Made by a program: the position numbers and the translations under genes. Below are positions 1-64,000 of a stretch of DNA of 64,000 nucleotides, one piece after another. The stretch's first letter is position 1. Each line of letters starts with the position of its first letter. The notes below the pieces were generated by a model that was not told the origin of the DNA, made no database searches, and worked only from the letters and a program-made list of their open reading frames with translations. This DNA comes from Clostridia bacterium (GTDB taxonomy: Bacteria; Bacillota; Clostridia; Oscillospirales; CAG-272). The stretch covers positions 8,418 through 72,417 of the forward strand of contig JAFUPM010000026.1 of the NCBI GenBank assembly GCA_017481225.1. The letters are read 5' to 3'.

Positions 1-553
1 CTGCCGCGAAGGCTGCGCGCGCCGTGTCGTAGTCGCAGGTGGAGTGACCTATGGAGACGACGGCAGGACATTCTCTGATAAAATCAAGGGCGCCCTCGGA
101 CTCGGGAGCGAGGGTAATCTTTTTAACCTTCTTGCACCTTTTAATAAGCTCCATTGTGGGAGGAATAACGAATCTTTCGTTTTGCGCTCCCTTGTATTTT
201 GCGTTAATGAAGGGACCCTCCAGGTGGAAGCCGGGGATATTCGCTCCGCGGATGTTGGAAAGGTCAACGCTTGTTGCGCGGACGATATCCTCTTTGCTGA
301 CAGTCATTGTGGTGGGGTACCAGGTGGTGGTGCCGCATTTGAGATAATACTCCGACATCTCCTGAAGGTCGGCGTCCATAGTATCCTTGCCTATACAGCC
401 GTGGCTGTGAGTGTCAATAAGACCGGGGTAAATTTTCGCGCCGCCAAAATCAACGCCGTCACCTGTAAGCTTGCCGATATCTGCGATTTTCCCGTTCTCT
501 ACGGCTATATCCACAAGCTCGCCTTTATGTAAAACGTTCTTAATAAGCTTCAT
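1..553 (-). CDS. nagA: N-acetylglucosamine-6-phosphate deacetylase, partial (C-terminus lies beyond the window edge)
   Basis: The ORF runs off the left edge, so it is absent from the track. The ATG at 551-553 (minus strand) is preceded by a GAGGT RBS. The translation MKLIKNVLHKGELVDIAVENGKI..PGLIDTHSHG..GTTTWYPTTMT..GFHLEGPFIN..GAQ..ITLAPE..IGHS follows the NagA amidohydrolase motif order. Confidence 0.85.
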   Translation of the reverse strand, partial: MKLIKNVLHKGELVDIAVENGKIADIGKLTGDGVDFGGAKIYPGLIDTHSHGCIGKDTMDADLQEMSEYYLKCGTTTWYPTTMTVSKEDIVRATSVDLSNIRGANIPGFHLEGPFINAKYKGAQNERFVIPPTMELIKRCKKVKKITLAPESEGALDFIRECPAVVSIGHSTCDYDTARAAFAA

Positions 554-682
554 ATAATACCTCACACAGGAGAGTACCCCGACGGACGTCGGAGGCAGGC
601 GAAAGCGTGCCCCCTCTCCCGCTTTCTTTTTATCCTTTATTATATTGTAACCGAAAGCGGCTCAATTGTCAATACGAAAGCC

Positions 683-712
683 TTGACAAATATCGCCCAC
701 ATAGGGTATAAT
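683..712 (+). promoter_or_regulatory. Sigma-A type promoter (TTGACA-18-TATAAT) for the methyltransferase gene
   Basis: TTGACA lies at 683-688 and TATAAT at 707-712, about 120 nt upstream of the ATG at 831. Confidence 0.5.
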
Positions 713-830
713 ACCCTTGTCGGACGGGCGGGGAAGATACTCTCGCCAAGGTCCCGTTTCTTTATTTTGTTAGTTTGTGAGCTTTGTCCGCGGCTTTTAG
801 GTTGAGGGCTTGCTTGGAGGTGGAGAATTT

Positions 831-1964
831 ATGAAGCTTGAGCTTGTTGCAACCTGCCTTTTCGGTCTCGAGCATCTTCTCGGTGAGGAGATAGAGGCTT
901 TAGGCTATGAGAGAATATCGACGATAGACGGAAGAATTACCTTCCTTGGAGACGAGGAGGCTGTGGCTCTTTCGAATATTTTCCTTCGCTATGCGGAGAG
1001 AGTTTATATTAAGGTAGGCTCCTTCCGCGCGGATAGCTTCGAGGAGCTGTTTGAGGGCACTCGCGCACTTCCTTGGGCGGACTATATCGGAAAAGACGAT
1101 ATCTTCCCTGTGAAGGGTCATGCCATTCGCTCAAAGCTCCACTCCATACCCGACTGCCAGGCAATAGTTAAAAAGGCGGTGGTCAGAGCTATGACGGAAA
1201 GGTACGGAATATCCATTTTCCCCGAGGAGGGCGTGAAATACCAGATAGAATTTTTCATACTCAACGACGTTGCAACGCTGATGATAGATACCTCGGGCAC
1301 ACCTCTGCACAAGAGAGGATACAGACGTGACTCTCTCGGCGCGCCTATAAGAGAAACTCTGGCGGCGGCTATTGCCGCTATATCGAGGCCGAGGGAAAAC
1401 GTGCTGCTCTGGGACCCTATGTGCGGCAGCGGAACTATCGCTATTGAGGCGGCAATGATGATGCGAAAAATTGCCCCGGGTGTAAGGAGAAGCTTTGCCG
1501 CGGAGGAGTTTAATTTTATCCCGAAGAGCGTGTGGAGCTCGGCTCGCGAGGAGGCGAAGGACGGGGAGAGTGTCTCAAATTTCAAGGTTTATGCATCCGA
1601 CATTGACTCTGAGGCTGTAGCCTTGGCGGAAAAGAATGTTTCTATTGCAGGCGTTGCCGATACCGTGAAGGTATTCCGCGCCGACGCGCGCAAAATATCC
1701 TCCGAGGGTATGCGCGGAACTATTGTAACAAATCCCCCCTATGGCGAAAGGCTGGGTACGCAGCGCGAGGCGGAGAGGCTATACCGCGAGATTGGCGAGC
1801 ATTTCAGGTCGCTTTCCCCCTGGCAGGTTTATATTATTACCTCCCACCCGAGCTTTGAGCGCTTCTACGGAAAGAGGGCGGATAAGGTCAGAAAGCTATA
1901 CAACGGTATGCTGCCATGTTACCTGTATCAGTACTTTAAAAATGGCGAAAAACCCAGAAAATGA
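831..1964 (+). CDS. THUMP-domain class I SAM-dependent RNA (N6-adenine/guanine-type) methyltransferase, COG0116-like
   Basis: The track ORF is 810-1964. I prefer the ATG at 831 because a GGAGGTGGAG RBS lies at 817-826. Supporting motifs are DPMCGSGTI (SAM binding) and NPPYGERL (catalytic). Confidence 0.8.
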   Translation: MKLELVATCLFGLEHLLGEEIEALGYERISTIDGRITFLGDEEAVALSNIFLRYAERVYIKVGSFRADSFEELFEGTRALPWADYIGKDDIFPVKGHAIRSKLHSIPDCQAIVKKAVVRAMTERYGISIFPEEGVKYQIEFFILNDVATLMIDTSGTPLHKRGYRRDSLGAPIRETLAAAIAAISRPRENVLLWDPMCGSGTIAIEAAMMMRKIAPGVRRSFAAEEFNFIPKSVWSSAREEAKDGESVSNFKVYASDIDSEAVALAEKNVSIAGVADTVKVFRADARKISSEGMRGTIVTNPPYGERLGTQREAERLYREIGEHFRSLSPWQVYIITSHPSFERFYGKRADKVRKLYNGMLPCYLYQYFKNGEKPRK

Positions 1965-2032
1965 CAATTAATATTTACAAAATGCGGTGTTTTGCAAATT
2001 TTCTTGCGGTTTTTCTACATCACATATTTTAA

Positions 2033-2076
2033 AAGGCAACCCGATTTTTTGTTTTCGGGTTGCCTTACTTTTTTAT
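2033..2076. terminator. Bidirectional intrinsic terminator between convergent genes
   Basis: A 12-bp perfect stem joins aaggcaacccga (2033-2044) and tcgggttgcctt (2055-2066). It is flanked by an A-run and a T-run. Confidence 0.7.
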
Positions 2077-2128
2077 TCACCTTGGGTTATCCTGCTTGTT
2101 TTGTTCGTTTCGGGTAGTCTTGCTTATT

Positions 2129-2719
2129 TTATTCGCCTATACCAAGCTTTGAAAGGTTCGGGAACAGCGGCTCGCGTAACATTCTGCAGGCGACCTTAGC
2201 CATATCTTGGGTTGAGGTGGCGAAGCCGTCTCTGTACCAATTTATCATAGTGTATACAAGACCTGAAAAGGCAAATTTGAATATGGACTCGCTTATATCT
2301 CTGTCCTCGTCGGGAAGGAACTTTTCCAGCATAATAACGTCCTTCACGGGGTAGGAAATGTTGCGCTCTATGAGCGTACCCACAAGCCCCGAACGGTCCA
2401 GGGCGTTGAGAAGGTACTGCTTGGATATCCAGAACTTGAAATACTCCTCAAGCTCGCGGCGCAGGGAACGGTTGGGCTCCTGGCTTTTGTCCACCGTGAA
2501 GCCTGAGTATTCCGCCATGGTGTGGTCTATGAGGGCGTAAAGAGCGTCATCCTTGCTGTCAAAATAGCGGTAGAACGCCTTCCTTGGCATATTCATTTTC
2601 TCCGACAGCTCGGTTATGGTAATATCCTCGTAGCGTTTGATGCTCATAAGCTCGAGAAGGCAATTTTCTATCTCTCTTTGCCTTCTTGCGGACGACTCGG
2701 TTTTGCATATTTTATACAT
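2129..2719 (-). CDS. TetR/AcrR family transcriptional regulator
   Basis: This 196-aa protein has an N-terminal HTH (ITITELSEKMNMPRKAFYRYFDSKDDAL) typical of TetR_N. It is divergent from the transporter/GH2 genes. Confidence 0.85.
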   Translation of the reverse strand: MYKICKTESSARRQREIENCLLELMSIKRYEDITITELSEKMNMPRKAFYRYFDSKDDALYALIDHTMAEYSGFTVDKSQEPNRSLRRELEEYFKFWISKQYLLNALDRSGLVGTLIERNISYPVKDVIMLEKFLPDEDRDISESIFKFAFSGLVYTMINWYRDGFATSTQDMAKVACRMLREPLFPNLSKLGIGE

Positions 2720-2922
2720 AGTCTTACTCCTGCGGCAGGGTTTTCATTCACATATAAATTGTATCAAATTTCGTCGGTTGAGTCAAGTCTTTTTGGTGTT
2801 TTATACCTTTTTTACCTTTATTTTCCCGGTTCTTTGTGCATATTGTATAAATAAATGTACTAAAATTTGTCTCGGGGGTGTCACAAAAGTGGCACTTTGG
2901 TACTTTTAAAATGTTTAATACT

Positions 2923-2940
2923 CTGTTATAATTATAACAG
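2923..2940. promoter_or_regulatory. Perfect 18-bp palindrome CTGTTATAATTATAACAG, a candidate TetR operator overlapping a -10 box
   Basis: The palindrome was read directly from the sequence. It contains TATAAT (2927-2932) and lies 33 nt upstream of the transporter ATG, between that gene and the divergent TetR gene. Confidence 0.5.
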
Positions 2941-2972
2941 CCAATAAAAATTATATTTTTCAGGAGGTTAAA

Positions 2973-4448
2973 ATGGCTAAACAAGTTCAACTTGATGCAA
3001 ATGGCAAGCGTAAGTTTTCCATTCGCGACAGCGTGGCTTACGCCGCAGGCGACCTTGGTTGTAATATGAGCTTTGCGCTCAAAGGAACTATGGCGCTTTT
3101 CTGGACTCAGGTAATGGGCCTCAGTCTTTGGTATTCTCTTCTTCTCGTAATAGTTCAGGTATGGGATGCAATTAACGACCCGCTTATCGGTACTATTATC
3201 GACTCCGACAGACGTCATTATAAGAGAAATAAGTTTCTCTCTTACATATGGTTCGGCTCTATCGGACTTATCGTTGGAGGCGCGCTTTGCTTCCTTCCGT
3301 TCCCCGGCGCTCCCTTGTGGGCAAAGATTGTTATCTTTATCGCCGGCTACGTAGTTTGGGATGCGTTCTATACCATTGCTAACGTTCCTTACGGCTCTCT
3401 TCTTTCTCTTATCTCGAAGGAGCCTGCAGACAGAGCATCTCTTTCTGCTTGGCGTTCCATCGGCTCTATGGTAGGAAATATGCTTCCTATGGTTATTCTT
3501 CCCTTTATCATTTACGAGGAAGATGGCGTAACATTGAACGGTAATATGGTATTCGTTGCCGCTCTCATAATGGGCGTTCTCGGATTTATCTGCTTCCAGT
3601 TTATGATTCGCAACACCGAGATTCGCGTTGAAGAAGAAATTAAGGTCGGCGAAGAACAGCCTAAGTTCAACGTTTTTGAGGCTCTTAAGAACTTCTGCCT
3701 TAACCGTCCCGCAGTAGGCGCAACTCTCGCCGCTATGGGTATGTTTATAGGTATGCAGGGCGCAGCTACCGCGGTATCCGTTGTGTTCCAGACGTATTTC
3801 CAGAATGCACAGATTTCGGGTATTGTTCAGATGTTCTCTATGATTCCCATTTTAGTTTTCACTCCTCTTGCCCGTAAGATGGTTACTAAGTACGGTAAAA
3901 AGGAGCTCTCCGTTATAGGCGCTATTTGCTCTATATGCGGCGGTCTTGCTCTCTTTATTATTACTCCGGATAATACCGCTCTTGACCTCGTATTTTACGT
4001 TATAGCACAGCTTATATACAGCCTTGGCCTTGGCATCTACTCCACTGTTTCCTGGGCAATGATGGGTGACGCTATCGACTACAACGAGTGGAAGACCGGT
4101 AAGCGCGAGGAGGGCGTGGTTTACTCGCTTCACTCCTTCTTCAGAAAGCTCGCACAGGGTATCGGTCCTGCGTTTGCGCTTGTAATAATGAGCTGGCTCG
4201 GTTACGTTAATAACGACATCAACGAGGCAGGAGAGGCTTATATAAACGTTGAAAAGTTCATTGGCACTCAGGTTCCGATTAACCTTCGCGTTCTCGTTGC
4301 CGCGCTCTTCCTTGTAGCTGCTGTTATGCAGTTCGTAGGTCTTGCTCTTGTTTATAACCTTGACAAAAAGACCCTCGAGAAGATGAACGCTGAGCTTGCT
4401 GAGCGTCACGTGGCGGCAGAGGCAGTCGAGGTAGCTGAAAACGCATAA
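2973..4448 (+). CDS. MFS transporter, glycoside-pentoside-hexuronide (GPH):cation symporter family
   Basis: This 491-aa protein has about 12 predicted hydrophobic helices. Its N-terminus (AYAAGDLGCNMSF..WDAINDPLIGTIID) matches the MelB/UidB/YicJ-type signature, and it sits next to a GH2 gene. Confidence 0.8.
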   Translation: MAKQVQLDANGKRKFSIRDSVAYAAGDLGCNMSFALKGTMALFWTQVMGLSLWYSLLLVIVQVWDAINDPLIGTIIDSDRRHYKRNKFLSYIWFGSIGLIVGGALCFLPFPGAPLWAKIVIFIAGYVVWDAFYTIANVPYGSLLSLISKEPADRASLSAWRSIGSMVGNMLPMVILPFIIYEEDGVTLNGNMVFVAALIMGVLGFICFQFMIRNTEIRVEEEIKVGEEQPKFNVFEALKNFCLNRPAVGATLAAMGMFIGMQGAATAVSVVFQTYFQNAQISGIVQMFSMIPILVFTPLARKMVTKYGKKELSVIGAICSICGGLALFIITPDNTALDLVFYVIAQLIYSLGLGIYSTVSWAMMGDAIDYNEWKTGKREEGVVYSLHSFFRKLAQGIGPAFALVIMSWLGYVNNDINEAGEAYINVEKFIGTQVPINLRVLVAALFLVAAVMQFVGLALVYNLDKKTLEKMNAELAERHVAAEAVEVAENA

Positions 4449-4479
4449 TTTGCGCAATTTAACTCTTGATGTGTGAAGT

Positions 4480-4517
4480 TCGGCGCTCGGCAAATCTTAG
4501 TCGGGCGCCGATTTTTT
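4480..4517 (+). terminator. Intrinsic terminator after the transporter gene
   Basis: The stem tcggcgctcg / cgggcgccga has one mismatch and is followed by TTTTTT (4512-4517). Confidence 0.6.
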
Positions 4518-4614
4518 AAATAAAAGTTTACAAAATCCTATATATTATATATTGAAATGAAGGGTTAACTTTGTTAAAATAAAGATAAAGTTAATTAACT
4601 TAAAGGAGTACTAA

Positions 4615-6876
4615 ATGAGAAATATTCTGAAAATAAACGAGGGCTGGTCCTTCGTTAAGGACAGCGCATATCCCGTGTCGGGCGAGGCTACACTTGTTAA
4701 CCTTCCTCACAGCTGGAACGCGGTGGACGGTCAGGACGGCGGCAACGACTACTTCCGCGGCTCTTCTGTTTACACAAAAATTATTGACAAGTCCACACTC
4801 CCCGAGGGTAACCACTACCTTGAGATACGCGGCGCGAATTCCTCCGCTGACGTATATCTTAACGGCGAGCATCTTCGCCACCACGACGGCGGCTACTCCA
4901 CCTGGAGAGTAAACCTTACGGCAGCTCTTAAGGACAGAGAGAACGAGCTTAGTATCGTTGTTAACAACGAGGCAAACGAGACGGTTTACCCCCAGATGGC
5001 TGACTTCACCTTCTACGGCGGTATTTACAGAGACGTATATATCGTCACCGTTCCCGACACTCATTTCGACCTTGATTACTACGGCGCACCCGGCATTATG
5101 ATAACCCCCAAGGTTGAGGGAGCTGATGCGGCTGTTACCGTCGAGGTATTTGCAACCGAGCTTTCCGAGGGTCAGAGGCTTGTATACACCCTCTACGATA
5201 AGGACGAAAACGAGCTTGATAAAATTGAGTCCACCGAAAAGAAGGTTACCTTTGATATTAAGGACGTGCATCTCTGGCACGGCAGACGCGACCCCTACCT
5301 CTACTGCTGCGAGGCTGAAATCGTCGAGGGCGACGAGGTTTTGGATAACGTTTGCTCAAGGTTCGGCTGCCGCACCTTCGAGATTAATCCCGAGCGCGGA
5401 TTTATCCTTAACGGCGAGGAGTATCCTCTGCGCGGTGTATCCCGTCACCAGGACAGACTCGGCATAGGTAACGCTCTTCTTCCCGAGCATCACAAGGAGG
5501 ATATGGAGCTTATTTGCGAGGTTGGCGCGACTACAATCCGCTTGGCTCACTATCAGCACGACCAGTACTTCTACGATTTGTGCGACGAGTACGGTATGGT
5601 TGTATGGGCTGAAATTCCCTATATTTCAAGGCACATGCCCGGCGGTAGAGAGAACACCGTATCACAGATGAAGGAGCTTATCTCCCAGAACTACAACCAC
5701 CCCTCTATCGTGGTTTGGGGACTTTCCAACGAAATCTCCATTGCAGGCTCTGACGACGACCTTCTTGAGAACCACAGAATTCTCAACGACCTTTGCCACG
5801 ATATGGATAAGACCCGCCTTACCACAATTGCGGCGGTTTCTATGTGCAAGATGGACGACCCCTATATCCAGATTCCCGACGTCGTTTCCTACAACCATTA
5901 CTTTGGCTGGTACGGCGGCGAAACCTCTATGAACGGTCCTTGGTTCGATAAGTTCCACGCAATGCACCCCTCAATTCCTATCGGCTGCTCCGAGTACGGC
6001 TGTGAGGCTCTCAATTGGCACACCTCCGACCCCAAGCAGGGCGACTACACCGAGGAATATCAGGCGTACTACCACGAGGAGCTTATAAAGCAGCTCTTCT
6101 CCCGTAAGTACCTTTGGGCAACTCACGTTTGGAATATGTTCGATTTCGGCGCCGATGCGCGCGCTGAGGGCGGCGAGAACGGACAGAACCACAAGGGTCT
6201 TGTTACTATGGACAGAAAGTATAAGAAGGACGCCTTCTTTGCTTACAAGGCTTGGCTTTCCGACGAGCCCTTCGTTCACCTTTGCGGCAAGAGATATATT
6301 GACAGAGTTGAGGACGTAACCAAGGTTACGGTTTACTCCAACCTTCCCGAGGTTGAGCTGTTTGTCAACGGCGAGTCCGTAGGCAAAAAGTCTGCGCCCG
6401 ACCATTTCTTCTACTTTGAGGTGAAGAATGTAGGTGAAAGCAAGATTGTTGCCAAGGCGGGCGAGCTTTCCGACGAGGGCGTAATCCGCAAGGTAGACGA
6501 GATGAATATGGACTACGTTCTCGTAGAGAAGGGCGCGGTTCTTAACTGGTTCGACGTAAACGCTCCCGAGGGACGCTTCTCCCTTAACGATAAGCTCGGC
6601 GATATTATGCAGAGCTTCTGGGGCAAGCTTTGGTTTATGAAGCTTGGTCTGACTATGAAAAAGAAAATGGCAGCGGGCAAAAAGGACCCCGATAAGAAGG
6701 GCGGCTTTGACGTTGATATGTCCGCAGGCGGCGGCCTTATGGAAATGATGGGCAGCTTTACCGTGCTTCGACTTGCAAGCATGATTAGTATGGCTAACGT
6801 CACCTTCACCAAGGAGGAGCTGCTTAAGATGAACCGTCAGCTCAACCGCATCAGAAAGCCTAAGGCTAAGAAGTAA
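4615..6876 (+). CDS. Glycoside hydrolase family 2 protein (beta-galactosidase/beta-glucuronidase-like)
   Basis: This 753-aa protein has NHPSIVVWGLSNE (acid/base Glu region), CSEYGCEA (nucleophile Glu region) and HVWNMFDF. A Lys-rich C-terminal tail is also present. Confidence 0.85.
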   Translation: MRNILKINEGWSFVKDSAYPVSGEATLVNLPHSWNAVDGQDGGNDYFRGSSVYTKIIDKSTLPEGNHYLEIRGANSSADVYLNGEHLRHHDGGYSTWRVNLTAALKDRENELSIVVNNEANETVYPQMADFTFYGGIYRDVYIVTVPDTHFDLDYYGAPGIMITPKVEGADAAVTVEVFATELSEGQRLVYTLYDKDENELDKIESTEKKVTFDIKDVHLWHGRRDPYLYCCEAEIVEGDEVLDNVCSRFGCRTFEINPERGFILNGEEYPLRGVSRHQDRLGIGNALLPEHHKEDMELICEVGATTIRLAHYQHDQYFYDLCDEYGMVVWAEIPYISRHMPGGRENTVSQMKELISQNYNHPSIVVWGLSNEISIAGSDDDLLENHRILNDLCHDMDKTRLTTIAAVSMCKMDDPYIQIPDVVSYNHYFGWYGGETSMNGPWFDKFHAMHPSIPIGCSEYGCEALNWHTSDPKQGDYTEEYQAYYHEELIKQLFSRKYLWATHVWNMFDFGADARAEGGENGQNHKGLVTMDRKYKKDAFFAYKAWLSDEPFVHLCGKRYIDRVEDVTKVTVYSNLPEVELFVNGESVGKKSAPDHFFYFEVKNVGESKIVAKAGELSDEGVIRKVDEMNMDYVLVEKGAVLNWFDVNAPEGRFSLNDKLGDIMQSFWGKLWFMKLGLTMKKKMAAGKKDPDKKGGFDVDMSAGGGLMEMMGSFTVLRLASMISMANVTFTKEELLKMNRQLNRIRKPKAKK

Positions 6877-7142
6877 TTTTTACAGGGAGAACGCGTTTTT
6901 CTAAGCTGTACGTAAGCTGACTTTACACAGCGGAGTAGGCGAAATTTTGCGCACCCTGAGAGGGAAGCTTTGTTAGAGAGCCGGAGTTTAGACTTGCACC
7001 CGAGAGGGAAGCTTCGTCACTAAATTTCAGCCGAAAAGCTCAGCGCTCAAAGAAGGCTGACTTTCGGCACAGAGGCTGTGGCGCGATGCTCTCGCGCGGT
7101 GGCAAATGCGCTCTCTAACAGCGGTAAAAGAAAAATGAAAAT

Positions 7143-7198
7143 AAAAAAGCAGGCACTGCTCGCAAACCCACCGCGGGGCGCGTTTAGTGCCTGTTTTT
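7143..7198. terminator. Bidirectional terminator between convergent GH2 and acyltransferase genes
   Basis: The stem caggcact (7150-7157) / agtgcctg (7186-7193) has an A-run before it and TTTTT after it. Confidence 0.6.
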
Positions 7199-7224
7199 CA
7201 TACTTTAATTTACATTTTTGTGTT

Positions 7225-8622
7225 TTATTGACCGTCTGATTGGGATTTACCTGTAATTTTCGCAAGCTCCTCTTCCGACATTTTTCCTATAACAGTGGTC
7301 CCCTCCGAAGTGCTGACGAAGCGAGCTTTCGCGAGATTTTCCTCTTTTTCTGCCTTCGCCTTGGCGTTCGCTATCTTATAAAGCTCCTCCGCCGCAAGTC
7401 GGGTTTTGGCTACTATGTCGCCCTCAACCTTAGGGAAGCAGTAGAAGAGATGCTCGTTGTTGCCTATGGAAATAACGTCTCCAAGCTCGTACCAATTGAA
7501 GTCGGAGTTTACGGTGTAGCTTGCTCGGGTTTTCTGCTCGTAGTGGAGCTTACCCTCGCAGCCGTCAAGGGTGAAGCCCGACTCCTCGTGAACGAGTCTG
7601 CCCTCGCCCACGTGGTAAAGGTGAAGGGTGTCTACGGTCATACAAATATCGACGGGTATATCCAGCCTGTATTTGCCTTCCTCAATTTCGGCTCTTACAC
7701 ACTGACGCTCCCATTTATACCAATCGGGAACGTGGGTGAATTTCGTCTCGGCATTGTCGCAGCTGAGGTAGCCGTATTCGTCCAGCGTATAGCTAACGCC
7801 GCACTCCTTACAGCGAAGCTTCGTGCCCTCGCCCTGCATTTTCCCCTCCGTGCCGCAGTGGGGGCATGTGTAGAGGACGCGGTTCAGATAGTCGGCGCGG
7901 AAGGGCTCGTCAATTTTAATATGATTTTCCTGCTGCCAGGCGAAGTTGTCAAAGGAAAATTCGCGGTCAACAATCTCGCCAATCTCCTCTGCGCTCATTC
8001 TCTCAATATCCTCGACAGACAGCACGTATCTTTCGGTTGCGGACACCTCAACGCTTCTCCGCTGAAGGTTGTTATACAGCGGGTCGCGGGAGAATGCCCC
8101 GTAGGCGTGTATCATTATTACGGGAATTTTCAGCATTTTTATCAGCGCAGGGGTGGTCTCGGGAAGGGTGGTTGAGGTTCCGTCGAAGGAGTAGCCTGCC
8201 TCGGGGAAAAGGACTATGGAGCTTTTCTGCTTCCTTACCGCGTGTAGTATATCTCGGACAAGGGTTGTGTCCTGGACAAATTTATTGGTTGGGATACAGC
8301 CAATCCACCGCATAAGGGCGTCCTTGCCTATAAAGCCATCACCCGTTGTAATAATGTTGAAGGGACGTGGATAGAGCATAGATGCCACAATCTCAAGGTC
8401 AATAAAGCTTGAGTGGTTCATAAGGAAAAGGGCGGGCTCGTCCTTTCCGAGCTTCTCCATATCTATTTTCTCGTGGTGGAAATGGGTTTGCATAAGGTCG
8501 GGGACAGCCACAAGCTTCAGGAGAGTTCTGAAGAACATATTCGGGCGTATGGGCTTTTTGTGTTTTTTGTGCTTGATGCTTTGTACCTCGTCGTAGGATT
8601 TTTCTATAACCTTAATTTTCAT
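7225..8622 (-). CDS. Lysophospholipid (1-acyl-sn-glycerol-3-phosphate) acyltransferase family protein with a C-terminal zinc-ribbon region
   Basis: The track ORF extends to 8715. I prefer the start MKIKVIEKSY at 8622. The HX4D motif NHSSFID and FPEAG are present, followed later by CPHCG..CKECG. Confidence 0.7.
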   Translation of the reverse strand: MKIKVIEKSYDEVQSIKHKKHKKPIRPNMFFRTLLKLVAVPDLMQTHFHHEKIDMEKLGKDEPALFLMNHSSFIDLEIVASMLYPRPFNIITTGDGFIGKDALMRWIGCIPTNKFVQDTTLVRDILHAVRKQKSSIVLFPEAGYSFDGTSTTLPETTPALIKMLKIPVIMIHAYGAFSRDPLYNNLQRRSVEVSATERYVLSVEDIERMSAEEIGEIVDREFSFDNFAWQQENHIKIDEPFRADYLNRVLYTCPHCGTEGKMQGEGTKLRCKECGVSYTLDEYGYLSCDNAETKFTHVPDWYKWERQCVRAEIEEGKYRLDIPVDICMTVDTLHLYHVGEGRLVHEESGFTLDGCEGKLHYEQKTRASYTVNSDFNWYELGDVISIGNNEHLFYCFPKVEGDIVAKTRLAAEELYKIANAKAKAEKEENLAKARFVSTSEGTTVIGKMSEEELAKITGKSQSDGQ

Positions 8623-9031
8623 AGTGGCAGCCTTTCTTTCGGGGATTTTTCGGCATCTGCGTTTTGGGCGTTGCCGCGCATCTTCTTCGCCGTCGGCTTG
8701 AGGCTTGCGAGACAAGTCTTTTATATTTTAACATATTACGGTGTATTTTTCAAGGCTTTTGTAAACTTTGGTTGATCTATGTTAATAAATTATCGCATAA
8801 TTCGAAATATTTTAATCGAAATTGCACGAGCGTAATGATAAAAGATAAACGAACGAGCAGCAAAGTGCTGTGCAAAAGGCATATAATTTCGAGGTGAAGG
8901 AAAAACAAATCCGAGCTAGAGTAAAAAAACATATCAAGACTAAAGAAAAACAAATATCGGCTACACCTTGATTTTTACCTGTGGATTATATATAATATAT
9001 GTATAAACGTGCATAGTTAAATGGAGGGGTT

Positions 9032-10576
9032 ATGTTATCTAAGGTTTATTCTGCAGGTGTCATTGGAATAGAGGGCTTCGAGGTTGCCGTGGAATGCAGC
9101 GGCTGGGACAGAATTCCCAAGTTCGAGCTGGTGGGACTTCCCGACGCGGCGGTCAAGGAAGCGAAAAACCGCGTGCGGTCAGCCTGCGAGAACAGCGGTT
9201 ATCTTTTTCCAAGTCTTGATATTATGATAAACCTCGCTCCTGCGGATATCAAAAAGGAGGGCTCGGGCTATGACCTTGCTATCCTTTGCGCGATTTTGCA
9301 GTGTGACAGGATAATTCCCTCGGATTACGATTTTTCAAATAAGTGCTTTGTGGGCGAGCTTTCCTTATCGGGCGAGGTGCGCTCGGTGGGTGGCGTTTTA
9401 TCTATGGCTCTTGCCGCAAGAGCTGCAGGCAGGACGGAGATTTTCGTTCCCGCGGCGTGCGCAGGCGAGGCTTCCGTGGTAGAGGGAATTTCGGTTTTCG
9501 GTGTGGATAATCTCCGACAGCTGATAAACCACATAAAGGGCGTGGAGCTTATCCGACCTATGCGCTTTGATGCTTCGATGTTCGACCTTTCCTCCCGTCC
9601 CGAGGGGCTGGATTTTGCCGACGTAAGAGGTCAGCTGAAGGCGAAGCGCGCCCTTGAAATTGCGGCAGCAGGCGGTCATAACGTTCTTATGATAGGCCCT
9701 CCCGGCGCAGGTAAATCTATGATGGCGAAGCGACTTCCCACAATTCTCCCCGATATGAGCTTCGAGGAGGCTGTGGAGACTACCAAGATACACTCCGTAA
9801 CGGGAACCCTGAAATCAAACCTTGTAACCGAAAGGCCCTTCCGTTCGCCTCATCACACCGTGACAATGCCGGGTCTTGTGGGCGGCGGAACAGTACCGAA
9901 GCCCGGCGAGATATCTCTTGCCAACAACGGCGTTTTGTTCCTTGACGAGCTGCCCGAGTTTTCCAAAGCCGTAACCGAGTCGCTCCGTCAGCCCTTGGAG
10001 GACGGCGTGGTAACCGTGACACGTGCGGCGGCTAAGGTGACTTATCCCGCTTCGTTTATGCTGGTGTGCGCTATGAACCCCTGCCGCTGCGGCTACTTTG
10101 GCGATGTCAGCAGAACCTGCAAATGCACAGCCTCCTCAAGGGCAAGCTACATTCAGCGCATAAGCGGTCCCTTGCTTGACAGAATTGATATTGAAATAGA
10201 GCTTCCCTCGGTTACCTATAACGAGATTTCGGGCAAGTCGGCTCCCGGTGAGCCCTCCTCCGAGATACGCAAGAGAGTCAACGCAGGAAGGAAATTCACC
10301 GACGAGCGACTTACTAAGGGCGGCGACAAGCCGGGAACCCTTAACGCAAATATGACCCCGAAGATGATGCATAAGTACTGCACCCTTGACAAAGAGGGCG
10401 CGCAGCTTATGAAGGAGGCGTTCGAGTCTCTCGGGCTTTCCGCAAGAGGACACGACAGAGTGTTGAAGGTGGCGAGGACTATCGCCGACCTTGACGGGGA
10501 GGAGAGGATTTCGGCGGACCATATTGCGGAGGCGATAATGTATAGGACGTTAGATCGCAAATACTGGAAAAAGTGA
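9032..10576 (+). CDS. comM: YifB/ComM family Mg-chelatase-like AAA+ ATPase
   Basis: This 514-aa protein has a Lon-like N-domain, Walker A GPPGAGKS, Walker B LFLDELPEF and a C-terminal ChlI-like domain. Confidence 0.9.
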   Translation: MLSKVYSAGVIGIEGFEVAVECSGWDRIPKFELVGLPDAAVKEAKNRVRSACENSGYLFPSLDIMINLAPADIKKEGSGYDLAILCAILQCDRIIPSDYDFSNKCFVGELSLSGEVRSVGGVLSMALAARAAGRTEIFVPAACAGEASVVEGISVFGVDNLRQLINHIKGVELIRPMRFDASMFDLSSRPEGLDFADVRGQLKAKRALEIAAAGGHNVLMIGPPGAGKSMMAKRLPTILPDMSFEEAVETTKIHSVTGTLKSNLVTERPFRSPHHTVTMPGLVGGGTVPKPGEISLANNGVLFLDELPEFSKAVTESLRQPLEDGVVTVTRAAAKVTYPASFMLVCAMNPCRCGYFGDVSRTCKCTASSRASYIQRISGPLLDRIDIEIELPSVTYNEISGKSAPGEPSSEIRKRVNAGRKFTDERLTKGGDKPGTLNANMTPKMMHKYCTLDKEGAQLMKEAFESLGLSARGHDRVLKVARTIADLDGEERISADHIAEAIMYRTLDRKYWKK

Positions 10577-10662
10577 TTTTTTGTGAATCGCGGCAGAGTT
10601 TTTCGACTTGCGGTACCCTCGTACCGCTGGCGCCGGAAAAATCTTTGCGCTTCATCAAAAAA
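10577..10662. repeat. Family-A 86-nt palindromic intergenic repeat, copy 1
   Basis: The copy starts directly after the comM stop codon. It has a T6...A6 frame and an inner perfect hairpin gcggtac-cctc-gtaccgc (10610-10627). It differs from copy 2 (30540-30625) at one base. Confidence 0.85.
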
Positions 10663-10895
10663 TCAAGTGGACAGAGTTAAAAGAGTTTGATGGTGTCTTT
10701 AAATGAAAGAAAAAAGCAAATGTGTGCAGGCTGGCTTATGAATAACTTCGTGCTTCATCAAAAAACACATTTTGTATAATAAACTACTTTCGTTATTTGC
10801 AATTGACCGAATAAATAAGACCCGAAAGGTTTTGTAAAGCGATAGACAATACATACGGGCGAAAGCGGCTTTTATGGCTGTGAGAAGGATAATAA

Positions 10896-13031
10896 ATGAA
10901 AAGAAAAAATGCTTTGCCGGAGCTGCTTGCGCCGGCGGGGAGCTTTGAGTGCCTGGAGGCGGCGATAGCCGCAGGGGCAGATGCCGTTTATATTGGCGGC
11001 AAGAGGTTTGGCGCAAGGGCGTATGCCGAAAATTTTGACACGGGTGCCATCTCGCGCGCTGTGACGCTGTGCCATCTTCACGGAGTGAAGCTGTACGTGA
11101 CGGTCAACACTCTCGTTTATGACAGGGAGATGGAGGACGTTGTGGAGTACGCCCGTGAGCTGTATTTGTTAGGCGTTGACGCTCTTATCGTGGCGGACCT
11201 TGGCGCGGTCAGGGAGATTCGTCGGGCTGTGCCCGACCTTGAGCTGCACGCATCGACTCAGATGTCCGTGCATAACTCCCTCGGGGCTGAGGAGGCGTCA
11301 AGGCTCGGTTGCTCCAGGGTGGTGCTTGCCCGTGAGCTTTCCTACGAAAATATATGTGAAATAACCGAAAAGGTCACACCCGAGATTGAGGTATTCCTCC
11401 ACGGTGCGCTGTGCGTTTGCCACTCGGGGCAGTGCCTCTTTTCCTCTATGGTTGGCGGCAGAAGCGGCAACCGCGGCGAGTGCGCTCAGCCCTGCAGACT
11501 GCCGTTTTCCTCTACACGGGGTAGGGGATATCCCTTATCCTTGAAGGATTTATGCCTTGCGGAGCATATCCCCGAGCTTATTCTCTCGGGCGTCTCGTCC
11601 TTGAAAATCGAGGGGCGAATGAAGTCCGCAGGCTACGTGTATACGGTCACCTCGGTGTATAGGCGGCTGCTTGACGAAAACCGCCGTCCCAATGAGCGTG
11701 AGCGCGAGCTTTTGCGCCGCGCATTTTCCCGAAGCGGCTTTACCGACGGATATTACAGAGCGAAGCTTTCGGCTATGACGGGTATTCGCTCCGAGGAGGA
11801 TAAAAGAGAGGGCTTGGAGATAAACTCGGCAGACCTTGCCGTGCCGCGGCACAGAGTTTTCGCAAGGGTGGAAATCCTCCGCGGTAAGGCTGCGAGTATG
11901 ACGCTTTATGACGGCACGCGAAGTGTCACAGCTTTCGGTGACGTGCCTGCTGAGGCGGAAAGCTCTCCTCTCACCGACTTTGGTGTCAAGGAGAGGCTCT
12001 CTAAAATGGGCAACACCTTCCTCGCGCTTCGCGCCGAGGATATTGAGCTTAGTCTTGACGGGGGCTTGAACCTGCCGCCTTCGTCAATTAACGCCCTTCG
12101 CAGGCTTGCGGCAGAGAGGTTCGAGGACTTCGGGCGGCGAGTAGCATTTCCCGAGTATTCCTATGAGGTGACGAGAGCTTCGAAGGAAAGGCTTGAGAAC
12201 TTCGGGCGGTGTGCAGAATTGCCCGAATATACCTACGGGACGAGGGGAGCTTCGGCGAACGGAAACAAGCTTGTGAGCGCGGAGTTCCTCTCGGAGGAAA
12301 CCTTCCTTGGGGCTGTGAGGAGCTGCGGCTCCGAGCTTGATAAGATAGACTTTAAATTCGTGCCGCTGTTTTCTTCGGACGACACTGTCACCGCGGCAGG
12401 AGGTGTCAGCCTGCCTCCCGTTATAATGGAGGACGAGCTTGCCGAGGTGAGGGGGAGGCTTTGCGAGGTTGCAAGGCTTGGTATTAAAAACGCTATGATA
12501 AGCAACTTAGGTCATATATCTCTTGTCAAGGAGGCGGGGCTTGCTTCCTTCGGCGGCTTCCGACTAAACGTTACAAACCGCGCGTCCGATGCTTTCTGGT
12601 CGGGACTTGGTGTCACGGGTACGGTTCTGTCACCCGAGCTGACCTTGCCTATGGCGAGGGATATCGGCGGCGGCGTTATTACCTACGGAAGAATTCCCTT
12701 GATGCTTACGGAGAGGTGCTTTATCAAGGAGAACTTCGGCTGTAACGAGTGCGGCAAGGCGAGTCTTATTGACAGGCGCGGAGAGAGGTTCCCGCTTCTG
12801 AGGGAATATAAGCACAGAAACCTTATTCTTAACTCCGCGGTAACCTATATGGGAGACAAGGGCGAGGAGCTTTCGAGGTGCGGTATAAGGCACACCCATC
12901 TTATATTCACAACAGAGCGCGGCGAGGATATTCTCGATGCCCTTCGGGCAAGCAGAGAGCAAAGACCTCTTTCTCGGGTTGACTCCGTGAGGCGTGTCGG
13001 AAGGAGAAAGGTTGGTAAGAAAAAGCGGTAG
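10896..13031 (+). CDS. U32 family peptidase (collagenase-like / RlhA-TrhP family)
   Basis: This 711-aa protein has the N-terminus LPELLAPAGSFECLEAAIAAGADAVYIGG..FGARAYA and the Cys-rich E..ALCVCHSGQCLFSS..GRSGNRGECAQPCR signature of U32. Confidence 0.85.
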   Translation: MKRKNALPELLAPAGSFECLEAAIAAGADAVYIGGKRFGARAYAENFDTGAISRAVTLCHLHGVKLYVTVNTLVYDREMEDVVEYARELYLLGVDALIVADLGAVREIRRAVPDLELHASTQMSVHNSLGAEEASRLGCSRVVLARELSYENICEITEKVTPEIEVFLHGALCVCHSGQCLFSSMVGGRSGNRGECAQPCRLPFSSTRGRGYPLSLKDLCLAEHIPELILSGVSSLKIEGRMKSAGYVYTVTSVYRRLLDENRRPNERERELLRRAFSRSGFTDGYYRAKLSAMTGIRSEEDKREGLEINSADLAVPRHRVFARVEILRGKAASMTLYDGTRSVTAFGDVPAEAESSPLTDFGVKERLSKMGNTFLALRAEDIELSLDGGLNLPPSSINALRRLAAERFEDFGRRVAFPEYSYEVTRASKERLENFGRCAELPEYTYGTRGASANGNKLVSAEFLSEETFLGAVRSCGSELDKIDFKFVPLFSSDDTVTAAGGVSLPPVIMEDELAEVRGRLCEVARLGIKNAMISNLGHISLVKEAGLASFGGFRLNVTNRASDAFWSGLGVTGTVLSPELTLPMARDIGGGVITYGRIPLMLTERCFIKENFGCNECGKASLIDRRGERFPLLREYKHRNLILNSAVTYMGDKGEELSRCGIRHTHLIFTTERGEDILDALRASREQRPLSRVDSVRRVGRRKVGKKKR

Positions 13032-13036
13032 CTTTT

Positions 13037-13246
13037 AGCGCAGTGCCCTTAAGGACACTGCGCAACGAAATAAATCCCTTATGGGATTTGTGAAATGCAC
13101 TTCGTGCGTGAAATTCACTTTCAGCGAGTGAAATGCCTGCGGGCGTGAGGGGATTTATTTCATTTCACATCGAGCGGAGCGAGATATTTCACAATGTTCG
13201 ACAGAACATTATTTCACATTTTGCAAAGCAAAATATTTCACTATCT
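13037..13246. repeat. Family-B 210-nt structured repeat, copy 1
   Basis: The copy is built from GTGAAAT (x3) and ATTTCAC (x4) heptamers interleaved with short perfect hairpins. See the findings for detail. Confidence 0.85.
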
Positions 13247-13378
13247 GCATTTGTGACCACAAATGCAGTGCTTGCAAAGAAAAGAGGACGAGGAGTTTTT
13301 GTAACTCTTCGTCCTCTTCCTGTCGGTAGGTAATGTATTCTATTGTATCTCAAAAGTGTCCTTAAGAGTACAGCTCCT

Positions 13379-13588
13379 AGCGCAGTTCCCTTAAGGACAC
13401 TGCGCAACGAAATAAATCCCTTATGGGATTTGTGAAATGCACTTCGTGCGTGAAATTCGCTTTCAGCGAGTGAAATGCCTGCGGGCGTGAGGGGATTTAT
13501 TTCATTTCACATCGAGCGGAGCGAGATATTTCACAATGATCGACAGAACATTATTTCACATTTTGCAAAGCAAAATATTTCACTATCT
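13379..13588. repeat. Family-B 210-nt structured repeat, copy 2
   Basis: This is a direct repeat of 13037-13246 at an offset of 342 nt. I see three substitutions. Confidence 0.85.
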
Positions 13589-13629
13589 TTTGACTTATTC
13601 AATTTTAATTTATAGTGCAAAAACAAAGT

Positions 13630-13675
13630 AAAACGGCAGATTTGTAAGCTTTAATTTACAAATCTGCCGTTTTTG
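13630..13675. terminator. Strong bidirectional intrinsic terminator
   Basis: A 15-bp perfect stem joins acggcagatttgtaa (13633-13647) and ttacaaatctgccgt (13656-13670). It is followed by a T-run and preceded by an A-run. Confidence 0.75.
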
Positions 13676-13800
13676 GCGAGAAAAATGCTTTGGTATAGAT
13701 TGTTAACTCTGATATTTTTCGTTTTAGTTTTTGAAAGGCTGTGGATTAAATACTGCTTGCAAACGGGATTTGACTTGGGTTGCAATTAAGGGCTCCCTGG

Positions 13801-15099
13801 TTACTTCACTGCGACAAGGGCGCTTTCGGGTACGGTAACCTCGACGGTGAGACTTATATCTCCTCTTGTGATAGCGAGGGAAACTGTGCTGCCGACTCTT
13901 GCCTCGTACATTGCGTCTATTACGTGGTAGGTTCTCGTGACCTTCGTGGTTTTGCCGTCAACGGTGATGCTGCTTATGACGTCTCCTACACCGACCTTGC
14001 CTTCAAGGATTGAGCCTGAGGAGATGCCCGAGACCTCAACTCGCTCAACCTTGGTTATTACACCCGTTTCGGGGTCAACTTCCAGCCCCATAACGCCTGC
14101 CTTGAGGTTTATGCCGAGGAGGCAACGGTAGAGGGTTATATCGGTTCCGTTGCAGTAGTGGATAATGGAGTCGGCAACCACTCTTACTGCGTTTATGGGC
14201 AAGGCGTAGCCGAAGTTGTCGATATCCTCCTCGTAGGACTCGTTAATTCTCTTGGCGTTGACTATTCCCACAAGGTTGCCCTTGCTGTCGAAAAGACCGC
14301 CGCCCGAGTTGCCCTGGTTTATGGCTGCGGATATTCTCGTTACCCGAAGGTCGATAGCGCTCGCGCCGTCGGCTCCAATCATACTGAGAGACTCGCTGTC
14401 AACGCTGACGATACCCGTGGTTGCGGATATTCCGAGTCCGTCGGGGTTGCCTATGACTATTACCTCGTCCAGGGCGCGAAGGCTGTCGGAGTCGCCCAGT
14501 GTGGCGGCAACGGCATAGCTGTTCTTCAGCACCTCGGAGTCCTCAACGCGGAGAACCGCCAAATCCTGGGTCAGTGCGCCGCCGACAAAGGTGGCGTCAA
14601 TTTTGTATTTTTCGTTTTCCTGGCCGTAGAGGTAGAGGTCGATGTCCCCGCTTATTTTGTTGGGGGTTGCCGTATTGTTGTAGACAACGTGGTAGTTCGT
14701 TACGATAAAGGCGTCTCCCGCCTCTCTGTCAAGGCTGTAAATGACACCCGAGCCCTCGGATTTAAAGGGGGTGGTTGAGTAGTTGGTTTTTTTCTCAAAG
14801 TTTGAGACAATTCTCACAACAGAGAGCAGCGCCCTCGTGGGCTGAGTAATGGCGGAGGAGTCGACGTCCTCGTCATCCTTCGGGAGAAATTCGGGAACGT
14901 TACCGCTACCGTTTGTGTCGTCGGTACCCTCGGAGGAGCCGCCTGCGCTGTCCTTGTCGCCATCATCTTCGACCTCTTCTCCTGCATCCGTGTCAAAGTC
15001 TTTGCCGAAAAGGTAAAGGCAGGAGGTCAGCTGACTTACCGTCAATATTAAAGCGAGTATAAGAGGGAGTAATCTCCCGAGTGTTGATTTTCTCATCAT
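13801..15099 (-). CDS. HtrA/DegP-family trypsin-like serine protease with a PDZ domain (membrane or lipid anchored)
   Basis: This 432-aa protein has an N-terminal signal/anchor with LTSC. A His region (VTNYHVV), the Ser motif GNSGGGLF and a C-terminal PDZ-like segment are present. Confidence 0.85.
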   Translation of the reverse strand: MMRKSTLGRLLPLILALILTVSQLTSCLYLFGKDFDTDAGEEVEDDGDKDSAGGSSEGTDDTNGSGNVPEFLPKDDEDVDSSAITQPTRALLSVVRIVSNFEKKTNYSTTPFKSEGSGVIYSLDREAGDAFIVTNYHVVYNNTATPNKISGDIDLYLYGQENEKYKIDATFVGGALTQDLAVLRVEDSEVLKNSYAVAATLGDSDSLRALDEVIVIGNPDGLGISATTGIVSVDSESLSMIGADGASAIDLRVTRISAAINQGNSGGGLFDSKGNLVGIVNAKRINESYEEDIDNFGYALPINAVRVVADSIIHYCNGTDITLYRCLLGINLKAGVMGLEVDPETGVITKVERVEVSGISSGSILEGKVGVGDVISSITVDGKTTKVTRTYHVIDAMYEARVGSTVSLAITRGDISLTVEVTVPESALVAVK

Positions 15100-15350
15100 T
15101 TTTCCTTTCTGTCGGGGCGGCTATGCTGTAAAAGGGCGCACCGCGAAAACGGGCGTATTTACTTTTTTGATGCCTTAAGATAATATATCTTATTTCATAG
15201 TATACATCAACTTTATTAATTAGCTGTTAATAAATGGGGAAATTTATAAAATTTTGTTTATTTTTTAAAAGGTGCGGATAATAAGCCTTGGAGATTTTAT
15301 GGGCGTATCGTAATTTTGGCGCCATATTTCGTAATTTATGCGAAATATGC

Positions 15351-15379
15351 TTGACAGGTCGGGCGGCAAATGATAAAAT
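15351..15379 (+). promoter_or_regulatory. Sigma-A type promoter (TTGACA-17-TAAAAT) for the SDR gene
   Basis: TTGACA lies at 15351-15356 and TAAAAT at 15374-15379. A 9-bp inverted repeat, catatttcg-N9-cgaaatatg (15323-15349), abuts the -35 box. Confidence 0.5.
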
Positions 15380-15428
15380 ATTTATGTCGCGGAGTTGTTT
15401 TCCCGACGGAAATTTGTGAGGTAATAAT

Positions 15429-16220
15429 ATGTCTTTAGCAATAATTACGGGCGCGTCAAGCGGTATTGGCGCGGAATTTGCCAGAGCTCTTTGCCGCGAG
15501 GGAGTAGATGAATTCTGGTTTGTGGCAAGGCGCAGGGAAAGAATGGAGAAGCTCGGTGAGGAGCTTGGTGTAAAGTATAAGGTTATCGTAGCCGACCTTT
15601 CGGACAGCGCGGGAATAGCTAATCTGCGCGCGACGCTTGAGTGCGAGGCGCCCAAGGTTGACTACCTTATCAACTGCGCAGGATTTGGCAGCTTCGGCTC
15701 CTTTGACCAGCTTGCCGAGGGGGAGGTTGCGCGTATGATTGACGTTAACGTAAAGTCTACGGTGCTGATTACTCATATGACGGTACCCTATATGAAGCGC
15801 GGCTCGAGGATTGTTACTATGGGCAGCGGCTCCTGCTTTACTCCCTTGCCTTATTTCAATATTTATTCCTCGGGTAAGGTGTTCGTTCTGCACTACACGA
15901 AGTCCTTAAATTACGAGCTTAAAAGGTACGGAATAAGGGCTACCTGTTTTTGCCCCGGTTGGGTAGAAACGGAGTTCCTCGGAAAGGCAACAGCCCACGA
16001 AAACGTGACACGTCCCCGCCCGTCCGCTATGAAACCCCTTCTGAATTGCGAGAAGGTTGTGCGCGGCTGTATGAGGGCTGTAAGGCGTGGGCGCACGATG
16101 TACGTTACGGGCTGGTATACGAAGCTTCAGCATCTGCTCTTCAAGCTTTTGCCCGACCCTATACTGACACGGCTTTGGCTTTTAATGTTGGAGAATAAAG
16201 ATGAAGAGAAAAAGCTTTAA
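15429..16220 (+). CDS. SDR family oxidoreductase
   Basis: TGASSGIG (cofactor binding), NCAG and a YSSGK catalytic Tyr-x3-Lys motif are present in this 263-aa protein. Confidence 0.85.
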   Translation: MSLAIITGASSGIGAEFARALCREGVDEFWFVARRRERMEKLGEELGVKYKVIVADLSDSAGIANLRATLECEAPKVDYLINCAGFGSFGSFDQLAEGEVARMIDVNVKSTVLITHMTVPYMKRGSRIVTMGSGSCFTPLPYFNIYSSGKVFVLHYTKSLNYELKRYGIRATCFCPGWVETEFLGKATAHENVTRPRPSAMKPLLNCEKVVRGCMRAVRRGRTMYVTGWYTKLQHLLFKLLPDPILTRLWLLMLENKDEEKKL

Positions 16221-17067
16221 TCCCGGAACGCTTCTGGCGCCCGTTCCGCCTGCTATGGTGACCGTGGGAACCCTTGAGGAGCCCAACGTGCTTACCGTTG
16301 CCTGGACGGGTATTCTGGCAACTCACCCGGCGAAGGCATACGTTTCAATCCGTCCCTCGAGGCACTCCTACGGAATACTGAAGGAGGGTGGGGAGTTCGT
16401 TATTAATCTCCCCTCGGCAAGCCTTGCCCGAGTTGTGGATTACGTGGGAATTTACACCGGTGCTAAGGTAGATAAATTCAAGGTGTGCGGCATCACCGCC
16501 GTAAAAAGCGAGAAGGTGGCACCGCCCACAGTAGGCGAATGTCCCGTGGCTCTCGAGTGCGTTGTAACCGATGTTATGCCTATGGGTACTCACGACGTAT
16601 TCATAGCTGATATAGTCAGCGTTTCCTGCCGTGAGGAGCTTCTTGACGAGGAAGGCAAGCTCCACTTTGAGCGAGGCGACCTGCTCGCCTACGTACACGG
16701 CGAATACTACACTCTCGGTGAGAGGGTAGGCAGGTTTGGTTTTTCTACCGATAAGCCAAAAGGCAGAACTGGAAAAGAGGTCGGTGGCGCGAGAGCTTTT
16801 GCAAAATCCTCGGAGGCTGTGAGGGAGAGTAAGGGCGCAGGCTCTGCTTCTGCGAAGGGCGAGCCCGAAGGTGCAGCAGAAAAGAAGAAAGCATCTGCGA
16901 AGGGTGAGCCTGAAAATATGGTAGAAAAGAAGAAAGCTTCTGCGAAGGGTGAAGCTAAAGGCGAAGAAAAAAGCGGCCGTCCCTTCTATCTTGACGCGCC
17001 GAGAAAAAGCACTAAAGCAAAGCCCAAAAAAGACAAGGATAAGGGCAAGCGAAAAGGTAAGAATTAA
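16201..17067 (+). CDS. Flavin reductase-like (FMN-binding split-barrel) protein with a Lys/Ala/Glu-rich repetitive C-terminal tail
   Basis: The first ~180 aa match the flavin reductase domain pattern (VTVG..NVLTVAWTG..PSRHSYGILKEGGEFVINL). The last ~105 aa are low complexity. The gene overlaps the SDR gene by 20 nt. Confidence 0.75.
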   Translation: MKRKSFNPGTLLAPVPPAMVTVGTLEEPNVLTVAWTGILATHPAKAYVSIRPSRHSYGILKEGGEFVINLPSASLARVVDYVGIYTGAKVDKFKVCGITAVKSEKVAPPTVGECPVALECVVTDVMPMGTHDVFIADIVSVSCREELLDEEGKLHFERGDLLAYVHGEYYTLGERVGRFGFSTDKPKGRTGKEVGGARAFAKSSEAVRESKGAGSASAKGEPEGAAEKKKASAKGEPENMVEKKKASAKGEAKGEEKSGRPFYLDAPRKSTKAKPKKDKDKGKRKGKN

Positions 17068-17236
17068 GACGTAAGTCGGCTGACGTGTCCTGATTTTTGC
17101 GGTATGGGTTGACTTGAAAGAAGTTTGGGGTTTATCTTTGGGCTTCTTTTTGCAGTACTGCAAATAAGAAAAAAGTGAGAATTTGCCTTGTGCTGTCTTA
17201 GAGAAACGGGCAATTTAGAAATAAACGGAGAAAAAT

Positions 17237-17644
17237 ATGAGTAGTGATAACACAGAAAAGATAAGAGCGAGGGTTCTCTCCTTAATTGAGTCGGAGTTTG
17301 ACAGCGACGCCTCCTTTGAGCGCGCCCTTTCCCTTGCGGAAAAGACGGTAAATAATTGGAGGCGCGGACGTTCCTCCTCCTTTATGAAGATGCTTCCGCT
17401 GCTTTCCGAGAGATTTGGGGTTAACGTGTCGGAGCTTTTGGATATGCCCCTTCGCAGGGATACCTCGGAGCTTTCCGAGGAGGAGCTTCACCTTCTGCAC
17501 CTATATAGAAGGTCCAGGGTGCTGCCTCGGGAAATGAGGTCTGCGCTAAGAGAAACACTGGAGACAACTATCAATTTATACATATCCACGGCGAGCGCAC
17601 TTAAAGAGTCGTCTGCTAGCAAAAAGATGGGAAAAAGTAAATAA
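17237..17644 (+). CDS. XRE-like helix-turn-helix protein
   Basis: This 135-aa protein has a pattern resembling a Cro/C1 HTH (FERALSLAEKTVNNWRRGRSSS..LLPLLSERFGVNVSELL). A GGAGAA RBS lies upstream. Confidence 0.6.
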   Translation: MSSDNTEKIRARVLSLIESEFDSDASFERALSLAEKTVNNWRRGRSSSFMKMLPLLSERFGVNVSELLDMPLRRDTSELSEEELHLLHLYRRSRVLPREMRSALRETLETTINLYISTASALKESSASKKMGKSK

Positions 17645-17665
17645 CACTTTACATATTACCGTTTT

Positions 17666-18760
17666 TTGCTTAAATTTTGGTTGGAGAATGATAAATTGGA
17701 TAAAAAGAAAATTACACTAAAGGATATACTTCCTCTCATAATTCTCGGCGTGCTTGTATGCGCTGTGGTTGTGGCAATATTGCTAAGAGGGGAAAAGACG
17801 AAGCCCGAGAGCGTCAGCTACTACGGTCTCTTTGATACCGAGACCTCCTTCACCGATTATTCGGGTATGGACGGGGAGGAGTTCGGGGAGATTTGCGGCG
17901 AGTTATATGCGGCACTTGAGGGTTATCACAAGCTTTTTGATATTTACAACGAATATGACGGTTTAGTAAACCTTGCGGCAGTCAATAAAAATGCCGGCAA
18001 GGGGGCTGTTCGCGTACCCGAGGAGCTTGTTCGTTTGCTTGAATTCTCAAAGGAGATGTACACCCTCACGGGAGGGGAGGTAAACGTGGCTATGGGCGCT
18101 GTGCTTTCCCTTTGGCACGAGAGGCGCGAGGCTGTAAAAATGGGCGAAATTGGGACACTTCCCGACAGCGAGGCTTTAGCTCGGGCGGCAGAGCATTGCG
18201 ATATAGACAAGCTTATAGTTGACCCCGTCAATATGACGGTCGAGCTTACGGACGGAGAGATGTCCCTTGACGTGGGTGCTATTGCCAAGGGGTATGCTGT
18301 GGAGAGGCTTGCGGATATTCTCAAGGCTAAGGGCATCTCCGGCTTCGTTATTAACGTAGGAGGGAACCTTCGGGTTGTTGGAGAAAAGCCCTCGGGCGAG
18401 GGTTGGCTTGCAGGTATAGAGAACCCAAAGAGCGAGAACGGTCTGCCCTACGTTAAGGAAATGTATATATCCGACACCTCTTTCGTAACCTCGGGCGATT
18501 ATATGCGCTACCTTGAGGTTGACGGTGTCAGATATCATCATATAATAGATAAGGATACACTTATGCCGTCGGGCTACTTTTCCTCGGTCAGTATTCTGAC
18601 GGAGGACTCGGGGCTTGCAGATGCCCTTTCCACGGCTCTTTTCTCTATGAGTGTGGCGGAGGGAAGAGCGCTCGTCGAGAGCCTTTCGGGTGATAGACGG
18701 GTTGATACGGTTGTATGGGTTGGTCTTGACGGCGAGGTCACAACCTTTGAGGCGGAATAA
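17666..18760 (+). CDS. apbE: FAD:protein FMN transferase (ApbE family), membrane anchored
   Basis: An N-terminal TM helix is followed by GAIAKGYAV, TSGDY and HHIIDKDT motifs typical of ApbE. The start is uncertain: TTG 17666 in the track, or TTG 17696 with GGAG 9 nt upstream. Confidence 0.8.
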   Translation: MLKFWLENDKLDKKKITLKDILPLIILGVLVCAVVVAILLRGEKTKPESVSYYGLFDTETSFTDYSGMDGEEFGEICGELYAALEGYHKLFDIYNEYDGLVNLAAVNKNAGKGAVRVPEELVRLLEFSKEMYTLTGGEVNVAMGAVLSLWHERREAVKMGEIGTLPDSEALARAAEHCDIDKLIVDPVNMTVELTDGEMSLDVGAIAKGYAVERLADILKAKGISGFVINVGGNLRVVGEKPSGEGWLAGIENPKSENGLPYVKEMYISDTSFVTSGDYMRYLEVDGVRYHHIIDKDTLMPSGYFSSVSILTEDSGLADALSTALFSMSVAEGRALVESLSGDRRVDTVVWVGLDGEVTTFEAE

Positions 18761-18883
18761 ACTGCAAGGCTATATTTTTCTACAAAGAGTATTCAGGGCA
18801 GGGTATATCTTTGATACAAAGAGTATTCGCGGTGAGGTTATACCTTCAAGTTAGAGTAATAAAAAGTAAAAAAGGAGAGAAAA

Positions 18884-19951
18884 ATGTTTGATTTCGGGGA
18901 AATTACTCCCTCGGTGATTTTACGCGAGGGATACAGAGTAGAGGGTCTTGACAAAAGAATTACGCCCGTCTATATTTCGGGCGCAGACTATAAGGGTAAA
19001 GGGACGGAGATGTTCGCTTATCTCGGAATTCCCGACAGGGGAAGGGAGAAGTATCCCGTTATTTTGCTTATTCACGGCGGCGACGGGCGCGCCTACGAAA
19101 GGTGGACCACCGAGTGGGTTGACCGCGGCTTTATTGCCCTCGCCATAGACAATAACGGAAGATGCCAGACGGAAAACGGAATTGAGGATAATCCCTTAGG
19201 CGGACCTAAGGCTTGGACGCCCTGGCGCGAGGACCTCTCGGACACTGAGAACACCTGGGCTTACGTAAGCGTTAAAACTCTGCTTATGGCGGAGGGGCTG
19301 CTTGCATCGTTCCCTCTTGCCGATATGTCGAGGGTGTACTCCCACGGAATATCCTGGGGCGGCTACCTCTCCTACTTATACCTTGCGCACATAAATCTCG
19401 TAAGGCTCGGCTGCGTTTCCTATACCACGGCTTATATGGAGGATATACCCGAGTGGCAGAAGGGTGGCTTGACGCGAGCTTCTGCAGGAGAGGAAATTTA
19501 CAATCTGTGGGTGAATCGGTTTGATGCAAAGAGTTTTATTCCCTATATAAAAATTCCCACCGTCCTCGCAAGAGGTATGGAGGACAGATGCTTCCCGCCG
19601 AGAACAATTAACAAAACTCTGGAGCTTTTCGCTGACGGGGTAGTCACTATGGCGAATATTAAAAAGTACGTACACGGACAGATAAACGGCAGTAGTATGG
19701 TTGACGTAAACGGCAGAATTTGCGACGATGCGTATGGCGATACCGAGGCTCCCGACAGCTATAATTACTCGGTTATTTATACTCTTGAGTCGGGACCCGA
19801 CAGTCTGGATAAGGAGTGGCGTGAGCTGACTATATCGCGTGAGCAATACGAAGAGGGCTACCGCCCCGAGTGTGCCTCTTGGTACTATAACAAAATCTCC
19901 CCGAGAGGATACCTAGTATCAAGCCGTATATACGGAGAGGCGGCAGAGTAA
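18884..19951 (+). CDS. Alpha/beta hydrolase (acetyl esterase / dienelactone hydrolase-like)
   Basis: This 355-aa protein has an oxyanion-region HGGDG and the nucleophile elbow GISWGG (G-x-S-x-G). Confidence 0.6.
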   Translation: MFDFGEITPSVILREGYRVEGLDKRITPVYISGADYKGKGTEMFAYLGIPDRGREKYPVILLIHGGDGRAYERWTTEWVDRGFIALAIDNNGRCQTENGIEDNPLGGPKAWTPWREDLSDTENTWAYVSVKTLLMAEGLLASFPLADMSRVYSHGISWGGYLSYLYLAHINLVRLGCVSYTTAYMEDIPEWQKGGLTRASAGEEIYNLWVNRFDAKSFIPYIKIPTVLARGMEDRCFPPRTINKTLELFADGVVTMANIKKYVHGQINGSSMVDVNGRICDDAYGDTEAPDSYNYSVIYTLESGPDSLDKEWRELTISREQYEEGYRPECASWYYNKISPRGYLVSSRIYGEAAE

Positions 19952-20082
19952 GCTGAAGAGTAGAGAGGCGACACGGAGAGGGTGAAGCTTGCTATAGTGA
20001 AGAGCTGTGACTTCTGCTTGAAGCTGTAGAAGTGGCTTTGCGGCAGGTGAGCTCCCCGACGATAGAAGGGTTGAGCCGCAGG

Positions 20083-20183
20083 TTGAAGATTTGCAAAGAC
20101 GCGGCATATTTACTCGAAGCTTTGTCAAGACGTGGCGGCAGATTATACTTGAAGCTTTGTCAAGACGTTTTGGCAGATTATAC
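20083..20183. repeat. Three tandem 31-35-nt direct repeats (ttgaagctttgtcaagacg..ggcagattatac)
   Basis: The copies lie at 20083-20113, 20114-20148 and 20149-20183. They are intergenic. Confidence 0.7.
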
Positions 20184-20317
20184 TCGGTAAGAACAAATAA
20201 TATGCAGTTAACATATCGCAAATAAAAACATAATGGGCAGAAATTCCGCACGAAAATCGGAGTTTTTGCCCATTTTTGCAATGTTCGGTTTACATTTACA
20301 GCATTTTACAAGGCTCA

Positions 20318-20351
20318 TTCGACAAAATTATATCTCGTGTTTCGCTATAAT
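20318..20351 (+). promoter_or_regulatory. Candidate Spo0A box (TTCGACA, the complement of TGTCGAA) plus a TATAAT -10 upstream of spoIIE
   Basis: The 0A-box heptamer lies at 20318-20324 and TATAAT at 20346-20351, 36 nt before the spoIIE ATG. Confidence 0.35.
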
Positions 20352-20386
20352 TTAATTAAAAACTTACGAGAGAAGGAGCTTGTAAA

Positions 20387-22807
20387 ATGGATAAATTAAA
20401 GGATAAAGAAATACTCGAGGATAAAGAGGATAGCCAAAGCCCGAAGGGGACCCATGGTATACTCGGCTTTGTGCAGGGTGTGCTTCGGGGAAGGGAGGTC
20501 GGTGACCGCACCGACATTCTCATAAAGCTTGTTATGTTCACCCTCGGAGTTCTGTTCTCAAGGTGCCACGTGGCGTTCGGTGCAAGGCCTCTCGGGCTTG
20601 CTCTTGTTGCACTTTTGCCCTTCGGTGTCTGGACCGTGGGGGCAGGCTGTGCCATAGGCGCCCTGACCCTTGGAGGTGAGGGTATTGTGTACGCCCTGTC
20701 CGCAGCCCTCGTCGCGTTTATCAGAGTTATAATATCGGGTGGAAAAGAGAAAGAGGGACTATTCTGCGAGGGCATAGGCGCGCGAATGTCCGCCTCGGTT
20801 ATCGGCGGCTTTGTGGTCGCGGCTTACGAGGTTTTGCTCACGGGCTTTTCATTAACGACGGTGCTGTTTGGGCTTGCTATGGTGCTGATGCCTCCTGCTA
20901 CTACCTTTTTGCTTTCCGGGCTTTTCGGCTCGGGAATTGACCTTTCGGCACTGCTTGTGGAGAACAAAAACGTTCTGTCGCTTAAGGGTAAGCGTGACGG
21001 TGAGAGGTATAACGTCATTATGTTTTCACTCTCGCTGCTTTCGCTTCTGTTTTTCGTTACGCTTTCCCTGTCTGAGCTTGTTATATTCGGAATATCGGCG
21101 GCGCATATTTTCGTGTCCTTCATCACCTTGATTGTGGCGAAGCGCTTCGGACCTTACCGCGCCCTGGCGGTTGGATTTGTGTCCTCTCTCGGCGTTTCGG
21201 GAGTTTATTCGGTTGCCTTCGGACTTGCAGGCCTTGGCGCAGGACTTGTGTTTAACTTTGGCGTGATTTACGCATTGGTGCTTGGAGGCGTTCTGCTCTC
21301 TGCGTGGAGTGGCTATACCGCAGGGCTTGAGGGATTTCTTTCGACCCTCCCCGAGTACCTTATTGCCGCAACACTTGCGGCACCTCTGTGCAGGGGCATA
21401 GCGAAGGAGAAAAGCCCCGAGGAGTGCGTTGCAACCGTGGAAAGCGCGAAGGATATGGTGGGCTCTGCGGCTCTGAAATACCGCAACAGAAGGGGTGCGT
21501 CGCTTAACTCCCTTGAGGCATCCTTGACCTCTCTTTCGGGACTTATAGAAAACTATTCGCGCTCACATCTTCCCTTAACTCACGAGGAGTACAGAGGGCT
21601 TGTGGTGGATATTGCCGACGCTCATTGCCGCACCTGTCCGACCTTGAAGCTGTGTATGGCTGAGGATATCCGCCCCTGCCTGCGCTCGGCGGACGCGGTT
21701 GCTGAAAAGCTTCGGCGCGGAGAGAAGATTATCCCTGCAGACATAAACACCGCCACCGAATTTTGCGAGAGGGCAGAGGAGGTAGCCGCGGCAATAATAC
21801 GGGAGGCGGCGCGCGCGGAGCATGAAAACTTCAAGAAAAAGGACGGCGACTCAACTGCCGAGGAGTACGGACTTATTGCCAAGCTCATAGGAGAGGCGAG
21901 GTCCAGGGACGAGGCTGACCACCTTACCGACGACGCAGCTTGCGAGCCTATTTGCGAGGTTATGCGCAACTTCGGCATTGACGACGGCGTGGCGAGGGTG
22001 TTCGGCACGAGGAAGAAGCATTTAATACTTGCCTGCGAGGACGAGGACGGAAAAAGGATAAGCTCAAAGGAGCTGAGGCTTGGTATCGAGTCTATACTGG
22101 GTATGAAGCTCGGTACGCCCGAATTTTACAGAAACGGTAAAATGGCGCTTATGGAGTGCGATAGCAGAAGAATGTTCGCCGTGGAGTGCGCCAGCGGAAA
22201 AATTGCAGGAGACGAGAGAGAAATTTCGGGCGACAGCGTCCTTATGTTCGAGTCCTCCGACGATAGATTTTTCGCCCTTATGTCCGACGGAATGGGCAGA
22301 GGAGACGCGGCGAAGGATACCTCGGAGTTTGCCGTATCCTTCCTTGAGAGAGCCCTGGATTTCGGCGCATCGAAGGACACTGTAATGCATCTTCTTAACC
22401 ACTCTATGAGGCGTAGGTCGGAGGAATGCTCCGCGACTCTTGACCTCTTCGAGCTTGACCTGATAACCGGCGAGGCGACCTTCGTAAAAAGCGGCTCTGC
22501 TCCCTCCTTTGTGAAAAGAGACTCCTCAATTTTCCGCATAAAATCTCAAACCGCGCCCATAGGGCTTATGAAAAATATTGACAGCGAGAGAATAAGAGTT
22601 GAGGTTAAGGGAGAGGACTATATTATTATGCTCTCGGACGGCGTCGTGGAGTGCGCGGAGGATTCGCCCTGGCTTTTAGAGCTTCTCGCGAAGCCGCCGA
22701 AAAAGAGCTTGAAGGAATACGCCGACCATATACTCACCGAGGCTGTGCGTAACTCGCGCTCAAGAGACGATATGTCTGTAATCGTGGCGAAGATTACAAG
22801 AATTTAA
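20387..22807 (+). CDS. spoIIE: Stage II sporulation protein E (membrane PP2C phosphatase)
   Basis: This 806-aa protein has ~10 N-terminal TM helices, a central linker and a C-terminal PP2C domain (GDS..FALMSDGMGRG...IMLSDGV..DDMSVIV). Confidence 0.9.
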   Translation: MDKLKDKEILEDKEDSQSPKGTHGILGFVQGVLRGREVGDRTDILIKLVMFTLGVLFSRCHVAFGARPLGLALVALLPFGVWTVGAGCAIGALTLGGEGIVYALSAALVAFIRVIISGGKEKEGLFCEGIGARMSASVIGGFVVAAYEVLLTGFSLTTVLFGLAMVLMPPATTFLLSGLFGSGIDLSALLVENKNVLSLKGKRDGERYNVIMFSLSLLSLLFFVTLSLSELVIFGISAAHIFVSFITLIVAKRFGPYRALAVGFVSSLGVSGVYSVAFGLAGLGAGLVFNFGVIYALVLGGVLLSAWSGYTAGLEGFLSTLPEYLIAATLAAPLCRGIAKEKSPEECVATVESAKDMVGSAALKYRNRRGASLNSLEASLTSLSGLIENYSRSHLPLTHEEYRGLVVDIADAHCRTCPTLKLCMAEDIRPCLRSADAVAEKLRRGEKIIPADINTATEFCERAEEVAAAIIREAARAEHENFKKKDGDSTAEEYGLIAKLIGEARSRDEADHLTDDAACEPICEVMRNFGIDDGVARVFGTRKKHLILACEDEDGKRISSKELRLGIESILGMKLGTPEFYRNGKMALMECDSRRMFAVECASGKIAGDEREISGDSVLMFESSDDRFFALMSDGMGRGDAAKDTSEFAVSFLERALDFGASKDTVMHLLNHSMRRRSEECSATLDLFELDLITGEATFVKSGSAPSFVKRDSSIFRIKSQTAPIGLMKNIDSERIRVEVKGEDYIIMLSDGVVECAEDSPWLLELLAKPPKKSLKEYADHILTEAVRNSRSRDDMSVIVAKITRI

Positions 22808-22898
22808 AGTATCATAAGGCGCGCTTTGTGCATAGAATGTAGTAGCGGACAGTCGCGAAAGCTTTGCCGACTGCACATAAACAAGAGGTGTAACATAA

Positions 22899-22988
22899 AT
22901 GAAAATTGTCATAGTTCGCTCGCCGAAGGTGTTAAGATATATCCTTTCAAAGATTTTTAACGTAAGCCTTGAAAAAAGCGAAAAATAG
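22899..22988 (+). CDS. spoVM: 29-aa micro-ORF resembling SpoVM (not in the ORF track)
   Basis: The sequence MKIVIVRSPKVLRYILSKIFNVSLEKSEK can be compared with B. subtilis SpoVM MKFYTIKLPKFLGGIVRAMLGSFRKD. An AGAGGTG RBS lies 8 nt upstream. A sigma-E-like ATCATAAG-N12-CATAGAAT lies at 22811-22838, and a terminator follows at 23088-23124. Confidence 0.5.
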   Translation: MKIVIVRSPKVLRYILSKIFNVSLEKSEK

Positions 22989-23087
22989 CTAAAATGTAAA
23001 CAATAGTTATAAAAACAAAAGAAAAAGCCACCCGAAAGGACTGACTTCGTCGGGCGGCTTTAACAAAAAAATGTAAAATTTAAACAA

Positions 23088-23124
23088 GGTAGGAGCGCCC
23101 TCGTTCGGTACTCCTACCCTTTTT
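23088..23124 (+). terminator. Intrinsic terminator after the spoVM-like ORF
   Basis: The stem ggtaggag (23088-23095) / ctcctacc (23111-23118) is followed by CTTTTT. A second hairpin at 23025-23060 is oriented for the minus-strand operon. Confidence 0.65.
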
Positions 23125-23165
23125 GCGTATTGAAGTTCGCGTTTGTATATTGGGTGTGATGAGAA

Positions 23166-23498
23166 TTACCGCATATATACTATGCGGTAGGGCTTGCCTA
23201 TTTCCTTGCAGTAATTGAGGACGAACCAGGTGCCTCTGGACTCTCCGTCCCAGAAGGCGACGACGTAGTCCGCGTAATTAACGATTTCCTTGTTGCGAAC
23301 AAGGGGAGCCCGCTTGCCCCAAAGGCTGTAGTCGGGCAGAAACTCCGTCAGCTTAAGTCCCATATCTTTTGCGTAGTTTGCGGCGCATGTGTCGACACCT
23401 CTTGCCCCTCCCGAGACTATCTCGGTACAGCCGGCGGGGAGGTGGCTGCCTATATCGGATACGTATATGCTGCGCGAGCCTATAACTGCAACCTTCAT
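23166..23498 (-). CDS. DUF2493 / SLOG-family protein (DprA/LOG-like Rossmann fold)
   Basis: I prefer the start MKVAVIGSRS at 23498, which has a GGAGAA RBS. The pattern GGARGVD..A..YA...G......DYSLWGKRAPLVRNKEIV..AD.VVAFWDG.SRGT is typical of DUF2493. Confidence 0.7.
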   Translation of the reverse strand: MKVAVIGSRSIYVSDIGSHLPAGCTEIVSGGARGVDTCAANYAKDMGLKLTEFLPDYSLWGKRAPLVRNKEIVNYADYVVAFWDGESRGTWFVLNYCKEIGKPYRIVYMR

Positions 23499-23514
23499 AG
23501 CTTTTCTCCTTTTT

Positions 23515-24966
23515 TTACTGTGGTTTTGGTGCTTTGAGCGCGACGGTGAAGATTGCGCCCTTGGGTAGGTTGTCCGAAACCGCAACTCTGCCGCCCTCGA
23601 CCTCTATTATCTGCTTGACCAAGGCAAGACCTAAGCCGTTGCCCTCGGCTTTGTGGGAGGAGTCGGTCTGATAGAAGCGGTCAAAGACGTGAAGCTTCGC
23701 CTCGGGAGACACTCCCTCGCCCTCGTCGGAAACCGAGAAAATCAGCTCCTCTCCCACCTTGGAAAGAGTAATTCTTATACAGCCTCCGTGAGGTCCGAAT
23801 TTAATGGCGTTTTCAATAAGATTGTTCCATACGTGGAAGGTGAGAGCCTCGTTTCCCTCGTAGAGAAGCTCGTCCATTTCGACGTCGAATTCACATTCCT
23901 TCTCGGTCCACCTTGGCTCAAGGGAAAGTATTGACTGCCGTATTTGCTCGTCGAGACGGAAGAGAGATTTTCTGTCGGGTATGCCCTGGTTATCCACCTT
24001 CGACAGAAGCAAAATGTTGCCGACGAGGGTGGAGAGCCTATTCGTGTTGAGGAGTATTTTGTTTATATATTCCGCCTGCTCGGGCGAGGTGCCCTCGCTG
24101 CCGCCGAGGAGAGTAGCATAGCCCTCTATGGCGGTTATGGGAGTTTTGAATTCGTGGGAGACGTTGGAAACGAAATTCGTCTGTAATATTTCCGTAGCCT
24201 CAAGCTCCTCTACCATTGAGTTGAAGTCTCTGCTGATACGGCGAAGCTCGGTAAATCCGCGGTCCGTATCCAGCCTTACGGAAAAGTCTCCACCCGCAAC
24301 CTTCTTTATTGATGCGCCGAGGGTGAGAATGGGCGCGGAGAAGAAGCGAATAAGGAACACGGTTGTGGCAATACCCAAAATTACGCTGATACCCACGAGC
24401 CATACCAGGTCGTGGACGTTGCGCGAGCCATCGAACACCGTGTGAATAAGCTCGAGAATACCCGAGGAGCCTGCGACGATTATCAGCACCTCCGCCATAA
24501 TGAGAAGGGCGAAAAAGGTGGTAAGGCTAAGGGTGCGGCTTATGGGCTTTTCGCTATTTTTCTTTTTCGGCGTCGGCGCCTTTACTATTTCCTTAAGCCT
24601 TGCAACGCCAAGCGACCAGGCGGAGCTTATGCGGTCTGCGAACCTCTCGGCAATGGCGCGGTCGCGGTTTTTGTCATCACTCTTGGCTGTGTGTGTGAGA
24701 GTGCTGTCTATGGCTGATGGCTCCACTTCGGTTGTGCCTTTGCGGCTACCGCCAAAATTCGTTTGCTCGGGTTCTGTATTAGCTGCGGGAGTACCGTCGG
24801 CGTCCGTAGACTTATCTTCGGATATGTCCGTGGCGGTGTCCGCGGATTTCGCTTGCTTGAAATTAGTTACAGACGCGGCGGTGTCCGCGGAGCTCGCTTG
24901 CTCTGTATCCGTGTTCTTAAGCCTACTTTCCGCCTCTGTCGGCTCTGTGGGGTGGATTTTCGTCAT
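23515..24966 (-). CDS. Sensor histidine kinase (HAMP-HisKA-HATPase_c) with a ~140-aa low-complexity N-terminal extension
   Basis: The H-box SHEFKTP, an N-box (NLIENAIKF), a G-box (GNGLGLALV) and two TM helices are present. The start overlaps the response-regulator stop by 4 nt. Confidence 0.85.
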   Translation of the reverse strand: MTKIHPTEPTEAESRLKNTDTEQASSADTAASVTNFKQAKSADTATDISEDKSTDADGTPAANTEPEQTNFGGSRKGTTEVEPSAIDSTLTHTAKSDDKNRDRAIAERFADRISSAWSLGVARLKEIVKAPTPKKKNSEKPISRTLSLTTFFALLIMAEVLIIVAGSSGILELIHTVFDGSRNVHDLVWLVGISVILGIATTVFLIRFFSAPILTLGASIKKVAGGDFSVRLDTDRGFTELRRISRDFNSMVEELEATEILQTNFVSNVSHEFKTPITAIEGYATLLGGSEGTSPEQAEYINKILLNTNRLSTLVGNILLLSKVDNQGIPDRKSLFRLDEQIRQSILSLEPRWTEKECEFDVEMDELLYEGNEALTFHVWNNLIENAIKFGPHGGCIRITLSKVGEELIFSVSDEGEGVSPEAKLHVFDRFYQTDSSHKAEGNGLGLALVKQIIEVEGGRVAVSDNLPKGAIFTVALKAPKPQ

Positions 24967-25634
24967 AGCTTCACCACCTTGTATCCAACGCCGCGCATTG
25001 TGATAATTTTAAAGTCGCGGCTGTCGCGGAATCTGTCGCGGAGTCTGCCTATATGCACGTCAACGGTGTGGGTGTCGCTCTCGGTGTCGTAGCCCCAGAT
25101 TTCGTCCATCAGCTGTTGACGGGTGAAGATTTTACCCGGGAAGGACGCCATTTTATAAAGGAGCATAAACTCCTTCTGCGGCAGGACCTGGGAGCCCTCC
25201 TCGGTTATAACGGTAAGGGAGTCGCACTCCATAACCGTGTTTCCCACAACCTGGCGGCGGTCGTTAATCATCTGCGCGCGGCGAAGCAGTGCGCCGACAC
25301 GAAGGACCATCTCGTTTACGTTTATGGGCTTGACCATATAGTCGTCAACCCCTGCCAAAAAGCCGCGGCGCATATCGTCAAAGGAGTCTCTGGCGGTTAT
25401 CATAAGCATAGGAGTCATATTGCCCGCGTCGCGAAGGGACCTTGCAAGCTCGTATCCGTCAAGGCGCGGCATCATAATATCCGAGATAATAAGGTCAAAG
25501 TAATCACCGTCAAGGGCGGCAAGAGCCTCCTCTCCGTCGGATACGCCCTTCACGGAGTAGCCCTCTCTTGCAAGGATGTGAGTAAATAGCTGTCTTAGCT
25601 CCTTGTCGTCCTCTGCTATAAGTATCTTTAACAT
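24963..25634 (-). CDS. OmpR-family response regulator
   Basis: The receiver domain (ILIAEDD..DLIISDIMMP..K) is followed by a winged-helix output (VDVHIGRLRDRF..I.TMRGVGYK). Confidence 0.9.
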   Translation of the reverse strand: MLKILIAEDDKELRQLFTHILAREGYSVKGVSDGEEALAALDGDYFDLIISDIMMPRLDGYELARSLRDAGNMTPMLMITARDSFDDMRRGFLAGVDDYMVKPINVNEMVLRVGALLRRAQMINDRRQVVGNTVMECDSLTVITEEGSQVLPQKEFMLLYKMASFPGKIFTRQQLMDEIWGYDTESDTHTVDVHIGRLRDRFRDSRDFKIITMRGVGYKVVKL

Positions 25635-25736
25635 TTATTTTTCCTCGCTAAAAGCTGTAATATGTAAAGTAAAGGTTGCAAAAAGCGGAAAAATCGGAGT
25701 GATTAAATGGGTTTTAGCTTTTTGTTTTTTGTAAAA

Positions 25737-26621
25737 TTAAAACTGTCTTATAGGCTTGATGGCAAGCCCGTCCTCAAACTTTCGAACCTCGCCGAGAGCG
25801 AAAAAGCCGTCCTTATCGGAGAGCCTTATAAGCTCGCCGCACTCCGCCGTTTCCTTAATTTTGTGAAGGTAAATTTCAAGCCCGCACTTTGCAAGCCTTG
25901 CAAAAAAGTCGGAGAGGGTAACTCTTCTGTATTTTTCAAAAATTCTCTCGGTTGGAAGCACGGCGCGAAGCCTTTCCTCTTTGCTCATACCTTCAAGCTC
26001 CGAGAGGGTGTAGGCGTCCTTCAGAGTAAAGCCCGACGCCTCGGCGCGGATAAGAGATTTCATAACTCCACCGACACCGAGCCGCGCGCCAATGTCGGCG
26101 CAAAGGGTGCGGATATAGGTTCCCTTGGAGCATTTGACGTCCAGGGTATATTCTCTCTCGGATATCCTCTCTGCCAGAATGGAGAAAATCTCAACCCGTC
26201 TTGCCTCTCGCTCAATAACCACGCCCTCTCTTGCAAGGTCACAGAGCTTTTTGCCTCCCACCTTAAGGGCGGAGTACATAGGCGGTGTCTGGTAGTATTC
26301 TCCGACGAAGGACTCTATTGCCGCCATTACCTCCGCTTCGCTTGGAACGGTGTCGCAGCTTGTGAGGGGTGACCCCATAATATCCTCCGTGTCGGTTGTC
26401 AGCCCTAAGAGAAGTGTTGCTATATAGTGCTTATCCGAGGTGAGCATAAACTCGCTTGCTTTAACTCCCCTTTCGAGCAGGACGGGCAGAACGCCCGTAG
26501 CCATAGGGTCGAGGGTTCCCGTATGCCCCGCCTTCTTTACACCGAGCAGTCTTTTCACGCGGGAGACTGTGGCTTGGGAGGTGAGCCCCTCCTCTTTATT
26601 GATGATTATAAGACCGTTCAT
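25737..26621 (-). CDS. truB: tRNA pseudouridine(55) synthase
   Basis: I prefer the start MNGLIIINKEEGLTSQ at 26621, which has a GAGGGGAG RBS. The catalytic GHTGTLDPMATGVLPV motif is present. Confidence 0.9.
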   Translation of the reverse strand: MNGLIIINKEEGLTSQATVSRVKRLLGVKKAGHTGTLDPMATGVLPVLLERGVKASEFMLTSDKHYIATLLLGLTTDTEDIMGSPLTSCDTVPSEAEVMAAIESFVGEYYQTPPMYSALKVGGKKLCDLAREGVVIEREARRVEIFSILAERISEREYTLDVKCSKGTYIRTLCADIGARLGVGGVMKSLIRAEASGFTLKDAYTLSELEGMSKEERLRAVLPTERIFEKYRRVTLSDFFARLAKCGLEIYLHKIKETAECGELIRLSDKDGFFALGEVRKFEDGLAIKPIRQF

Positions 26622-26838
26622 CGGTATCTCCCCTCTTTGTCTATCGTACTTTTCGGTGTTTTGTACCGTTTTTTTAAGACTTTCGCATCTAAGATAGTAT
26701 TTTACCACAAAAAATAAACAATTTCAATAAACCACTTGTAAATATAGAAAAAATATGTTAAAATACACTCATTCAAAAGCACCGGGGCAAATTCCCATGT
26801 CTCAGGGTGCCACGAGGACTGTAAGAAAGGAAAAAATT

Positions 26839-27108
26839 ATGAAGGCAGTTGTAACCGTAACGGGTAAGGACAGAGTAGGTATTATCGCTATGGCGAGCGC
26901 GGAGTGCGCGAAATACGGTGTCAATATTATCGACATCAGCCAGACGGTAATGAAGGAATATTTTGCAATGATTATGCTTGCGGAGCTTGACGGTATGACG
27001 GTGGATTTCGCCGCCTTTGCCGACTCTATGAAGCTTACGGGCGAGGCTTGGGGAGTAGATATCCGAGTTATGCACGAGGACATCTTCAATTCTATGCACA
27101 AGATATAA
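26839..27108 (+). CDS. ACT domain protein (UPF0237 family)
   Basis: I prefer the start MKAVVTVTGKDRVGIIA at 26839. The ~89-aa protein is paired with a UPF0210 gene, which is the usual arrangement for this family. Confidence 0.75.
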   Translation: MKAVVTVTGKDRVGIIAMASAECAKYGVNIIDISQTVMKEYFAMIMLAELDGMTVDFAAFADSMKLTGEAWGVDIRVMHEDIFNSMHKI

Positions 27109-27119
27109 AGAGGTAGGAT

Positions 27120-28478
27120 ATGCTTAACACTACGGATATTCTCGAAACTATAAGAATGATTCGTGACGAGAATCTGGATATCAGAACCGTCACTATGGGT
27201 ATTTCACTTTTCGACTGTATTTCGGACGACCCCGAGAGGCTTTGCACAAAGGTTTATAACAAGGTGACAAAATGCGCAGAAAGGCTCGTCAGCGTTTGCG
27301 AGGAGCTGGAGCGCACCTACGGTATACCTATCGTAAATAAGCGCATCTCCGTAACGCCTCTTTCCTACATCGGCGCAGGGCTGTCCCCCTCGGGCTTTGT
27401 GAAGCTTGCCAAGGTACTTGAGCGCGCGGCGTGCGAGCTGGGAGTCAACTTTATCGGCGGCTACTCGGCGCACGTGCAGAAGGGCGAAATTCTCGGGGCG
27501 AAGAACCTTATTGAATCTATTCCCGAGGCGCTCTCCGAGACGACGAAAATTTGCTCCTCCATAAACGTTGCCACCACTAAGGCAGGCATAAATATGGACG
27601 CCGTCCGTCAGATGGGCGAGATAATTAAAGAGACGGCTTATCTCACGAGGGATAAGGACTCCATAGGCTGCGCAAAGCTTGTCGTGTTCTCCAACATTCC
27701 CGAGGATAACCCCTTTATGGCAGGCGCGGTTCACGGTATGGGCGAGCCCGATACCGTTATTAACGTAGGCGTCAGCGGACCCGGCGTCGTAGCGGTTGCG
27801 GTTAAGGAGGCGGGGGATTGCGATTTCTCTCTCCTTGCGGAGACCGTCAAGCGCATTGCCTTTAAGATTACCAGGGTAGGTCAGCTTATTGCCTCCGAGG
27901 CGGCAAAAAGACTTGGCACGCCCTACGGAATAGTTGACCTCTCCTTAGCTCCCACACCTGCGGCAGGAGACTCCGTTGCGGAGATTTTGGAGAATATGGG
28001 ACTGTCAAGATGCGGAACTCACGGAACCACGGCAGCCCTCGCGCTTCTGAACGATGCGGTGAAGAAGGGCGGAGTTATGGCGTCCAACCACGTGGGAGGA
28101 CTTTCGGGCGCATTTATCCCCGTGTCTGAGGACAGAGGAATGATTGATGCGGCGAAGGCGGGCACTCTAACCCTCGATAAGCTTGAGGCTATGACCGCGG
28201 TTTGCTCCGTCGGACTTGATATGATAGCTATACCCGGCGATACCTCTGCGGCTACCATTTCGGGTATTATTGCCGACGAGATTTCCATAGGCGTTGTAAA
28301 CAATAAAACTACGGCTGTCAGAGTAATTCCCGTTTACGGCAAGGGTGTGGGTGAGTCTGCGGAGTTCGGAGGACTTCTCGGCTATGCGCCCATTATGCCC
28401 GTGAAGGAGGATTCCTGCGAGAGATTTATCGCTCGCGGCGGCAGAATTCCAGCGCCTATTCACTCACTGAAGAACTGA
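27120..28478 (+). CDS. UPF0210 (DUF711, PFL-like) family protein
   Basis: This 452-aa protein has an N-terminus ([24 protein letters not shown]) characteristic of UPF0210. Confidence 0.8.
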
Positions 28479-28616
28479 TTTTTGAATTCCCGTTTTGTAA
28501 AAGTAGGCGACTTATTTCTAAAAAATGTAACCTTTACTTGTCAAATACCCTATTTTTATGTCTTTATGTGCGGGGAAATAAAATCTTTTGATATTAAATT
28601 CTGAACAGCATTTTTT

Positions 28617-28671
28617 AAAAAAGCAGGAGCTTTGGAAACGCAGCTTGCGCGACCTTGCTCCTGCTTTTTTC
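28617..28671. terminator. Bidirectional-looking intrinsic terminator
   Basis: The stem aagcaggagc (28621-28630) / gctcctgctt (28657-28666) has an A-run before it and a T-run after it. Confidence 0.7.
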
Positions 28672-28890
28672 TTTGTGGCTTCCAAATTTTGGGTTGGCAG
28701 AGCTGATTTTTCGACAGCGAAAGACAACAAAAATCTTGAAATTATGACAGTTTTTTCAACAATTGTTGAATTTAAGTTGAAGTTTAGTTTAAAAAAGTAT
28801 TATATACTTTACCTTAGATAAATATATTTATATAATCATAAACGCACGCGCACTGACAGTACGGTGTGTAAAAAATAAAGGAATAAAGCT

Positions 28891-30534
28891 ATGAGTGTAA
28901 CCAGTCTTGACGGTAAGATTTTGAAGAATATGCTGATTGGGGGCGTAGAAAACCTTCGCGCTAACTCTCAGGAAATAAACGATTTGAACGTTTTTCCCGT
29001 TCCCGACGGAGATACGGGAACTAATATGACCTTGACACTCGATGGCGGTGTAACTGCGCTGTCGGGCAACGAGGACGAGACGGTCTCGGGCGTTGCTGAT
29101 AAATTTGCTATGGGCGTTCTGCTTGGAGCGAGAGGTAACTCGGGCGTTATACTTTCCCAGATTTTCGCAGGAATAAAGGAAGTGCTGTCTAAGTACGGAA
29201 CCGTTACCGCCCTTGAGCTTGCGGAGGCTTATAAGCAGGGCGTTAAAAAATCCTACGCCGCCGTCTCCAACCCCACCGAGGGAACTATACTTACGGTGTT
29301 CCGTGAAAGCACCGAGTACGCCTCGGCAAATATTGACGAAAGCTCATCTATTGACGATTTTCTGAGGCTTCATATTGACGAGGCGCAGCGTTCTCTTGCC
29401 AGAACCAAGGAGCTTCTTCCCGCCCTTAAGGAGGCAGACGTCGTTGACTCGGGAGGAGCAGGATATCTTTGCGTTGTGGCGGGAATGTATTCTGTTCTGA
29501 CGGGAGAAATGAAGAACGTGGAATATAAGGCAGAGGCGCCTGCCGCGGCAACCCTTGACTTTGACCGCTTCACCAGAAGCTCGGTTATGAAGCGCGGATA
29601 CTGCACCGAGTTCCTTCTCAGATTGACTGAGGAGAAGGTTGACCCCGACAGCTTCGACGTTGGGGCTATGATTGCAATTCTTGAGCTTTTGGGCGGCGAG
29701 AGCATAGTTGCCTACAAGGAGGGGGACATAGTCAAGGTACACGTTCACACCCTTGACCCCGGCAGGGTGCTTACCTCTGCGAGGGAGTTCGGCGAATTCC
29801 TCACTGTGAAAATTGAGAATATGGAGCTTGGTCATTCCGACACCGAGCGCTTAAAGAAAAAGCCCAAAAAGCCTTTTGCTGTGGTTACTGTGGCGAAGGG
29901 TGAGGGAATTTGCTCGCTGTTCCGCGATATGGGTGCTGACGGCATTATATCGGGCGGTCAGACGGATAACCCCTCGACGGAGGAGTTTATAGAAGCCTTC
30001 CGCCAGGTCGAGGCAGAGGACATTATAGTCCTTCCCAACAACAAAAACGTTATGCTTGCGGCGCGTCAGGCGGCTGAGCTTTACACCGACTCGAGAATTC
30101 ATATAGTTCCTACCGCAACCCTTATGGAGGGCTACGGTGCGCTGTCGGTTATCACTCCCGGCATTACCGATATCGACGCTATTGTTGAGAGCGCGGAGAG
30201 AGCCGCGAAGAGCATTTTCGGCGGCGAGATAACAAAGGCTGTCCGCGACGTGACTATCGGCGGTGTCGAGGTTCACGAGGGGGATTATATTTCTATTGCA
30301 GGCGGCAAGATTACATCGGTTGCCAAGGACAGAGATACAGCCCTTCTTGATATGCTGGACTCGGCTTGCGATATGGACGAATATGAAATTATTACCCTTT
30401 TCGTCGGCGAGGACGTAGACGACGATGCGAGAGTTGAGATTACAGACAAGCTGGAGGATAAATATCCTGAGCAGGAGGTTATAGTGTATAAGGGGAAGCA
30501 GGCCTTATACGATTACCTCATCGCCGTGGAGTAG
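28891..30534 (+). CDS. yloV: DAK2-domain fusion protein YloV
   Basis: This 547-aa protein has an N-terminal DhaL-like domain (LNVFPVPDGDTGTNM; ARGNSGVILSQ) and a C-terminal DegV-like half. Confidence 0.85.
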   Translation: MSVTSLDGKILKNMLIGGVENLRANSQEINDLNVFPVPDGDTGTNMTLTLDGGVTALSGNEDETVSGVADKFAMGVLLGARGNSGVILSQIFAGIKEVLSKYGTVTALELAEAYKQGVKKSYAAVSNPTEGTILTVFRESTEYASANIDESSSIDDFLRLHIDEAQRSLARTKELLPALKEADVVDSGGAGYLCVVAGMYSVLTGEMKNVEYKAEAPAAATLDFDRFTRSSVMKRGYCTEFLLRLTEEKVDPDSFDVGAMIAILELLGGESIVAYKEGDIVKVHVHTLDPGRVLTSAREFGEFLTVKIENMELGHSDTERLKKKPKKPFAVVTVAKGEGICSLFRDMGADGIISGGQTDNPSTEEFIEAFRQVEAEDIIVLPNNKNVMLAARQAAELYTDSRIHIVPTATLMEGYGALSVITPGITDIDAIVESAERAAKSIFGGEITKAVRDVTIGGVEVHEGDYISIAGGKITSVAKDRDTALLDMLDSACDMDEYEIITLFVGEDVDDDARVEITDKLEDKYPEQEVIVYKGKQALYDYLIAVE

Positions 30535-30539
30535 GGTAG

Positions 30540-30625
30540 TTTTTTGCGAATCGCGGCAGAGTTTTTCGACTTGCGGTACCCTCGTACCGCTGGCGCCGGA
30601 AAAATCTTTGCGCTTCATCAAAAAA
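30540..30625. repeat. Family-A 86-nt palindromic intergenic repeat, copy 2
   Basis: The copy starts 5 nt after the yloV stop codon and matches copy 1 at 85 of 86 bases. Confidence 0.85.
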
Positions 30626-30892
30626 CTAATCGTCTCGGAATGAGTGTTTAAATGTTTGGAATTGTAGTAAAGGATATTCTAGCTCGTGGCGAAAGCGAAA
30701 AAGACAAATAATTGCAGCTCGAAGAACTGCTTTTATACAGGCTGGCGCCGGAAAAATCTTTGCGCTTCATCAAAAAAGGTTTTGCGGAGTGAATAAAACA
30801 AATTGTTGGATTTGTAGTAAAGGATGCTTGTGCATTGGGCGAAAGCGAAAAGATAAATAAAAAATAAATTTTTGAGCTGTTTTAATAGGCTG
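30626..30892. repeat. Two tandem composite modules of family A (right half-palindrome plus conserved boxes)
   Basis: Three boxes recur in the same order: aattgtt(t/g)gga(a/t)ttgtagtaaaggat, ggcgaaagcgaaaa and aggctg(gcgccggaaaaatctttgcgcttcatcaaaaaa). The half copy lies at 30739-30777. Confidence 0.7.
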
Positions 30893-30984
30893 TCGAAAAC
30901 AACTTTGTTTTGCAACGAATATTGGAAAGGGCGAATGAAATTTGGCTTTTGCGGTTTGCGTTGAGAGAAGAAAGGAGCTTTTAA

Positions 30985-31962
30985 ATGAAAAAATATAAGG
31001 TAGTAATAGACGTTTGCGGTAGCGACAAGGGTCCTGAGATGATGGTGCGCGGAGCGCTTGCGGCGCTTTCTGAGCACGAGGAGCTGGAGCTTTTGCTTGT
31101 CGGAGACCGCGAGGTTATAGATGGCGTGTGCCGCGAGGGCGGCGCGGATATGGAGCGTGTGGAGATACTTCACGCAGAGGAGGTTATAACTAATTATGAC
31201 AGCCCTGCGACGGCTCTGTTTGAAAAGAGAAATTCTTCCCTCGTTAAGGCGCTTGCGGCTTTGTCCTCAAGGGAGGACCTTGTGGGACTCGTTAATGCAG
31301 GCAGCACGGGCGCGCTTATTGCGGGCAGTATGAGATATCTTCCCACGGAGGAGAGGGTAAGACCTGCGCTTGCGGCAACCCTTCCTGCGGAGAAAGGCGG
31401 CTTCGTTTGCCTTGTGGATACGGGCGCTACTATCGACTGCGGAGCGCAGACTCTTCTTCACTTCGCAAGGCTCGGCTCGGCGTTTATGAAGGATATGTAC
31501 AAGCTCGACTCCCCCAGAGTTGGACTTCTCTCCAACGGACGCGAGGAGACCAAGGGCAACAAGGTTGTCAAGGAGGCGCACGCGCTGCTTAGGGCAGAGG
31601 AGAGTCTCAATTTCGTAGGAAATATTGAGGGAACTAACGCTCTCTCGGGCGATTGCGACGTGCTGGTTTGCGACGGATTTGCAGGCAACCAGGTGCTTAA
31701 GGTCACCGAGGGAACGGCTAGAAGAATTATTACCGATATAGTTAAGATAGCTAAATCGACGGGTAACGAAAGCTATATGGCTCTTGTGGCAACCCTTATG
31801 GCGAAGTATGACTTCAACTCCTTAGGCGGCGGAATTATCCTCGGTGTAAGGAAGCCCGTAATTAAGGCTCACGGCGCATCTAACGAGGAGTCAATCAAGA
31901 ACGTGACGGGTATGATTCTCAACCTGGCGCAGAATAAGGAAGCCTTTGCAGGCAGGGTTTGA
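30985..31962 (+). CDS. plsX: Phosphate acyltransferase PlsX
   Basis: This 325-aa protein has the DVCGSDKGPE, VNAGSTGA and GFAGN motifs. Confidence 0.9.
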   Translation: MKKYKVVIDVCGSDKGPEMMVRGALAALSEHEELELLLVGDREVIDGVCREGGADMERVEILHAEEVITNYDSPATALFEKRNSSLVKALAALSSREDLVGLVNAGSTGALIAGSMRYLPTEERVRPALAATLPAEKGGFVCLVDTGATIDCGAQTLLHFARLGSAFMKDMYKLDSPRVGLLSNGREETKGNKVVKEAHALLRAEESLNFVGNIEGTNALSGDCDVLVCDGFAGNQVLKVTEGTARRIITDIVKIAKSTGNESYMALVATLMAKYDFNSLGGGIILGVRKPVIKAHGASNEESIKNVTGMILNLAQNKEAFAGRV

Positions 31963-32097
31963 TTGATATATATTTTTGAGTATATCGGTAGGACGGGCTT
32001 GAAAAATTATACATAAAAAGCGCGGAAATTCTAACTATACTTTACATTATCGTTAAAAAAACGGAGAAATTCTCCCGAATATAGAAAGGAAAAAGAA

Positions 32098-32994
32098 ATG
32101 AAAACGAAAATTATGTGTACGTCTACGGGCTGTATTGAGTACGCGCCCGAAAGATACAGAAATCTCGGAATTGATATTATAAGAGTACATATTTACTTCA
32201 AGGGCGAGGAGTACCTTGAGGGCTTGGACCTTGACCCTGTGGATTTCTACAGTCAGCTTGAGGAGCTTGAGGAGCCGAAGAACAATCTCCCCAAAACCGG
32301 AATGCCCACGCCTCTTGAGATAAGACAGCATTTCGACAAGGCGGTAGAGGAAGGATATGACGAGGCAATAGTTTTCGCTATTTCCTCGGGACTTGGCGGA
32401 ACCTATAACGAGATAGACCTGGTTAGTCGCGATTATGCGGACAAAATCAAAATTCACGTTATCGACACCAAGATTACCAGCTTTGGCGAGGGTATGCTTG
32501 CTATTAAGGCGAAGGAGTTCGTTGATAAGGGTATGCCTACGGAGCAGATTCTTAAGGAAATAAAGTGGATTATGGACCGCCAGGAGTTTATGGGAGTTGA
32601 CGCGAAGCTTGACTATCTCATTTACAACGGCAGACTTAAGGGCGGTAAGGCGTTTATGGGTCAGATGCTTAAGATTTGCCCCGTCGTTCACTTCAACCGC
32701 CAGGGTGAGTGCGTAGCCCTTGAGAGCGTAAGAACACCCAAGAAGGCTCTCGCCAGGTCCTGCGAGATTATCAAGGAGAAGATTGGCGACAGAGCTCCCG
32801 AGGATTACCTCCTTTGGCACGTTTATACGGGTCCCTCCCTTGTAAAAACTCTTTGTGAAATTGAGGAAAAGTACGGAATACAGACAAATCACGAGGACGT
32901 AATTATGTCGCCTGTAAGCGGAGCGCATAATGGGCCGTGGCTTGCGGGATATGGGTATTTTCCCCTTCGCCGTCCCGACGAGCCGCTAGAGTAA
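32098..32994 (+). CDS. DegV family fatty-acid-binding protein (divergent)
   Basis: This 298-aa protein has ISSGLGGTYN, VIDTKITSFGEG and LDYLIYNGRLKGG, matching the DegV motif order. Confidence 0.75.
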   Translation: MKTKIMCTSTGCIEYAPERYRNLGIDIIRVHIYFKGEEYLEGLDLDPVDFYSQLEELEEPKNNLPKTGMPTPLEIRQHFDKAVEEGYDEAIVFAISSGLGGTYNEIDLVSRDYADKIKIHVIDTKITSFGEGMLAIKAKEFVDKGMPTEQILKEIKWIMDRQEFMGVDAKLDYLIYNGRLKGGKAFMGQMLKICPVVHFNRQGECVALESVRTPKKALARSCEIIKEKIGDRAPEDYLLWHVYTGPSLVKTLCEIEEKYGIQTNHEDVIMSPVSGAHNGPWLAGYGYFPLRRPDEPLE

Positions 32995-33078
32995 TTTCTG
33001 CGAATCGCGGCAGAGTTTTTCGACTTGCGGTACCCTCGTACCGCTGGCGTCGGAAAAATCTTTGCGCTTCATCAGAAA
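32995..33078. repeat. Family-A palindromic intergenic repeat, copy 3
   Basis: The copy starts immediately after the degV stop codon. It differs from copy 2 at a few positions only. Confidence 0.85.
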
Positions 33079-33190
33079 TTACGTGATTTTTTGCGAAAGT
33101 GGCAGTTTTAATTGTTTAGATTTGTCGTAATGCATACTTTGGCTTTGAGCGAAAGCGGAGAGGTGATTATTCAAAGCGCGGAGGACTGCT

Positions 33191-33432
33191 CTGTGTAGGC
33201 TGGCGCCGTAAAAATCTTTGTGCTTCATCAAAAAAATCAGCGAGTAAAGGTTAAAGAGTGGTATTGTGTACCTAAATGATTTTATTTGGAGCGGTAAGTA
33301 TTCAAAAGCGCAGGTGACTGCCCTGTGTAGGCTGGAGTATAAATAACTTCGTGCTTCATCAAAAAAACATCGGGTAAAGGTTAAAGAGTAATATTGTGTA
33401 CCTAAATGATATTATGTGTAGGCTGGCGTATA
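33191..33432. repeat. Local tandem amplification of a family-A derived module (132 nt + 91 nt + a partial unit)
   Basis: Units begin with ctgtgtaggctgg at 33191, 33323 and 33414. Each contains tgcttcatcaaaaaaa and taaaggttaaagagt..tattgtgtacctaaatgat. Confidence 0.75.
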
Positions 33433-33527
33433 AGTGAACGGCTCGCGAGGTAAGACGCGGCGGCAGGTTGGGTTCGGTTAATAAATGCGGTTCTTCGGAA
33501 TCGGGAAGTGAAAAGGAACTTTGATTT

Positions 33528-34649
33528 ATGGTTAATGTAAGAGAAGTTAAGACGAAAAGGGATATAAAGGAATTCATAGAATTTCCTTTGAGGCTGTATC
33601 GCGGATGCGATAATTTCGTGCCGCCGCTTTATGGGGACGAAAAGAAAATGATTTTGGCGGGCGGTAAGCCCGACATTGCCGAGTCGGTGTTCTTCCTCGC
33701 GGAGCGAGACGGCGAGACCGTCGGCAGGATACAGGGTATTCTGCAAAGGCAGTATAACGAGCTTCACGGGGAGCGCAGAATTCGCTTCACCAGGTTCGAC
33801 TCCGTGAACGACACCGAGGTGTCGGGCGCGCTGTTCGGTGCCCTGGAGGCTTGGGGCAGGGAACGCGGAATGACCGAGCTGTGCGGTCCTCTCGGTTATA
33901 GCGACCTGGACAGAGAGGGCTTGCTTATAGAGGGCTTTGATGAGGACTCGACCTTTGAGGAGCAGTATAACTACGACTACTACCCCGCGCTGTGCGAGGC
34001 GGCAGGGCTTGCAAAGGAGGTTGACTGGCTCGAGTTCGAGCTTACGGCTCCAGAGAAGAGAAACGAAATGCTGAAGCGCGTAGCGGACAAGGTCCTTGCG
34101 ATGCACAAGCTGCATATTGCTCCCACCAAGGGTATGTCAAAGAAGGCGTACATAGAGAAGTACCAGGACAGCTTCTTCGATTGCCTTGACGAATGTTATT
34201 CAAAGCTCTACGGAACCGTGCCGATTTCTCCCGAGATGAGGCGTGAGCTTGTGGAGCAGTTTATACTTATCGTAAATAAGGAATTCGCCCTCTTTATCTG
34301 TGACGAAAACGACAGAGTCGTAGCCTTCGGACTTTGCTTCCCCGGTATCGGCGAGGCGGTCAAAAAGAGTGGGGGTAGACTGACACCCTTGGCACTTATG
34401 AAGCTCCTTTCTATCGTAAGAAAGCCGAAAACTATTGACCTCGGACTTGTGGCTGTTCGCCCCGAATATCAAAGCTCGGGCATCAACGCGGCTATTGTAA
34501 ACGGGCTTTGCGAGATGCTTCTCGACGGCAAGGCAGAGAGGTGCGAAACTAACCTCAACCTGGAAACAAATACCGCCGTTATGGCGCAATGGAAGTATTT
34601 TACCGCCCGTCAGCATAAGCGCCGCCGTTCCTATATCAAGTCGATTTAA
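33528..34649 (+). CDS. GNAT-superfamily acyltransferase (two-lobed, ~370 aa)
   Basis: GNAT motif A is recognisable (LVAVRPEYQSSGINAAI). The N-terminal pattern KEFIEFPLRLY resembles those annotated as GNAT family proteins. The substrate is unknown. Confidence 0.6.
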   Translation: MVNVREVKTKRDIKEFIEFPLRLYRGCDNFVPPLYGDEKKMILAGGKPDIAESVFFLAERDGETVGRIQGILQRQYNELHGERRIRFTRFDSVNDTEVSGALFGALEAWGRERGMTELCGPLGYSDLDREGLLIEGFDEDSTFEEQYNYDYYPALCEAAGLAKEVDWLEFELTAPEKRNEMLKRVADKVLAMHKLHIAPTKGMSKKAYIEKYQDSFFDCLDECYSKLYGTVPISPEMRRELVEQFILIVNKEFALFICDENDRVVAFGLCFPGIGEAVKKSGGRLTPLALMKLLSIVRKPKTIDLGLVAVRPEYQSSGINAAIVNGLCEMLLDGKAERCETNLNLETNTAVMAQWKYFTARQHKRRRSYIKSI

Positions 34650-34731
34650 CCGAAATATGTAAATTAAGGTTAGCAAAAACCGCAATTTTAATGGTAAAAA
34701 TTAAAGAAAATAATCAAGGAGATACATAAAA

Positions 34732-34950
34732 ATGCTTGAGAAATTAAAGGTAATACTCGCGAAGGTCGTGCCCGACGTGGATATGTCCAAGGTAACAATG
34801 GAGACAAAGCTCGTCGAGGAGCTGGAGTTCGACTCGCTCTCTATTATGATGATGGCAATGGAGATTGAGGACGCCTTCGGATTTGAGTTCAAGGAGTTCG
34901 TAAAGTTTGAGACCGTAGGCGACGTTTGCAGATACCTCGAAAGCAGGTGA
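34732..34950 (+). CDS. Acyl carrier protein
   Basis: This 72-aa protein has the phosphopantetheine attachment motif L.FDSLSIM and an acidic helix II. Confidence 0.8.
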   Translation: MLEKLKVILAKVVPDVDMSKVTMETKLVEELEFDSLSIMMMAMEIEDAFGFEFKEFVKFETVGDVCRYLESR

Positions 34951-35001
34951 CGGTGCCGCCCGTGCCGTTGCGGAAAAAGCGAAAAATTCCCCAAAATATA
35001 G

Positions 35002-35045
35002 AAAGCACCCGACAAAGGATTTACCTTTCCGTCGGGTGCTTTTAT
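35002..35045. terminator. Intrinsic terminator after the ACP gene
   Basis: The stem aaagcacccgac (35002-35013) / gtcgggtgcttt (35031-35042) is followed by a T-rich tract. Confidence 0.7.
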
Positions 35046-35207
35046 TATTTCTCTCGGTTAAACGAAAATGACTTTTCAGGGGGACCTTTTCGTTATAGCG
35101 TACTTTTTAACTACACCGCAACGTATCTTGTTTAGGTGTACTAAAATTTATCCGAAAGCTTATCTATCCGAGAGCTTATATAATTATCTATCCGAGAGCT
35201 TATGTAA

Positions 35208-37040
35208 TTATAATTTATTTATGGTGATTTTTACTTTTAAGGTGTCCCTAGACTCTGCGCAAAAGGCTCTGTAGTGACCGTTTCGGTTAGCCGACGTAAA
35301 GCCAAGGTCGAGAATTTTGCCGTCGGTTTCATAGAGGCAAACCCAACCGCCGTAGGAAACGGTAAGGGTGCTGTCACTCTCGGCTATATCGGTGGACTCC
35401 TCACCGTCGAAGGTGAAGGCAGGGAGCATACAGGCAATATCGCCGTTCCCCGACAGCTCAAGGTAGACACCATCTCCTCCTACCTTGCAGAGCGTTCTGA
35501 TTATCCTGCCATCACTAAAGGCGCAGCTAATCTCTGCCGAAGCGTAGTCCAACTCTTCTCTGAGGCTTACAAGCTCGAGGTGCGCTGTGCCGTCCGCCGA
35601 GAAGCAGAGGCTGTCGCCACATCGGATACCCGGGCAAATTGAAAGAGGGGTGGGAGCTATATCCAGCTTATACTTAGGGTGAGAGGGGCAGGGGTGCGAC
35701 ATACAGACAGTGGCGGGCGCTTTGGCTCTGTGTACTCTTCCGACACCGCAAGCATCATAGCGCAGGTCCGCATTCAGGTCAAGCTCCGCCATATATTCGC
35801 CGCACTTCAAAAATACCTTATGGAAGCGGTCCGACGTGGCAAAGGCGCAGGGGGTGCTGTCGGACAATGCAAGTGCCGCGGTGCTGTCGGGCTCTGCGAG
35901 TGCCGATATGTTACCAGACTCTTCAAGTGCAGGTGCTACTTTGAGCGTTGCTGTGCCGTGGGGTTCTGTGAGTGCCGCGGTATTGCAGGGCTTTGTGAGC
36001 GCCGCGGTGCTATCGGGCTCTGCGAGTTCCGATGTGCTGTCGCAAAGAAGGTACGCCGCGTAAAGATTGGATGCCACCGTAATCATATATTTATCAAAGT
36101 AGGCGTAGCCCTCGCAGCCGTAGCCCGTATCCCTTGGATAGCGGTTTTTTATATGGGTCATAGGCTGCTTTGAAAGCCACTCTTCGGTTACGGATATTGC
36201 CGAGAATGCCGCAGCTTTGAACCTTTTTGCAAGCTCTGTGTTACCCTCCCTTGCATACCGTGAGCTTTCGTACTCGAACACAGCCGCTGCCCAGGGCTCG
36301 TTATGGATAAACTGATTGGACCTGCCGCCGAATGGAATTTCTCCGTTGGTTGACTGCATTTTCAGAGAGCAAATTCCCGAGCTTTTCAGCGCGCTGTCAA
36401 TTACCTCAAAATACTTACCCCTATAGCCGAGGTGAAGCAAAAGGCAGAAAAGCCCTCTGGTAACGTAATCGTATACAATGGGCTGATGTATCCTTTCGCT
36501 TTCGTAGTCGCAGTACATTCCGTTTGAGTCGAGCCACTTAATCTGGCAGGAGAGCTGCTTTTCCACAAAGGGAAGAGAGCCACAAAGTCCGCTGGAATAT
36601 CTTGCAAACTCGCTTACAGCGCCGAAAACCGCCCAGTTGGTTATAGGGTCGTCCTCACTCTCAACGATTTTGTTGTAGCACTCCTCAGGGACGATTTTCA
36701 CAAGGTCACGTTTCCAGCCCTCAAGAAGGGCGGAGTCCAAGACTCCCGACTCCTCAAGCTCGTTTATGCAAAAGACAATTTCGCGGACGGAGAACTCGTT
36801 CGCCGCCTTTACCCTCGGGCGCAAAAACATAGAGCAGCAAAGAGTCATCATTTCAATAAATTCGGGGAGAAGGTCCCGACATCTGCCCTTCGCAATCAAA
36901 ATGCCGATAGTTGCCGTCAGCCTTGGAAAGCCGTGCTCGGTGAGTCCGTTTTCCTTGACTGTTGAGATATATTTGTTTATATGCTCGCGAGAGTAGGCGA
37001 GAAGCGCCTTCTCCATAAGGTCAATATAGATTTTTTTCAT
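35208..37040 (-). CDS. Hypothetical 610-aa protein with an internal 27-nt (9-aa) tandem-repeat linker
   Basis: This long ORF has normal codon usage and no family I can name with confidence. The N-terminal ~330 aa might be an alpha/alpha-toroid enzyme, but that is a guess. The repeats AEPDSTAAL/TKPCNTAAL/TEPHGTATL are encoded at 35853-36041. Confidence 0.55.
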   Translation of the reverse strand: MKKIYIDLMEKALLAYSREHINKYISTVKENGLTEHGFPRLTATIGILIAKGRCRDLLPEFIEMMTLCCSMFLRPRVKAANEFSVREIVFCINELEESGVLDSALLEGWKRDLVKIVPEECYNKIVESEDDPITNWAVFGAVSEFARYSSGLCGSLPFVEKQLSCQIKWLDSNGMYCDYESERIHQPIVYDYVTRGLFCLLLHLGYRGKYFEVIDSALKSSGICSLKMQSTNGEIPFGGRSNQFIHNEPWAAAVFEYESSRYAREGNTELAKRFKAAAFSAISVTEEWLSKQPMTHIKNRYPRDTGYGCEGYAYFDKYMITVASNLYAAYLLCDSTSELAEPDSTAALTKPCNTAALTEPHGTATLKVAPALEESGNISALAEPDSTAALALSDSTPCAFATSDRFHKVFLKCGEYMAELDLNADLRYDACGVGRVHRAKAPATVCMSHPCPSHPKYKLDIAPTPLSICPGIRCGDSLCFSADGTAHLELVSLREELDYASAEISCAFSDGRIIRTLCKVGGDGVYLELSGNGDIACMLPAFTFDGEESTDIAESDSTLTVSYGGWVCLYETDGKILDLGFTSANRNGHYRAFCAESRDTLKVKITINKL

Positions 37041-37142
37041 AAAACCACCTTTTGCTCTGTCAGCTGCGCCACATGGCTCGGGGATAACAGAGGCACACTT
37101 ATGCTTTGATATTTTGATATCCTTTCGGTTGCATTGGAGAAA

Positions 37143-37832
37143 TCAGCCGCGCCACACGGCTCGGGGAATATATTCCCGAAGAGCTGACTCAAGCTCACGC
37201 ATTTCCCCGTCGGAGTAAGCCGACATTCCCTCGCAGAGTATATCTCCCGAGTCCTTGAAGCTTTGGAGAAAGAAGCTCTCCTCGCCCGCAAGCCACCTGC
37301 CAATGGAGACTATATCCTCCTTTGTGTGCAGCTCCTTCACGACTGTTGTGCGGAACTCAAAGTCCACCTTGCCTTCCATAAGCTGCGCCGCACTTTCGTA
37401 TATGGGCTTTAAGTCAATGGCCTCTATTCCGACGCACCTGCCGTAGCCCTCGGGGGAGCTTTTTATATCCATTGCCACGTAGTCCACAAGTCCCTCGGAC
37501 AAAAGCTCCCGAAGAACCTCGGGGCGGTAGCCGTTGGTATCAAGCTTTACCGCAAAGCCAAGTGCTTTTATTTTCTTTAGAAATTCGGGAAGCTCTCGGT
37601 GCAGGGTGGGCTCGCCTCCGCTTACACATACTCCCCGAAGCCTTCCGCGGCGGCTCTCAAGGAAGGAGAAAAACTCTCCTTCGGAAATATCATCGCCCTC
37701 GCTCTCGGGGCGAACCAGCGACGCGTTATGGCAGAACGGGCAGCGGAAATTGCAGCCGCCGAGAAAAACCGTGCAGGCAAGCTTCTCGGGGAAGTCAAGC
37801 AACGTCAGCTTTTGCAGTCCTTTTATCTTCAT
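37143..37832 (-). CDS. nrdG: Anaerobic ribonucleoside-triphosphate reductase activating protein (radical SAM)
   Basis: The N-terminus LLDFPEKLACTVFLGGCNFRCPFCHN (CX3CX2C) and GVCVSGGEPT are present in this 229-aa protein. Confidence 0.9.
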   Translation of the reverse strand: MKIKGLQKLTLLDFPEKLACTVFLGGCNFRCPFCHNASLVRPESEGDDISEGEFFSFLESRRGRLRGVCVSGGEPTLHRELPEFLKKIKALGFAVKLDTNGYRPEVLRELLSEGLVDYVAMDIKSSPEGYGRCVGIEAIDLKPIYESAAQLMEGKVDFEFRTTVVKELHTKEDIVSIGRWLAGEESFFLQSFKDSGDILCEGMSAYSDGEMRELESALREYIPRAVWRG

Positions 37833-38064
37833 AGGTGTTACCTCACAGACACTCTTATTAGTTTAGCCAAGACAGGTTAAAGCTCGGTTGGGGAGTGCCG
37901 TTTTTTCTACACTCTAATTATACTAAAAGTCGGTGGAATTGTCAAATAAAAGTTGACCCTAGGCAGCTTTTGCACTATTCCGAAAAAAAACAGTCCTCGC
38001 GGACACAGAAGCTGCGCTTTTAAAATCTTTATTAAGGACCGCAACGCCAGTGACAAAATAACGC

Positions 38065-38102
38065 AAAGGCACTTATGTCAATAACTGCCATAAGTGCCTT
38101 TT
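38065..38102. terminator. Hairpin terminator downstream of the RHH gene
   Basis: A 13-bp perfect stem joins aaaggcacttatg and cataagtgccttt. Confidence 0.55.
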
Positions 38103-38122
38103 ATGCCGCCTTCAAAACGAGT

Positions 38123-38314
38123 TTAATTTGCTTTTGGTTCTTTTGGAATTGCGATTTCTCCCTCGCTTTTTTCAAAAGCCTTTATTTCCTGTCTGATTAA
38201 ATAAAGTATTTCTCCGTTCGCCGAGCGACCGTAATACTTCGATATATAGTGAAGCTTATAATGAAGCTCAGGGTCAATTTCAATTCCAAGGTGCTTATTA
38301 TTTTTATTTCTCAT
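38123..38314 (-). CDS. Ribbon-helix-helix (Arc/CopG-like) DNA-binding protein
   Basis: This 63-aa protein has KHLGIEIDPELHYKLHYISKYYGRSANGEILYLIRQEI, which fits a beta-strand/helix/helix RHH pattern. A GGAG RBS is present. Confidence 0.6.
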   Translation of the reverse strand: MRNKNNKHLGIEIDPELHYKLHYISKYYGRSANGEILYLIRQEIKAFEKSEGEIAIPKEPKAN

Positions 38315-38414
38315 AAAATTCTCCGTTTAGCAATTTCCCGTTCTCCTGTCGGTAGGTATATTCTTTTTTACTGCTCTACTGTACGCACCTAAATAAGACC
38401 TCTGGTGAGGATTA

Positions 38415-38593
38415 TTATTTCAGCGACAGAACGTCGTTTATTTCTTTGCGGCTGTCGCCGTTTTTCAGATAATCCTTGAGAATTATATTTATAAACTGAG
38501 AAAGAGAGCGTTCGTAATAATCTGCCTTATGGCGAATTTGCTTCAGAACTCTCCGTCAACGGTTATGCTAATCTTTTCTTTTAACGGTTTCAT
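38415..38593 (-). pseudogene. Frameshifted CopG/RHH-family gene
   Basis: The ATG at 38593 gives MKPLKEKISITVDGEF and then a stop at 38545-38543. A one-base frame shift restores LKQIRHKADYYERSLSQFINIILKDYLKNGDSRKEINDVLSLK, ending at 38415. Joined, the two parts make a canonical ~59-aa RHH protein. Confidence 0.55.
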
Positions 38594-38666
38594 ATCATTC
38601 ATACCTTCGTACCACCTTCAAAAAGCAGATTTTTAAGTAAATTATAGCAGAAAATAGGATTTTGTA

Positions 38667-38700
38667 TTGACAAATAGGATAAAGTAGTATATTATACTAC
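38667..38700 (+). promoter_or_regulatory. Promoter TTGACA-17-TATTAT overlapped by the 8+1+8 palindrome GTAGTATA-T-TATACTAC
   Basis: The -35 box lies at 38667-38672, the -10 box at 38690-38695 and the palindrome at 38684-38700. The site lies between the divergent RHH pseudogene and the 140-aa ORF. Confidence 0.5.
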
Positions 38701-38727
38701 TAAAGAGTTATTTAAGAGGGAGGGATT

Positions 38728-39150
38728 ATGATGAAAGGCTTTAGTCACACAGACATACCCTTTGGAGTAAATGAATTTTTGAGAAGCAAGGACGAGGAAA
38801 TCAGAAGGCTTGAAGAGCTGATGAAGCCTTATCTTGAGGAGGAGTACGAGCTTTATCCCAACGCCGAGGAGGTACTGCAAAATATAAAGAATATATGCCG
38901 TACCATTGCAGACGGCACAGAGCCCGAGGTTTTCATTTCGAAAAAGCATCTTTTGGTTCACGTGAGCTTTGAGGTACTTTCGCTTACGCTGACCGCGGAG
39001 CGGGTCGAGGCTTTGGATAAGCTTGTGTCACTGTCGGAGGGAGTGGAGATAAGCGCTTATAGGGGAAGGGTAGGATTTACCGTGACGGTACCGTACTTCG
39101 CTGACGGGCAAAAAGCTCCGCTTCTGAGGGCGCTGTATGATATGAAGTGA
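38728..39150 (+). CDS. Hypothetical 140-aa protein
   Basis: This ORF has a GAGGGAGGG RBS and a dedicated promoter. I recognise no motif in it. Confidence 0.5.
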   Translation: MMKGFSHTDIPFGVNEFLRSKDEEIRRLEELMKPYLEEEYELYPNAEEVLQNIKNICRTIADGTEPEVFISKKHLLVHVSFEVLSLTLTAERVEALDKLVSLSEGVEISAYRGRVGFTVTVPYFADGQKAPLLRALYDMK

Positions 39151-39395
39151 GAGCTTGGTTTCCGTGCACTCCCGTTTTGGATAGCGCGCGAAGGGGTGAG
39201 TGAGGTTACGGTTTTTTAAAAAACGAAATAGCGAAACCAAATAGAAAGCGTCTGTGCTTTCGGTTTTTGGCGAGGGCTTCTGCTTGAGGCTCTCGCCTAA
39301 ATTTTTCCTATAAAAATTTTCTTTATAAGTTATTTTCGGGCAGAAAAAAACGGGCTATTTTTTCTTACTCAAAAATGCACAAATTTCCTGTCGAG

Positions 39396-39443
39396 ATACT
39401 AGATATTGTGACGAAAATTCGAAAAATACACCATATTTTGTAT
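39396..39443. promoter_or_regulatory. Two candidate NrdR boxes spaced 32 bp apart
   Basis: atactagatattgtga (39396-39411) and acaccatattttgtat (39428-39443) each match 13 of 16 positions of the acacWatatatWgtgt palindrome as I recall it. They lie just upstream of the nrdD promoter. Confidence 0.45.
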
Positions 39444-39451
39444 TTTTAGCA

Positions 39452-39480
39452 TTGACTTTTCCACATAATTGTGTTATTAT
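39452..39480 (+). promoter_or_regulatory. Sigma-A promoter TTGACT-17-TATTAT for nrdD, implying a ~315-nt leader
   Basis: TTGACT lies at 39452-39457 and TATTAT at 39475-39480. Confidence 0.55.
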
Positions 39481-39802
39481 ATATGCGCACGGAAAAAGTG
39501 AGTCCGTGGAAAATCCTTAAAAATGAAACCGCCCTTTTAACCCGGGGTGGTTTTCCCTATCTTATAAGGGTTTTGCATATTTTCGTGCATAAATTTTAGG
39601 TTTATGCATACTTTGACAGAAAAGCCTCAATCTTCTCGGCAATCCCTTTTGGGGAAGGGTGGAATATTTATTCTTACGGAGAGCTTTTCGGGCGGCTTTG
39701 GCTGCCTTTGTCGGGGGAAAAACACGGACACGCCTTGGGCGCACTTTTGAGGCTATTAATAATATTAATAATAAATAAAGGAAGAAAAGAAAGGAGAAAC
39801 AA

Positions 39803-42193
39803 ATGTATACTGTTCTGAAAAGAGACGGTAAGGTCGTTGATTTTGACATTAACAAGATTAGTGAAGCGATGATTCTGGCGTTTGACGCTCAGGAGAAAAA
39901 CTACAATCGCAATATTATAGATTTTCTGGCATTGAAGGTAACCGCAGACTTCGAGCCCAAGATTAAGGAGGGGCACATTGCTGTCGAGGATATCCAGGAC
40001 AGCGTTGAGTCGGTGCTTGTTCAGGCAGGATATGCCGACGTTGCGAAGGCGTACATTCTCTATCGCCGCCAGAGAGAAAAGCTCCGTAATATGAAGTCCA
40101 CCGTTCTTGACTACAAGACGACGGTTGATAACTATCTCAAGGTAAGTGACTGGAGAGTTAAGGAAAACTCCACTGTTACCTACTCCGTAGGAGGACTTAT
40201 TCTTAATAACTCGGGTGCTATTACCGCGAACTATTGGCTCTCCGAGATTTACGACGACGAGATTGCCAAGGCGCACAAGCATGCCGACATACATATTCAC
40301 GACCTCTCTATGCTTACGGGCTACTGCGCAGGCTGGTCCTTGAAGCAGCTTATCCAAGAGGGTCTTGGAGGCGTTGTAGGTAAGATTACCTCTGCTCCCG
40401 CAAAGCATCTTGCTACCCTTTGCAACCAGATGGTAAACTTCCTCGGCATTATGCAGAACGAGTGGGCAGGCGCACAGGCGTTCTCCTCCTTCGATACCTA
40501 CCTTGCGCCCTTCGTTAAGGTAGACAACCTCTCCTACGACCAGGTTAAAAAGTGCATTGAGTCCTTCATTTACGGCGTAAATACCCCCTCCCGTTGGGGT
40601 ACTCAGGCGCCCTTCTCCAACATAACCCTCGACTGGACCGTTCCTGCTGACCTTGCGGAGCTTCCCGCTATCGTAGGCGGCAAGGAGATGGACTTCAAGT
40701 ATAAGGACTGTAAGGCTGAGATGGATATGGTTAACCGCGCGTTCATCGAGACGATGATTGAGGGCGACGCCAACGGACGCGGCTTCCAGTATCCTATCCC
40801 CACCTACTCTATCACCCGTAACTTTGACTGGTCGGAGACCGAGAACAACAAGCTCCTCTTCGAGATGACCTCCAAGTACGGAACTCCCTACTTCTCCAAC
40901 TACATTAACAGCGATATGGAGCCCAGCGACGTCAGGTCTATGTGCTGCCGTCTGCGCCTTGACCTCCGCGAGCTTCGCAAAAAGTCGGGCGGCTTCTTCG
41001 GAAGCGGCGAAAGCACAGGCTCTGTGGGCGTTGTTACCATCAATATGCCGAGAATTGCTTATCTTGCGGCTGATAAGGAGGACTTCTTCCACCGTCTTGA
41101 CCGTATGATGGACATTGCGGCTCGCTCTCTTAAGATTAAGAGAACCGTTATTACAAAACTCCTCGACGAGGGTCTTTACCCCTACACCAAGAGATATCTC
41201 GGCACCTTCGCTAACCACTTCTCCACCATAGGACTTGTTGGTATGAACGAGGTTGGACTTAACGCCAAGTGGCTTGGTAAGGATATGACACACAAGGAAA
41301 CCCAGGAGTTCACAGCGCTCGTCCTTGACCACATGAGAGAGCGTCTGTCCGACTACCAGGAGGAGTACGGCGACCTCTATAACCTTGAGGCTACTCCTGC
41401 GGAGTCTACCAGCTACCGCCTTGCGAAGCACGACCTTCGCCGTTATCCCGCTATCATCACCGCGTCGGATAAGACGAAGAACGAGACTCCCTACTACACC
41501 AACTCCTCTCACCTTCCCGTAGGCTACACCGACGATATATTCGCTGCCCTTGATATTCAGGACGAGCTGCAGACCCGTTATACCTCGGGTACCGTATTCC
41601 ACGCCTTCCTTGGCGAGAAGCTCCCCTCTTGGAAATCTGCGGCAACCCTTATCCGCACTATTGCGGAGAACTATAAGCTCCCCTATTACACCCTTTCTCC
41701 CACCTATTCCGTATGTAAAAACCACGGATATATTGCAGGCGAGGCGTATTCCTGCCCTCACTGCGGAGAGAAAACCGAGGTTTACAGCCGTATTACGGGC
41801 TACTACCGCCCCGTTCAGAACTGGAACGACGGCAAAACCCAGGAGTATAAGGACAGAGTGGTTTACTCCCCCTCTCACTTCGGCGACAAGGCTCCCATAC
41901 TCGGAGATATGCCCTTTACGGAGGATGCGGCTGTGGCTACCTCTGCCACGGTGGACAAGCTTCTCCTCTTCACCACCAAGACCTGCCCCAAGTGCCGTAT
42001 GGCGAAAACCTTCCTTGAGAAGGCGGGCATTGAGTATGAGACCGTGCTGGCTGACGAGAACGCAGAGCTTGTTAACCTTTACGGCGTGAAGGAGGCTCCC
42101 ACCCTCGTAATTCTTGCAGATGACGGCAGCTTTGAGAAGGTCAGCAACCCCTCGAATATCAAGGCGTTCTGCGACAAGAGCGTCAACGCCTAA
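39803..42193 (+). CDS. nrdD: Anaerobic ribonucleoside-triphosphate reductase (class III) with a fused C-terminal thioredoxin/glutaredoxin-like domain
   Basis: This 796-aa protein has an N-terminal ATP-cone (MYTVLKRDGKVVDFDINKI), a finger loop SMCCRLRL, a Zn site CPHCG and the glycyl-radical motif RITGYYRP. About 125 extra residues follow and contain FTTKTCPKC. Confidence 0.95.
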   Translation: MYTVLKRDGKVVDFDINKISEAMILAFDAQEKNYNRNIIDFLALKVTADFEPKIKEGHIAVEDIQDSVESVLVQAGYADVAKAYILYRRQREKLRNMKSTVLDYKTTVDNYLKVSDWRVKENSTVTYSVGGLILNNSGAITANYWLSEIYDDEIAKAHKHADIHIHDLSMLTGYCAGWSLKQLIQEGLGGVVGKITSAPAKHLATLCNQMVNFLGIMQNEWAGAQAFSSFDTYLAPFVKVDNLSYDQVKKCIESFIYGVNTPSRWGTQAPFSNITLDWTVPADLAELPAIVGGKEMDFKYKDCKAEMDMVNRAFIETMIEGDANGRGFQYPIPTYSITRNFDWSETENNKLLFEMTSKYGTPYFSNYINSDMEPSDVRSMCCRLRLDLRELRKKSGGFFGSGESTGSVGVVTINMPRIAYLAADKEDFFHRLDRMMDIAARSLKIKRTVITKLLDEGLYPYTKRYLGTFANHFSTIGLVGMNEVGLNAKWLGKDMTHKETQEFTALVLDHMRERLSDYQEEYGDLYNLEATPAESTSYRLAKHDLRRYPAIITASDKTKNETPYYTNSSHLPVGYTDDIFAALDIQDELQTRYTSGTVFHAFLGEKLPSWKSAATLIRTIAENYKLPYYTLSPTYSVCKNHGYIAGEAYSCPHCGEKTEVYSRITGYYRPVQNWNDGKTQEYKDRVVYSPSHFGDKAPILGDMPFTEDAAVATSATVDKLLLFTTKTCPKCRMAKTFLEKAGIEYETVLADENAELVNLYGVKEAPTLVILADDGSFEKVSNPSNIKAFCDKSVNA

Positions 42194-42249
42194 GTAACGC
42201 CAAGGCGTTCTGCGATAGGAGCGTCAACGCCCAAGTAACGCCAAGGCGG
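42160..42249. repeat. 41-nt tandem duplication (2.2 copies) straddling the nrdD stop codon
   Basis: The copies lie at 42160-42200, 42201-42241 and 42242-42249 (partial). Full copies 1 and 2 differ at four positions. Confidence 0.8.
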
Positions 42250-42345
42250 AAAAATTTAATTTATGAAAAACTCGCCCAAGCAGCTAATCTGTTTGGGCGA
42301 GCCTAGTGCTACGACAACGGACGGTAAAACCGTCGGGAGACATAT

Positions 42346-43290
42346 ATGTACGATATAATTATAGTAGGAGCAGGTCCTGCCGGACTCACCGCGGCAATCT
42401 ACGCGCGCAGAGCCGAGAAGAGTGTTCTCGTTATAGAAAAGGACACCTTCGGCGGTCAGATAACCCACTCCCCAAGAGTAGAAAATATCCCCGGCTTCCT
42501 CGAGGTCAGCGGCAACGAGTTCGCCGACAAACTCATCGAGCAGGCGATGGAGCAGGGGGCTGAAATAGAGCTTGACACAGTTACGGGCATTGGCGGAGAA
42601 GAAGGAAACTACACCGTCATTTGCGGAAGCAAGGAGTACCGGGCAAGGTCGGTTATCGTTGCCACAGGCTCAAGGCACAGAACTCTCGGAATTGCAAACG
42701 AGGAGCGCTACACGGGAGAGGGAATTTCCTATTGCGCGGTTTGTGACGGAGCCTTCTTCAGAGGCAAGAGCGTGGCGGTTATCGGCGGCGGAAACTCCGC
42801 TTTGCAGGACGCCGTAATGCTCTCGGAGAGCTGCCCGAAGGTCTACGTTGTGCAGAACCTAGAGTTCCTCACGGGTGAAAAAAAGCTGCAGAAAATACTC
42901 GCTGAGCGCGAGAACGTTGAGTTTATATATAACAGTGTTGTGAAAAGGATTATTGCCGACGGGTCGGAGCTGCGCGGTATAGTTATCGCCGACTCAAGAG
43001 GCGGCGGCGAGATGGAGCTGAGGGTTGACGGAGTGTTCGTTGCAATTGGTCAGGTACCCGAAAACGAGCCCTTCAAGGCGGCTCTTAAGCTTAACGATTA
43101 CGGCTATGTTGTAGCGGGCGAGGGCTGTGTGCCCGAGGCGGCAGAGGACGGAACTGTACCGAGAGGCGGTATTTTCGTCGCGGGAGATTGTCGGACAAAG
43201 TCGGTTCGCCAGGTTACAACCGCCACCGCCGACGGCGCCGTAGCAGCTATCGCCGCTTGCAGATTTATCGACTCTCTCGATAGGGAATAA
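42346..43290 (+). CDS. trxB: Thioredoxin-disulfide reductase homologue lacking the NADPH HRRxxxR motif
   Basis: This 314-aa protein has the FAD motif GAGPAGLTAA, the redox pair CAVCDG and GGGNSA. The segment aligned to HRRDxFRA reads QNLEFLTG. Confidence 0.85.
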   Translation: MYDIIIVGAGPAGLTAAIYARRAEKSVLVIEKDTFGGQITHSPRVENIPGFLEVSGNEFADKLIEQAMEQGAEIELDTVTGIGGEEGNYTVICGSKEYRARSVIVATGSRHRTLGIANEERYTGEGISYCAVCDGAFFRGKSVAVIGGGNSALQDAVMLSESCPKVYVVQNLEFLTGEKKLQKILAERENVEFIYNSVVKRIIADGSELRGIVIADSRGGGEMELRVDGVFVAIGQVPENEPFKAALKLNDYGYVVAGEGCVPEAAEDGTVPRGGIFVAGDCRTKSVRQVTTATADGAVAAIAACRFIDSLDRE

Positions 43291-43347
43291 TAATGAGAAA
43301 CGCTTGCGGATTTATCGACTTTCCCCATAGGAAACAGTAACGAGAAT
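43254..43347. repeat. 47-nt tandem duplication (~79% identical) straddling the trxB stop codon
   Basis: Copy 1 (43254-43300) includes the last codons and the stop codon. Copy 2 (43301-43347) follows directly. Confidence 0.6.
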
Positions 43348-43474
43348 AAACGAAAAATAAAATAAAAACACCGAAAATGCAAATCAAAGTGAGCATTTTC
43401 GGTGTTTTTTATAAATGAAACGCGCTTTTTACGAAAGGCTTTCAAAAAACTAAACTTGCGCAAGGCGCGAAGCT

Positions 43475-43702
43475 TTAAGGTCTTGTCCAGCCCTCTTCGT
43501 CGAAGTAGCCGCCGCTGGGGAGACCGCTGCCGTCGCCCTCGGAGCCGCCGTTATCTCCGCCCTCGGAGCCGCCGTTCTCTCCGCTGTTATCTCCGCCCTC
43601 GGAGCTGCCCTCGTCGTTATTATCACCGTCATTGTCTACGCAGGAAACCATAACGGTAAACGACAGCATAAGTATAAGTAAAAGTGCTAATAGCTTTTTC
43701 AT
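43475..43702 (-). CDS. Small putative lipoprotein with an acidic Gly/Ser/Asp/Asn-rich repetitive body
   Basis: I prefer the start MKKLLALLLILMLSFTVMVSC at 43702, which has an AAGGAAG RBS. The signal peptide ends in Cys. The body has GGDNSGENGGSEGGDNGGSEGDGSG repeats. Confidence 0.55.
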   Translation of the reverse strand: MKKLLALLLILMLSFTVMVSCVDNDGDNNDEGSSEGGDNSGENGGSEGGDNGGSEGDGSGLPSGGYFDEEGWTRP

Positions 43703-44056
43703 TTTCAATCTTCCTTTATTTAGCCGAGTTCTCGGCAACTTTTTTGTATCTATATTTTACCATAACCCATAGGGCTTGTCAAGGGGTAGTTGAGCCTAGA
43801 TGATATAAAGAGAAGAAAATTAACATAAAGGATATAATTACTTTTACAAGGTGTCGGGCTGTATTTTGAAATCAGCTCCTTGATATCGGGGAGGAGGGCT
43901 GTGTCCTTGCCCGTAATATTGCCGAAGTCACATAACCCCAAAAGATTCCTTGGGTCGAGTCGGAGTATCTCGCAAATCCGCTTCGGCTGCTAAAGGACCG
44001 ACACCCAAACGTCGCATAACTTTATAGATAAAGCCGCCCTACACGCAAGGCGGCTT

Positions 44057-44302
44057 TTACTGTTCAACTTCTAAATCTTCAGAACTGAAAATCTCGTCAT
44101 CTAAAAACTCGGTAAGAGGCATATTGAAGCCTCGGGCAATCATAATCACGGTGCTTAAGGTTACCGTTTTATTTCTTCCATTCATTATACATTGCATACT
44201 TCCGTGCTGTATTCCCGATTCCTGCTCCAGGCGGTATTGGGACATATTCTTTTCGCGCAATAGCTTTGAAATTCGCTTTGCAACAGCGTCGTTGACAGTC
44301 AA
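44057..44302 (-). CDS. XRE-family HTH transcriptional regulator
   Basis: This 81-aa protein has RISKLLREKNMSQYRLEQESGIQHGSMQCIMNG, a Cro/C1 HTH pattern. It starts at TTG with an AGGGGG RBS. Confidence 0.7.
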   Translation of the reverse strand: MTVNDAVAKRISKLLREKNMSQYRLEQESGIQHGSMQCIMNGRNKTVTLSTVIMIARGFNMPLTEFLDDEIFSSEDLEVEQ

Positions 44303-44452
44303 GCTGATACCCCCTGCTAAGAAGATTTAACTCCGTAGATTTACCTACATATATCATTTTACCAAGAAACAGAGAAAATAATAAGAAGGTGTGCCTACAT
44401 ACTCTTGATTTTTTAAATCGCTTGTTAGCCCTTTGCGCGTTTTTATATAAAG

Positions 44453-44482
44453 AAAAAGACGGAAATCAAATTCCGTCTTTTT
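44453..44482. terminator. Bidirectional terminator downstream of the IDH gene
   Basis: The stem agacggaa / ttccgtct is flanked by an A-run and a T-run. Confidence 0.75.
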
Positions 44483-44637
44483 GCTTGCTGTTTTTTAATG
44501 CGATTAAAATGCTTTTAGAATATGCCCGATAAGGTATCCGTCGGGAATGATTTATAGAGTTATTACCGTTTACCTTTGACTTTACCGAGCTGTGGGATTA
44601 AAAAATTGGGTTATAAATTGGGAGAAGGCTGTGTGGT

Positions 44638-45807
44638 TTATACCTTCTCGAGGGTTTCCATAACGTAGTTTGCGAAATCTGCGCAGGTGGCGCCGTCGGG
44701 TCTGCCGGTGATGGTCAGGCGTTTTTCCTCAAAGGAGCAGATGTCGAGGGCGCGCTCGAGTCTGTCGGCGCGGTCCTGGTAGCCGATGTGGGAGAGGAGC
44801 ATTACTACGGCGCGGAGCATTGAGCAGGGGTCGGCGTAAATTGCTCTGCCTTCTCTTACCATTCTGGGTGCCGAGCCGTGGATTGCCTCGAACATCGCGT
44901 ATTTTTTGCCGATATTGGCGCAGCCTGCCGTGCCGACGCCGCCCTGGAATTCAGCAGCCTCGTCGGAAATGATATCGCCGTAGAGGTTGGGGAGAAGGAG
45001 AATCTGGAAGTCGCGGCGGCGCTTTTTGTCAACGAGCTTTGCCGTCATAATATCCGCGTACCACTCGTCGGTGGTAATTTCGGGATAAAGCTCTGCAACC
45101 TTGTGGCAATCCTCGAGGAAGTTGCCGTCGGTGGTTTTGATAACGTTTGCTTTAGTGACGAGGGAAACTCTGGTTCTGCCGTTCTTTCTCGCGTAATCGT
45201 AGGCAAGGCGGGCAATTCTGTCGGAGCCCTGCTTTGTGGTGATGGTGAAGTCTACCGCCAGGTCGTCTGTTACGTTGAAGCCCGAGGAGCCAACCGCGTA
45301 GCCGCCCTCGGTGTTCTCGCGGAAGATGCACCAATTGATGCCCTCCTCGGGCACCTTAACGGGTCTGATGTTGGCGAAAAGGTCGAGAGCCTTTCTCATA
45401 GCAACGTTTGCCGACTCGATGTTAGGCATACCGTCGCCCTTCTGGGGTGTTGTGGTAGGACCCTTGAGGATTATGTCGCAAGCCTTAAGCTCCGCCATAA
45501 CGTCGTCGGGGATAGCCTTGCCGCAGGCAATTCTGTTCTCAATGGTAAGTCCTTCTATGGTCTTGAACTCAACCTTCCCCGACTCAACGAGGTCGGAGAG
45601 CATATATTCAAGAACTCTTGCTGCCTCCTTCGTAATAATCGGTCCGATGCCGTCGCCGCCGCAAACACCTATCTTTATAGTATCTATTGCGCCGTAGTCG
45701 GTGAAGTCGCCCTGGGACTTCATATCCTCAACTCTTACGAGTTGTTTTTCAAGAATTTTTCTGAATTTTTCGCAAGCTAAGTCCAGCTGCTCTTTGTAGT
45801 TTTCCAT
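44638..45807 (-). CDS. Isocitrate/isopropylmalate dehydrogenase family protein (probable isocitrate dehydrogenase)
   Basis: I prefer the start MENYKEQ at 45807, which has a GAGGA RBS. The motifs ENTEG, NLYGDIISD and GSAP(R) of beta-decarboxylating dehydrogenases are present. The operon context with aconitase supports the call. Confidence 0.8.
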   Translation of the reverse strand: MENYKEQLDLACEKFRKILEKQLVRVEDMKSQGDFTDYGAIDTIKIGVCGGDGIGPIITKEAARVLEYMLSDLVESGKVEFKTIEGLTIENRIACGKAIPDDVMAELKACDIILKGPTTTPQKGDGMPNIESANVAMRKALDLFANIRPVKVPEEGINWCIFRENTEGGYAVGSSGFNVTDDLAVDFTITTKQGSDRIARLAYDYARKNGRTRVSLVTKANVIKTTDGNFLEDCHKVAELYPEITTDEWYADIMTAKLVDKKRRRDFQILLLPNLYGDIISDEAAEFQGGVGTAGCANIGKKYAMFEAIHGSAPRMVREGRAIYADPCSMLRAVVMLLSHIGYQDRADRLERALDICSFEEKRLTITGRPDGATCADFANYVMETLEKV

Positions 45808-45987
45808 TGGTTTTTCCTCGTTTTTGTAAATATTAGTAGTCAAATATTGTGGTTTTTGCATTTTGAATGTGGTTTTTAAAGATGTAATTAATTAATTTAT
45901 TTAAACACAAAAAACAGATTTTTGAAATAAAAGAAAATAAGATAAAGTGTATTCGTTATAAATCCGCTAAAGCAAATGAAGCGAAAA

Positions 45988-47919
45988 TCAGCTCTCGGAT
46001 TTAGCGTAATTCAGTGCGCCGCCTGCAAGCAAAATCTCGCGCTGTCTTTGAGAAAGGGTGAGTTTAAGGGGCAGACGTGTCTCGTTTTCGCCTACAACGA
46101 GGGTTACCTCATCGCCCGAGCGAATAGCTTCTGCGAAGCCTTCAATTCTTAAAGAGTCGCCCTCGGATATCTTATCGTAGTCGCCCTCGTCCTTAAGGGT
46201 CATAGGAACGATACCGAAGTTTATAAGGTTAGCTACGTGTATTCTCGCAAAGCTCTTTGCAATAACCGCCTTGACACCGAGATAAAGAGGAACCAGCGCC
46301 GCGTGCTCGCGTGAGGAGCCCTGGCCGTAGTTCTGTCCGCCGAGAATAACTCCGCCGCCCTCCTTCAAGGCTCTTTCGGGGAAGTCCTTGTCGCAGACGG
46401 TGAAGCAGAACTCCGAGAGCTTCGGTACGTTGGAACGGTAGGGAAGTATTTTCGCGCCTGCGGGCATAATGTGGTCGGTTGTGATGTTGTCACCAACCTT
46501 TAGTATAAGCTTTGTGCTAAGTGTTTCGTCGGGAGCTTTGCCCTTGGGAATAGGCTTGATATTGGGTCCGCGCTCGACGCCGAGAGCCTTCGCCGCCTCC
46601 GGCTCTGCGGGCAGCTCTATAAGGTTATCGTTAATGGTAAATTTCGTCGGTAATTTAACACGGGGTGCCACTCCGAGGGTTGTTGGGTCGGTAAAGACAC
46701 CTGCAATTGCCGATGCTGCCGCCACCTCGGGGGACACGAGATATACGCTGGCATCAGCGGTACCGCTGCGGGCGAGGAAGTTACGGTTGAAGGTTCTCAG
46801 GCTGACGCCCTTTGACTTTGGGGAAAAGCCCATACCGATGCAGGGACCGCAGGCACACTCAAGTATTCTCGCGCCTGCCGCAATCATATCCGCCAGGGCT
46901 CCGCACTCGGCGAGCATAGTATAAACCTGCTTCGAGCCGGGGGAGATGGAAAGGGAGACGTCGGGGTGAATGGTTTTGCCCTTCAGCATTGCCGCCACGG
47001 TGAGCATATCAGCGAGAGAGGAGTTGGTGCAGGAGCCTATGCATACCTGGTCAATCTTCATTCCCGCAAGAGAGGAGACGGGCTTTACGTTATCCGGGCT
47101 GTGAGGGCAAGCCGCCAGGGGCTTAAGGGCTGAAAGGTCAACGGTGTAAATTGCGTCGTAAACAGCGTCCGCATCGGGAGCGAGTGCCACGTAGGCGTCC
47201 TCTCTGCCCTGCGCCTTAAGAAAGGCTCTCGTCGCCTCGTCGGAGGGGAATATTGAGCTTGTGGCTCCAAGCTCCGCGCCCATATTGGTTATGGTTGCTC
47301 TCTGGGGAACCGAAAGGGTCTTGACGCCCTCGCCCGCATACTCGATAACTGCGCCCACACCGCCCTTGACGCCAAGCTGGCGAAGGACCTCCAAGATAAC
47401 GTCCTTTGCGCCGACGTAGTCGGAGAGCGCGCCGAGAAGCTCTACCTTAATAACCTTCGGCATAGTGATGTAGTAGGCGCCGCCGCCCATAGCTACGGCA
47501 ACGTCAAGTCCGCCTGCCCCCATACCGAGCATACCGATACCGCCTGCCGTGGGTGTGTGGCTGTCGGAGCCAATCAGAGTTTTGCCGGGTATGCCGAAGC
47601 GCTCAAGGTGTACCTGGTGGCAAATGCCGTTGCCGGGTCGGGAAAATCTGACACCGTGTTTTTTTGCCACGGTCTGTATGTAGCGGTGGTCGTCGGCGTT
47701 CTCAAAGCCCGACTGAAGGGTGTTATGGTCGATGTATGCAACGGAAAGCTCGGTTTTAACCCTCTCAATCTCCATTGCCTCCAGCTGGAGATAAGCCATA
47801 GTACCCGTCGCGTCCTGGGTGAGTGTCTGGTCAATGCGCAGTCCTATTTCACTTCCTGCTTTCATCTCACCGCAAACAAGGTGGTTTTTGATTATTTTTT
47901 CTACTATTGTGTAGCCCAT
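45988..47919 (-). CDS. Aconitate hydratase
   Basis: This 643-aa protein has Fe-S ligand regions (GSDSHT; IGSCTN; CGPCIG) and a swivel domain (GQNYGQGSSREHAA). Confidence 0.9.
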   Translation of the reverse strand: MGYTIVEKIIKNHLVCGEMKAGSEIGLRIDQTLTQDATGTMAYLQLEAMEIERVKTELSVAYIDHNTLQSGFENADDHRYIQTVAKKHGVRFSRPGNGICHQVHLERFGIPGKTLIGSDSHTPTAGGIGMLGMGAGGLDVAVAMGGGAYYITMPKVIKVELLGALSDYVGAKDVILEVLRQLGVKGGVGAVIEYAGEGVKTLSVPQRATITNMGAELGATSSIFPSDEATRAFLKAQGREDAYVALAPDADAVYDAIYTVDLSALKPLAACPHSPDNVKPVSSLAGMKIDQVCIGSCTNSSLADMLTVAAMLKGKTIHPDVSLSISPGSKQVYTMLAECGALADMIAAGARILECACGPCIGMGFSPKSKGVSLRTFNRNFLARSGTADASVYLVSPEVAAASAIAGVFTDPTTLGVAPRVKLPTKFTINDNLIELPAEPEAAKALGVERGPNIKPIPKGKAPDETLSTKLILKVGDNITTDHIMPAGAKILPYRSNVPKLSEFCFTVCDKDFPERALKEGGGVILGGQNYGQGSSREHAALVPLYLGVKAVIAKSFARIHVANLINFGIVPMTLKDEGDYDKISEGDSLRIEGFAEAIRSGDEVTLVVGENETRLPLKLTLSQRQREILLAGGALNYAKSES

Positions 47920-48013
47920 TGCTTTGTCCTCTTTAAGGTTAGTGTTTTGCTTTTAATTTTTAAGGCTTTGCGCTTTAATTTTACTGAGTTTGATTTAGGG
48001 ATTATCTTGTCTT

Positions 48014-48670
48014 TTATCTTTTCTCAAGTGTCAGGAGCAGATTGTCTCTTGCGGCTCCGATGTGGGAGCAGGTAAGTCGCTCCGCTTCCTCGGAATTGCG
48101 ACACTCTATGGCACTTAGGATATCTCCGTGCTCCTTGATTGATGCTTCAAGTCTATCGTGAACCGAGAGAGAAAGCCTTCTATATGAGCGTATGTTTCTG
48201 TGAAGCTCTGTGAGGATTTTACACAGATGCCGTGAGCCCGATGCGCGGTAGATTATACTGTGGAACTCCGAGTCAAGCTCCTTTATGTGGTCGTAGTCCT
48301 TCTTGGTAAGGTAGAACTCGGACAGCTCCTGTGACTCGCGAAGACGGGAAAGCGACTCTTCGTCTATTCTCGCAGCGGCGAGAGATGCCGCCGTTCCCTC
48401 AAGCTTCATTCTGATGTTATAGATGTCTATAAGGTCGTCGGTGCTGACTCCGACTACCACGGCGCCCTTGTTGGGTATTATCTCAACAAGCCCTTCCTCA
48501 GCGAGGGTGTGTATGGCGGAGCGAAGGGGTGTACGGCTGACTCCCAGCCTTTGGGAGAGGGAAATTTCGGTGAGAGAATCACCGACTTTAAGCGTTCCGT
48601 TCAGTATCTCCTCCTCAAGACGGAGAAAGACACTTTCGCCGAGAGATTTAATGTTTTTGTCAACTATCAT
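48014..48670 (-). CDS. GntR family (FadR/FCD subfamily) transcriptional regulator embedded in the operon
   Basis: The N-terminal winged HTH (SLTEISLSQRLGVSRTPLRSAIHTLAEEGLV) is followed by an FCD-like C-domain. The start overlaps the upstream stop by 4 nt. Confidence 0.85.
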   Translation of the reverse strand: MIVDKNIKSLGESVFLRLEEEILNGTLKVGDSLTEISLSQRLGVSRTPLRSAIHTLAEEGLVEIIPNKGAVVVGVSTDDLIDIYNIRMKLEGTAASLAAARIDEESLSRLRESQELSEFYLTKKDYDHIKELDSEFHSIIYRASGSRHLCKILTELHRNIRSYRRLSLSVHDRLEASIKEHGDILSAIECRNSEEAERLTCSHIGAARDNLLLTLEKR

Positions 48671-50049
48671 TTACAAACTCCCCCTTTTAAGCGAGGATAA
48701 TAGAAGCTGATAATCTGCTCAAGCTCCTCGTCGCCCATAAGAGTTGTACGCCCGTCGGCATAGAGTCTGTCTATCTCCTCCTTGACCTTCTTGACTATCT
48801 CGTCGGCCTTGGTGAAGGCGGTTCCGTCGTCGCGCTCGTAGTGCTTATTCATCCAATAAGCGATACCTGCCGTACCCGAGGTGTTGGATATAGCAACCTC
48901 TGCGGGGCGGTTCAAAATCTTCCCCGTATCGAAGATGTTGTATATCTCCGCATCCTTCATAAGTCCGTCCGCGTGAATACCCGCGCGGGTGAGGTTGAAG
49001 GCTGAGCCAACGAAGGGCGTCATAGGGGGAATTTCATAGCCAAGCTCCGCCTTGAAGTAATCGGCAATGTCGGTGATAGCCGTGGGGTCCATACCGTCCA
49101 GCGTGCCTCTGAGTCCTGCGTACTCCATAACCATAGCCTCAAGGGGAATATTACCCGTTCTCTCGCCTATGCCGAGAAGGGAGCAGTTGACACCCGACGC
49201 ACCGTAGAGCCACGCGTTAACGGCGTTGGTTACTCCGTGGTAGAAGTCGTTGTGACCGTGCCACTCCAGCATATCCGAGGTCACGTCCGCATAGTGGTGC
49301 AAGCCGTAAACTATGCCGGGAACCGAACGGGGAAGCGCTGCGCCGGGGTAGGAGACACCGTAGCCCATAGTGTCGCACATTCTGATTTTTACGGGAATTC
49401 CCGCATCGTGCGCCAGGTCGTTAAGCTCGTTTACGAAGGGTACAACGAAGCCGTAGAAGTCGGCTCTGGTAATATCCTCAAGGTGGCATCTTGGACGTAT
49501 TCCTGCGGAGAATGCGGTTTTTACTACTCCGAGGTAATGGTCAAGAGCCTCTTTTCTCGAAAGACCCAGCTTTTTAAATATATGGTAGTCGGAGCAGGAG
49601 ACCAAAATGCCCGTCTCCTTAATTCCGATATCGCGCACGAGGTTAAAGTCCTCTCTTTTTGCTCTTATCCAGGTTGTGACCTCGGGGAACTCGTAGCCAA
49701 GGGACATACAGCGCTCAACGGCCTCTCTGTCCTTTTTGGTATATACGAAAAATTCGCTCTGGCGTATAAGGCCCTTAGGACCGCCCAGCCTGTGTATAAG
49801 CTTGAAGAGCGTCTCTATCTGCTCTGCGGTGTAGGGGGCTCTGGACTGCTGACCGTCACGGAAGGTGGTGTCGGTAATCCAGATTTCCTCAGGCATCGCG
49901 AAGGGCACGCGTCGGTGGTTGAAGGTAACCTTCGGTATTTCGTCATAGGGGTAAATATCTCTGTAAAGATTTGGCTCGTCAACGTCCTGGAGAGAATATT
50001 TGTACTGTGACTGCTCCAGAAGATTTGAATGCTTGTTCTTTGCTATCAT
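48667..50049 (-). CDS. HMGL-like (homocitrate / 2-isopropylmalate synthase family) enzyme, probable Re-face citrate synthase
   Basis: This 460-aa protein has ITDTTFRDGQQ at the start of the TIM barrel and an H.HNDF metal site. It is co-operonic with aconitase and IDH, as for clostridial Re-citrate synthase. Confidence 0.7.
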   Translation of the reverse strand: MIAKNKHSNLLEQSQYKYSLQDVDEPNLYRDIYPYDEIPKVTFNHRRVPFAMPEEIWITDTTFRDGQQSRAPYTAEQIETLFKLIHRLGGPKGLIRQSEFFVYTKKDREAVERCMSLGYEFPEVTTWIRAKREDFNLVRDIGIKETGILVSCSDYHIFKKLGLSRKEALDHYLGVVKTAFSAGIRPRCHLEDITRADFYGFVVPFVNELNDLAHDAGIPVKIRMCDTMGYGVSYPGAALPRSVPGIVYGLHHYADVTSDMLEWHGHNDFYHGVTNAVNAWLYGASGVNCSLLGIGERTGNIPLEAMVMEYAGLRGTLDGMDPTAITDIADYFKAELGYEIPPMTPFVGSAFNLTRAGIHADGLMKDAEIYNIFDTGKILNRPAEVAISNTSGTAGIAYWMNKHYERDDGTAFTKADEIVKKVKEEIDRLYADGRTTLMGDEELEQIISFYYPRLKGGVCK

Positions 50050-50097
50050 AGTAGAATTTCCTTTCTTTGGTAGCGTTCGGTGTATAGGATTGTATTC

Positions 50098-50107
50098 TTG
50101 TATACAA
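50098..50107. promoter_or_regulatory. Candidate GntR operator TTGTATACAA with flanking TGTAT half sites
   Basis: This perfect 10-bp palindrome of the GT-N-AC type lies 49 nt upstream of the synthase start. TGTATAGGAT and TGTATTCT lie immediately 5' of it on the plus strand. Confidence 0.35.
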
Positions 50108-50223
50108 TTTATGAAATTATTATACAGGAGGTGAGGGGATTTGTCAATAGGAAAGTAAAAATTTAATAAATAATTTAATTCTTTTTATTTCTTTATATTA
50201 TTGTTTGGTCTTTTATATATTAA

Positions 50224-50252
50224 TTGACAACTCGGGGTATATGTGATATAAT
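50224..50252 (+). promoter_or_regulatory. Sigma-A promoter TTGACA-17-TATAAT
   Basis: TTGACA lies at 50224-50229 and TATAAT at 50247-50252, 33 nt before the ATG at 50285. Confidence 0.55.
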
Positions 50253-50284
50253 TTTCCTAAAAGCTATATAGAAAGAGACGGAAA

Positions 50285-51652
50285 ATGAGAAAATTTTTGT
50301 ATAAGCATCATAAGCTGACGGTGGCTTTGGTACATATTCTGGCGCTACTATGCGCCGCCTTGGGATTCGTCCTTGCAATTATCGCTTCCCCTACGGAGGA
50401 GCTGAATACAGAGGGGACGGTTTTCCTTTTTGGCGGTATTATTCTTGCGCTTTTTATTGAGCTTGGCGCAAACCTTATTTCTCCCTTCAAATACGGAATG
50501 CAGCTTCTCGGAAGGCTCGGCAAGCTTTCGAGGGGAAGGAAGAGCTTCTCGCTTGGTGAGAAAATAAGCACAGAAGGAAAGCTAGAGGAAATATCCCGTC
50601 GCTTGGAGGAGAAGGGCTACGCTCCGAAAATCGCAAAAGCCCACGACGGCTTCGTTGGCAGGTGGTGTCGCGTGTCGGCTGTGATAGGCGAGAGAAACGT
50701 TGAAAGTTACTCCTCCTTTAGTCTTAATTTTTACCTCTACAAGGCGGAAAATCTCGACACGGGGGTATGGGAAAGCATAAAAGGCGACCTTTCTGAGAGG
50801 CTCGGATGCGACAGAGAGGAGCAAAGAGACAAAAAGGGCAGGGTCGGTATAGTGAACTCTGTGTGTGTCCTTTGCGACTTCGCGGACAGCTGGGTTATAG
50901 AGCAAGCAAGGAAAACTCTTTCAGTAAAGCTCGGCGATACGCTGACCCTTACGGGTATACGCCTGTGTGTGGGAATACCTAAGAATGATATTTATTATCT
51001 TTCCACCGAGCGAGAGCTTGATTCAAACAGCCGTACAAATAAGTCCTTGGAAACGGTGGCGCTTGCCGTATTTGGCGTGGGCGTTGGCAGACTCAACAAG
51101 CTTGGAAACGGATATACAGACGAATATATCGCGGAGCTTGAGAGGGCATACGAAAGCTCGCTTTCAAGTCTTGCAGCTGTGGCTCGTGAAAAATCCGAAA
51201 GTGACCGACAGCAAGAGGAAAAGCAATGGAGAGAGGACCCTGTATCAAGCCTTAAGGAGGGCGAAATGCTTCGCCGCGGCGACGCGATTTATTGCCTTTG
51301 CGACGGCATTTTAGCCGACAGCTTTATAATGCTTCCGAAGGACGCCCTAGAAAGCTTTGAGGAGGAGGACTTCGGCGATATTGAGGATATGTTAGGCGAG
51401 CTTGACGAGGAGTCGGAGCCCTATGAGGCAGAGTCGGACGAGCCCGCACCCACAGTTCCCAAGGACTACAGAGGTAAAATTGTCCTCAGCATCTCCGACT
51501 ACGGGCTGACCCTCCCCAAGGGCAAGCTGAAAAAGCTCTCAAAGGAGCAGAGGGCTCGCGTGTTTGCCGAGACCAGGGAGTACCTGCTCTCCTGCGGCTT
51601 CGAGTCGGTCTACTTCTATAATGAGAAAAAGAAAACCATTGACGAGACGTGA
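50285..51652 (+). CDS. Hypothetical membrane-anchored protein (455 aa)
   Basis: Two N-terminal TM helices are followed by a soluble body with an acidic segment (EEEDFGDIEDMLGELDEESEPYEAESDE). I recognise no motif in it. Confidence 0.55.
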   Translation: MRKFLYKHHKLTVALVHILALLCAALGFVLAIIASPTEELNTEGTVFLFGGIILALFIELGANLISPFKYGMQLLGRLGKLSRGRKSFSLGEKISTEGKLEEISRRLEEKGYAPKIAKAHDGFVGRWCRVSAVIGERNVESYSSFSLNFYLYKAENLDTGVWESIKGDLSERLGCDREEQRDKKGRVGIVNSVCVLCDFADSWVIEQARKTLSVKLGDTLTLTGIRLCVGIPKNDIYYLSTERELDSNSRTNKSLETVALAVFGVGVGRLNKLGNGYTDEYIAELERAYESSLSSLAAVAREKSESDRQQEEKQWREDPVSSLKEGEMLRRGDAIYCLCDGILADSFIMLPKDALESFEEEDFGDIEDMLGELDEESEPYEAESDEPAPTVPKDYRGKIVLSISDYGLTLPKGKLKKLSKEQRARVFAETREYLLSCGFESVYFYNEKKKTIDET

Positions 51653-51740
51653 CACTTATAATTGTCTGGCACAACGTGTGTAATTGTGAGACGAAACGTG
51701 TAAAAACTAAAACACCAATTTGCAAAATACTAAACTAACA

Positions 51741-51775
51741 AAAAACACCGCAGAGTTATTTCTGCGGTGTTTTTT
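51741..51775. terminator. Bidirectional intrinsic terminator
   Basis: aaaaacaccgcaga / tctgcggtgttttt forms a 9-bp GC-rich core flanked by an A-run and a T-run. Confidence 0.8.
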
Positions 51776-51938
51776 GTATAAAATGTAAAGTATAATAGTC
51801 AAAAAACAAGAAAATGCGCTTTGTTTTTCAGACAAACGAATTTAAAATTTTAAAAAATTATGGTTGCTTTCATATAAATGATTTTGACTTTTTGAAATAC
51901 AGTTTGTTTCGGATAAACAATTCTAAGCCTTGGAAAAA

Positions 51939-52934
51939 TCAGTTAACAAAGCCAATCTTGCGTCTGACCTTGGACATAGTTTTGCGGGCGTAGTAGGCGG
52001 CTTCGTCGGCGCCCGATTTCATTACTGCCTCGAGGTGCGCCTTGTCTGCCATAAGGCGGGCGAACTCCTCTCTGACGGGCGCAAGACCGTCGGCACAGGC
52101 TTCGCCGACTGCGAGCTTGAAGTCACCGTAGCCGCGGCCTGCGAACTCGCGCTCTACCTCCTCGACGCTCTTGCCTGTGAAGGCGCCGTATATAGTAATA
52201 AGGTTGGATACGCCCGGCTTATCCTCGGAAAATCTAATCTCGGAGTCGGAGTCGGTTACTGCTTTCTTGAACTTGCGGATTATATCGTCCTTGGAGTCGA
52301 GGATATATACTACTGCGTTCTGGTTGGGGTCGGATTTAGACATCTTCGAGGTAGGCTCTGCCAAGGACATAATCTTCATAGTGTCGGTGGAAATGTAGCC
52401 CTCGGGAACGGTGAAGGTGTCGCCGTATATCTGATTGAAGCGCATCGCGATATCGCGGGAAAGCTCCAGGTGCTGCTTTTGGTCAATGCCTACGGGAACC
52501 AGGTCGGTCTGGTACAGAAGGATATCCGCCGCCATAAGGGAGGGGTAGGTGAAAAGACCTGCGTTAATATTCTGGGAGTGCTTTGCGCTCTTGTCTTTGA
52601 ACTGAGTCATTCTCGAAAGCTCGCCAAACATAGTGTAGCAGTCAAGAATCCAGCCAAGCTCTGCGTGGGCGGGGACGTGGGACTGTACGAAAAGGGTGTT
52701 TTTCTTCTCGTCGAGGCCGCAAGCCATATAAAGAGCGAGGGTCTCGTAGGTTCTCCTTCTAAGCTCTGCGGGTACCTGGCGCACCGTAATGGCGTGAAGG
52801 TCAACTACGCAGTAGAAGGTTTTGTAATCGTCGGAGAAGCGTGAGAAATTCTTGATAGCTCCGAGGTAATTTCCTATGGTAAGGTTTCCCGAGGGCTGAA
52901 CGCCCGAGAAAACTATTTTCTTATCCTGTATCAT
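51939..52934 (-). CDS. trpS: Tryptophan--tRNA ligase
   Basis: This 331-aa protein has a HIGH-region variant (GVQPSGNLTIGNYLG) and the KMSKS motif. Confidence 0.95.
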   Translation of the reverse strand: MIQDKKIVFSGVQPSGNLTIGNYLGAIKNFSRFSDDYKTFYCVVDLHAITVRQVPAELRRRTYETLALYMACGLDEKKNTLFVQSHVPAHAELGWILDCYTMFGELSRMTQFKDKSAKHSQNINAGLFTYPSLMAADILLYQTDLVPVGIDQKQHLELSRDIAMRFNQIYGDTFTVPEGYISTDTMKIMSLAEPTSKMSKSDPNQNAVVYILDSKDDIIRKFKKAVTDSDSEIRFSEDKPGVSNLITIYGAFTGKSVEEVEREFAGRGYGDFKLAVGEACADGLAPVREEFARLMADKAHLEAVMKSGADEAAYYARKTMSKVRRKIGFVN

Positions 52935-52974
52935 TGTAGGTCCTTTCCTTTGTAAAGAAAATCTTATAGGTTAG

Positions 52975-53003
52975 ATTATACACTTACCGAGGCACTTTGT
53001 CAA
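52975..53003 (-). promoter_or_regulatory. Sigma-A promoter TTGACA-17-TATAAT for trpS (short leader, no T-box)
   Basis: On the minus strand TTGACA lies at 53003-52998 and TATAAT at 52980-52975. Confidence 0.55.
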
Positions 53004-53261
53004 GTAAAAGTTGGTAAAGCGAAATAAATAAAAGCAATATAACAATGAAAGGTGCTTTTGTGGGCGGAGTAAGTGTCTCAAATTTGGACTTATCGGTGAA
53101 CAAAGAGCTTTCTCATTCGCATATTCAAGTCTTGCCTTCGCCGCACAAAATATGTTTTGGAGAGCTATATTGGCGTTGGGCAGCACCCGTGGAGTAGGAT
53201 AGCTGAATATGAATTGTACGGAATATGACGAAAAAAGCGTGAGTGATTACTTGTGTAAATT

Positions 53262-54278
53262 CTATTCGCTAAGGTCCTTGAGGCAGTAGAATTGGGAGTA
53301 GGCGCGAGAGCCCTCGCCGTCCTCAATTTTAATTCTGAAGCCGTCCTCGTTTTCGCGGAGCTTGAAGGTGGCACAGCTTAACGTCTCGCCCTTTGCTGCG
53401 CGCTTAGATTCGGAGCGTCTGCCTCGGGTGACAAGGGAAATAGCGCGGCAGGGAGAGCATTCAACATTCACTATAGCCCCGTCAAGGGTGATAGAATAAA
53501 GCTCGGGGCCCTGCGATGCGTAAAAGTCGCCTCTCTCCAGTGCGGAAATGATGCCCCGGTAGGAGAGCGTGTCCGAATTTATCATAACGAAGCTTCCGAA
53601 GGAGTCGGAATATGGGGAGTCCAAGGGGTGGCGGTTATGGTTATCGTCGGAGGCTGTGCAAAAAACTCTTTTGCCTGCAAGCAGCAGCTCCGCGAAGGCT
53701 GCCTCATCGTCCTGCAAACCCTTAATCAGCGACCCCGTGTTGAGAATTTCCACAAAATCTATTCCTTCATAGCCCAGATATTGCTCCGCTGATTCAAGGG
53801 ACCAGCCCGGGTGATTGTAGCATACGAGGAACCCTGCCTCGTGGGCGCGCCTCGTGATATCGCTGATACCCTCCTTTGAATATACGCGCTCGTATTCGCC
53901 GTCGTATCGGATTTTGCCTTCAACGTGGTAATTTATGAAGTGGTCGTATTTTGACGAATAGCAGGGAGTCAGGGTGTTGTGGGGGTCCTTCGCGTAAAGG
54001 CAAAGGTGAGTTGCCCGCATCAGAGGGTGGGTTAAGGTTGAGCCCTCGGGAAGCTCCTTTATTGCAATCTCGCAGGCTGTGATAGCAACGAAGTTTTCGT
54101 CCGTAAGATGAGAATTATCAATCAGATGCTCGTGGTCGGAGAAGGCAACCGCGGAGTAGCCTCGGCGCATATACTCCTCCTTGATTTTCTCGGGAGAGAG
54201 ACGTCCGTCGGAGTTGGTTGTATGGCAATGAAGGTTCGCCTTATAGAAGCCCTTCGATTTATCAATCAGAGTAATCAT
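53262..54278 (-). CDS. PHP-domain metal-dependent phosphoesterase (CehA/McbA-like)
   Basis: The N-terminus ANLHCHTTNSDG..AFSDHEH is the PHP motif I/II pattern. The protein is 338 aa long. Confidence 0.7.
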   Translation of the reverse strand: MITLIDKSKGFYKANLHCHTTNSDGRLSPEKIKEEYMRRGYSAVAFSDHEHLIDNSHLTDENFVAITACEIAIKELPEGSTLTHPLMRATHLCLYAKDPHNTLTPCYSSKYDHFINYHVEGKIRYDGEYERVYSKEGISDITRRAHEAGFLVCYNHPGWSLESAEQYLGYEGIDFVEILNTGSLIKGLQDDEAAFAELLLAGKRVFCTASDDNHNRHPLDSPYSDSFGSFVMINSDTLSYRGIISALERGDFYASQGPELYSITLDGAIVNVECSPCRAISLVTRGRRSESKRAAKGETLSCATFKLRENEDGFRIKIEDGEGSRAYSQFYCLKDLSE

Positions 54279-54659
54279 TGCTTTTGCCTTTCGGTGCGTT
54301 TTTCGCTTTCGTAATAAGCTGTGGTTTTCCTTGCAGAAAACGCGATTTCGTTTTTCTGTATAAGAGCTGCGGTCTGCTTTGCTTTGCTCTTAAATTATAA
54401 CATTTTTCCCGCGGAAATTCAAGAAGAAAAAGGGCTTTTTGGCTGCCGTTATAAAAAATTCACACATTTCGGTTAAAAATTTTTGAGTTATCCTCGGTTT
54501 TTCTATTACTCGTTCACAATTTATTTATAATTATATGATATACTAGGAGGGTGAATTTTCTGGGTGGGGGAAATTGTACCCTGCCGCAGGGCGAGCTTAC
54601 GCCCAACAGTCACTACCAAGTAAAGAAAGGCCATACGCGAGTATGGAAAGGGTAATATA

Positions 54660-55625
54660 ATGGTAAAGGCGGAAAATCTTGTTAAAAGATACGGCTCAAA
54701 CTACGCGTTAAACGACGTCAGCTTTGAGATTGGCGCAGGTGAAATAGTCGGTCTGCTTGGCCCTAACGGCGCAGGTAAGAGTACGGCTATGAATATACTT
54801 ACGGGTTATCTGTCCTCCACCTCGGGGGCGGCGTACATCAACGGTATAAACATACTCGATAACCCCATAGAGGCTAAAAAATACATAGGCTTCCTCCCCG
54901 AGCAGCCACCCGTTTACGGAGAGATGACCGTAAGGGAGTACTTAGATTTCGTATACGAGCTGAAGAAGGTGGAGTTCGACAGAGAAGCCCACATAAAAGA
55001 AATACTCTCGGTGGTTAAGCTCACCGACGTAAAGGACAGGCTCATAAAGAACCTCTCTAAGGGCTACAAGCAGAGAGTGGGTATAGCTCAGGCTCTTATT
55101 GGCGACCCTAAGGTGGTTATTTTCGACGAGCCCACGGTTGGACTTGACCCGAAACAGATACTTGAGGTCAGAAATCTTATCCGTAACCTGGGTAAGCGTC
55201 ATACCGTCATTCTTTCGACACACATTCTTGCCGAGGTGCAGGCGGTGTGCGAGAGAGTTATCATTATCAACAAGGGTAGGATTATCGCCGACGAGCGCGT
55301 GGACGAGCTTACCAAAACCATAGAGGACGGCTATCAGCACGAGGTAAGGATAGTCGGTACATCCTCCGCCGTGCTGCCCGCTTTGAAAAGGATTAGCGGA
55401 GTGCGCTCGGCAGAGCAGCTCTCGGGCAGGGACGGGGATGCCTTTATCTACGCCGTGGAGTCGGCAGGAAGCTCCGACGTCCGTCGCTCCGTATTTAACG
55501 TGTGCGCGCAGAACGGCTGGCCTATGGTTGGGCTTGCTCCCGTTGGCGGCGACCTTGAATCCATATTCATAAGACTAGTAGACAAATCCGACCGCAAAAT
55601 TTCAGGCGGCAAAACCGAAAGATAA
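54660..55625 (+). CDS. ABC transporter ATP-binding protein (ABC-2 / GldA-like)
   Basis: Walker A GPNGAGKST, the signature LSKGYKQR and Walker B VVIFDEP are present in this 321-aa protein. Confidence 0.9.
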   Translation: MVKAENLVKRYGSNYALNDVSFEIGAGEIVGLLGPNGAGKSTAMNILTGYLSSTSGAAYINGINILDNPIEAKKYIGFLPEQPPVYGEMTVREYLDFVYELKKVEFDREAHIKEILSVVKLTDVKDRLIKNLSKGYKQRVGIAQALIGDPKVVIFDEPTVGLDPKQILEVRNLIRNLGKRHTVILSTHILAEVQAVCERVIIINKGRIIADERVDELTKTIEDGYQHEVRIVGTSSAVLPALKRISGVRSAEQLSGRDGDAFIYAVESAGSSDVRRSVFNVCAQNGWPMVGLAPVGGDLESIFIRLVDKSDRKISGGKTER

Positions 55626-55636
55626 GGAGAAAAAAG

Positions 55637-56344
55637 ATGCTTGCAATATTTAAAAGAGAGCTTCGCGGCTACTTCACGGGAGTAATAGGCTACGTATTTC
55701 TGGTTCTGTTCCTCGCCGTTGCGGGAATTATATTCTCCTATACCACGCTGTTTTCCATGACGGCGGATTCCACCTCCTACTTCACGGCAATGCTTCTTTT
55801 CTCGGCTATTATACTTCCCATACTTACAATGAAGTCGTTCAGTGAAGAAAGAAAGACTAAAACCGAGCAGCTTCTGCTCACCTCTCCCGTTTCCATACCC
55901 TCTATGGTTATGGGCAAATTCCTTGCCTCCTACGTAATGTTCGCAGGCGCGCTTATTTTCACCTCCCTTTATTTCCTCCTCCTTTTGCCCTATGCGGCGA
56001 TAAAGTGGGCGGTTATAGTGGGTAACGTTATCGCCCTTCTGCTGGTAGGTATGGTATTTATTGCTATCGGACTTTTCGTCTCGGCTCTTACGGAAAACCA
56101 GCTCTCGGCTGCCGTCGGCACCATAGCGATAATCTTCGCCCTCCTCGGCATCAGCCTTCTGACAAGCCTTGTTCCCTCCAACTATTGGATAAGATTTGTG
56201 CTTGACGCAATTTCGATTTTCACAAGATTCCATAGCTTCACCAACGGCTACTTCGAGCTTTCCTCGCTGGTATACTATATTTCCGCTGCCGCTCTGTTTA
56301 TCTACTTTACAATTCGCGTATACGACCGCAGAAGATACAACTGA
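55637..56344 (+). CDS. ABC-2 family permease (GldF-like)
   Basis: This 235-aa protein has ~6 TM helices and the N-terminus FKRELRGYFTGVIGYVF, typical of ABC-2 permeases. It lies 11 nt after the ATPase gene. Confidence 0.8.
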   Translation: MLAIFKRELRGYFTGVIGYVFLVLFLAVAGIIFSYTTLFSMTADSTSYFTAMLLFSAIILPILTMKSFSEERKTKTEQLLLTSPVSIPSMVMGKFLASYVMFAGALIFTSLYFLLLLPYAAIKWAVIVGNVIALLLVGMVFIAIGLFVSALTENQLSAAVGTIAIIFALLGISLLTSLVPSNYWIRFVLDAISIFTRFHSFTNGYFELSSLVYYISAAALFIYFTIRVYDRRRYN

Positions 56345-56359
56345 TAGAAGGATAAAAAG

Positions 56360-57895
56360 ATGAATAATTTCAAACAAAAGTTTACATCCTTCCTGCGCGG
56401 ACGTAATTTTGCCTCGGGATTGCTTGTGGCAATTATTATCGCGGCGGTTGTGTTTGTAAACGTAATATGCTATACTCTCAGCTCCTACTTCGAGCTGTAT
56501 CTCTACGTGCCCGAGGAGCCCGACTTCTCTATAAGCGACACCTTCTCCGAGGTGTTCGAGAGGGCGAGCGACGAGGGAGGCAAGAGAGTAACCGTCACCT
56601 TCTGTAAAAGCGAGGACGAGGTTATAGCCGACAGCACGGGCAGCTACGTAAGAGAGACTGCTCTCCGCTTTAAGGAGAAGTACCCCGAGCTTATAACAAT
56701 CAGATATATAAACCTCATAACCAAGTACGATTGCAACACCGGCGAGGACGTCGCCGACGAGCTTGAGATATACAAAAAGGATATGAAGGGCAAGGATAAC
56801 GTCCTTCATAACACCTCCGTCATCTTCAGCACCGACACCTCTTGGAGAGTTATGACGGGTATCGTTTCGGGAGTTGGCTACGCCGACTTCTACACCCTTA
56901 ATTCGAGCTACTACATCACCTCCTATAACGGCGAGGAGAAGTTCGCGTCTATGGTTGCCTGGGTTCTTAACGACAACCACGGCACAGCCTACTTCACCAT
57001 AGGTCACGGCGAGTCCGCAAGCCCCGAGCTTAACAGCGTTCTCACCTGTGCGGGCTACTACGTTTCAACCCTGAACCTTAAGGACAGCTCGCTGACCTCT
57101 GTTCCCGAGGACGCGGAGCTTATAATAATTTCCAATCCCACAACCGATATAGAGCGCGGAAAAGGCTCGGGCGTTATTGCCGAATACGAGCTTATAAAGA
57201 GCTACACCGAGGGCGGCGGAGATATCTTCGTCACCGTTGACCCCTACGCAAAGCGGCTTCCTAACCTCTATTCTCTCCTTGAGGAGTACGGAATATCCGT
57301 AAAGAAAACCGAGGGGGGTGAGATGCAGACGGTTAAGGATATGAACAACGCCATTACCACCGACGGCTTCACTCTCGTTTGCGAGCTTGACGGGTCGGAG
57401 GACAATACCGTGGCGCGGGATATGGAGGCGAAAATCGACAGCCTCGGCGGCAGCGTTATACTTAAGGACGTGGCTCCCCTTGCTCTGTCGGGCTCGGCAA
57501 AGCCTCTGCTCGTTACCTCTCCCACCTCCGAGTGCTACGCAGGCGGTGCCGTCGTAGACAGCGAGGGCTCATACCCCATAGCGGCTTACTCCACCCACGT
57601 TGGTGACAGCGGCAAAACCTCGGGGCTATTCTTTATCCCCAGTGTCTACCTTACCGCAACCGACGCTATGGTAACCAACGGATATGCAAACAAGGACTTC
57701 GTTTATTCTCTGCTCGACGTATTCTTCGAGAGGGGAGATATGCCCTACGGAACCAACAGTATAGTTTATAACACGGGGCTGCTCGAAAACCTTACTATGG
57801 GAACGGCCAAGATATACACGGCTCTGCTCCTTAGTGTGCCTGCAATACTCGGTGTGTTCGGCGCAGTAATGCTTATCAGAAGAAAGAACAGGTAA
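56360..57895 (+). CDS. GldG-like ABC-transporter auxiliary protein, paralogue 1
   Basis: This 511-aa protein has an N-terminal TM helix, a large extracytoplasmic body and a C-terminal TM helix with a basic tail (LIRRKNR). This architecture is typical of the ABC_transp_aux/GldG family. The assignment rests on architecture and context. Confidence 0.6.
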   Translation: MNNFKQKFTSFLRGRNFASGLLVAIIIAAVVFVNVICYTLSSYFELYLYVPEEPDFSISDTFSEVFERASDEGGKRVTVTFCKSEDEVIADSTGSYVRETALRFKEKYPELITIRYINLITKYDCNTGEDVADELEIYKKDMKGKDNVLHNTSVIFSTDTSWRVMTGIVSGVGYADFYTLNSSYYITSYNGEEKFASMVAWVLNDNHGTAYFTIGHGESASPELNSVLTCAGYYVSTLNLKDSSLTSVPEDAELIIISNPTTDIERGKGSGVIAEYELIKSYTEGGGDIFVTVDPYAKRLPNLYSLLEEYGISVKKTEGGEMQTVKDMNNAITTDGFTLVCELDGSEDNTVARDMEAKIDSLGGSVILKDVAPLALSGSAKPLLVTSPTSECYAGGAVVDSEGSYPIAAYSTHVGDSGKTSGLFFIPSVYLTATDAMVTNGYANKDFVYSLLDVFFERGDMPYGTNSIVYNTGLLENLTMGTAKIYTALLLSVPAILGVFGAVMLIRRKNR

Positions 57896-57904
57896 AATTA
57901 AGAT

Positions 57905-59605
57905 ATGAAATTCAAAAAGTTTCTCAGGGGAGGGACGGGCAAAGCCACCCTCGCGGCCGTCACGGCTGCGGTAGTCGCGGTGCTGCTCGGTCTGAACCTT
58001 GTGCTGACCTATTTCGGAGTACAAAAGCTTTTGTATATAGATATGACTCCCGAGAGCTTCTACACCGTAAGCGACGAGATGGCAAAGCATACCTCGTTTA
58101 TAAACGAGCTTAAGGACGATGACAGAAGGATAACCATAACCTTCTGCTCCGACCCCGACGTGCTTATGGCAAGCCAGATAACAAGGCTTACCTATTTCCT
58201 CGCTCTCGGACTTGAGAATATGTACGACAGAGTGGACGTGGAAACGGTGAACGTTGCCTATAACCCCACAGCCGTGTCAAAATATAAGGCTACCTCTCTT
58301 ACCGATATCGCTCCGACGGATATTATAATTTCCTACGGCGACAGATACAGAGTAATAGGCGCAAATGCCCTTTGGGTCAGCGATAGCGAGGATAACCTTT
58401 ATTCCTACAACGGCGAGTACAGAATGACCTCTATACTTATGTCCGTAACTGCGAAAAACCGCCCCGCGGCGTACTTCGTGACCAACCACGGCGAAACCTA
58501 CTATGACAGTGAAAATCCCTCTCGCGAGGAGAACGAGGCGGCAAGAGAGCTGTACTACCTTCTCTCTGACAGAGGACTTGCGGTGAAAACCTGGGACCTC
58601 TCACGCGAGGGCGACGTTCCCGAGGATTGCGTGCTGCTTATAATCAACAATCCGAAAACCGACTTTGAGGTAGACGAAACACAGCTTGGCTCCTTCTCCT
58701 ATATTTCGGAGACCGAGAAGCTGGACAGATATCTCGTTATGGAGCAGGGCTCTATTATGGTTGCGGCTGACCCCGCAAGCCTGCAGAAGATGCCCGCCTT
58801 CAACAGCTTCCTCTACGAGTGGGGATTCGATATCTCGGGCAGTGTTGTTGTTGACGATGAGTATTATATGGCAACCGACGACGGCTCACACACCAAAATA
58901 TTCGGCGCATACGACACCGACGAGGCGAGCTACGGTATGGCGATTTACGAGAATTTCGCAACCCTTCCCAGCGCACCTCTTATGGCGTTCTCGAATACGG
59001 GCTACATTAACTGCTCCTTCGGTCCCTCCGGGGGCGGAAACGAGGACGGCAGCGTTTCCATAGACAGAAATTACGCGCCCTTCTTCTACTCCTCAGACGT
59101 GGCGAAGGCGAAGGAGACGGATACGGACGGTATTCTTACCGACAACGTCACCCACGACGCAGCCCGCAAGGGACGAATGGACCTTTCCGCCGTTACCACA
59201 AGAATGAAGATTGACCAATATACCGGCGAATACCAATATTCCTACGTTTTCTGCACACCCAGCGGTGACGCCTTCTCCAACGATATACTCGGCGAGGCGT
59301 CCTACGCGAACTTTGACGTTATGTCCGCCCTCGTTGAGAATATTTCAAGAATTGACGAGCACGCGTCTTTGGAGCTTGGCGGAGTATCTATGAACTCTGA
59401 GAAGCTCGGCGGAAAGCCCTTCCTGGTTCAGACAATTCTCGAGACGAATACCACCGAATACAACTCGGACACTATGGAGGAGGAGATTATCCTTCGCGGA
59501 CTTAATTCCTCCAGCCGTACCGTTCTTACGGTTCTGGTTATGCTCGCACCCGCCCTGGTGCTTGCTCTTGGCATCTTCGTCCGCACAAAGCGCAAATTCA
59601 GATAA
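57905..59605 (+). CDS. GldG-like ABC-transporter auxiliary protein, paralogue 2
   Basis: This 566-aa protein has the same N-TM/C-TM architecture (VRTKRKFR tail). It lies 9 nt after paralogue 1. Confidence 0.55.
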   Translation: MKFKKFLRGGTGKATLAAVTAAVVAVLLGLNLVLTYFGVQKLLYIDMTPESFYTVSDEMAKHTSFINELKDDDRRITITFCSDPDVLMASQITRLTYFLALGLENMYDRVDVETVNVAYNPTAVSKYKATSLTDIAPTDIIISYGDRYRVIGANALWVSDSEDNLYSYNGEYRMTSILMSVTAKNRPAAYFVTNHGETYYDSENPSREENEAARELYYLLSDRGLAVKTWDLSREGDVPEDCVLLIINNPKTDFEVDETQLGSFSYISETEKLDRYLVMEQGSIMVAADPASLQKMPAFNSFLYEWGFDISGSVVVDDEYYMATDDGSHTKIFGAYDTDEASYGMAIYENFATLPSAPLMAFSNTGYINCSFGPSGGGNEDGSVSIDRNYAPFFYSSDVAKAKETDTDGILTDNVTHDAARKGRMDLSAVTTRMKIDQYTGEYQYSYVFCTPSGDAFSNDILGEASYANFDVMSALVENISRIDEHASLELGGVSMNSEKLGGKPFLVQTILETNTTEYNSDTMEEEIILRGLNSSSRTVLTVLVMLAPALVLALGIFVRTKRKFR

Positions 59606-59617
59606 GGAGGCGGAGAA

Positions 59618-62545
59618 GTGATACAGAAAAAACAAAAAAAGCTTACACCTAAGCAGCTGAGTACTGTTATAGCCGCCTCGGTGCTTGTCTTTCTCATAAT
59701 TCTCTACGCCTCGGTTTCGGCAATTATCGGAGCCCTTGAGGCGAAGGGAGAGGATGACGGCGGCAAGGTCGGGCCCGAAATTATCGAGAGCATAGGCGAG
59801 TCCACCTATGCGGGTCAGGCTGTCGCTTATCCTCACTTCAGAGAGAACGCCGTACAGAACCTCGACGGTGAATATACCGACGAGGACGGCGTGAAGCAGA
59901 ACTTCGGCGCAATAAGATATGACCTTGGAGTTGGCAAGGCTGACCCGAAGAAGGACTTTATCTTCTACTACACCGACGCTTATAACAACCGCGAAATTTA
60001 CCTGCCGCCTATCGTTTACGCGGAGGAGGATTTCAATTACACCTCGCTTTACGGAACCGATAATTCTATCGGCTACGACGTCTACAAGCTCACCTATATG
60101 ATGGTGGCTGTCGGCGCGCTTTACTTCGACGAGAGAATGCCCCTGCCTGCCGAGGGCGCGGAGAGGGAGAGAGCCCTTAACCGCTACGGCCTTGGGGAAG
60201 GCGAGAGAAAAACCATAACGGTTACCGTTCTTGACGGGGAGGAGAATACCGTCACCCGAACCATTCACGTGGGCGACCTTGCCATTGACGGCTCGGGCTA
60301 TTACTTCACTATCGAGGGAAGAGATTATATTTACAACTCTCTTTCCACAAACTTCAGCTACGTTCTCAACGGATTTGTGTCGCTTATAAGCTCCAGGCTT
60401 ATCGCGCAGGGCAGAATTGAGAACAAGACCTGGGAGCCCTACTACACCACCGATTTAAAGCAGTGGAAGAACACTCTCCACGATAACGAGGGCGACGTAG
60501 TACCCACCGATAAGGACGCCGCGGTTATCGTCAAGGGCTCGAGCGCTGTTTCTCTGTACGGCGTAGGACTCTGGGAGAACTTAGACGAGGGCGGCAACGG
60601 ATACGGCTTAAGTAATAACCGAGAGCTTACTCTCCGACTGAACTCAAAGACTGCGGATACGGTTGCCGCCGTGCTTCGCGGCGCGAAAATCAAGGACGCG
60701 GGCTGGCAGAGCGTGACGGTGACGGATATCGTCAACTCCAACTTTGTCTCCGACGGAGCAAGGTACACCTACACCATTCGCGCTATTGAATCCCACTTCA
60801 CCGACAGAGAGGACATTACCGACAATACGGCTGCCGTTGGTGATTCGAGATACGTTAAGGTGACCTACGACTACACCGTACAGACCGATGAAAGCGCCGA
60901 GGCTTACACCTCTGCTCACGCGGTTATAGATATGCAAAAACTCAACACGGGTATACCCCAAGAGGTGATTTCCGCCATAAAGGGTATGACCGTCGGCACT
61001 CTTGCGGAGCCTTTGGAGTTTGACGTGACCTATACCGAGAATAACGCGGATAAGGTTACCTACACCTACGTTGTCAAGGACATAGTCCAGATATTCGCGC
61101 CCACCTCCACGGGCGGATACGCCGAGGCTGAAACCATAGGTCCCGCATCTCTTGTAAGCTACTCCTACGCCCTGGTTCTTGACGGGGTGGAGCTTGAAGC
61201 GGCAAGCGGTATGATAGACCTTTCGCAGATTGAGGACGGCGGTATTAACGGAGCTATCAAGGCGTCGCTTATGGGAAAGAAGGTCGGTCTTGGCCAGAAT
61301 ATTGAAGCCTACAAGGGTCCCTTCCTCCTTCAGAGCTTTATGGACTTCGTTTCCTACGACATTGACTCCGTTGAGTATTACGTCACGGAGGAGCTTATTA
61401 CCTCACTTGAGTTTGTCAACGCATCGGAGAGAGAGGCCTTCTACGGAGAGTCGCTCTACAAGAACACCCTCACGGGCGGATACAGCATATACGCCCTTGA
61501 CTCCACTGCCAGCGAGGCGGTTGCAAGACTCCTCGGCGGTATCAGCATCGACTCCTCCTCCACTACCTCGGAGGGACTTGTGGGTACTGAGACCGTGGCG
61601 GTTGGACTTACCCCCGCAAATATGAAGAAGTACGGCTTGTATAAAAATACAATCTACTTCGAGGTTCCCAGAACCATAACGCCTATTAAATCCACCTCGG
61701 GAAATGACGTTTACGATTACTTCTTAGACGACAGGCTTGGCTCTACTCTCTATATCAGCGACGAGCTTGCAGACGGCTCAAGATACGTGGGCTCGGATAT
61801 GTACGACGTAATAGCGAAGGTTTCCGACGAGAGATGGGCGTTCCTCGATATGAGCTTCGTTGACTATTGGGCGAGGAAAACTCTTGCCGCCGTCAGCTAC
61901 TCGGATATCGAGAGAATAGAGCTTGGCTTCTATATGGACGACATTTACGGCGAGTATAACTTCCGTGTGGACCATAACGAGAAGTATATTTACGACGGTA
62001 AGCTCTACGATACTATGCCCGAGGAGGGCGGTCAGGCGTACGACCAGGTTGACGTAAAGGTATCGGTAAGCGACAACGCGTCCGACACTCTCGTTAAGCG
62101 GCTGCTTGACTATGCGGGAGAGAAGGAAATATCCCTTACGAACGTATACTTACACAAGTGGTCGTACTACGATTCTCTCGGCACGGAGAACTTCAAGACT
62201 ATGCTTTCCGTAATATTCAATACTCATTACACGGGCACCTTCAGCGACCTTACAAAGGAGGAGACGGCTGCTCTTAAGGAGAACGGAAGGCTTGCTATGC
62301 GCTTTGCCTTCAAGATAAAGGGCGAGGCGTTAACCTACGGCTACGACTTCTACAGAATAGACGACAGACGCTATATGGTTTCTCTTTACAGAGAGAGCCC
62401 CTCGGGCACGAGAACGGAGGAGGTTCACGACTTCTATATCTCCGCCTTTGCCTTCAAGAAAATTGCTCGCAGCTATCTCTCGCTTCTTAACGGAGAGGAG
62501 ATTGACGAGGACGAGGGCTACCCCAAAATTTCAGCGGCGCAGTAA
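59618..62545 (+). CDS. Large membrane-anchored extracytoplasmic protein (975 aa), possibly DUF4340-like
   Basis: The gene starts at GTG with an AAGGAGG RBS. It has a single N-terminal TM helix. It occupies the position usually taken by a DUF4340 protein downstream of gldG-like genes. No motif was verified. Confidence 0.5.
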   Translation: MIQKKQKKLTPKQLSTVIAASVLVFLIILYASVSAIIGALEAKGEDDGGKVGPEIIESIGESTYAGQAVAYPHFRENAVQNLDGEYTDEDGVKQNFGAIRYDLGVGKADPKKDFIFYYTDAYNNREIYLPPIVYAEEDFNYTSLYGTDNSIGYDVYKLTYMMVAVGALYFDERMPLPAEGAERERALNRYGLGEGERKTITVTVLDGEENTVTRTIHVGDLAIDGSGYYFTIEGRDYIYNSLSTNFSYVLNGFVSLISSRLIAQGRIENKTWEPYYTTDLKQWKNTLHDNEGDVVPTDKDAAVIVKGSSAVSLYGVGLWENLDEGGNGYGLSNNRELTLRLNSKTADTVAAVLRGAKIKDAGWQSVTVTDIVNSNFVSDGARYTYTIRAIESHFTDREDITDNTAAVGDSRYVKVTYDYTVQTDESAEAYTSAHAVIDMQKLNTGIPQEVISAIKGMTVGTLAEPLEFDVTYTENNADKVTYTYVVKDIVQIFAPTSTGGYAEAETIGPASLVSYSYALVLDGVELEAASGMIDLSQIEDGGINGAIKASLMGKKVGLGQNIEAYKGPFLLQSFMDFVSYDIDSVEYYVTEELITSLEFVNASEREAFYGESLYKNTLTGGYSIYALDSTASEAVARLLGGISIDSSSTTSEGLVGTETVAVGLTPANMKKYGLYKNTIYFEVPRTITPIKSTSGNDVYDYFLDDRLGSTLYISDELADGSRYVGSDMYDVIAKVSDERWAFLDMSFVDYWARKTLAAVSYSDIERIELGFYMDDIYGEYNFRVDHNEKYIYDGKLYDTMPEEGGQAYDQVDVKVSVSDNASDTLVKRLLDYAGEKEISLTNVYLHKWSYYDSLGTENFKTMLSVIFNTHYTGTFSDLTKEETAALKENGRLAMRFAFKIKGEALTYGYDFYRIDDRRYMVSLYRESPSGTRTEEVHDFYISAFAFKKIARSYLSLLNGEEIDEDEGYPKISAAQ

Positions 62546-62679
62546 GGATTTTGCATTATTTTAAAAAATATTAAAAAAACATTTGCATTTTCCGAATGTA
62601 TATGCTATAATATCTTTGTTTAAATATAAGCGCGGGTGCGCTCGCGCTTTGATAAAATAAAACTTTTGAGGAAGAGAAA

Positions 62680-64000
62680 ATGAAAAAGAGAATTATTTCT
62701 ATGATTCTTGTCATCGTTATGGCTGTTATGGCTCTTGTGGGCTGTGCGGAAAGCCTCGTTGACAGGGATCTTAACGACAACATCGAAGCTGAGTTCGATG
62801 TAAACGCCTTCTTTAAGAAGCTGGGCGAGCTGAAAATTGAGGACGGAACCTATTCCGCTGACCCTATCGTCAGAGCTCTTGTAGAGAGCCAGAAGATTTA
62901 CGGCGACGTTTCCGCCGCTATCGTTAAGGCAGGCGACAAGCTCGAGGAGGGCAGCTTCGACGAGAACGACGTTCTCTACTACTGCTACTACGTTACCTAC
63001 GAGAAGGACGGCAAGTCCTACGTTTACGAGTATGCACAGATGAAGGAAACCAACGTTACCGACTCCAATAGCGGCGCGAAGGTTCCCCACAATATCTACC
63101 TCGGCTCCGTAAGCTCTGAGGACAACACCGAGGACGATTTCCTCGAGGCTCTCAAGGCTGCCATAGACTTTGAGAATATCGGCGATATCAAGGATTACAT
63201 CTACTCCACAAACTCTGCGAGCAAGGTTGTAACCGTCGGTGACGACGACGAGGTTAAGGTAGCTATTTCCTACACCAAGACCTGGACCGAGACTACTCCC
63301 GTTGCAGGCGGTGAGGACGAGACCGTTACCAAAACCGAGAAGGCTCTCTACGAGGTAGTAACCCTTTCTAAGGCTATGGCGGAGAACAACGCTCTCGTTA
63401 AGTTCCTTATCGGCGACGGCAAGGACGTAGTTGCTCTCAAGGAGGGCGTAAATTACGACAGCGTAACCGTTAAGGTTGGCAGCGACGTTGCCTTCACCAC
63501 CTACAAGATGGTTACAGGCACCGACGGCACAGAGACTAAGGACAAGACCACGGCAAACGAGTTCACTCTCGTTGAGGACGGCAAGGAGTACACCTACTCC
63601 GAGGTTGGTATTGAGTGGATTATTGAGTCCGAGGGTAAGGAAATTGCTACTATTACCGATAAGACCTATAAGGAAAGCACCAAGCTCGAGAACAACGCAG
63701 CTCACGAGCATATCGCAAACGAGGAGAATCCCGACCTTAAGGACGTGGAGCTTACCTACCACATTTACCCCGTTTACTACTACGACGTTCCCGAAATCGA
63801 CGCTACCGCACTTCTTAAGGACCTTCTCGGCTCCTCTTTGAAGGCTGACAGCTTCGAGGCTCTTGAGAGCGAGGATTACAAGTCGGGCGAGGGCGAGAGC
63901 GCAAAGACCGTAAAGGCTCTCGTTGCCGAGCTTATTGACATCTACGCGAAGGATTCCTCTAAGACCGAGACCTTCGACAAGAACTCCGCAGACGCGCTTA
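62680..64000 (+). CDS. Putative lipoprotein, partial (continues beyond the window)
   Basis: The ORF is open to the right edge, so it is not in the track. The ATG at 62680 has a GAGGAAGAG RBS. The signal peptide MKKRIISMILVIVMAVMALVGC carries an LVGC lipobox. Confidence 0.6.
   Translation, partial: MKKRIISMILVIVMAVMALVGCAESLVDRDLNDNIEAEFDVNAFFKKLGELKIEDGTYSADPIVRALVESQKIYGDVSAAIVKAGDKLEEGSFDENDVLYYCYYVTYEKDGKSYVYEYAQMKETNVTDSNSGAKVPHNIYLGSVSSEDNTEDDFLEALKAAIDFENIGDIKDYIYSTNSASKVVTVGDDDEVKVAISYTKTWTETTPVAGGEDETVTKTEKALYEVVTLSKAMAENNALVKFLIGDGKDVVALKEGVNYDSVTVKVGSDVAFTTYKMVTGTDGTETKDKTTANEFTLVEDGKEYTYSEVGIEWIIESEGKEIATITDKTYKESTKLENNAAHEHIANEENPDLKDVELTYHIYPVYYYDVPEIDATALLKDLLGSSLKADSFEALESEDYKSGEGESAKTVKALVAELIDIYAKDSSKTETFDKNSADAL

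Follow-up and report, generated by a model that had tools for sequence, protein, structure and literature searches.

The window, meaning the whole 64-kb stretch of DNA analysed here, carries two copies of a structured intergenic element, E1 (13030-13246, + strand) and E2 (13372-13588, + strand), each of which belongs to the Gut-1 family and has both arms at full length. The comparison of these copies with their relatives is best explained by a model in which the element is transcribed from the + strand and its repeated heptamers are a candidate binding platform for a PF05635 protein, a reading to which we give a probability of roughly 40%.

The family assignment comes from the left arm of each copy. 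Specifically, cmscan matches the full Rfam Gut-1 model (RF01706, positions 1-77) on the + strand within this 'G arm', at 13063-13139 in E1 (70.3 bits) and at 13405-13481 in E2 (75.7 bits), where the curated gathering score that serves as the membership cut-off is 50 bits. Both copies show the three consecutive hairpins flanked by GUGAAAU, with covarying stems, that mark the family. The right 'C arm' resembles the same model on the - strand at sub-threshold scores (E1 13243-13157, 43.4 bits; E2 13605-13523, 35.7 bits). Weinberg et al. 2010 (PMC2864571) gave the Gut-1 RNA motif one sentence, which places it 'only in human gut sequences', and listed it among non-coding RNAs of unknown function. 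The C arm, the long-range helix P0, the leading hairpin H0 as part of the unit and the heptamer families are not described there, nor are the junction with tRNA-CCA ends, the multicopy dispersal, the PF05635 link or the occurrence in ruminant-gut Clostridia and in Akkermansia; the flanks of the original alignment already show tRNA ends, an upstream predicted terminator and a convergent array. A full-text literature search on Gut-1 RNA and PF05635 returned nothing beyond this paper and one on a DGR.

Homologues beyond the window, which the sequence-only reading had raised as a prospect, do exist. Besides the above-threshold Rfam match, there are about 40 relatives of full length, from MAGs of uncultured gut Clostridia, that share a single layout: H0, five GAAAT-type heptamers with four hairpins, P0, and five ATTTCAC-type heptamers with three hairpins. 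All true relatives are of gut origin (MAGs or metagenomes from human, ruminant, horse and chicken), and variants of the element are present in Akkermansia.

The sequence-only reading had reported two near-identical direct copies with an offset of 342 nt and three substitutions. The repeat search of the window agrees and widens the extent to 217 nt at 98% identity; the substitutions, read from the sequence within the narrower range, fall at 13045/13387, 13117/13459 and 13198/13540. An nhmmer profile of the full-length element matches E1 at 13038-13244 (197 bits) and E2 at 13379-13586 (196 bits). E1 and E2 are two distinct copies; they do not represent a 342-nt unit duplicated in tandem. Homology of E1 to its relatives continues rightward to about 13335, and this right extension (13247-13335), which a MAFFT flank alignment finds in common with the relatives L109 and L108 and missing from E2, contains hairpin H8 (13247-13266), AGTGCTTGCAAAG, a hairpin at 13282-13318 whose stem covaries and which has a T-run on the - strand only, and CCTGTCGGTAGGTA. 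The right flank of L109 matches E1 and its left flank does not, and a degenerate partial H0 palindrome, detected by the repeat search, lies just 5' of E2 (13355-13374).

Upstream of both copies, a peptidase U32 gene (10896-13031, + strand; PF01136, 263 bits) ends with its stop codon 6 nt 5' of H0 of E1 and presumably supplies the + strand transcription that passes through E1 and E2, as the terminator scan finds no + strand terminator-like site between 13031 and an 18-bp hairpin at 13630-13673. This hairpin, the strong terminator from which the element had correctly been kept distinct, has T-runs on both sides; it was recovered by the repeat search, and the terminator scan lists it for the - strand only. 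Its + strand tail, read from the sequence, is GCCGTTTTTGG, and it is likely a terminator common to the htrA-like gene on the - strand and the U32/element transcript on the + strand.

Within each copy, the GC-rich hairpin H0 (gcgcagtgccc-ttaa-ggacactgcgc; 13038-13063, E2 13380-13405) comes first; it is part of the repeated unit and is present in 29/29 aligned relatives. The G arm follows (13065-13151, E2 +342) with five heptamer units (ACGAAAT at 13065; GTGAAAT at 13090, 13108 and 13128; GTGAGGG at 13145) and four hairpins (H1 13072-13089; H2 13097-13107; H3 13115-13127; H4 13135-13144). The C arm (13157-13241, E2 +342) consists of ATTTC and ATTTCAC words, the latter at 13162, 13186, 13211 and 13235, and three 7-bp hairpins (H5 13169-13185; H6 13193-13210; H7 13218-13234). 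A word count confirms the heptamer positions and the convergence of the arrays, with GTGAAAT on the + strand at the three G-arm positions and on the - strand at the four C-arm positions of E1, and with identical offsets in E2. Together the copies hold 14 of the 20 GTGAAAT words in the window, where shuffled windows contain 7.4 +/- 3.1 and 0/100 shuffles reach 20.

The hairpins stand as first described except for 13169-13185, which is not fully Watson-Crick: the middle of its stem is interrupted by a tandem G.A/A.G, as is seen again in relatives. The earlier statement that all three substitutions break stems of the second copy fails at 13117/13459, where copy 1 has the broken pair (tcAct/agcga) and copy 2, together with L109 and L038, has the intact tcGct-ttc-agcga. 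The sequence-only reading also overlooked the long-range helix P0, which in the window is a perfect 12-bp pairing of GAAATAAATCCC (13067-13078, E2 13409-13420) with the inverted repeat GGGATTTATTTC at the element centre (13150-13161, E2 13492-13503), and which RNAalifold recovers as a consensus helix of 29 sequences. Across relatives, P0 covaries, spans 11-12 bp and can close the G arm; in its 11-pair consensus, both sides change in 6/11 pairs, and 98.1% of cells are paired. Its 5' strand doubles as the 5' arm of the local hairpin H1, so that the two pairings compete.

Covariation is absent inside the window, as had been noted, and strong across relatives. Over 26 tested pairs in 29 sequences, 96.2% are paired against 74.8% in shuffles, and double-sided changes number 144 against 36.5, values that 0/500 shuffles reach; slid controls for the same pairs give 38-54% paired. 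The stems are 96% Watson-Crick over 100 distinct hairpins of the G arm and 90% Watson-Crick over 74 distinct hairpins of the C arm, and pair counts over the 29 sequences show that the C-arm stems covary as well. The proposal that the element is a transcribed, structured one thus holds in substance, by its match to an Rfam RNA family and its covarying stems, with transcription itself being what we infer.

The alignment also shows that the heptamers, in contrast to the covarying stems, are invariant within a family. Four GAAAT-type units are kept in 26/29 relatives and the purine-rich terminal unit in 28/29. Four heptamer families occur (GTGAAAT/ATTTCAC, GTGATAT/ATATCAC, GCTAAAT/ATTTAGC and ATGAAAT/ATTTCAT), in all of which the C-arm word is the reverse complement of the G-arm word; heptamers are uniform inside one element, and between lineages every unit switches in concert. 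A metagenome scan for GTGATAT arrays returned mostly chance tandem repeats and about 10 real elements. The pairing of left with right heptamers into a ladder, as had been suggested, is plausible: it appears in the MFE fold of both strands, and the words of the two arms change together, but it is topologically incompatible with the covarying P0. Since the heptamers are invariant within one family, their pairing is indistinguishable from their recognition by a common factor. Mutated heptamers in two relatives (L003, L290) are G.U-compatible across the arms on the + strand only, with a chance probability of about 0.3.

This concerted behaviour bears on whether the element might be a passive cluster of stable hairpins, REP/BIME-like and with no dedicated protein, that serves as a two-way transcription stop or insulator or as a block to 3' exonucleases. 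Such a cluster would fit the placement between gene ends and the very stable fold (z about -5.9 on either strand). It would also fit the fact that, reading outward on either strand, AUUUCAC with its short U-stretch follows each hairpin, and that the terminator scan flags terminator-like sites on the - strand at 13089-13072 and 13431-13414. Yet a passive cluster would neither keep a 7-nt linker invariant nor switch ten units together, would not preserve five units per arm and leaves the tight link to PF05635 genes unexplained, and we regard it as improbable.

The heptamers had alternatively been read as convergent duplex-DNA iterons for a replication-origin, partition (parS-like) or packaging protein. 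An invariant word in two convergent arrays is what such sites would look like, the C arm has a regular 24-25-nt period (77/103 intervals), and in several loci the last word abuts a promoter -35 box; TTTCAC/GTGAAA, furthermore, equals the half-site of parS, TGTTTCAC joined to GTGAAACA. The spacing of the G arm, however, ranges from 16 to 26 nt in steps of two and tracks stem length, not helical phase; the spacers are covarying palindromes, which duplex binding would not require; and a covarying helix bridges sites that are separated by 85-95 nt. Neither rep nor par nor terminase genes were found nearby, and the copies are chromosomal, multicopy and located at 3' ends of tRNA genes and ORFs, with none in PLSDB plasmids and few in phage and viral collections. 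The variants GCTAAAT and GTGATAT destroy the likeness to both parS and the DnaA box. As such, the iteron reading is very improbable. A DnaA box was rejected in its own right: TATTTCACA differs from TTATNCACA by two mismatches, at stringent positions, and neither the left arm nor any of the other heptamer families contains it.

The genomic distribution ties the element to the ends of genes. It is multicopy and dispersed, with an orientation fixed relative to the upstream gene, and often occupies the gap from a terminator to the following promoter or the space separating convergent genes. A co-oriented tRNA gene, of 11 tRNA species in all, lies 28-51 nt upstream of 19/59 copies, for which the chance expectation is about 0.4%; these copies sit just behind the tRNA CCA end, and others directly after stop codons, as E1 does after the U32 peptidase gene. 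At least four near-identical copies occur behind different genes in one MAG, and contig breaks fall within the element. Identical H0 sequence families recur behind different tRNAs in different MAGs, and an identical 1019-nt module, comprising H0, the arrays, a four-helix-bundle gene and a MazG-like gene, stands behind both tRNA-Pro and tRNA-Arg, its identity beginning exactly between CCA and GAAAAG and stopping directly after ...TTTCGCA. Among 120 pattern matches in viral contigs, 5 are real elements, at least 3 of them at junctions with tRNAs or tRNA remnants.

The near-identical copies, the contig breaks, the module with its exact boundaries and the shared H0 families favour a DNA-level selfish or mobile repeat, MITE- or 23S rRNA IVS-like, whose arms would be the ends of a small self-copying element. 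Its targets would be the 3' ends of tRNA genes and ORFs, its hairpins would form in single-stranded DNA, and its heptamers would be the binding or cleavage words of a mobilising protein on DNA; versions with the four-helix-bundle gene, with or without the MazG-like gene, would carry cargo, and the window copies would be cargo-less derivatives. The separateness of E1 and E2, the H0 remnant at 13355-13374 and the sharing of only the right flank with L109 point the same way. Both strands of the element fold equally well (-73.7 and -73.1 kcal/mol), and the stems are nearly free of G.U, which makes up 1-2% of stem pairs, an unusually low proportion for RNA (the ratio of G.U to A.C is 6:8 for the G arm and 9:3 for the C arm). 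This scarcity fits selection on both strands or on DNA and counts against the preferred + strand reading. The loop words CTTCG and CTGCG read on the opposite strand as d(C-GAA-G) and d(C-GCA-G), two mini-hairpins of very high stability in DNA. A gene for a PF01797 Y1 transposase adjoins the arrays in one Akkermansiaceae lineage only, and inverted heptamer arrays flank distant four-helix-bundle genes in Nostoc, Treponema and Monoglobus, where they could form a stem around the ORF.

Several observations nevertheless weigh against mobility as the explanation. The 1019-nt module contains no recombinase or transposase, and the remnants at tRNA ends are better accounted for by attR scars that islands left on integrating in the tRNA gene. 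Compensatory stem changes between genomes indicate long-term selection for pairing and not only recent spread, and an orientation fixed relative to the upstream gene is equally expected of a co-transcribed element. Measured against what defines MITEs, multicopy occurrence and precise boundaries are evident, and in one genome the two ends of the element carry the same palindrome; the comparison revealed no clear target-site duplication and identified no transposase. We consider the selfish-repeat reading doubtful, and it partly overlaps the preferred one rather than excluding it.

What sets the preferred reading apart is its protein partner. A PF05635 gene is the sole recurrent neighbour of the element, adjacent and co-oriented at 7/52 element loci; that it adjoins only these 7 counts against the preferred reading. 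Seen from the protein side, arrays flank every four-helix-bundle gene examined: all 31 loci fetched through PF05635-type proteins carry them, with the full element between positions -252 and -51 relative to the start codon in 20/20 P0012 and P0025 loci, and with such arrays at 11/11 loci of four further PF05635 subfamilies. Locus L005 has such arrays as well. At two loci, L389 and L076, the gap between the last heptamer and the start codon or Shine-Dalgarno sequence of the downstream four-helix-bundle gene is 4-17 nt, too short to accommodate a promoter, which places the arrays within a + strand leader. In most copies linked to such a gene, on the other hand, a sigma-70-like promoter separates the gene from the C arm, which puts the arrays upstream of the mRNA and not inside it and argues against the preferred reading. 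PDB 2RLD, a structure with five chains, matches the four-helix-bundle protein at E=1.4e-21, and PF05635 has been linked to Avd, with an assembly of five four-helix bundles cited (PMC10053308). PF05635/TIGR02436 proteins are abundant, numbering at least about 8000; the 64-kb window contains no PF05635 gene.

The available data are compatible with a model in which the element is part of a single-stranded + strand transcript, as the 3' trailer of the preceding gene. In the window, the U32 peptidase mRNA would continue across both copies up to the 13630-13673 terminator; elsewhere, the element would come after a tRNA operon or precede a four-helix-bundle gene as its 5' leader. The hairpins would act as spacers displaying the invariant heptamers, and the heptamers as recognition words for a trans-acting protein, for which the best candidate is the Avd-like, homopentameric four-helix-bundle PF05635/TIGR02436 protein, with five words per arm and five subunits, although this five-to-five stoichiometry is at present numerology. 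The C arm may either pair with the G arm, masking its words, or present its own, and P0 and H1 would be mutually exclusive alternatives. The window copies would then be 'orphan' copies, with no protein gene of their own within 64 kb and served in trans. We infer the transcribed strand, the binding of the protein and any physiological role; the family membership, the structure, the distribution and the linkage to tRNA and protein genes on which this model builds are directly observed.

The choice of strand has to be weighed against a further alternative, that of a small RNA gene on the - strand that starts to the right of the last heptamer and ends at H0 as a Rho-independent terminator, used convergently with the tRNA in tRNA-linked copies; its order would be four GUGAAAU-hairpin units, the centre, AUUUCAC units and H0. 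In tRNA-linked relatives, the H0 position indeed has the A-run/hairpin/T-run shape of a terminator, flanked by T-runs on either side, and is separated from the first heptamer by 0-2 nt. On the - strand, this arrangement resembles a normal bacterial sRNA 3' end; on the + strand, it resembles an efficient intrinsic terminator, at which transcription should stop before the arrays, a difficulty for the preferred reading. The window subfamily also suggests a - strand gene, in that its - strand terminator (13318 to 13282, with a covarying stem) is succeeded by a conserved -35-like TTGCAA/TTGACA/TTGAAA and, after 17-18 nt, by ACAAAT/CATAAA just upstream of the arrays. Single-arm relatives, read on the - strand, run from a 5' hairpin through a CCUCC-like stretch and hairpin-AUUUCAC units to a terminator, and the G-arm loops read GAA, GCA and GCAA on this strand, although loop type, like the G.U and A.C counts and the folding energies, does not tell the strands apart.

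Against this, the orientation of the element always matches that of the upstream tRNA or other gene and that of the downstream four-helix-bundle gene (7/7, 20/20 and 11/11), the arrays at L389 and L076 must be in a + strand leader, and H0 has no T-run in the window copies and their relatives. The putative -10 boxes are weak, with 3-4/6 matches, and a sigma-70 scan of the window region finds no promoter near the element. The right flanks of relatives vary, some with weak - strand promoter-like boxes and many with strong + strand promoters or terminators instead. Taken together, a - strand small RNA appears unlikely.

Comparison with known systems further delimits the element. It is not a CRISPR array, as had been stated: the repeated word is 7 nt long where CRISPR direct repeats measure about 23-50 nt, the 'spacers' are palindromes of 8-26 nt and not unique, non-palindromic stretches of similar length, the arrays converge, and matches to CRISPR direct repeats are at noise level. 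Nor is it coding, as had also been stated, with only short, mechanically listed ORFs crossing its hairpins, and ARAGORN finds no tRNA or tmRNA in the window. A Type III toxin-antitoxin RNA of the ToxI kind, with identical tandem repeats of about 36 nt beside a gene for a ToxN-type endoribonuclease, was rejected because the units of the element differ in sequence and length and no toxin-like neighbour recurs. REP/BIME and pneumococcal BOX elements consist of extragenic palindromic units in alternating orientation at gene 3' ends, where they are co-transcribed, and share with the present element its multicopy, modular and assembly-breaking character and its variable unit numbers. REPs, however, have a conserved palindrome with a conserved 5' tetranucleotide, and variable linkers, whereas in the Gut-1 element the palindromes differ freely within and between elements and the linkers are constant; a RAYT gene is not consistently near the element, the Y1 transposase having been seen next to arrays in one lineage only.

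The intervening sequences of 23S rRNA carry a PF05635 'S23p' ORF and inverted repeats, and like the relatives described here they tie this protein family to inverted repeats and a stable-RNA gene. In contrast to them, the element stands behind tRNA genes or ORFs and not inside 23S, and its repeats are interrupted by hairpins. The window copies are not of this type, being without an ORF and behind a peptidase gene in a window that lacks PF05635. A looser analogy may be drawn with the sponge RNAs CsrB/RsmZ, which bind CsrA, and the trp leader, which binds the TRAP 11-mer, since these set a repeated short single-stranded word on a hairpin scaffold in numbers matching an oligomeric protein, as the element would; but the words of the element lie in linkers between hairpins and not in loops, face a complementary second arm, and differ in sequence and in protein family, the protein of the element being putative. 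Avd is the DGR accessory protein, a pentameric four-helix bundle whose binding partners are nucleic acid and reverse transcriptase. PF05635 proteins are reported to be similar, with five-bundle assemblies (PMC10053308) and five chains in PDB 2RLD, but unlike in DGRs, none of the elements or modules examined has a reverse transcriptase, a template repeat or a variable repeat beside it.

These findings raise the wider, tentative possibility that heptamer arrays and PF05635 pentamers form one previously unrecognised nucleic-acid/protein system, in which five lineage-specific words per arm would correspond to five subunits and the module, with or without its protein gene, would settle precisely at the 3' ends of stable-RNA genes, at tRNA-CCA ends here and in 23S rRNA intervening sequences elsewhere. 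If the link is instead that of a selfish repeat and its cargo, it would explain a frequent cause of assembly breaks in MAGs of gut Clostridia and would show that a module without a detected recombinase can target the ends of tRNA genes with great precision. Gut-1 has been in Rfam since 2010 with no organism, partner or function, and PF05635/TIGR02436 proteins are equally unexplained outside DGR Avd. The two-armed element, the tRNA 3'-end junction, the switching of words and the array-flanked four-helix-bundle genes turn these two orphans into a testable pair and, if the proposed system is real, would assign a function at once to this Rfam motif and to a large protein family, each of them an orphan so far.

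The repeat search resolves a 217-nt unit in two direct copies, E1 (13030-13246) and E2 (13372-13588), which are 98% identical and 342 nt apart. Each copy carries three rightward GTGAAAT heptamers and four leftward ones, with a small hairpin in every inter-heptamer interval. The 64-kb window has 20 GTGAAAT words, 14 of them inside the two copies; shuffled windows hold 7.4 +/- 3.1 and never attain 20. The duplicated array of convergent GTGAAAT/ATTTCAC heptamers and mini-hairpins described by the sequence-only reading is thereby borne out. Gene calls, repeat search and terminator scan also agree with its placement: a U32 peptidase gene (10896-13031, + strand, PF01136) lies on one side and an HtrA-like protease gene (13801-15099, - strand, Trypsin_2 and PDZ) on the other, and an 18-bp hairpin at 13630-13673 is separate from the copies. 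Two details required amendment. The three substitutions between the copies are present in the range it had delimited, but they do not all damage copy 2, as the broken pair at 13117/13459 belongs to copy 1. Likewise, the hairpins are as described except for the stem at 13169-13185, which contains tandem G.A/A.G rather than full pairing. A perfect 12-bp long-range pairing of 13067-13078 with 13150-13161 had been overlooked.

Both copies match the Rfam family Gut-1 (RF01706; gathering score 50) in cmscan, at 13063-13139 with 70.3 bits and at 13405-13481 with 75.7 bits. Gut-1 was defined from 43 human-gut metagenome sequences, was found in no sequenced organism and was listed as a probable non-coding RNA (Weinberg et al. 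2010, PMC2864571); full-text literature searches found no later work on it. E1 and E2 are new members of an existing family and not a new kind of thing.

The surroundings of the two copies differ. To its right, E1 shares a further ~90 nt with the relative loci L109 and L108, including a hairpin (13282-13318) with a T-run on the - strand only, whose stem covaries in both relatives. On the - strand, a conserved -35-like TTGCAA/TTGACA/TTGAAA comes next. This hairpin may have terminated a - strand gene since lost or displaced, or it may belong to a - strand transcription unit for E1. E2 is without the extension and is directly preceded by a degenerate, partial palindrome of the leading hairpin H0 (13355-13374), which suggests repeated insertion or recombination at that spot; because of these two features, we regard E1 and E2 as separate copies, not one tandem duplication. 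From the U32 stop codon as far as the 13630-13673 hairpin, the terminator scan flagged nothing terminator-like on the + strand, and the U32 transcript therefore probably traverses both copies. The last U32 codons and stop (AAG AAA AAG CGG TAG) lie inside an A-run...T-run stretch at 13011-13036, AAAAAGCGGTAGCTTTT, and comparable A-run stretches stand upstream of H0 in L109, L038 and L012. In the MAG JAZTZP, three different genes have a stop codon that is provided by the element or overlaps with it. The element may reshape ORF 3' ends.

Two checks proposed from the sequence alone, a search for further copies and a covariation test in aligned relatives, were run. A pattern scan over one genome per species gave 120 loci, and an nhmmer profile built on 18 full copies gave 36 full-length and about 20 partial copies. 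The hosts are nearly all MAGs of gut Clostridia (Oscillospiraceae, Acutalibacteraceae, Ruminococcaceae, Christensenellaceae, 'Eubacteriales'), with variants also in Akkermansia. The sole match in a curated phage collection (76% identity, 112 nt) is at 14814-14923 of MT835590.1, a 'Bacteriophage sp.' record without annotation that derives from human faeces.

All full copies share a single polar layout: H0; (C)AACGAAAT; H1, the first hairpin of the left arm; three GTGAAAT-hairpin units; GTGAGGN; a copy of the H1 3' arm and then ATTTC; three units of ATTTCAC then a 7-bp hairpin; and a final ATTTCAC. Each arm has five heptamer-like units. Hairpin sequence varies freely within and between elements with pairing kept: 424 of 441 left-arm pairs (over 100 distinct hairpins) and 390 of 433 right-arm pairs (over 74) are Watson-Crick. 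The 26 pairs tested on 29 aligned sequences reach 96.2% pairing versus 74.8% in shuffles, with 144 double-sided changes versus 36.5, values attained in 0 of 500 shuffles; slid controls are only 38-54% paired. The RNAalifold consensus contains a long-range helix, P0, in which the last five bases of heptamer 0 and the H1 5' arm pair with the central H1 3'-arm copy and ATTTC; of its 11 consensus pairs six covary, with 98% of cells paired. P0 cannot form together with H1, nor together with heptamer-to-heptamer pairing between the arms. The conserved single-strand fold consists of local hairpins plus P0. A cluster of hairpins with a merely passive role is, on our weighing, improbable.

Four otherwise identical JAZTZP copies (L083 1-260, L084, L102, L080) differ only in the loop of the fourth hairpin (ttgcggc-CAATTT/AAATTT/GAATTC-gccgcaa; ttgcggg-CAAAAAG-ccgcaa), which reflects either a hypervariable loop or contig-end assembly noise. 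MAGs that carry the element also hold other arrays, in which free-sequence hairpins alternate with constant short linkers (CATCAT/ATGATG, ATATCATC), and a TATTCAC tandem repeat without hairpins (L009 about 3600-3760, - strand; L020 980-1130; L002 4900-4965; L041 about 2990-3050). The design of constant linker plus variable hairpin is broader than Gut-1. In an Akkermansia sp. locus (L005 2100-3400), three tandem units of about 440 nt each join four GTGAAAT-hairpins to four same-strand CGAGATT-hairpins; the second word is non-complementary, so arrays can be combined as modules without complementarity.

The heptamers are invariant within an element, and four families share one architecture: GTGAAAT/ATTTCAC, GTGATAT/ATATCAC (in Weinberg's own alignment and metagenome loci), GCTAAAT/ATTTAGC (L094) and ATGAAAT/ATTTCAT (L368). 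Within each family, reverse-complementing the left-arm word gives the right-arm word, and the flanks of P0 change accordingly. Because all ten units switch together, whereas pairing alone would let unit pairs drift independently, the pattern suggests either a reader acting in trans or homogenisation, besides or in place of pairing; in their behaviour the heptamers resemble recognition words. The earlier suggestion of iterons for replication, partition or packaging fares poorly and is highly unlikely. TTTCAC/GTGAAA (e.g. 13162-13168) is identical to the half-site of the ParB site parS, TGTTTCAC joined to GTGAAACA; the two halves never adjoin each other as they do in parS, and the likeness is lost in the variant heptamer families. 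Right-arm spacing is 24-25 nt. Left-arm spacing ranges over 16-26 nt in two-nucleotide increments, the pattern expected of 3-7-bp hairpins with triloops, and this variability, together with palindromic spacers, argues against phased binding of duplex DNA.

The element is multicopy and dispersed. One MAG holds at least four near-identical copies, which begin at the stop codons of as many different genes, and has contig breaks inside the element; several contigs carry two copies. Among 59 copies with the left end present, 19 lie 28-51 nt behind a co-oriented tRNA gene with H0 alone intervening (chance expectation about 0.4%), and eleven tRNA species are involved. The junction reads ...CCA followed by (G)AAAAAAGC. 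H0 is part of the unit, and the same H0 sequences follow different tRNAs in different genomes. Fixed orientation and a defined junction characterize the placement of the element behind tRNA genes and ORFs. Short tRNA-end remnants ahead of some copies, including viral-contig loci and a tRNA-Pro site with an inserted serine recombinase or PDDEXK gene, are most plausibly attR scars left by islands that integrated in the tRNA gene. A selfish element acting at the DNA level is a serious, if tentative, rival, and is partly compatible with the reading that we favour below.

When all ORFs within 2.5 kb of 58 copies were clustered, the sole recurrent element-adjacent neighbour was a 113-119-aa PF05635/TIGR02436 protein ('23S rRNA intervening sequence protein / four helix bundle protein'). 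Of 52 loci, 7 have its gene, invariably in the orientation of the element: in six the gene follows at a distance of 14-57 nt, in one it immediately precedes the element, and the upstream tRNAs vary; the window encodes no PF05635-type protein. Retrieval from the protein side, with the near-identical P0012 and P0025, found the whole element, at positions -252 to -51 relative to the start codon, in 20 of 20 loci. The genes for tRNA-Pro(cgg) and tRNA-Arg(acg) are each followed, immediately past the CCA, by an identical 1019-nt module (1229-2247 in L362 and L368; also L361, L363-L380). Identity starts exactly after CCA and stops at ...TTTCGCA, and the module comprises H0, arrays, promoter, the four-helix-bundle gene and an overlapping 110-aa MazG-like gene (PF03819, 27 bits); no recombinase family was detected inside it. 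Four more divergent subfamilies (about 50-70% identity to the Akkermansia query) are flanked by heptamer/hairpin arrays at 11 of 11 loci, with the words GTGAAAT and GCGAAAT, ACGAAAT/ATTTCGT and ATGAAAT/ATTTCAT; the arrays around the L005 gene are GATATAAC/GTTATATC. The association of element and PF05635 genes is a tight one.

Distant PF05635 members in cultured organisms have inverted heptamer arrays without hairpins, or related inverted repeats, on their flanks: ATTCGTA x4 upstream and TACGAAT x4 downstream in Nostoc flagelliforme pNFSY06 (L394 1130-1170, 1528-1565), long 7-nt-periodic (R)(K)GAAAG arrays in Treponema saccharophilum pTS1 (L393 850-1190, 1550-1650), and in Monoglobus (L392 1130-1190, 1560-1590) an inverted repeat that encloses a pseudogene, itself flanked by hsdS and hsdR. 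Repeats of these kinds also flank a distant PF05635 gene in L024 (970-1090, 1440-1500). Reverse-complement flanking repeats may be a general property of the family. In Akkermansiaceae (L381/L382 2065-2166, same contig as L011), a PF01797 gene for an IS200-like Y1 transposase, possibly RAYT-type, lies just past four to five two-armed elements around a four-helix-bundle gene, with a phage-type integrase gene on the opposite side of the run.

Strand indicators within the element point in no single direction. The left arm has 6 G.U against 8 A.C and the right arm 9 against 3, G.U making up only 1-2% of stem pairs, and folding energies are -73.7 versus -73.1 kcal/mol on the two strands (z about -5.9). 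The leftward arrays are Gut-1-like on the - strand at sub-threshold scores (43.4 and 35.7 bits). A small RNA from that strand is a doubtful proposition. In tRNA-linked copies H0 resembles a real terminator; in the window subfamily (window, L109, L012, L108, L021, L030, L072, L016) it is GC-rich and without a T-run. At L389 and L076 only 4-17 nt separate the last heptamer from the Shine-Dalgarno sequence or the start codon, which places the arrays there within a + strand leader. We favour, at a probability of about 0.4, a model in which the element would be transcribed from the + strand and the candidate PF05635 protein would read its heptamer words. The solved family member 2RLD (match E=1.4e-21) has five chains, and PF05635 has been reported to resemble the pentameric DGR protein Avd, forming five-bundle assemblies (PMC10053308).

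What goes beyond the published description of Gut-1 is its two-armed structure including P0, the existence of heptamer families, the junction with tRNA-CCA, the range of hosts and the association with PF05635. Together these features open the function of both an orphan motif and an orphan protein family to direct testing.

Follow-up and report, generated by a model that had tools for sequence, protein, structure and literature searches.

The window examined here, the whole 64,000-nucleotide stretch of Clostridia bacterium DNA that was analysed, carries an nrdD fusion gene (39803..42193; + strand, as for all features below unless noted) whose 796-aa product joins an ATP-cone, a class III RNR core, a linker and a thioredoxin-fold redoxin. 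The nrdD stop is followed, after 152 nt, by a gene for a TrxB-like flavoprotein disulfide reductase (42346..43290; 314 aa). The radical SAM activase of class III RNR is encoded by nrdG (37143..37832, - strand; 229 aa), which is divergent and lies about 2 kb from nrdD. NrdG scores 209 bits against the NrdG2 model TIGR02495 (cut-off 131), and Pfam Radical_SAM also matches.

A putative nrdD promoter region (39398..39480) was recognized by consensus matches only. Two NrdR-box-like sites lie 32 bp apart (39398-39409 and 39430-39441) upstream of a putative sigma-70-like promoter match (39452-39480); the number of NrdR-box matches in the whole window is not above that in shuffles. No terminator-like site was found between nrdD and trxB, and these two genes are probably co-transcribed. 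A 41-nt tandem duplication (2.2 copies; 42161..42249) that can be read across the nrdD stop codon is probably incidental.

An NrdD with thiol-type catalytic residues and a tethered redoxin

The NrdD fusion matches NF006126 over aa 2-689 with 1129 bits (cut-off 548), and its Pfam domains are ATP-cone, NRDD and Glutaredoxin. The ATP-cone, an allosteric activity site (39809..40078; aa 3-92; PF03477, E 2.1e-20), is followed by the catalytic core (40163..41866; aa 121-688; PF13597, E 2.6e-190). Within the core are a Zn ribbon (C638, H641, C651 and C654; CPHCG at 41753-41767) and the glycyl-radical motif RITGYYRP (41789-41812; Gly666 codon at 41798-41800). The coordinates and motifs that a preliminary description had assigned to nrdD were all present as given.

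Alignment, a check that had been suggested, gives this enzyme the signature of thiol-dependent NrdDs. Cys175 (40325..40327), the conserved 'bottom' or beta-A cysteine, aligns with C125 of Thermotoga maritima NrdD (TmNrdD); the role of this residue is the delivery of reducing equivalents (PMC4493059). The finger loop carries Met380-Cys381-Cys382 (MCCR; 40940..40948) within SMCCRLRL (40937-40960; Cys pair at 40943-40948), a motif interpreted according to PMC9669993, with Cys382 presumed to be the thiyl-radical cysteine and Cys381 the extra reducing cysteine. Glu529 (41387..41389), an active-site glutamate characteristic of the thiol-dependent enzymes, aligns with TmNrdD E495 and with 8P23. By alignment, the formate-type NrdD of Prevotella copri instead has Leu at the Glu529 position and Gly at the Cys381 position. 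SMCCR is invariant in the close homologues (120/120) and present in all of the 80 fetched loci having that nrdD region, NLEATPAE around Glu529 is kept in relatives, and the full NrdD2 set (extra Cys381 plus Glu529) is invariant across all relatives. Judged by its sequence, then, the fusion carries the thiol-dependent (NrdD2) catalytic set of Cys175, Cys381-Cys382 and Glu529, plus Met380.

Thioredoxin-dependent NrdD2 enzymes are known from Neisseria bacilliformis and T. maritima (Wei et al. 2014, as described in PMC9669993, PMC4390871 and PMC4493059). These share the beta-A cysteine, the finger-loop double cysteine and the active-site glutamate with the fusion, whose core aligns with TmNrdD end to end, and they use a protein dithiol rather than formate as reductant, as we propose here. 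However, the fusion has an ATP-cone, its finger loop reads MCCR (retaining the formate-type Met) rather than SCCR, its redoxin lies within the NrdD polypeptide, and a reductase gene sits in the same cluster.

The open reading frame continues for 126 aa beyond RITGYYRP, where an extension of about 125 aa had been claimed. A flexible linker of about 28 aa (41867..41950; aa 689-716; pLDDT ~52) connects the RNR core to an 80-aa thioredoxin-fold redoxin domain (41951..42190; aa 717-796) with a CPKC active site (C728 and C731; 41984-41995) and a cis-Pro in 'APTL'. Relatives have 42-80 aa (median 50) from the glycyl motif to the redoxin domain. The domain matches Pfam Glutaredoxin (E 1.7e-8, 35 bits, cut-off 22.9), AlphaFold predicts a beta-alpha-beta-alpha-beta-beta-alpha fold for aa 717-796 (pLDDT ~85), the top PDB matches in Foldseek are thioredoxins (probability 1.0), and both active-site cysteines, the proline between them and the cis-Pro are invariant among 80 diverse homologues. 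Therefore, the extension is a real domain and not a product of chance, and the thioredoxin-type assignment made earlier holds in the domain, structure and fold searches alike.

Redoxin-RNR fusions also have precedent. In Facklamia ignava Grx::ATP-cone::NrdB, the redoxin is part of an RNR subunit and has been demonstrated to serve as RNR reductant (PMC6187632). That redoxin is N-terminal on the radical-generating subunit of a class I enzyme and uses glutathione, whereas the redoxin of the NrdD family is C-terminal, has CP[NK]C and is adjoined by a TrxR-type partner gene. In the searchable literature, we found no study of an NrdD-redoxin fusion; there is one table entry only, an unstudied 'Glutaredoxin:NrdD' from Lachnospiraceae bacterium TWA4 (NrdDd; PMC6187632, Table S1).

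The adjoining TrxB-like reductase

The neighbouring TrxB is a low-Mr thioredoxin reductase of canonical fold: its model has a confident NAD(P)H domain and superimposes on Bacillus cereus TrxR with a TM of 0.87. It contains the FAD motif GAGPAG (42367-42384), the redox motif CAVC (42733-42744) and the pyrophosphate motif GGGNSA (42784-42801); these motifs, the gene coordinates and the 152-nt spacing agree with the preliminary description. That account also held that the protein lacks the NADPH motif, which is correct for the 2'-phosphate-binding part, where VVQNLEFLTGEKK (42847-42885) replaces HRRxxxR and aligns position by position with 'IVHRRDTLRAQK' of B. cereus TrxR, but not for the pyrophosphate-binding GGGNSA, which is intact and conserved. 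A set of 120 TrxB homologues of at least 70% identity conserves both QNLxxLTGE, in place of HRRxxxR, and GGGN[ST]A. The QNL site does not carry the acidic residue classically linked to NAD specificity in Rossmann folds.

The canonical Trx-docking motif G[R/K]G is replaced by GEG (42715-42723) and is mostly lost among NrdD-linked TrxBs, which suggests an altered partner. The same motif is lost in Desulfovibrio vulgaris TR3, a reductase that acts specifically on a non-canonical Trx (PMC5627308). In a neighbour-joining tree, the QNL-type TrxBs form one clade nested in clostridial HRR-type TrxBs. Thermosipho africanus TrxR (PDB 7JYP) has the same VQNLxxLT and retains the pyrophosphate motif but falls outside this clade, so its QNL motif may be convergent; its cofactor preference was sought in the searchable literature without result.

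Distribution and gene neighbourhood

A scan of species-representative genomes recovered at least 595 relatives of the fusion, from Clostridia, Lentisphaeria, Bacilli, Erysipelotrichaceae and one spirochaete. The fusion is present in 120/120 of the best protein clusters, and the redoxin domain forms the NrdD C-terminus in 79 of the 80 fetched loci. Most relatives carry nrdG directly upstream of nrdD on the same strand (48/59 loci), and trxB follows directly downstream in about 61/76. This nrdD-trxB adjacency (~80% of loci) extends over distant taxa, the genes either overlapping or lying 0-100 nt apart. The reciprocal test started from metagenomic QNL-type trxB genes whose upstream sequence was available; of 92, 68 (74%) follow nrdD::redoxin. 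Conserved synteny in many taxa and this trxB-side result together strongly back the functional NrdD-TrxB link proposed earlier.

The association has exceptions. No trxB occurs within 6 kb of the fusion in 11/76 loci, and 24 of the 92 QNL-type trxB genes lie away from nrdD in unrelated contexts, so that the QNL-type reductase is not dedicated to NrdD alone. The survey recommended in the preliminary description found frequent co-occurrence of nrdD-redoxin fusions with HRR-less trxB, yet about one quarter of the fusion loci having an adjacent trxB encode an HRR-type protein instead. Thus, the module does not depend on the QNL change.

Proposed electron path and alternatives

We think it probable that the class III RNR of this locus is thiol-dependent (NrdD2-like), with a covalently attached immediate reductant that is fed by TrxB. 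We infer the electron-transfer steps and the donor against a background of observed architecture, motifs, fold, three-gene synteny and replacement-motif conservation. After NrdG installs the glycyl radical, each turnover would leave a Cys175-Cys381 disulfide in the active site, and the CPKC dithiol of the redoxin domain, swinging on its disordered tether of ~28 residues, would reduce it again. The oxidised redoxin would in turn be re-reduced by the CAVC dithiol of TrxB, whose FAD would accept hydride from a pyridine nucleotide, likeliest NADH. A covalently tethered redoxin in a dithiol relay is also found in AhpF, whose TrxR-like module serves its own thioredoxin-fold acceptor domain and is NADH-dependent (PMC12288474); there the tether is on the reductase rather than on the terminal enzyme.

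The replacement of HRRxxxR by uncharged QNLxxLT with GGGNSA intact favours NADH over NADPH. NADH has about an even chance of being the donor, ferredoxin or flavodoxin a much smaller one and NADPH only a slight one, with something else taking up the remainder. HRRxxxR-less TrxRs of canonical low-Mr fold with CxxC include the NADH-preferring enzymes of T. maritima, D. vulgaris (TR3) and Thermoplasma acidophilum and the clostridial 'dcTR1' group (PMC5627308, PMC6262447), and those tested are NADH enzymes (PMC5627308, PMC6262447, PMC10880999). The pyrophosphate motif is kept in TR3, as in the QNL-type TrxB, whereas TRi, C. pasteurianum FTR, M. jannaschii DFTR and C. difficile FFTR-type TrxB1 have it in a degenerate or less conserved form or lack it (PMC5627308, PMC6262447, PMC10880999).

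The preliminary description favoured a self-contained path with reduced ferredoxin or flavodoxin as the electron donor of a pyridine-nucleotide-independent TrxB, and named NADH as the alternative. We consider the ferredoxin/flavodoxin version, with otherwise the same architecture, unlikely, and NADH the better guess, though still a guess. In favour of ferredoxin or flavodoxin, HRRxxxR is wholly replaced by uncharged residues, ferredoxin-dependent flavin TrxRs exist in Clostridia (PMC10880999, PMC8154056), and one genome (L044) has a QNL TrxB adjoining nrdD plus an HRR TrxB nearby, which suggests different donors. A related arrangement operates in Methanosarcina barkeri, where, as far as citing papers relate, NrdD3 is fed through an NrdH-like redoxin by a dedicated ferredoxin:disulfide reductase (Wei et al. 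2015, cited in PMC9176816 and PMC5704485); according to the same papers, that NrdD belongs to a different subclass (QCCR/A, with neither Met nor Glu), its glutaredoxin-fold redoxin is a separate protein and its reductase is an Fe-S enzyme rather than a flavoprotein. However, TrxB is far nearer to canonical TrxRs (2e-71) than to the clostridial FFTR (6GNA; 3e-29), which likewise lacks HRRxxxR, and in C. difficile TrxB1, which is of FFTR type, the GxGxxA pyrophosphate motif is missing too (PMC10880999). Conservation of GGGN[ST]A is strict here, whereas the ferredoxin-type, F420-type and NAD(P)H-independent TRs have this motif less conserved or not at all (PMC5627308, PMC10880999). The C-terminal aromatic tail of DTR is absent from TrxB, the 80 loci show no recurrent 4Fe-4S ferredoxin ORF in the neighbourhood, and the HRR-type proteins at a quarter of the adjacent positions also argue against such a donor. 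As regards ferredoxin or flavodoxin, the locus is not self-contained. If the ferredoxin/flavodoxin reading were nonetheless correct, dNTP synthesis would be tied to the low-potential pool.

Two other readings concern the purpose of the redoxin and of its neighbour. Because Met380 is retained, formate chemistry via a Met-Cys thiosulfuranyl radical may still operate (PMC9669993), and the redoxin might keep NrdD cysteines (e.g. those of the Zn ribbon or finger loop) reduced for radical installation by NrdG or for recovery from oxidative damage, with formate as the turnover reductant via Met380 and Cys175. The conservation of MCCR, the view of Burnim et al. that such enzymes hold components for formate or thioredoxin (PMC9669993), the position of the redoxin directly after the Zn-ribbon/glycyl domain and an activating role of thioredoxin for E. 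coli class III RNR (as cited in PMC4390871) are consistent with this maintenance role. We nevertheless regard it as doubtful, since Cys381 and Glu529 are invariant where the formate enzyme of P. copri has Gly and Leu, and a stoichiometric tether with an operonic reductase seems excessive for occasional repair. Slightly less probable again is that TrxB is a general cellular thioredoxin reductase, using NADH or (weakly) NADPH, that lies beside nrdD by chance and has no special tie to the redoxin. The loci without a nearby trxB, the QNL-type genes found elsewhere and the lack of covariation between redoxin CPKC/CPNC and the TrxB GxG residue (p = 0.69) would fit this reading, but adjacency over distant taxa, the 74% from the reciprocal test and the loss of the docking motif speak against it.

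Thioredoxin-dependent NrdD2 and redoxin-RNR fusions are already known, and the NrdD-redoxin fusion is a variant of these. What the locus of this gut bacterium presents is an oxygen-sensitive enzyme of DNA precursor synthesis that has its own tethered electron-carrier domain and a matching reductase gene adjoining it, an arrangement common to hundreds of uncultured gut species.

A class III RNR with a tethered redoxin domain

The nrdD gene spans positions 39803-42193 on the + strand and encodes a protein of 796 amino acids, here called NrdD::redoxin. All of the sequence features that the preliminary description had listed for nrdD and its trxB neighbour were reproduced with an ORF table and a motif script. 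On the + strand these include the finger loop SMCCRLRL (cysteine pair at 40943-40948), the Zn-ribbon CPHCG (41753-41767), the glycyl motif RITGYYRP (41789-41812, with the Gly666 codon at 41798-41800) and the CPKC motif of the redoxin domain (41984-41995), with the ORF running 126 residues past the glycyl motif. A TrxB homologue of 314 amino acids, carrying GAGPAG, CAVC and GGGNSA, begins 152 nt 3' of nrdD (42346-43290, +). An activase gene of the NrdG2 type, recognized by a curated model, lies on the strand opposite nrdD (nrdG, 37143-37832, -). The glycyl motif with Gly666, the Zn-ribbon residues C638/H641/C651/C654 and this activase are the features of a class III RNR. In the NCBI annotation of the source scaffold, a 'Clostridia bacterium' MAG from a ruminant gut metagenome, the three products are named ribonucleoside triphosphate reductase (NrdD), FAD-dependent oxidoreductase (TrxB) and activase (NrdG).

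NrdD matches TIGR02487 (511.9, cut-off 326), PF13597 (E 2.6e-190) and NF006126 (1128.7 bits, cut-off 548), the last of these over residues 2-689. Because the NF006126 model ends where ordinary NrdD proteins end, residues 690-796 constitute an add-on. Alignment with formate- and thiol-dependent enzymes agrees with the earlier suggestion that this NrdD may take electrons from a redoxin, since the full residue set of the thiol-dependent subclass (NrdD2) is present. In pairwise alignments to solved NrdDs, Cys175 pairs with C125 of the Thermotoga maritima (Tm) enzyme, the conserved reducing cysteine of strand beta-A. Likewise, Cys381-Cys382 pair with the Tm SCCR motif, and Glu529 pairs with the active-site glutamate Tm E495 (E438 in Neisseria bacilliformis). 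The formate-dependent NrdD of Prevotella copri has an MGCR finger loop and a leucine at the Glu529 position. A finger loop free of methionine, which marks the 'thioredoxin-only' clades of Burnim et al., is absent; the loop reads MCCR with Met380 retained, which assigns the protein to the majority double-cysteine group. This group has components for either reductant (PMC9669993), and the MCCR state, found in 83% of double-cysteine class III sequences, is formally ambiguous as to reductant (Burnim et al., PMC9669993).

The C-terminal extension had been described as a thioredoxin-type domain, and structure prediction confirms this. An AlphaFold model built from a 37-homologue alignment gives residues 717-796 a four-stranded beta-alpha-beta-alpha-beta-beta-alpha thioredoxin fold (pLDDT ~85), preceded by a stretch of ~28 residues with pLDDT ~52. 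The top PDB matches of the domain in Foldseek are thioredoxins (probability 1.0, TM 0.55-0.68). The Pfam Glutaredoxin model PF00462 matches residues 721-770 (35.0 bits, gathering cut-off 22.9), and Thioredoxin PF00085 falls marginally below its threshold (23.4 vs 23.5). Models of the curated families stay far short of their thresholds. The thioredoxin equivalog TIGR01068 reaches 18 vs 96.8, and the active site reads TCPKC in place of WCGPC. For glutathione-type glutaredoxins, the site is CPKC instead of the CPYC type (TIGR02181, 22.3 vs 90; NF007923, 19.2 vs 129), and the NrdH models yield 24.7-28.3 vs 85.75 (TIGR02194) and 17.3 vs 131 (NF007657). All of 80 diverse homologues keep the C-P-x-C motif and the 'APTL' cis-proline. 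Taken together, the low curated scores, the predicted fold, the linker and the invariant motif indicate that the extension is a small, flexibly tethered CP[NK]C redoxin that is specific to this family and lies outside the curated NrdH, Trx and Grx families. It may work in the manner of NrdH or thioredoxin, as a Grx-sized redoxin that a TrxR reduces.

A cysteine pair (CxC, CxxC, CC or CCCC) stands just before the redoxin domain in 57 of 188 fused relatives (~30%), for example at loci L010, L011, L015, L016, L019, L026, L031, L041, L044 and L068, among others. The window NrdD has no such pair. These linker cysteines recall the shuttle cysteines found at the C-termini of class I and class II RNRs.

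Distribution and gene order of the module

Among 90%-identity clusters related to the window NrdD, the best 120 all carry both the redoxin tail and an SMCCR loop. In a species-level scan with a redoxin-domain alignment and one genome per species, at least 595 relatives (of at least 600 pattern matches) were confirmed by tblastn, and the best 80 of these at least 595 were subjected to locus analysis. Within these best 80, the redoxin domain forms the NrdD C-terminus at 79 loci, and the remaining locus is truncated where its contig stops. SMCCR and NLEATPAE are present at every one of these loci that retains the relevant part of the gene, save L026, where SMCCR is matched and NLEATPAE is not.

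The pairing of fusion and trxB described for the window recurs at these loci. A trxB homologue lies directly 3' on the same strand at ~61 of the 76 loci that could be evaluated among the best 80, often overlapping nrdD or less than 100 nt away. It is found elsewhere within 6 kb at 3-4 further loci and is absent within 6 kb at 11. On the other flank, nrdG is directly 5' on the same strand at 48 of 59 evaluable loci from the same best 80. These counts establish nrdG - nrdD::redoxin - trxB as the conserved unit, of which the window holds a variant, with nrdG ~2 kb off and inverted. The carriers belong to Oscillospiraceae, Acutalibacteraceae, Lachnospiraceae, Christensenellales, Lentisphaeria, Bacilli and Erysipelotrichaceae, together with one spirochaete. 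MAGs from gut or rumen account for nearly all of them, and Pseudoflavonifractor phocaeensis (L022) is a cultured carrier.

A search of 50%-identity representatives with the redoxin domain returned mostly short fragments and standalone-looking matches, many of which begin inside the NrdD tail, and so yields no ratio of fused to free domains. Several unusual relatives were also observed. Protein P0311 (1314 aa) is an NrdD::redoxin with an intein and HNH endonuclease inserted in its core. P0056 (950 aa) has an internal duplication of ~150 aa that takes in the finger loop and is probably an assembly artefact. In P0354 (255 aa) and P0305 (138 aa), the N-terminal part of a TrxB of the window's type is joined straight to a redoxin domain, as either a chimera or a real fusion.

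Within the window, no terminator-like site was found between nrdD and trxB, and no Rfam match at E <= 0.1 was found across 37000-44500. A tandem repeat with a 41-nt unit (AAGGCGTTCTGCGAYARGAGCGTCAACGCCYAAGTAACGCC, 2.2 copies, 42161-42249) straddles the nrdD stop codon, with TAA in copy 1 and CAA in copy 2; it has the look of a recent duplication of the nrdD 3' end by slippage. The NrdR-box core ACWANATNTWGT is matched twice, 32 bp apart, within 39398-39480. This pair sits just 5' of a sigma-70-like promoter match, ~320 nt ahead of the nrdD start. Matches to the core are not above expectation across the window (5 observed vs 4.3 in shuffles), and only the tandem placement of these putative boxes ahead of an nrd gene is suggestive of regulation. 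Downstream of nrdG lies an unannotated ORF of 610 aa (35208-37040, -) that contains a low-complexity repeat region (…AEPDSTAALTKPCNTAALTEPHGTATL…) and has no Pfam match. It was considered as a recurring companion of the module and set aside, as it shows no homology to the 622-aa gene lying between nrdD and trxB at locus L135. The genes directly downstream of the module (44638-50049, -) encode an HMGL-like synthase, a GntR/FCD regulator, aconitase and isocitrate dehydrogenase, an oxidative-branch TCA set in what looks like an ordinary chromosomal context.

The TrxB homologue and its electron donor

The window TrxB has the FAD motif, redox CxxC and fold expected of low-Mr TrxRs (GAGPAG, CAVC, GD). 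It is much more similar to a canonical enzyme, B. cereus TrxR, than to a clostridial FFTR (2e-71 vs 3e-29 for 6GNA, a clostridial ferredoxin-dependent flavin thioredoxin reductase or FFTR, which ranks about 46th among its PDB matches). The protein model (pLDDT 86.5) superposes on B. cereus TrxR with TM 0.87. By sequence and by predicted fold it is thus classed as a canonical low-Mr TrxR, and it falls below the cut-off of the TrxB equivalog TIGR01292 (305.1 bits vs 343.45).

The earlier statement that this protein lacks the NADPH motif is correct for the 2'-phosphate motif HRRxxxR, which is replaced by QNLEFLT, but not for the pyrophosphate motif, which is retained as GGGNSA and conserved. In alignment to solved TrxRs, VVQNLEFLTGEKK of TrxB falls exactly on the columns of 'IVHRRDTLRAQK'. 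QNLxxLTGE and GGGN[ST]A are kept in 120 of 120 homologues at >=70% identity, so HRRxxxR has given way to a conserved motif and has not simply decayed. TrxB proteins at the best 80 fusion loci comprise ~46 of this QNL type, ~18 of the ordinary HRR type and ~4 with both NAD(P)H motifs altered. A neighbour-joining tree, distance-based and lacking support values, places the QNL proteins in a single clade within the clostridial HRR-type TrxBs. Both types can coexist in one genome, as at locus L044 (an Acutalibacteraceae MAG), where a QNL TrxB (6180-7136, +) directly follows nrdD::redoxin and an HRR TrxB (9772-10707, -) lies 3.5 kb off.

The proteins with both motifs altered (GDANTALQ, TLFDKFF) occur in Bacilli and Erysipelotrichaceae MAGs, including loci L064, L077 and L078, where the gene order is nrdD::redoxin, this TrxB and then a convergent nrdG. 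They are nearer to canonical TrxRs than to FFTR.

A reciprocal metagenome scan with the pattern GGGN[ST]A-17 aa-QNLxxLTGE recovered at least 120 loci, 92 with usable upstream sequence. Among the matches listed, the QNL trxB directly follows nrdD::redoxin in 68 of 92 (74%) and does not in 24 of 92; the QNL enzyme is therefore tied to NrdD strongly, though not exclusively. The nrdD-free genes (about a quarter; L106, L110, L124, L140, L168, L172, L186, L189 and others) stand isolated in unrelated contexts, with no adjoining thioredoxin gene. The Trx-docking G[R/K]G is mostly GEG, GNG or GSG in NrdD-linked TrxBs, and a change at this site likewise accompanies partner specialization in D. vulgaris TR3 (PMC5627308). 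Covariation was considered as evidence for a direct redoxin-TrxB contact and dropped, as CPKC/CPNC in the redoxin shows no association with the G-E/N/S-G docking residue (Fisher p = 0.69).

What donates electrons to TrxB can be weighed from these motifs. The preliminary description had named ferredoxin/flavodoxin or NADH as the donor. The family of ferredoxin-linked clostridial enzymes is marked by loss of both GxGxxA and HRRxxxR and by clustering with FFTRs. Membership of that family is rejected on the weak similarity to 6GNA and the retained pyrophosphate motif, and a search of the best 80 loci found no recurrent ferredoxin gene near the module. The window TrxB instead resembles, and only resembles, the NADH-type enzymes T. 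maritima TR, DvTR3 and TaTR, in which the pyrophosphate motif is kept and the 2'-phosphate motif is replaced. To our knowledge, no sequence rule proves NADH use by a TrxR. The pattern itself is taken from PMC5627308, where D. vulgaris TR3 is reported to retain the pyrophosphate motif. This motif is degenerate, less conserved or missing in ferredoxin-, F420- and NAD(P)H-independent enzymes (PMC5627308, PMC10880999). T. maritima TR and D. vulgaris TR3 prefer NADH, and T. acidophilum TR, first reported as NAD(P)H-independent, was subsequently found to be NADH-dependent (PMC5627308, PMC6262447); loss of HRR alone therefore does not mean pyridine-nucleotide independence. The motif VQNLxxLT of the window TrxB is also seen in 7JYP, the TrxR of Thermosipho africanus, a Thermotoga relative. 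This protein sits outside the QNL clade in the neighbour-joining tree, and no cofactor data for it were found in the searchable literature. Considering the HRR-less NADH enzymes, the kept pyrophosphate motif, the 7JYP motif and the lack of a recurrent ferredoxin gene, we favour NADH, at about even chances. Ferredoxin or flavodoxin is an unlikely donor, and residual use of NADPH is less likely still.

Proposed electron path and its implications

We hypothesize that electrons would pass from NADH to FAD and then to CAVC within TrxB, from CAVC to CPKC of the tethered domain, and from CPKC to a Cys175/Cys381 disulfide, permitting NTP reduction. The radical would be carried by Cys382 and Gly666, with Glu529 as the base. 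What is directly observed is the module's architecture, its motifs and its synteny. We infer all of its electron transfers from what is described for the N. bacilliformis enzyme (PMC9669993, PMC4390871). It is possible that the tethered redoxin serves activation or repair and that formate is the turnover reductant, and the retention of Met380 leaves room for this main rival.

Three known systems come closest to this arrangement. In thioredoxin-dependent NrdD2 systems the redoxin is a separate protein, whereas here it is fused. In the M. barkeri NrdD3-NrdH-ferredoxin:disulfide reductase system, a redoxin and a reductase are both dedicated to a class III RNR. Grx::NrdB of F. ignava carries a tethered redoxin demonstrated to be functional, but in a class I RNR. 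A 'Glutaredoxin:NrdD' protein from one Lachnospiraceae genome appears as a bare entry in Table S1 of PMC6187632, and nothing was found in the searchable literature on a C-terminal NrdD-redoxin fusion or an nrdD-trxB operon. The nrdD::redoxin-trxB module is thus widespread, coherent, made of familiar parts and unstudied in the searchable literature.

A more far-reaching reading is that the QNL TrxB has switched donor, being either strictly NADH-specific or dependent on ferredoxin or flavodoxin, and that, paired with the redoxin, it feeds a class III RNR through a self-contained wire that needs no NADPH. Carried further, this reading would make the large MCCR-plus-Glu majority of double-cysteine NrdDs protein-dithiol enzymes in vivo. 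We regard this combined reading as tentative and on balance doubtful. If true, the natural fusion would be the first means to trap or image a redoxin reaching the buried NrdD active site, and a tethered redoxin at 1:1 stoichiometry suits cryo-EM or cross-linking. The natural HRR and QNL variants of the module could also reveal how cofactor specificity switches in low-Mr TrxRs.

Class III RNRs provide the dNTP supply of strict anaerobes, and the choice between formate and a redoxin has been settled for only a handful of these enzymes. For the MCCR enzymes, the largest double-cysteine finger-loop group, the literature explicitly calls the reductant ambiguous (PMC9669993). That hundreds of gut and rumen species join a redoxin to an MCCR NrdD, with a TrxR gene alongside, is part of an answer. 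Should NADH be the donor, the fermenters that carry this module would make their DNA precursors uncoupled from the NADPH pool.
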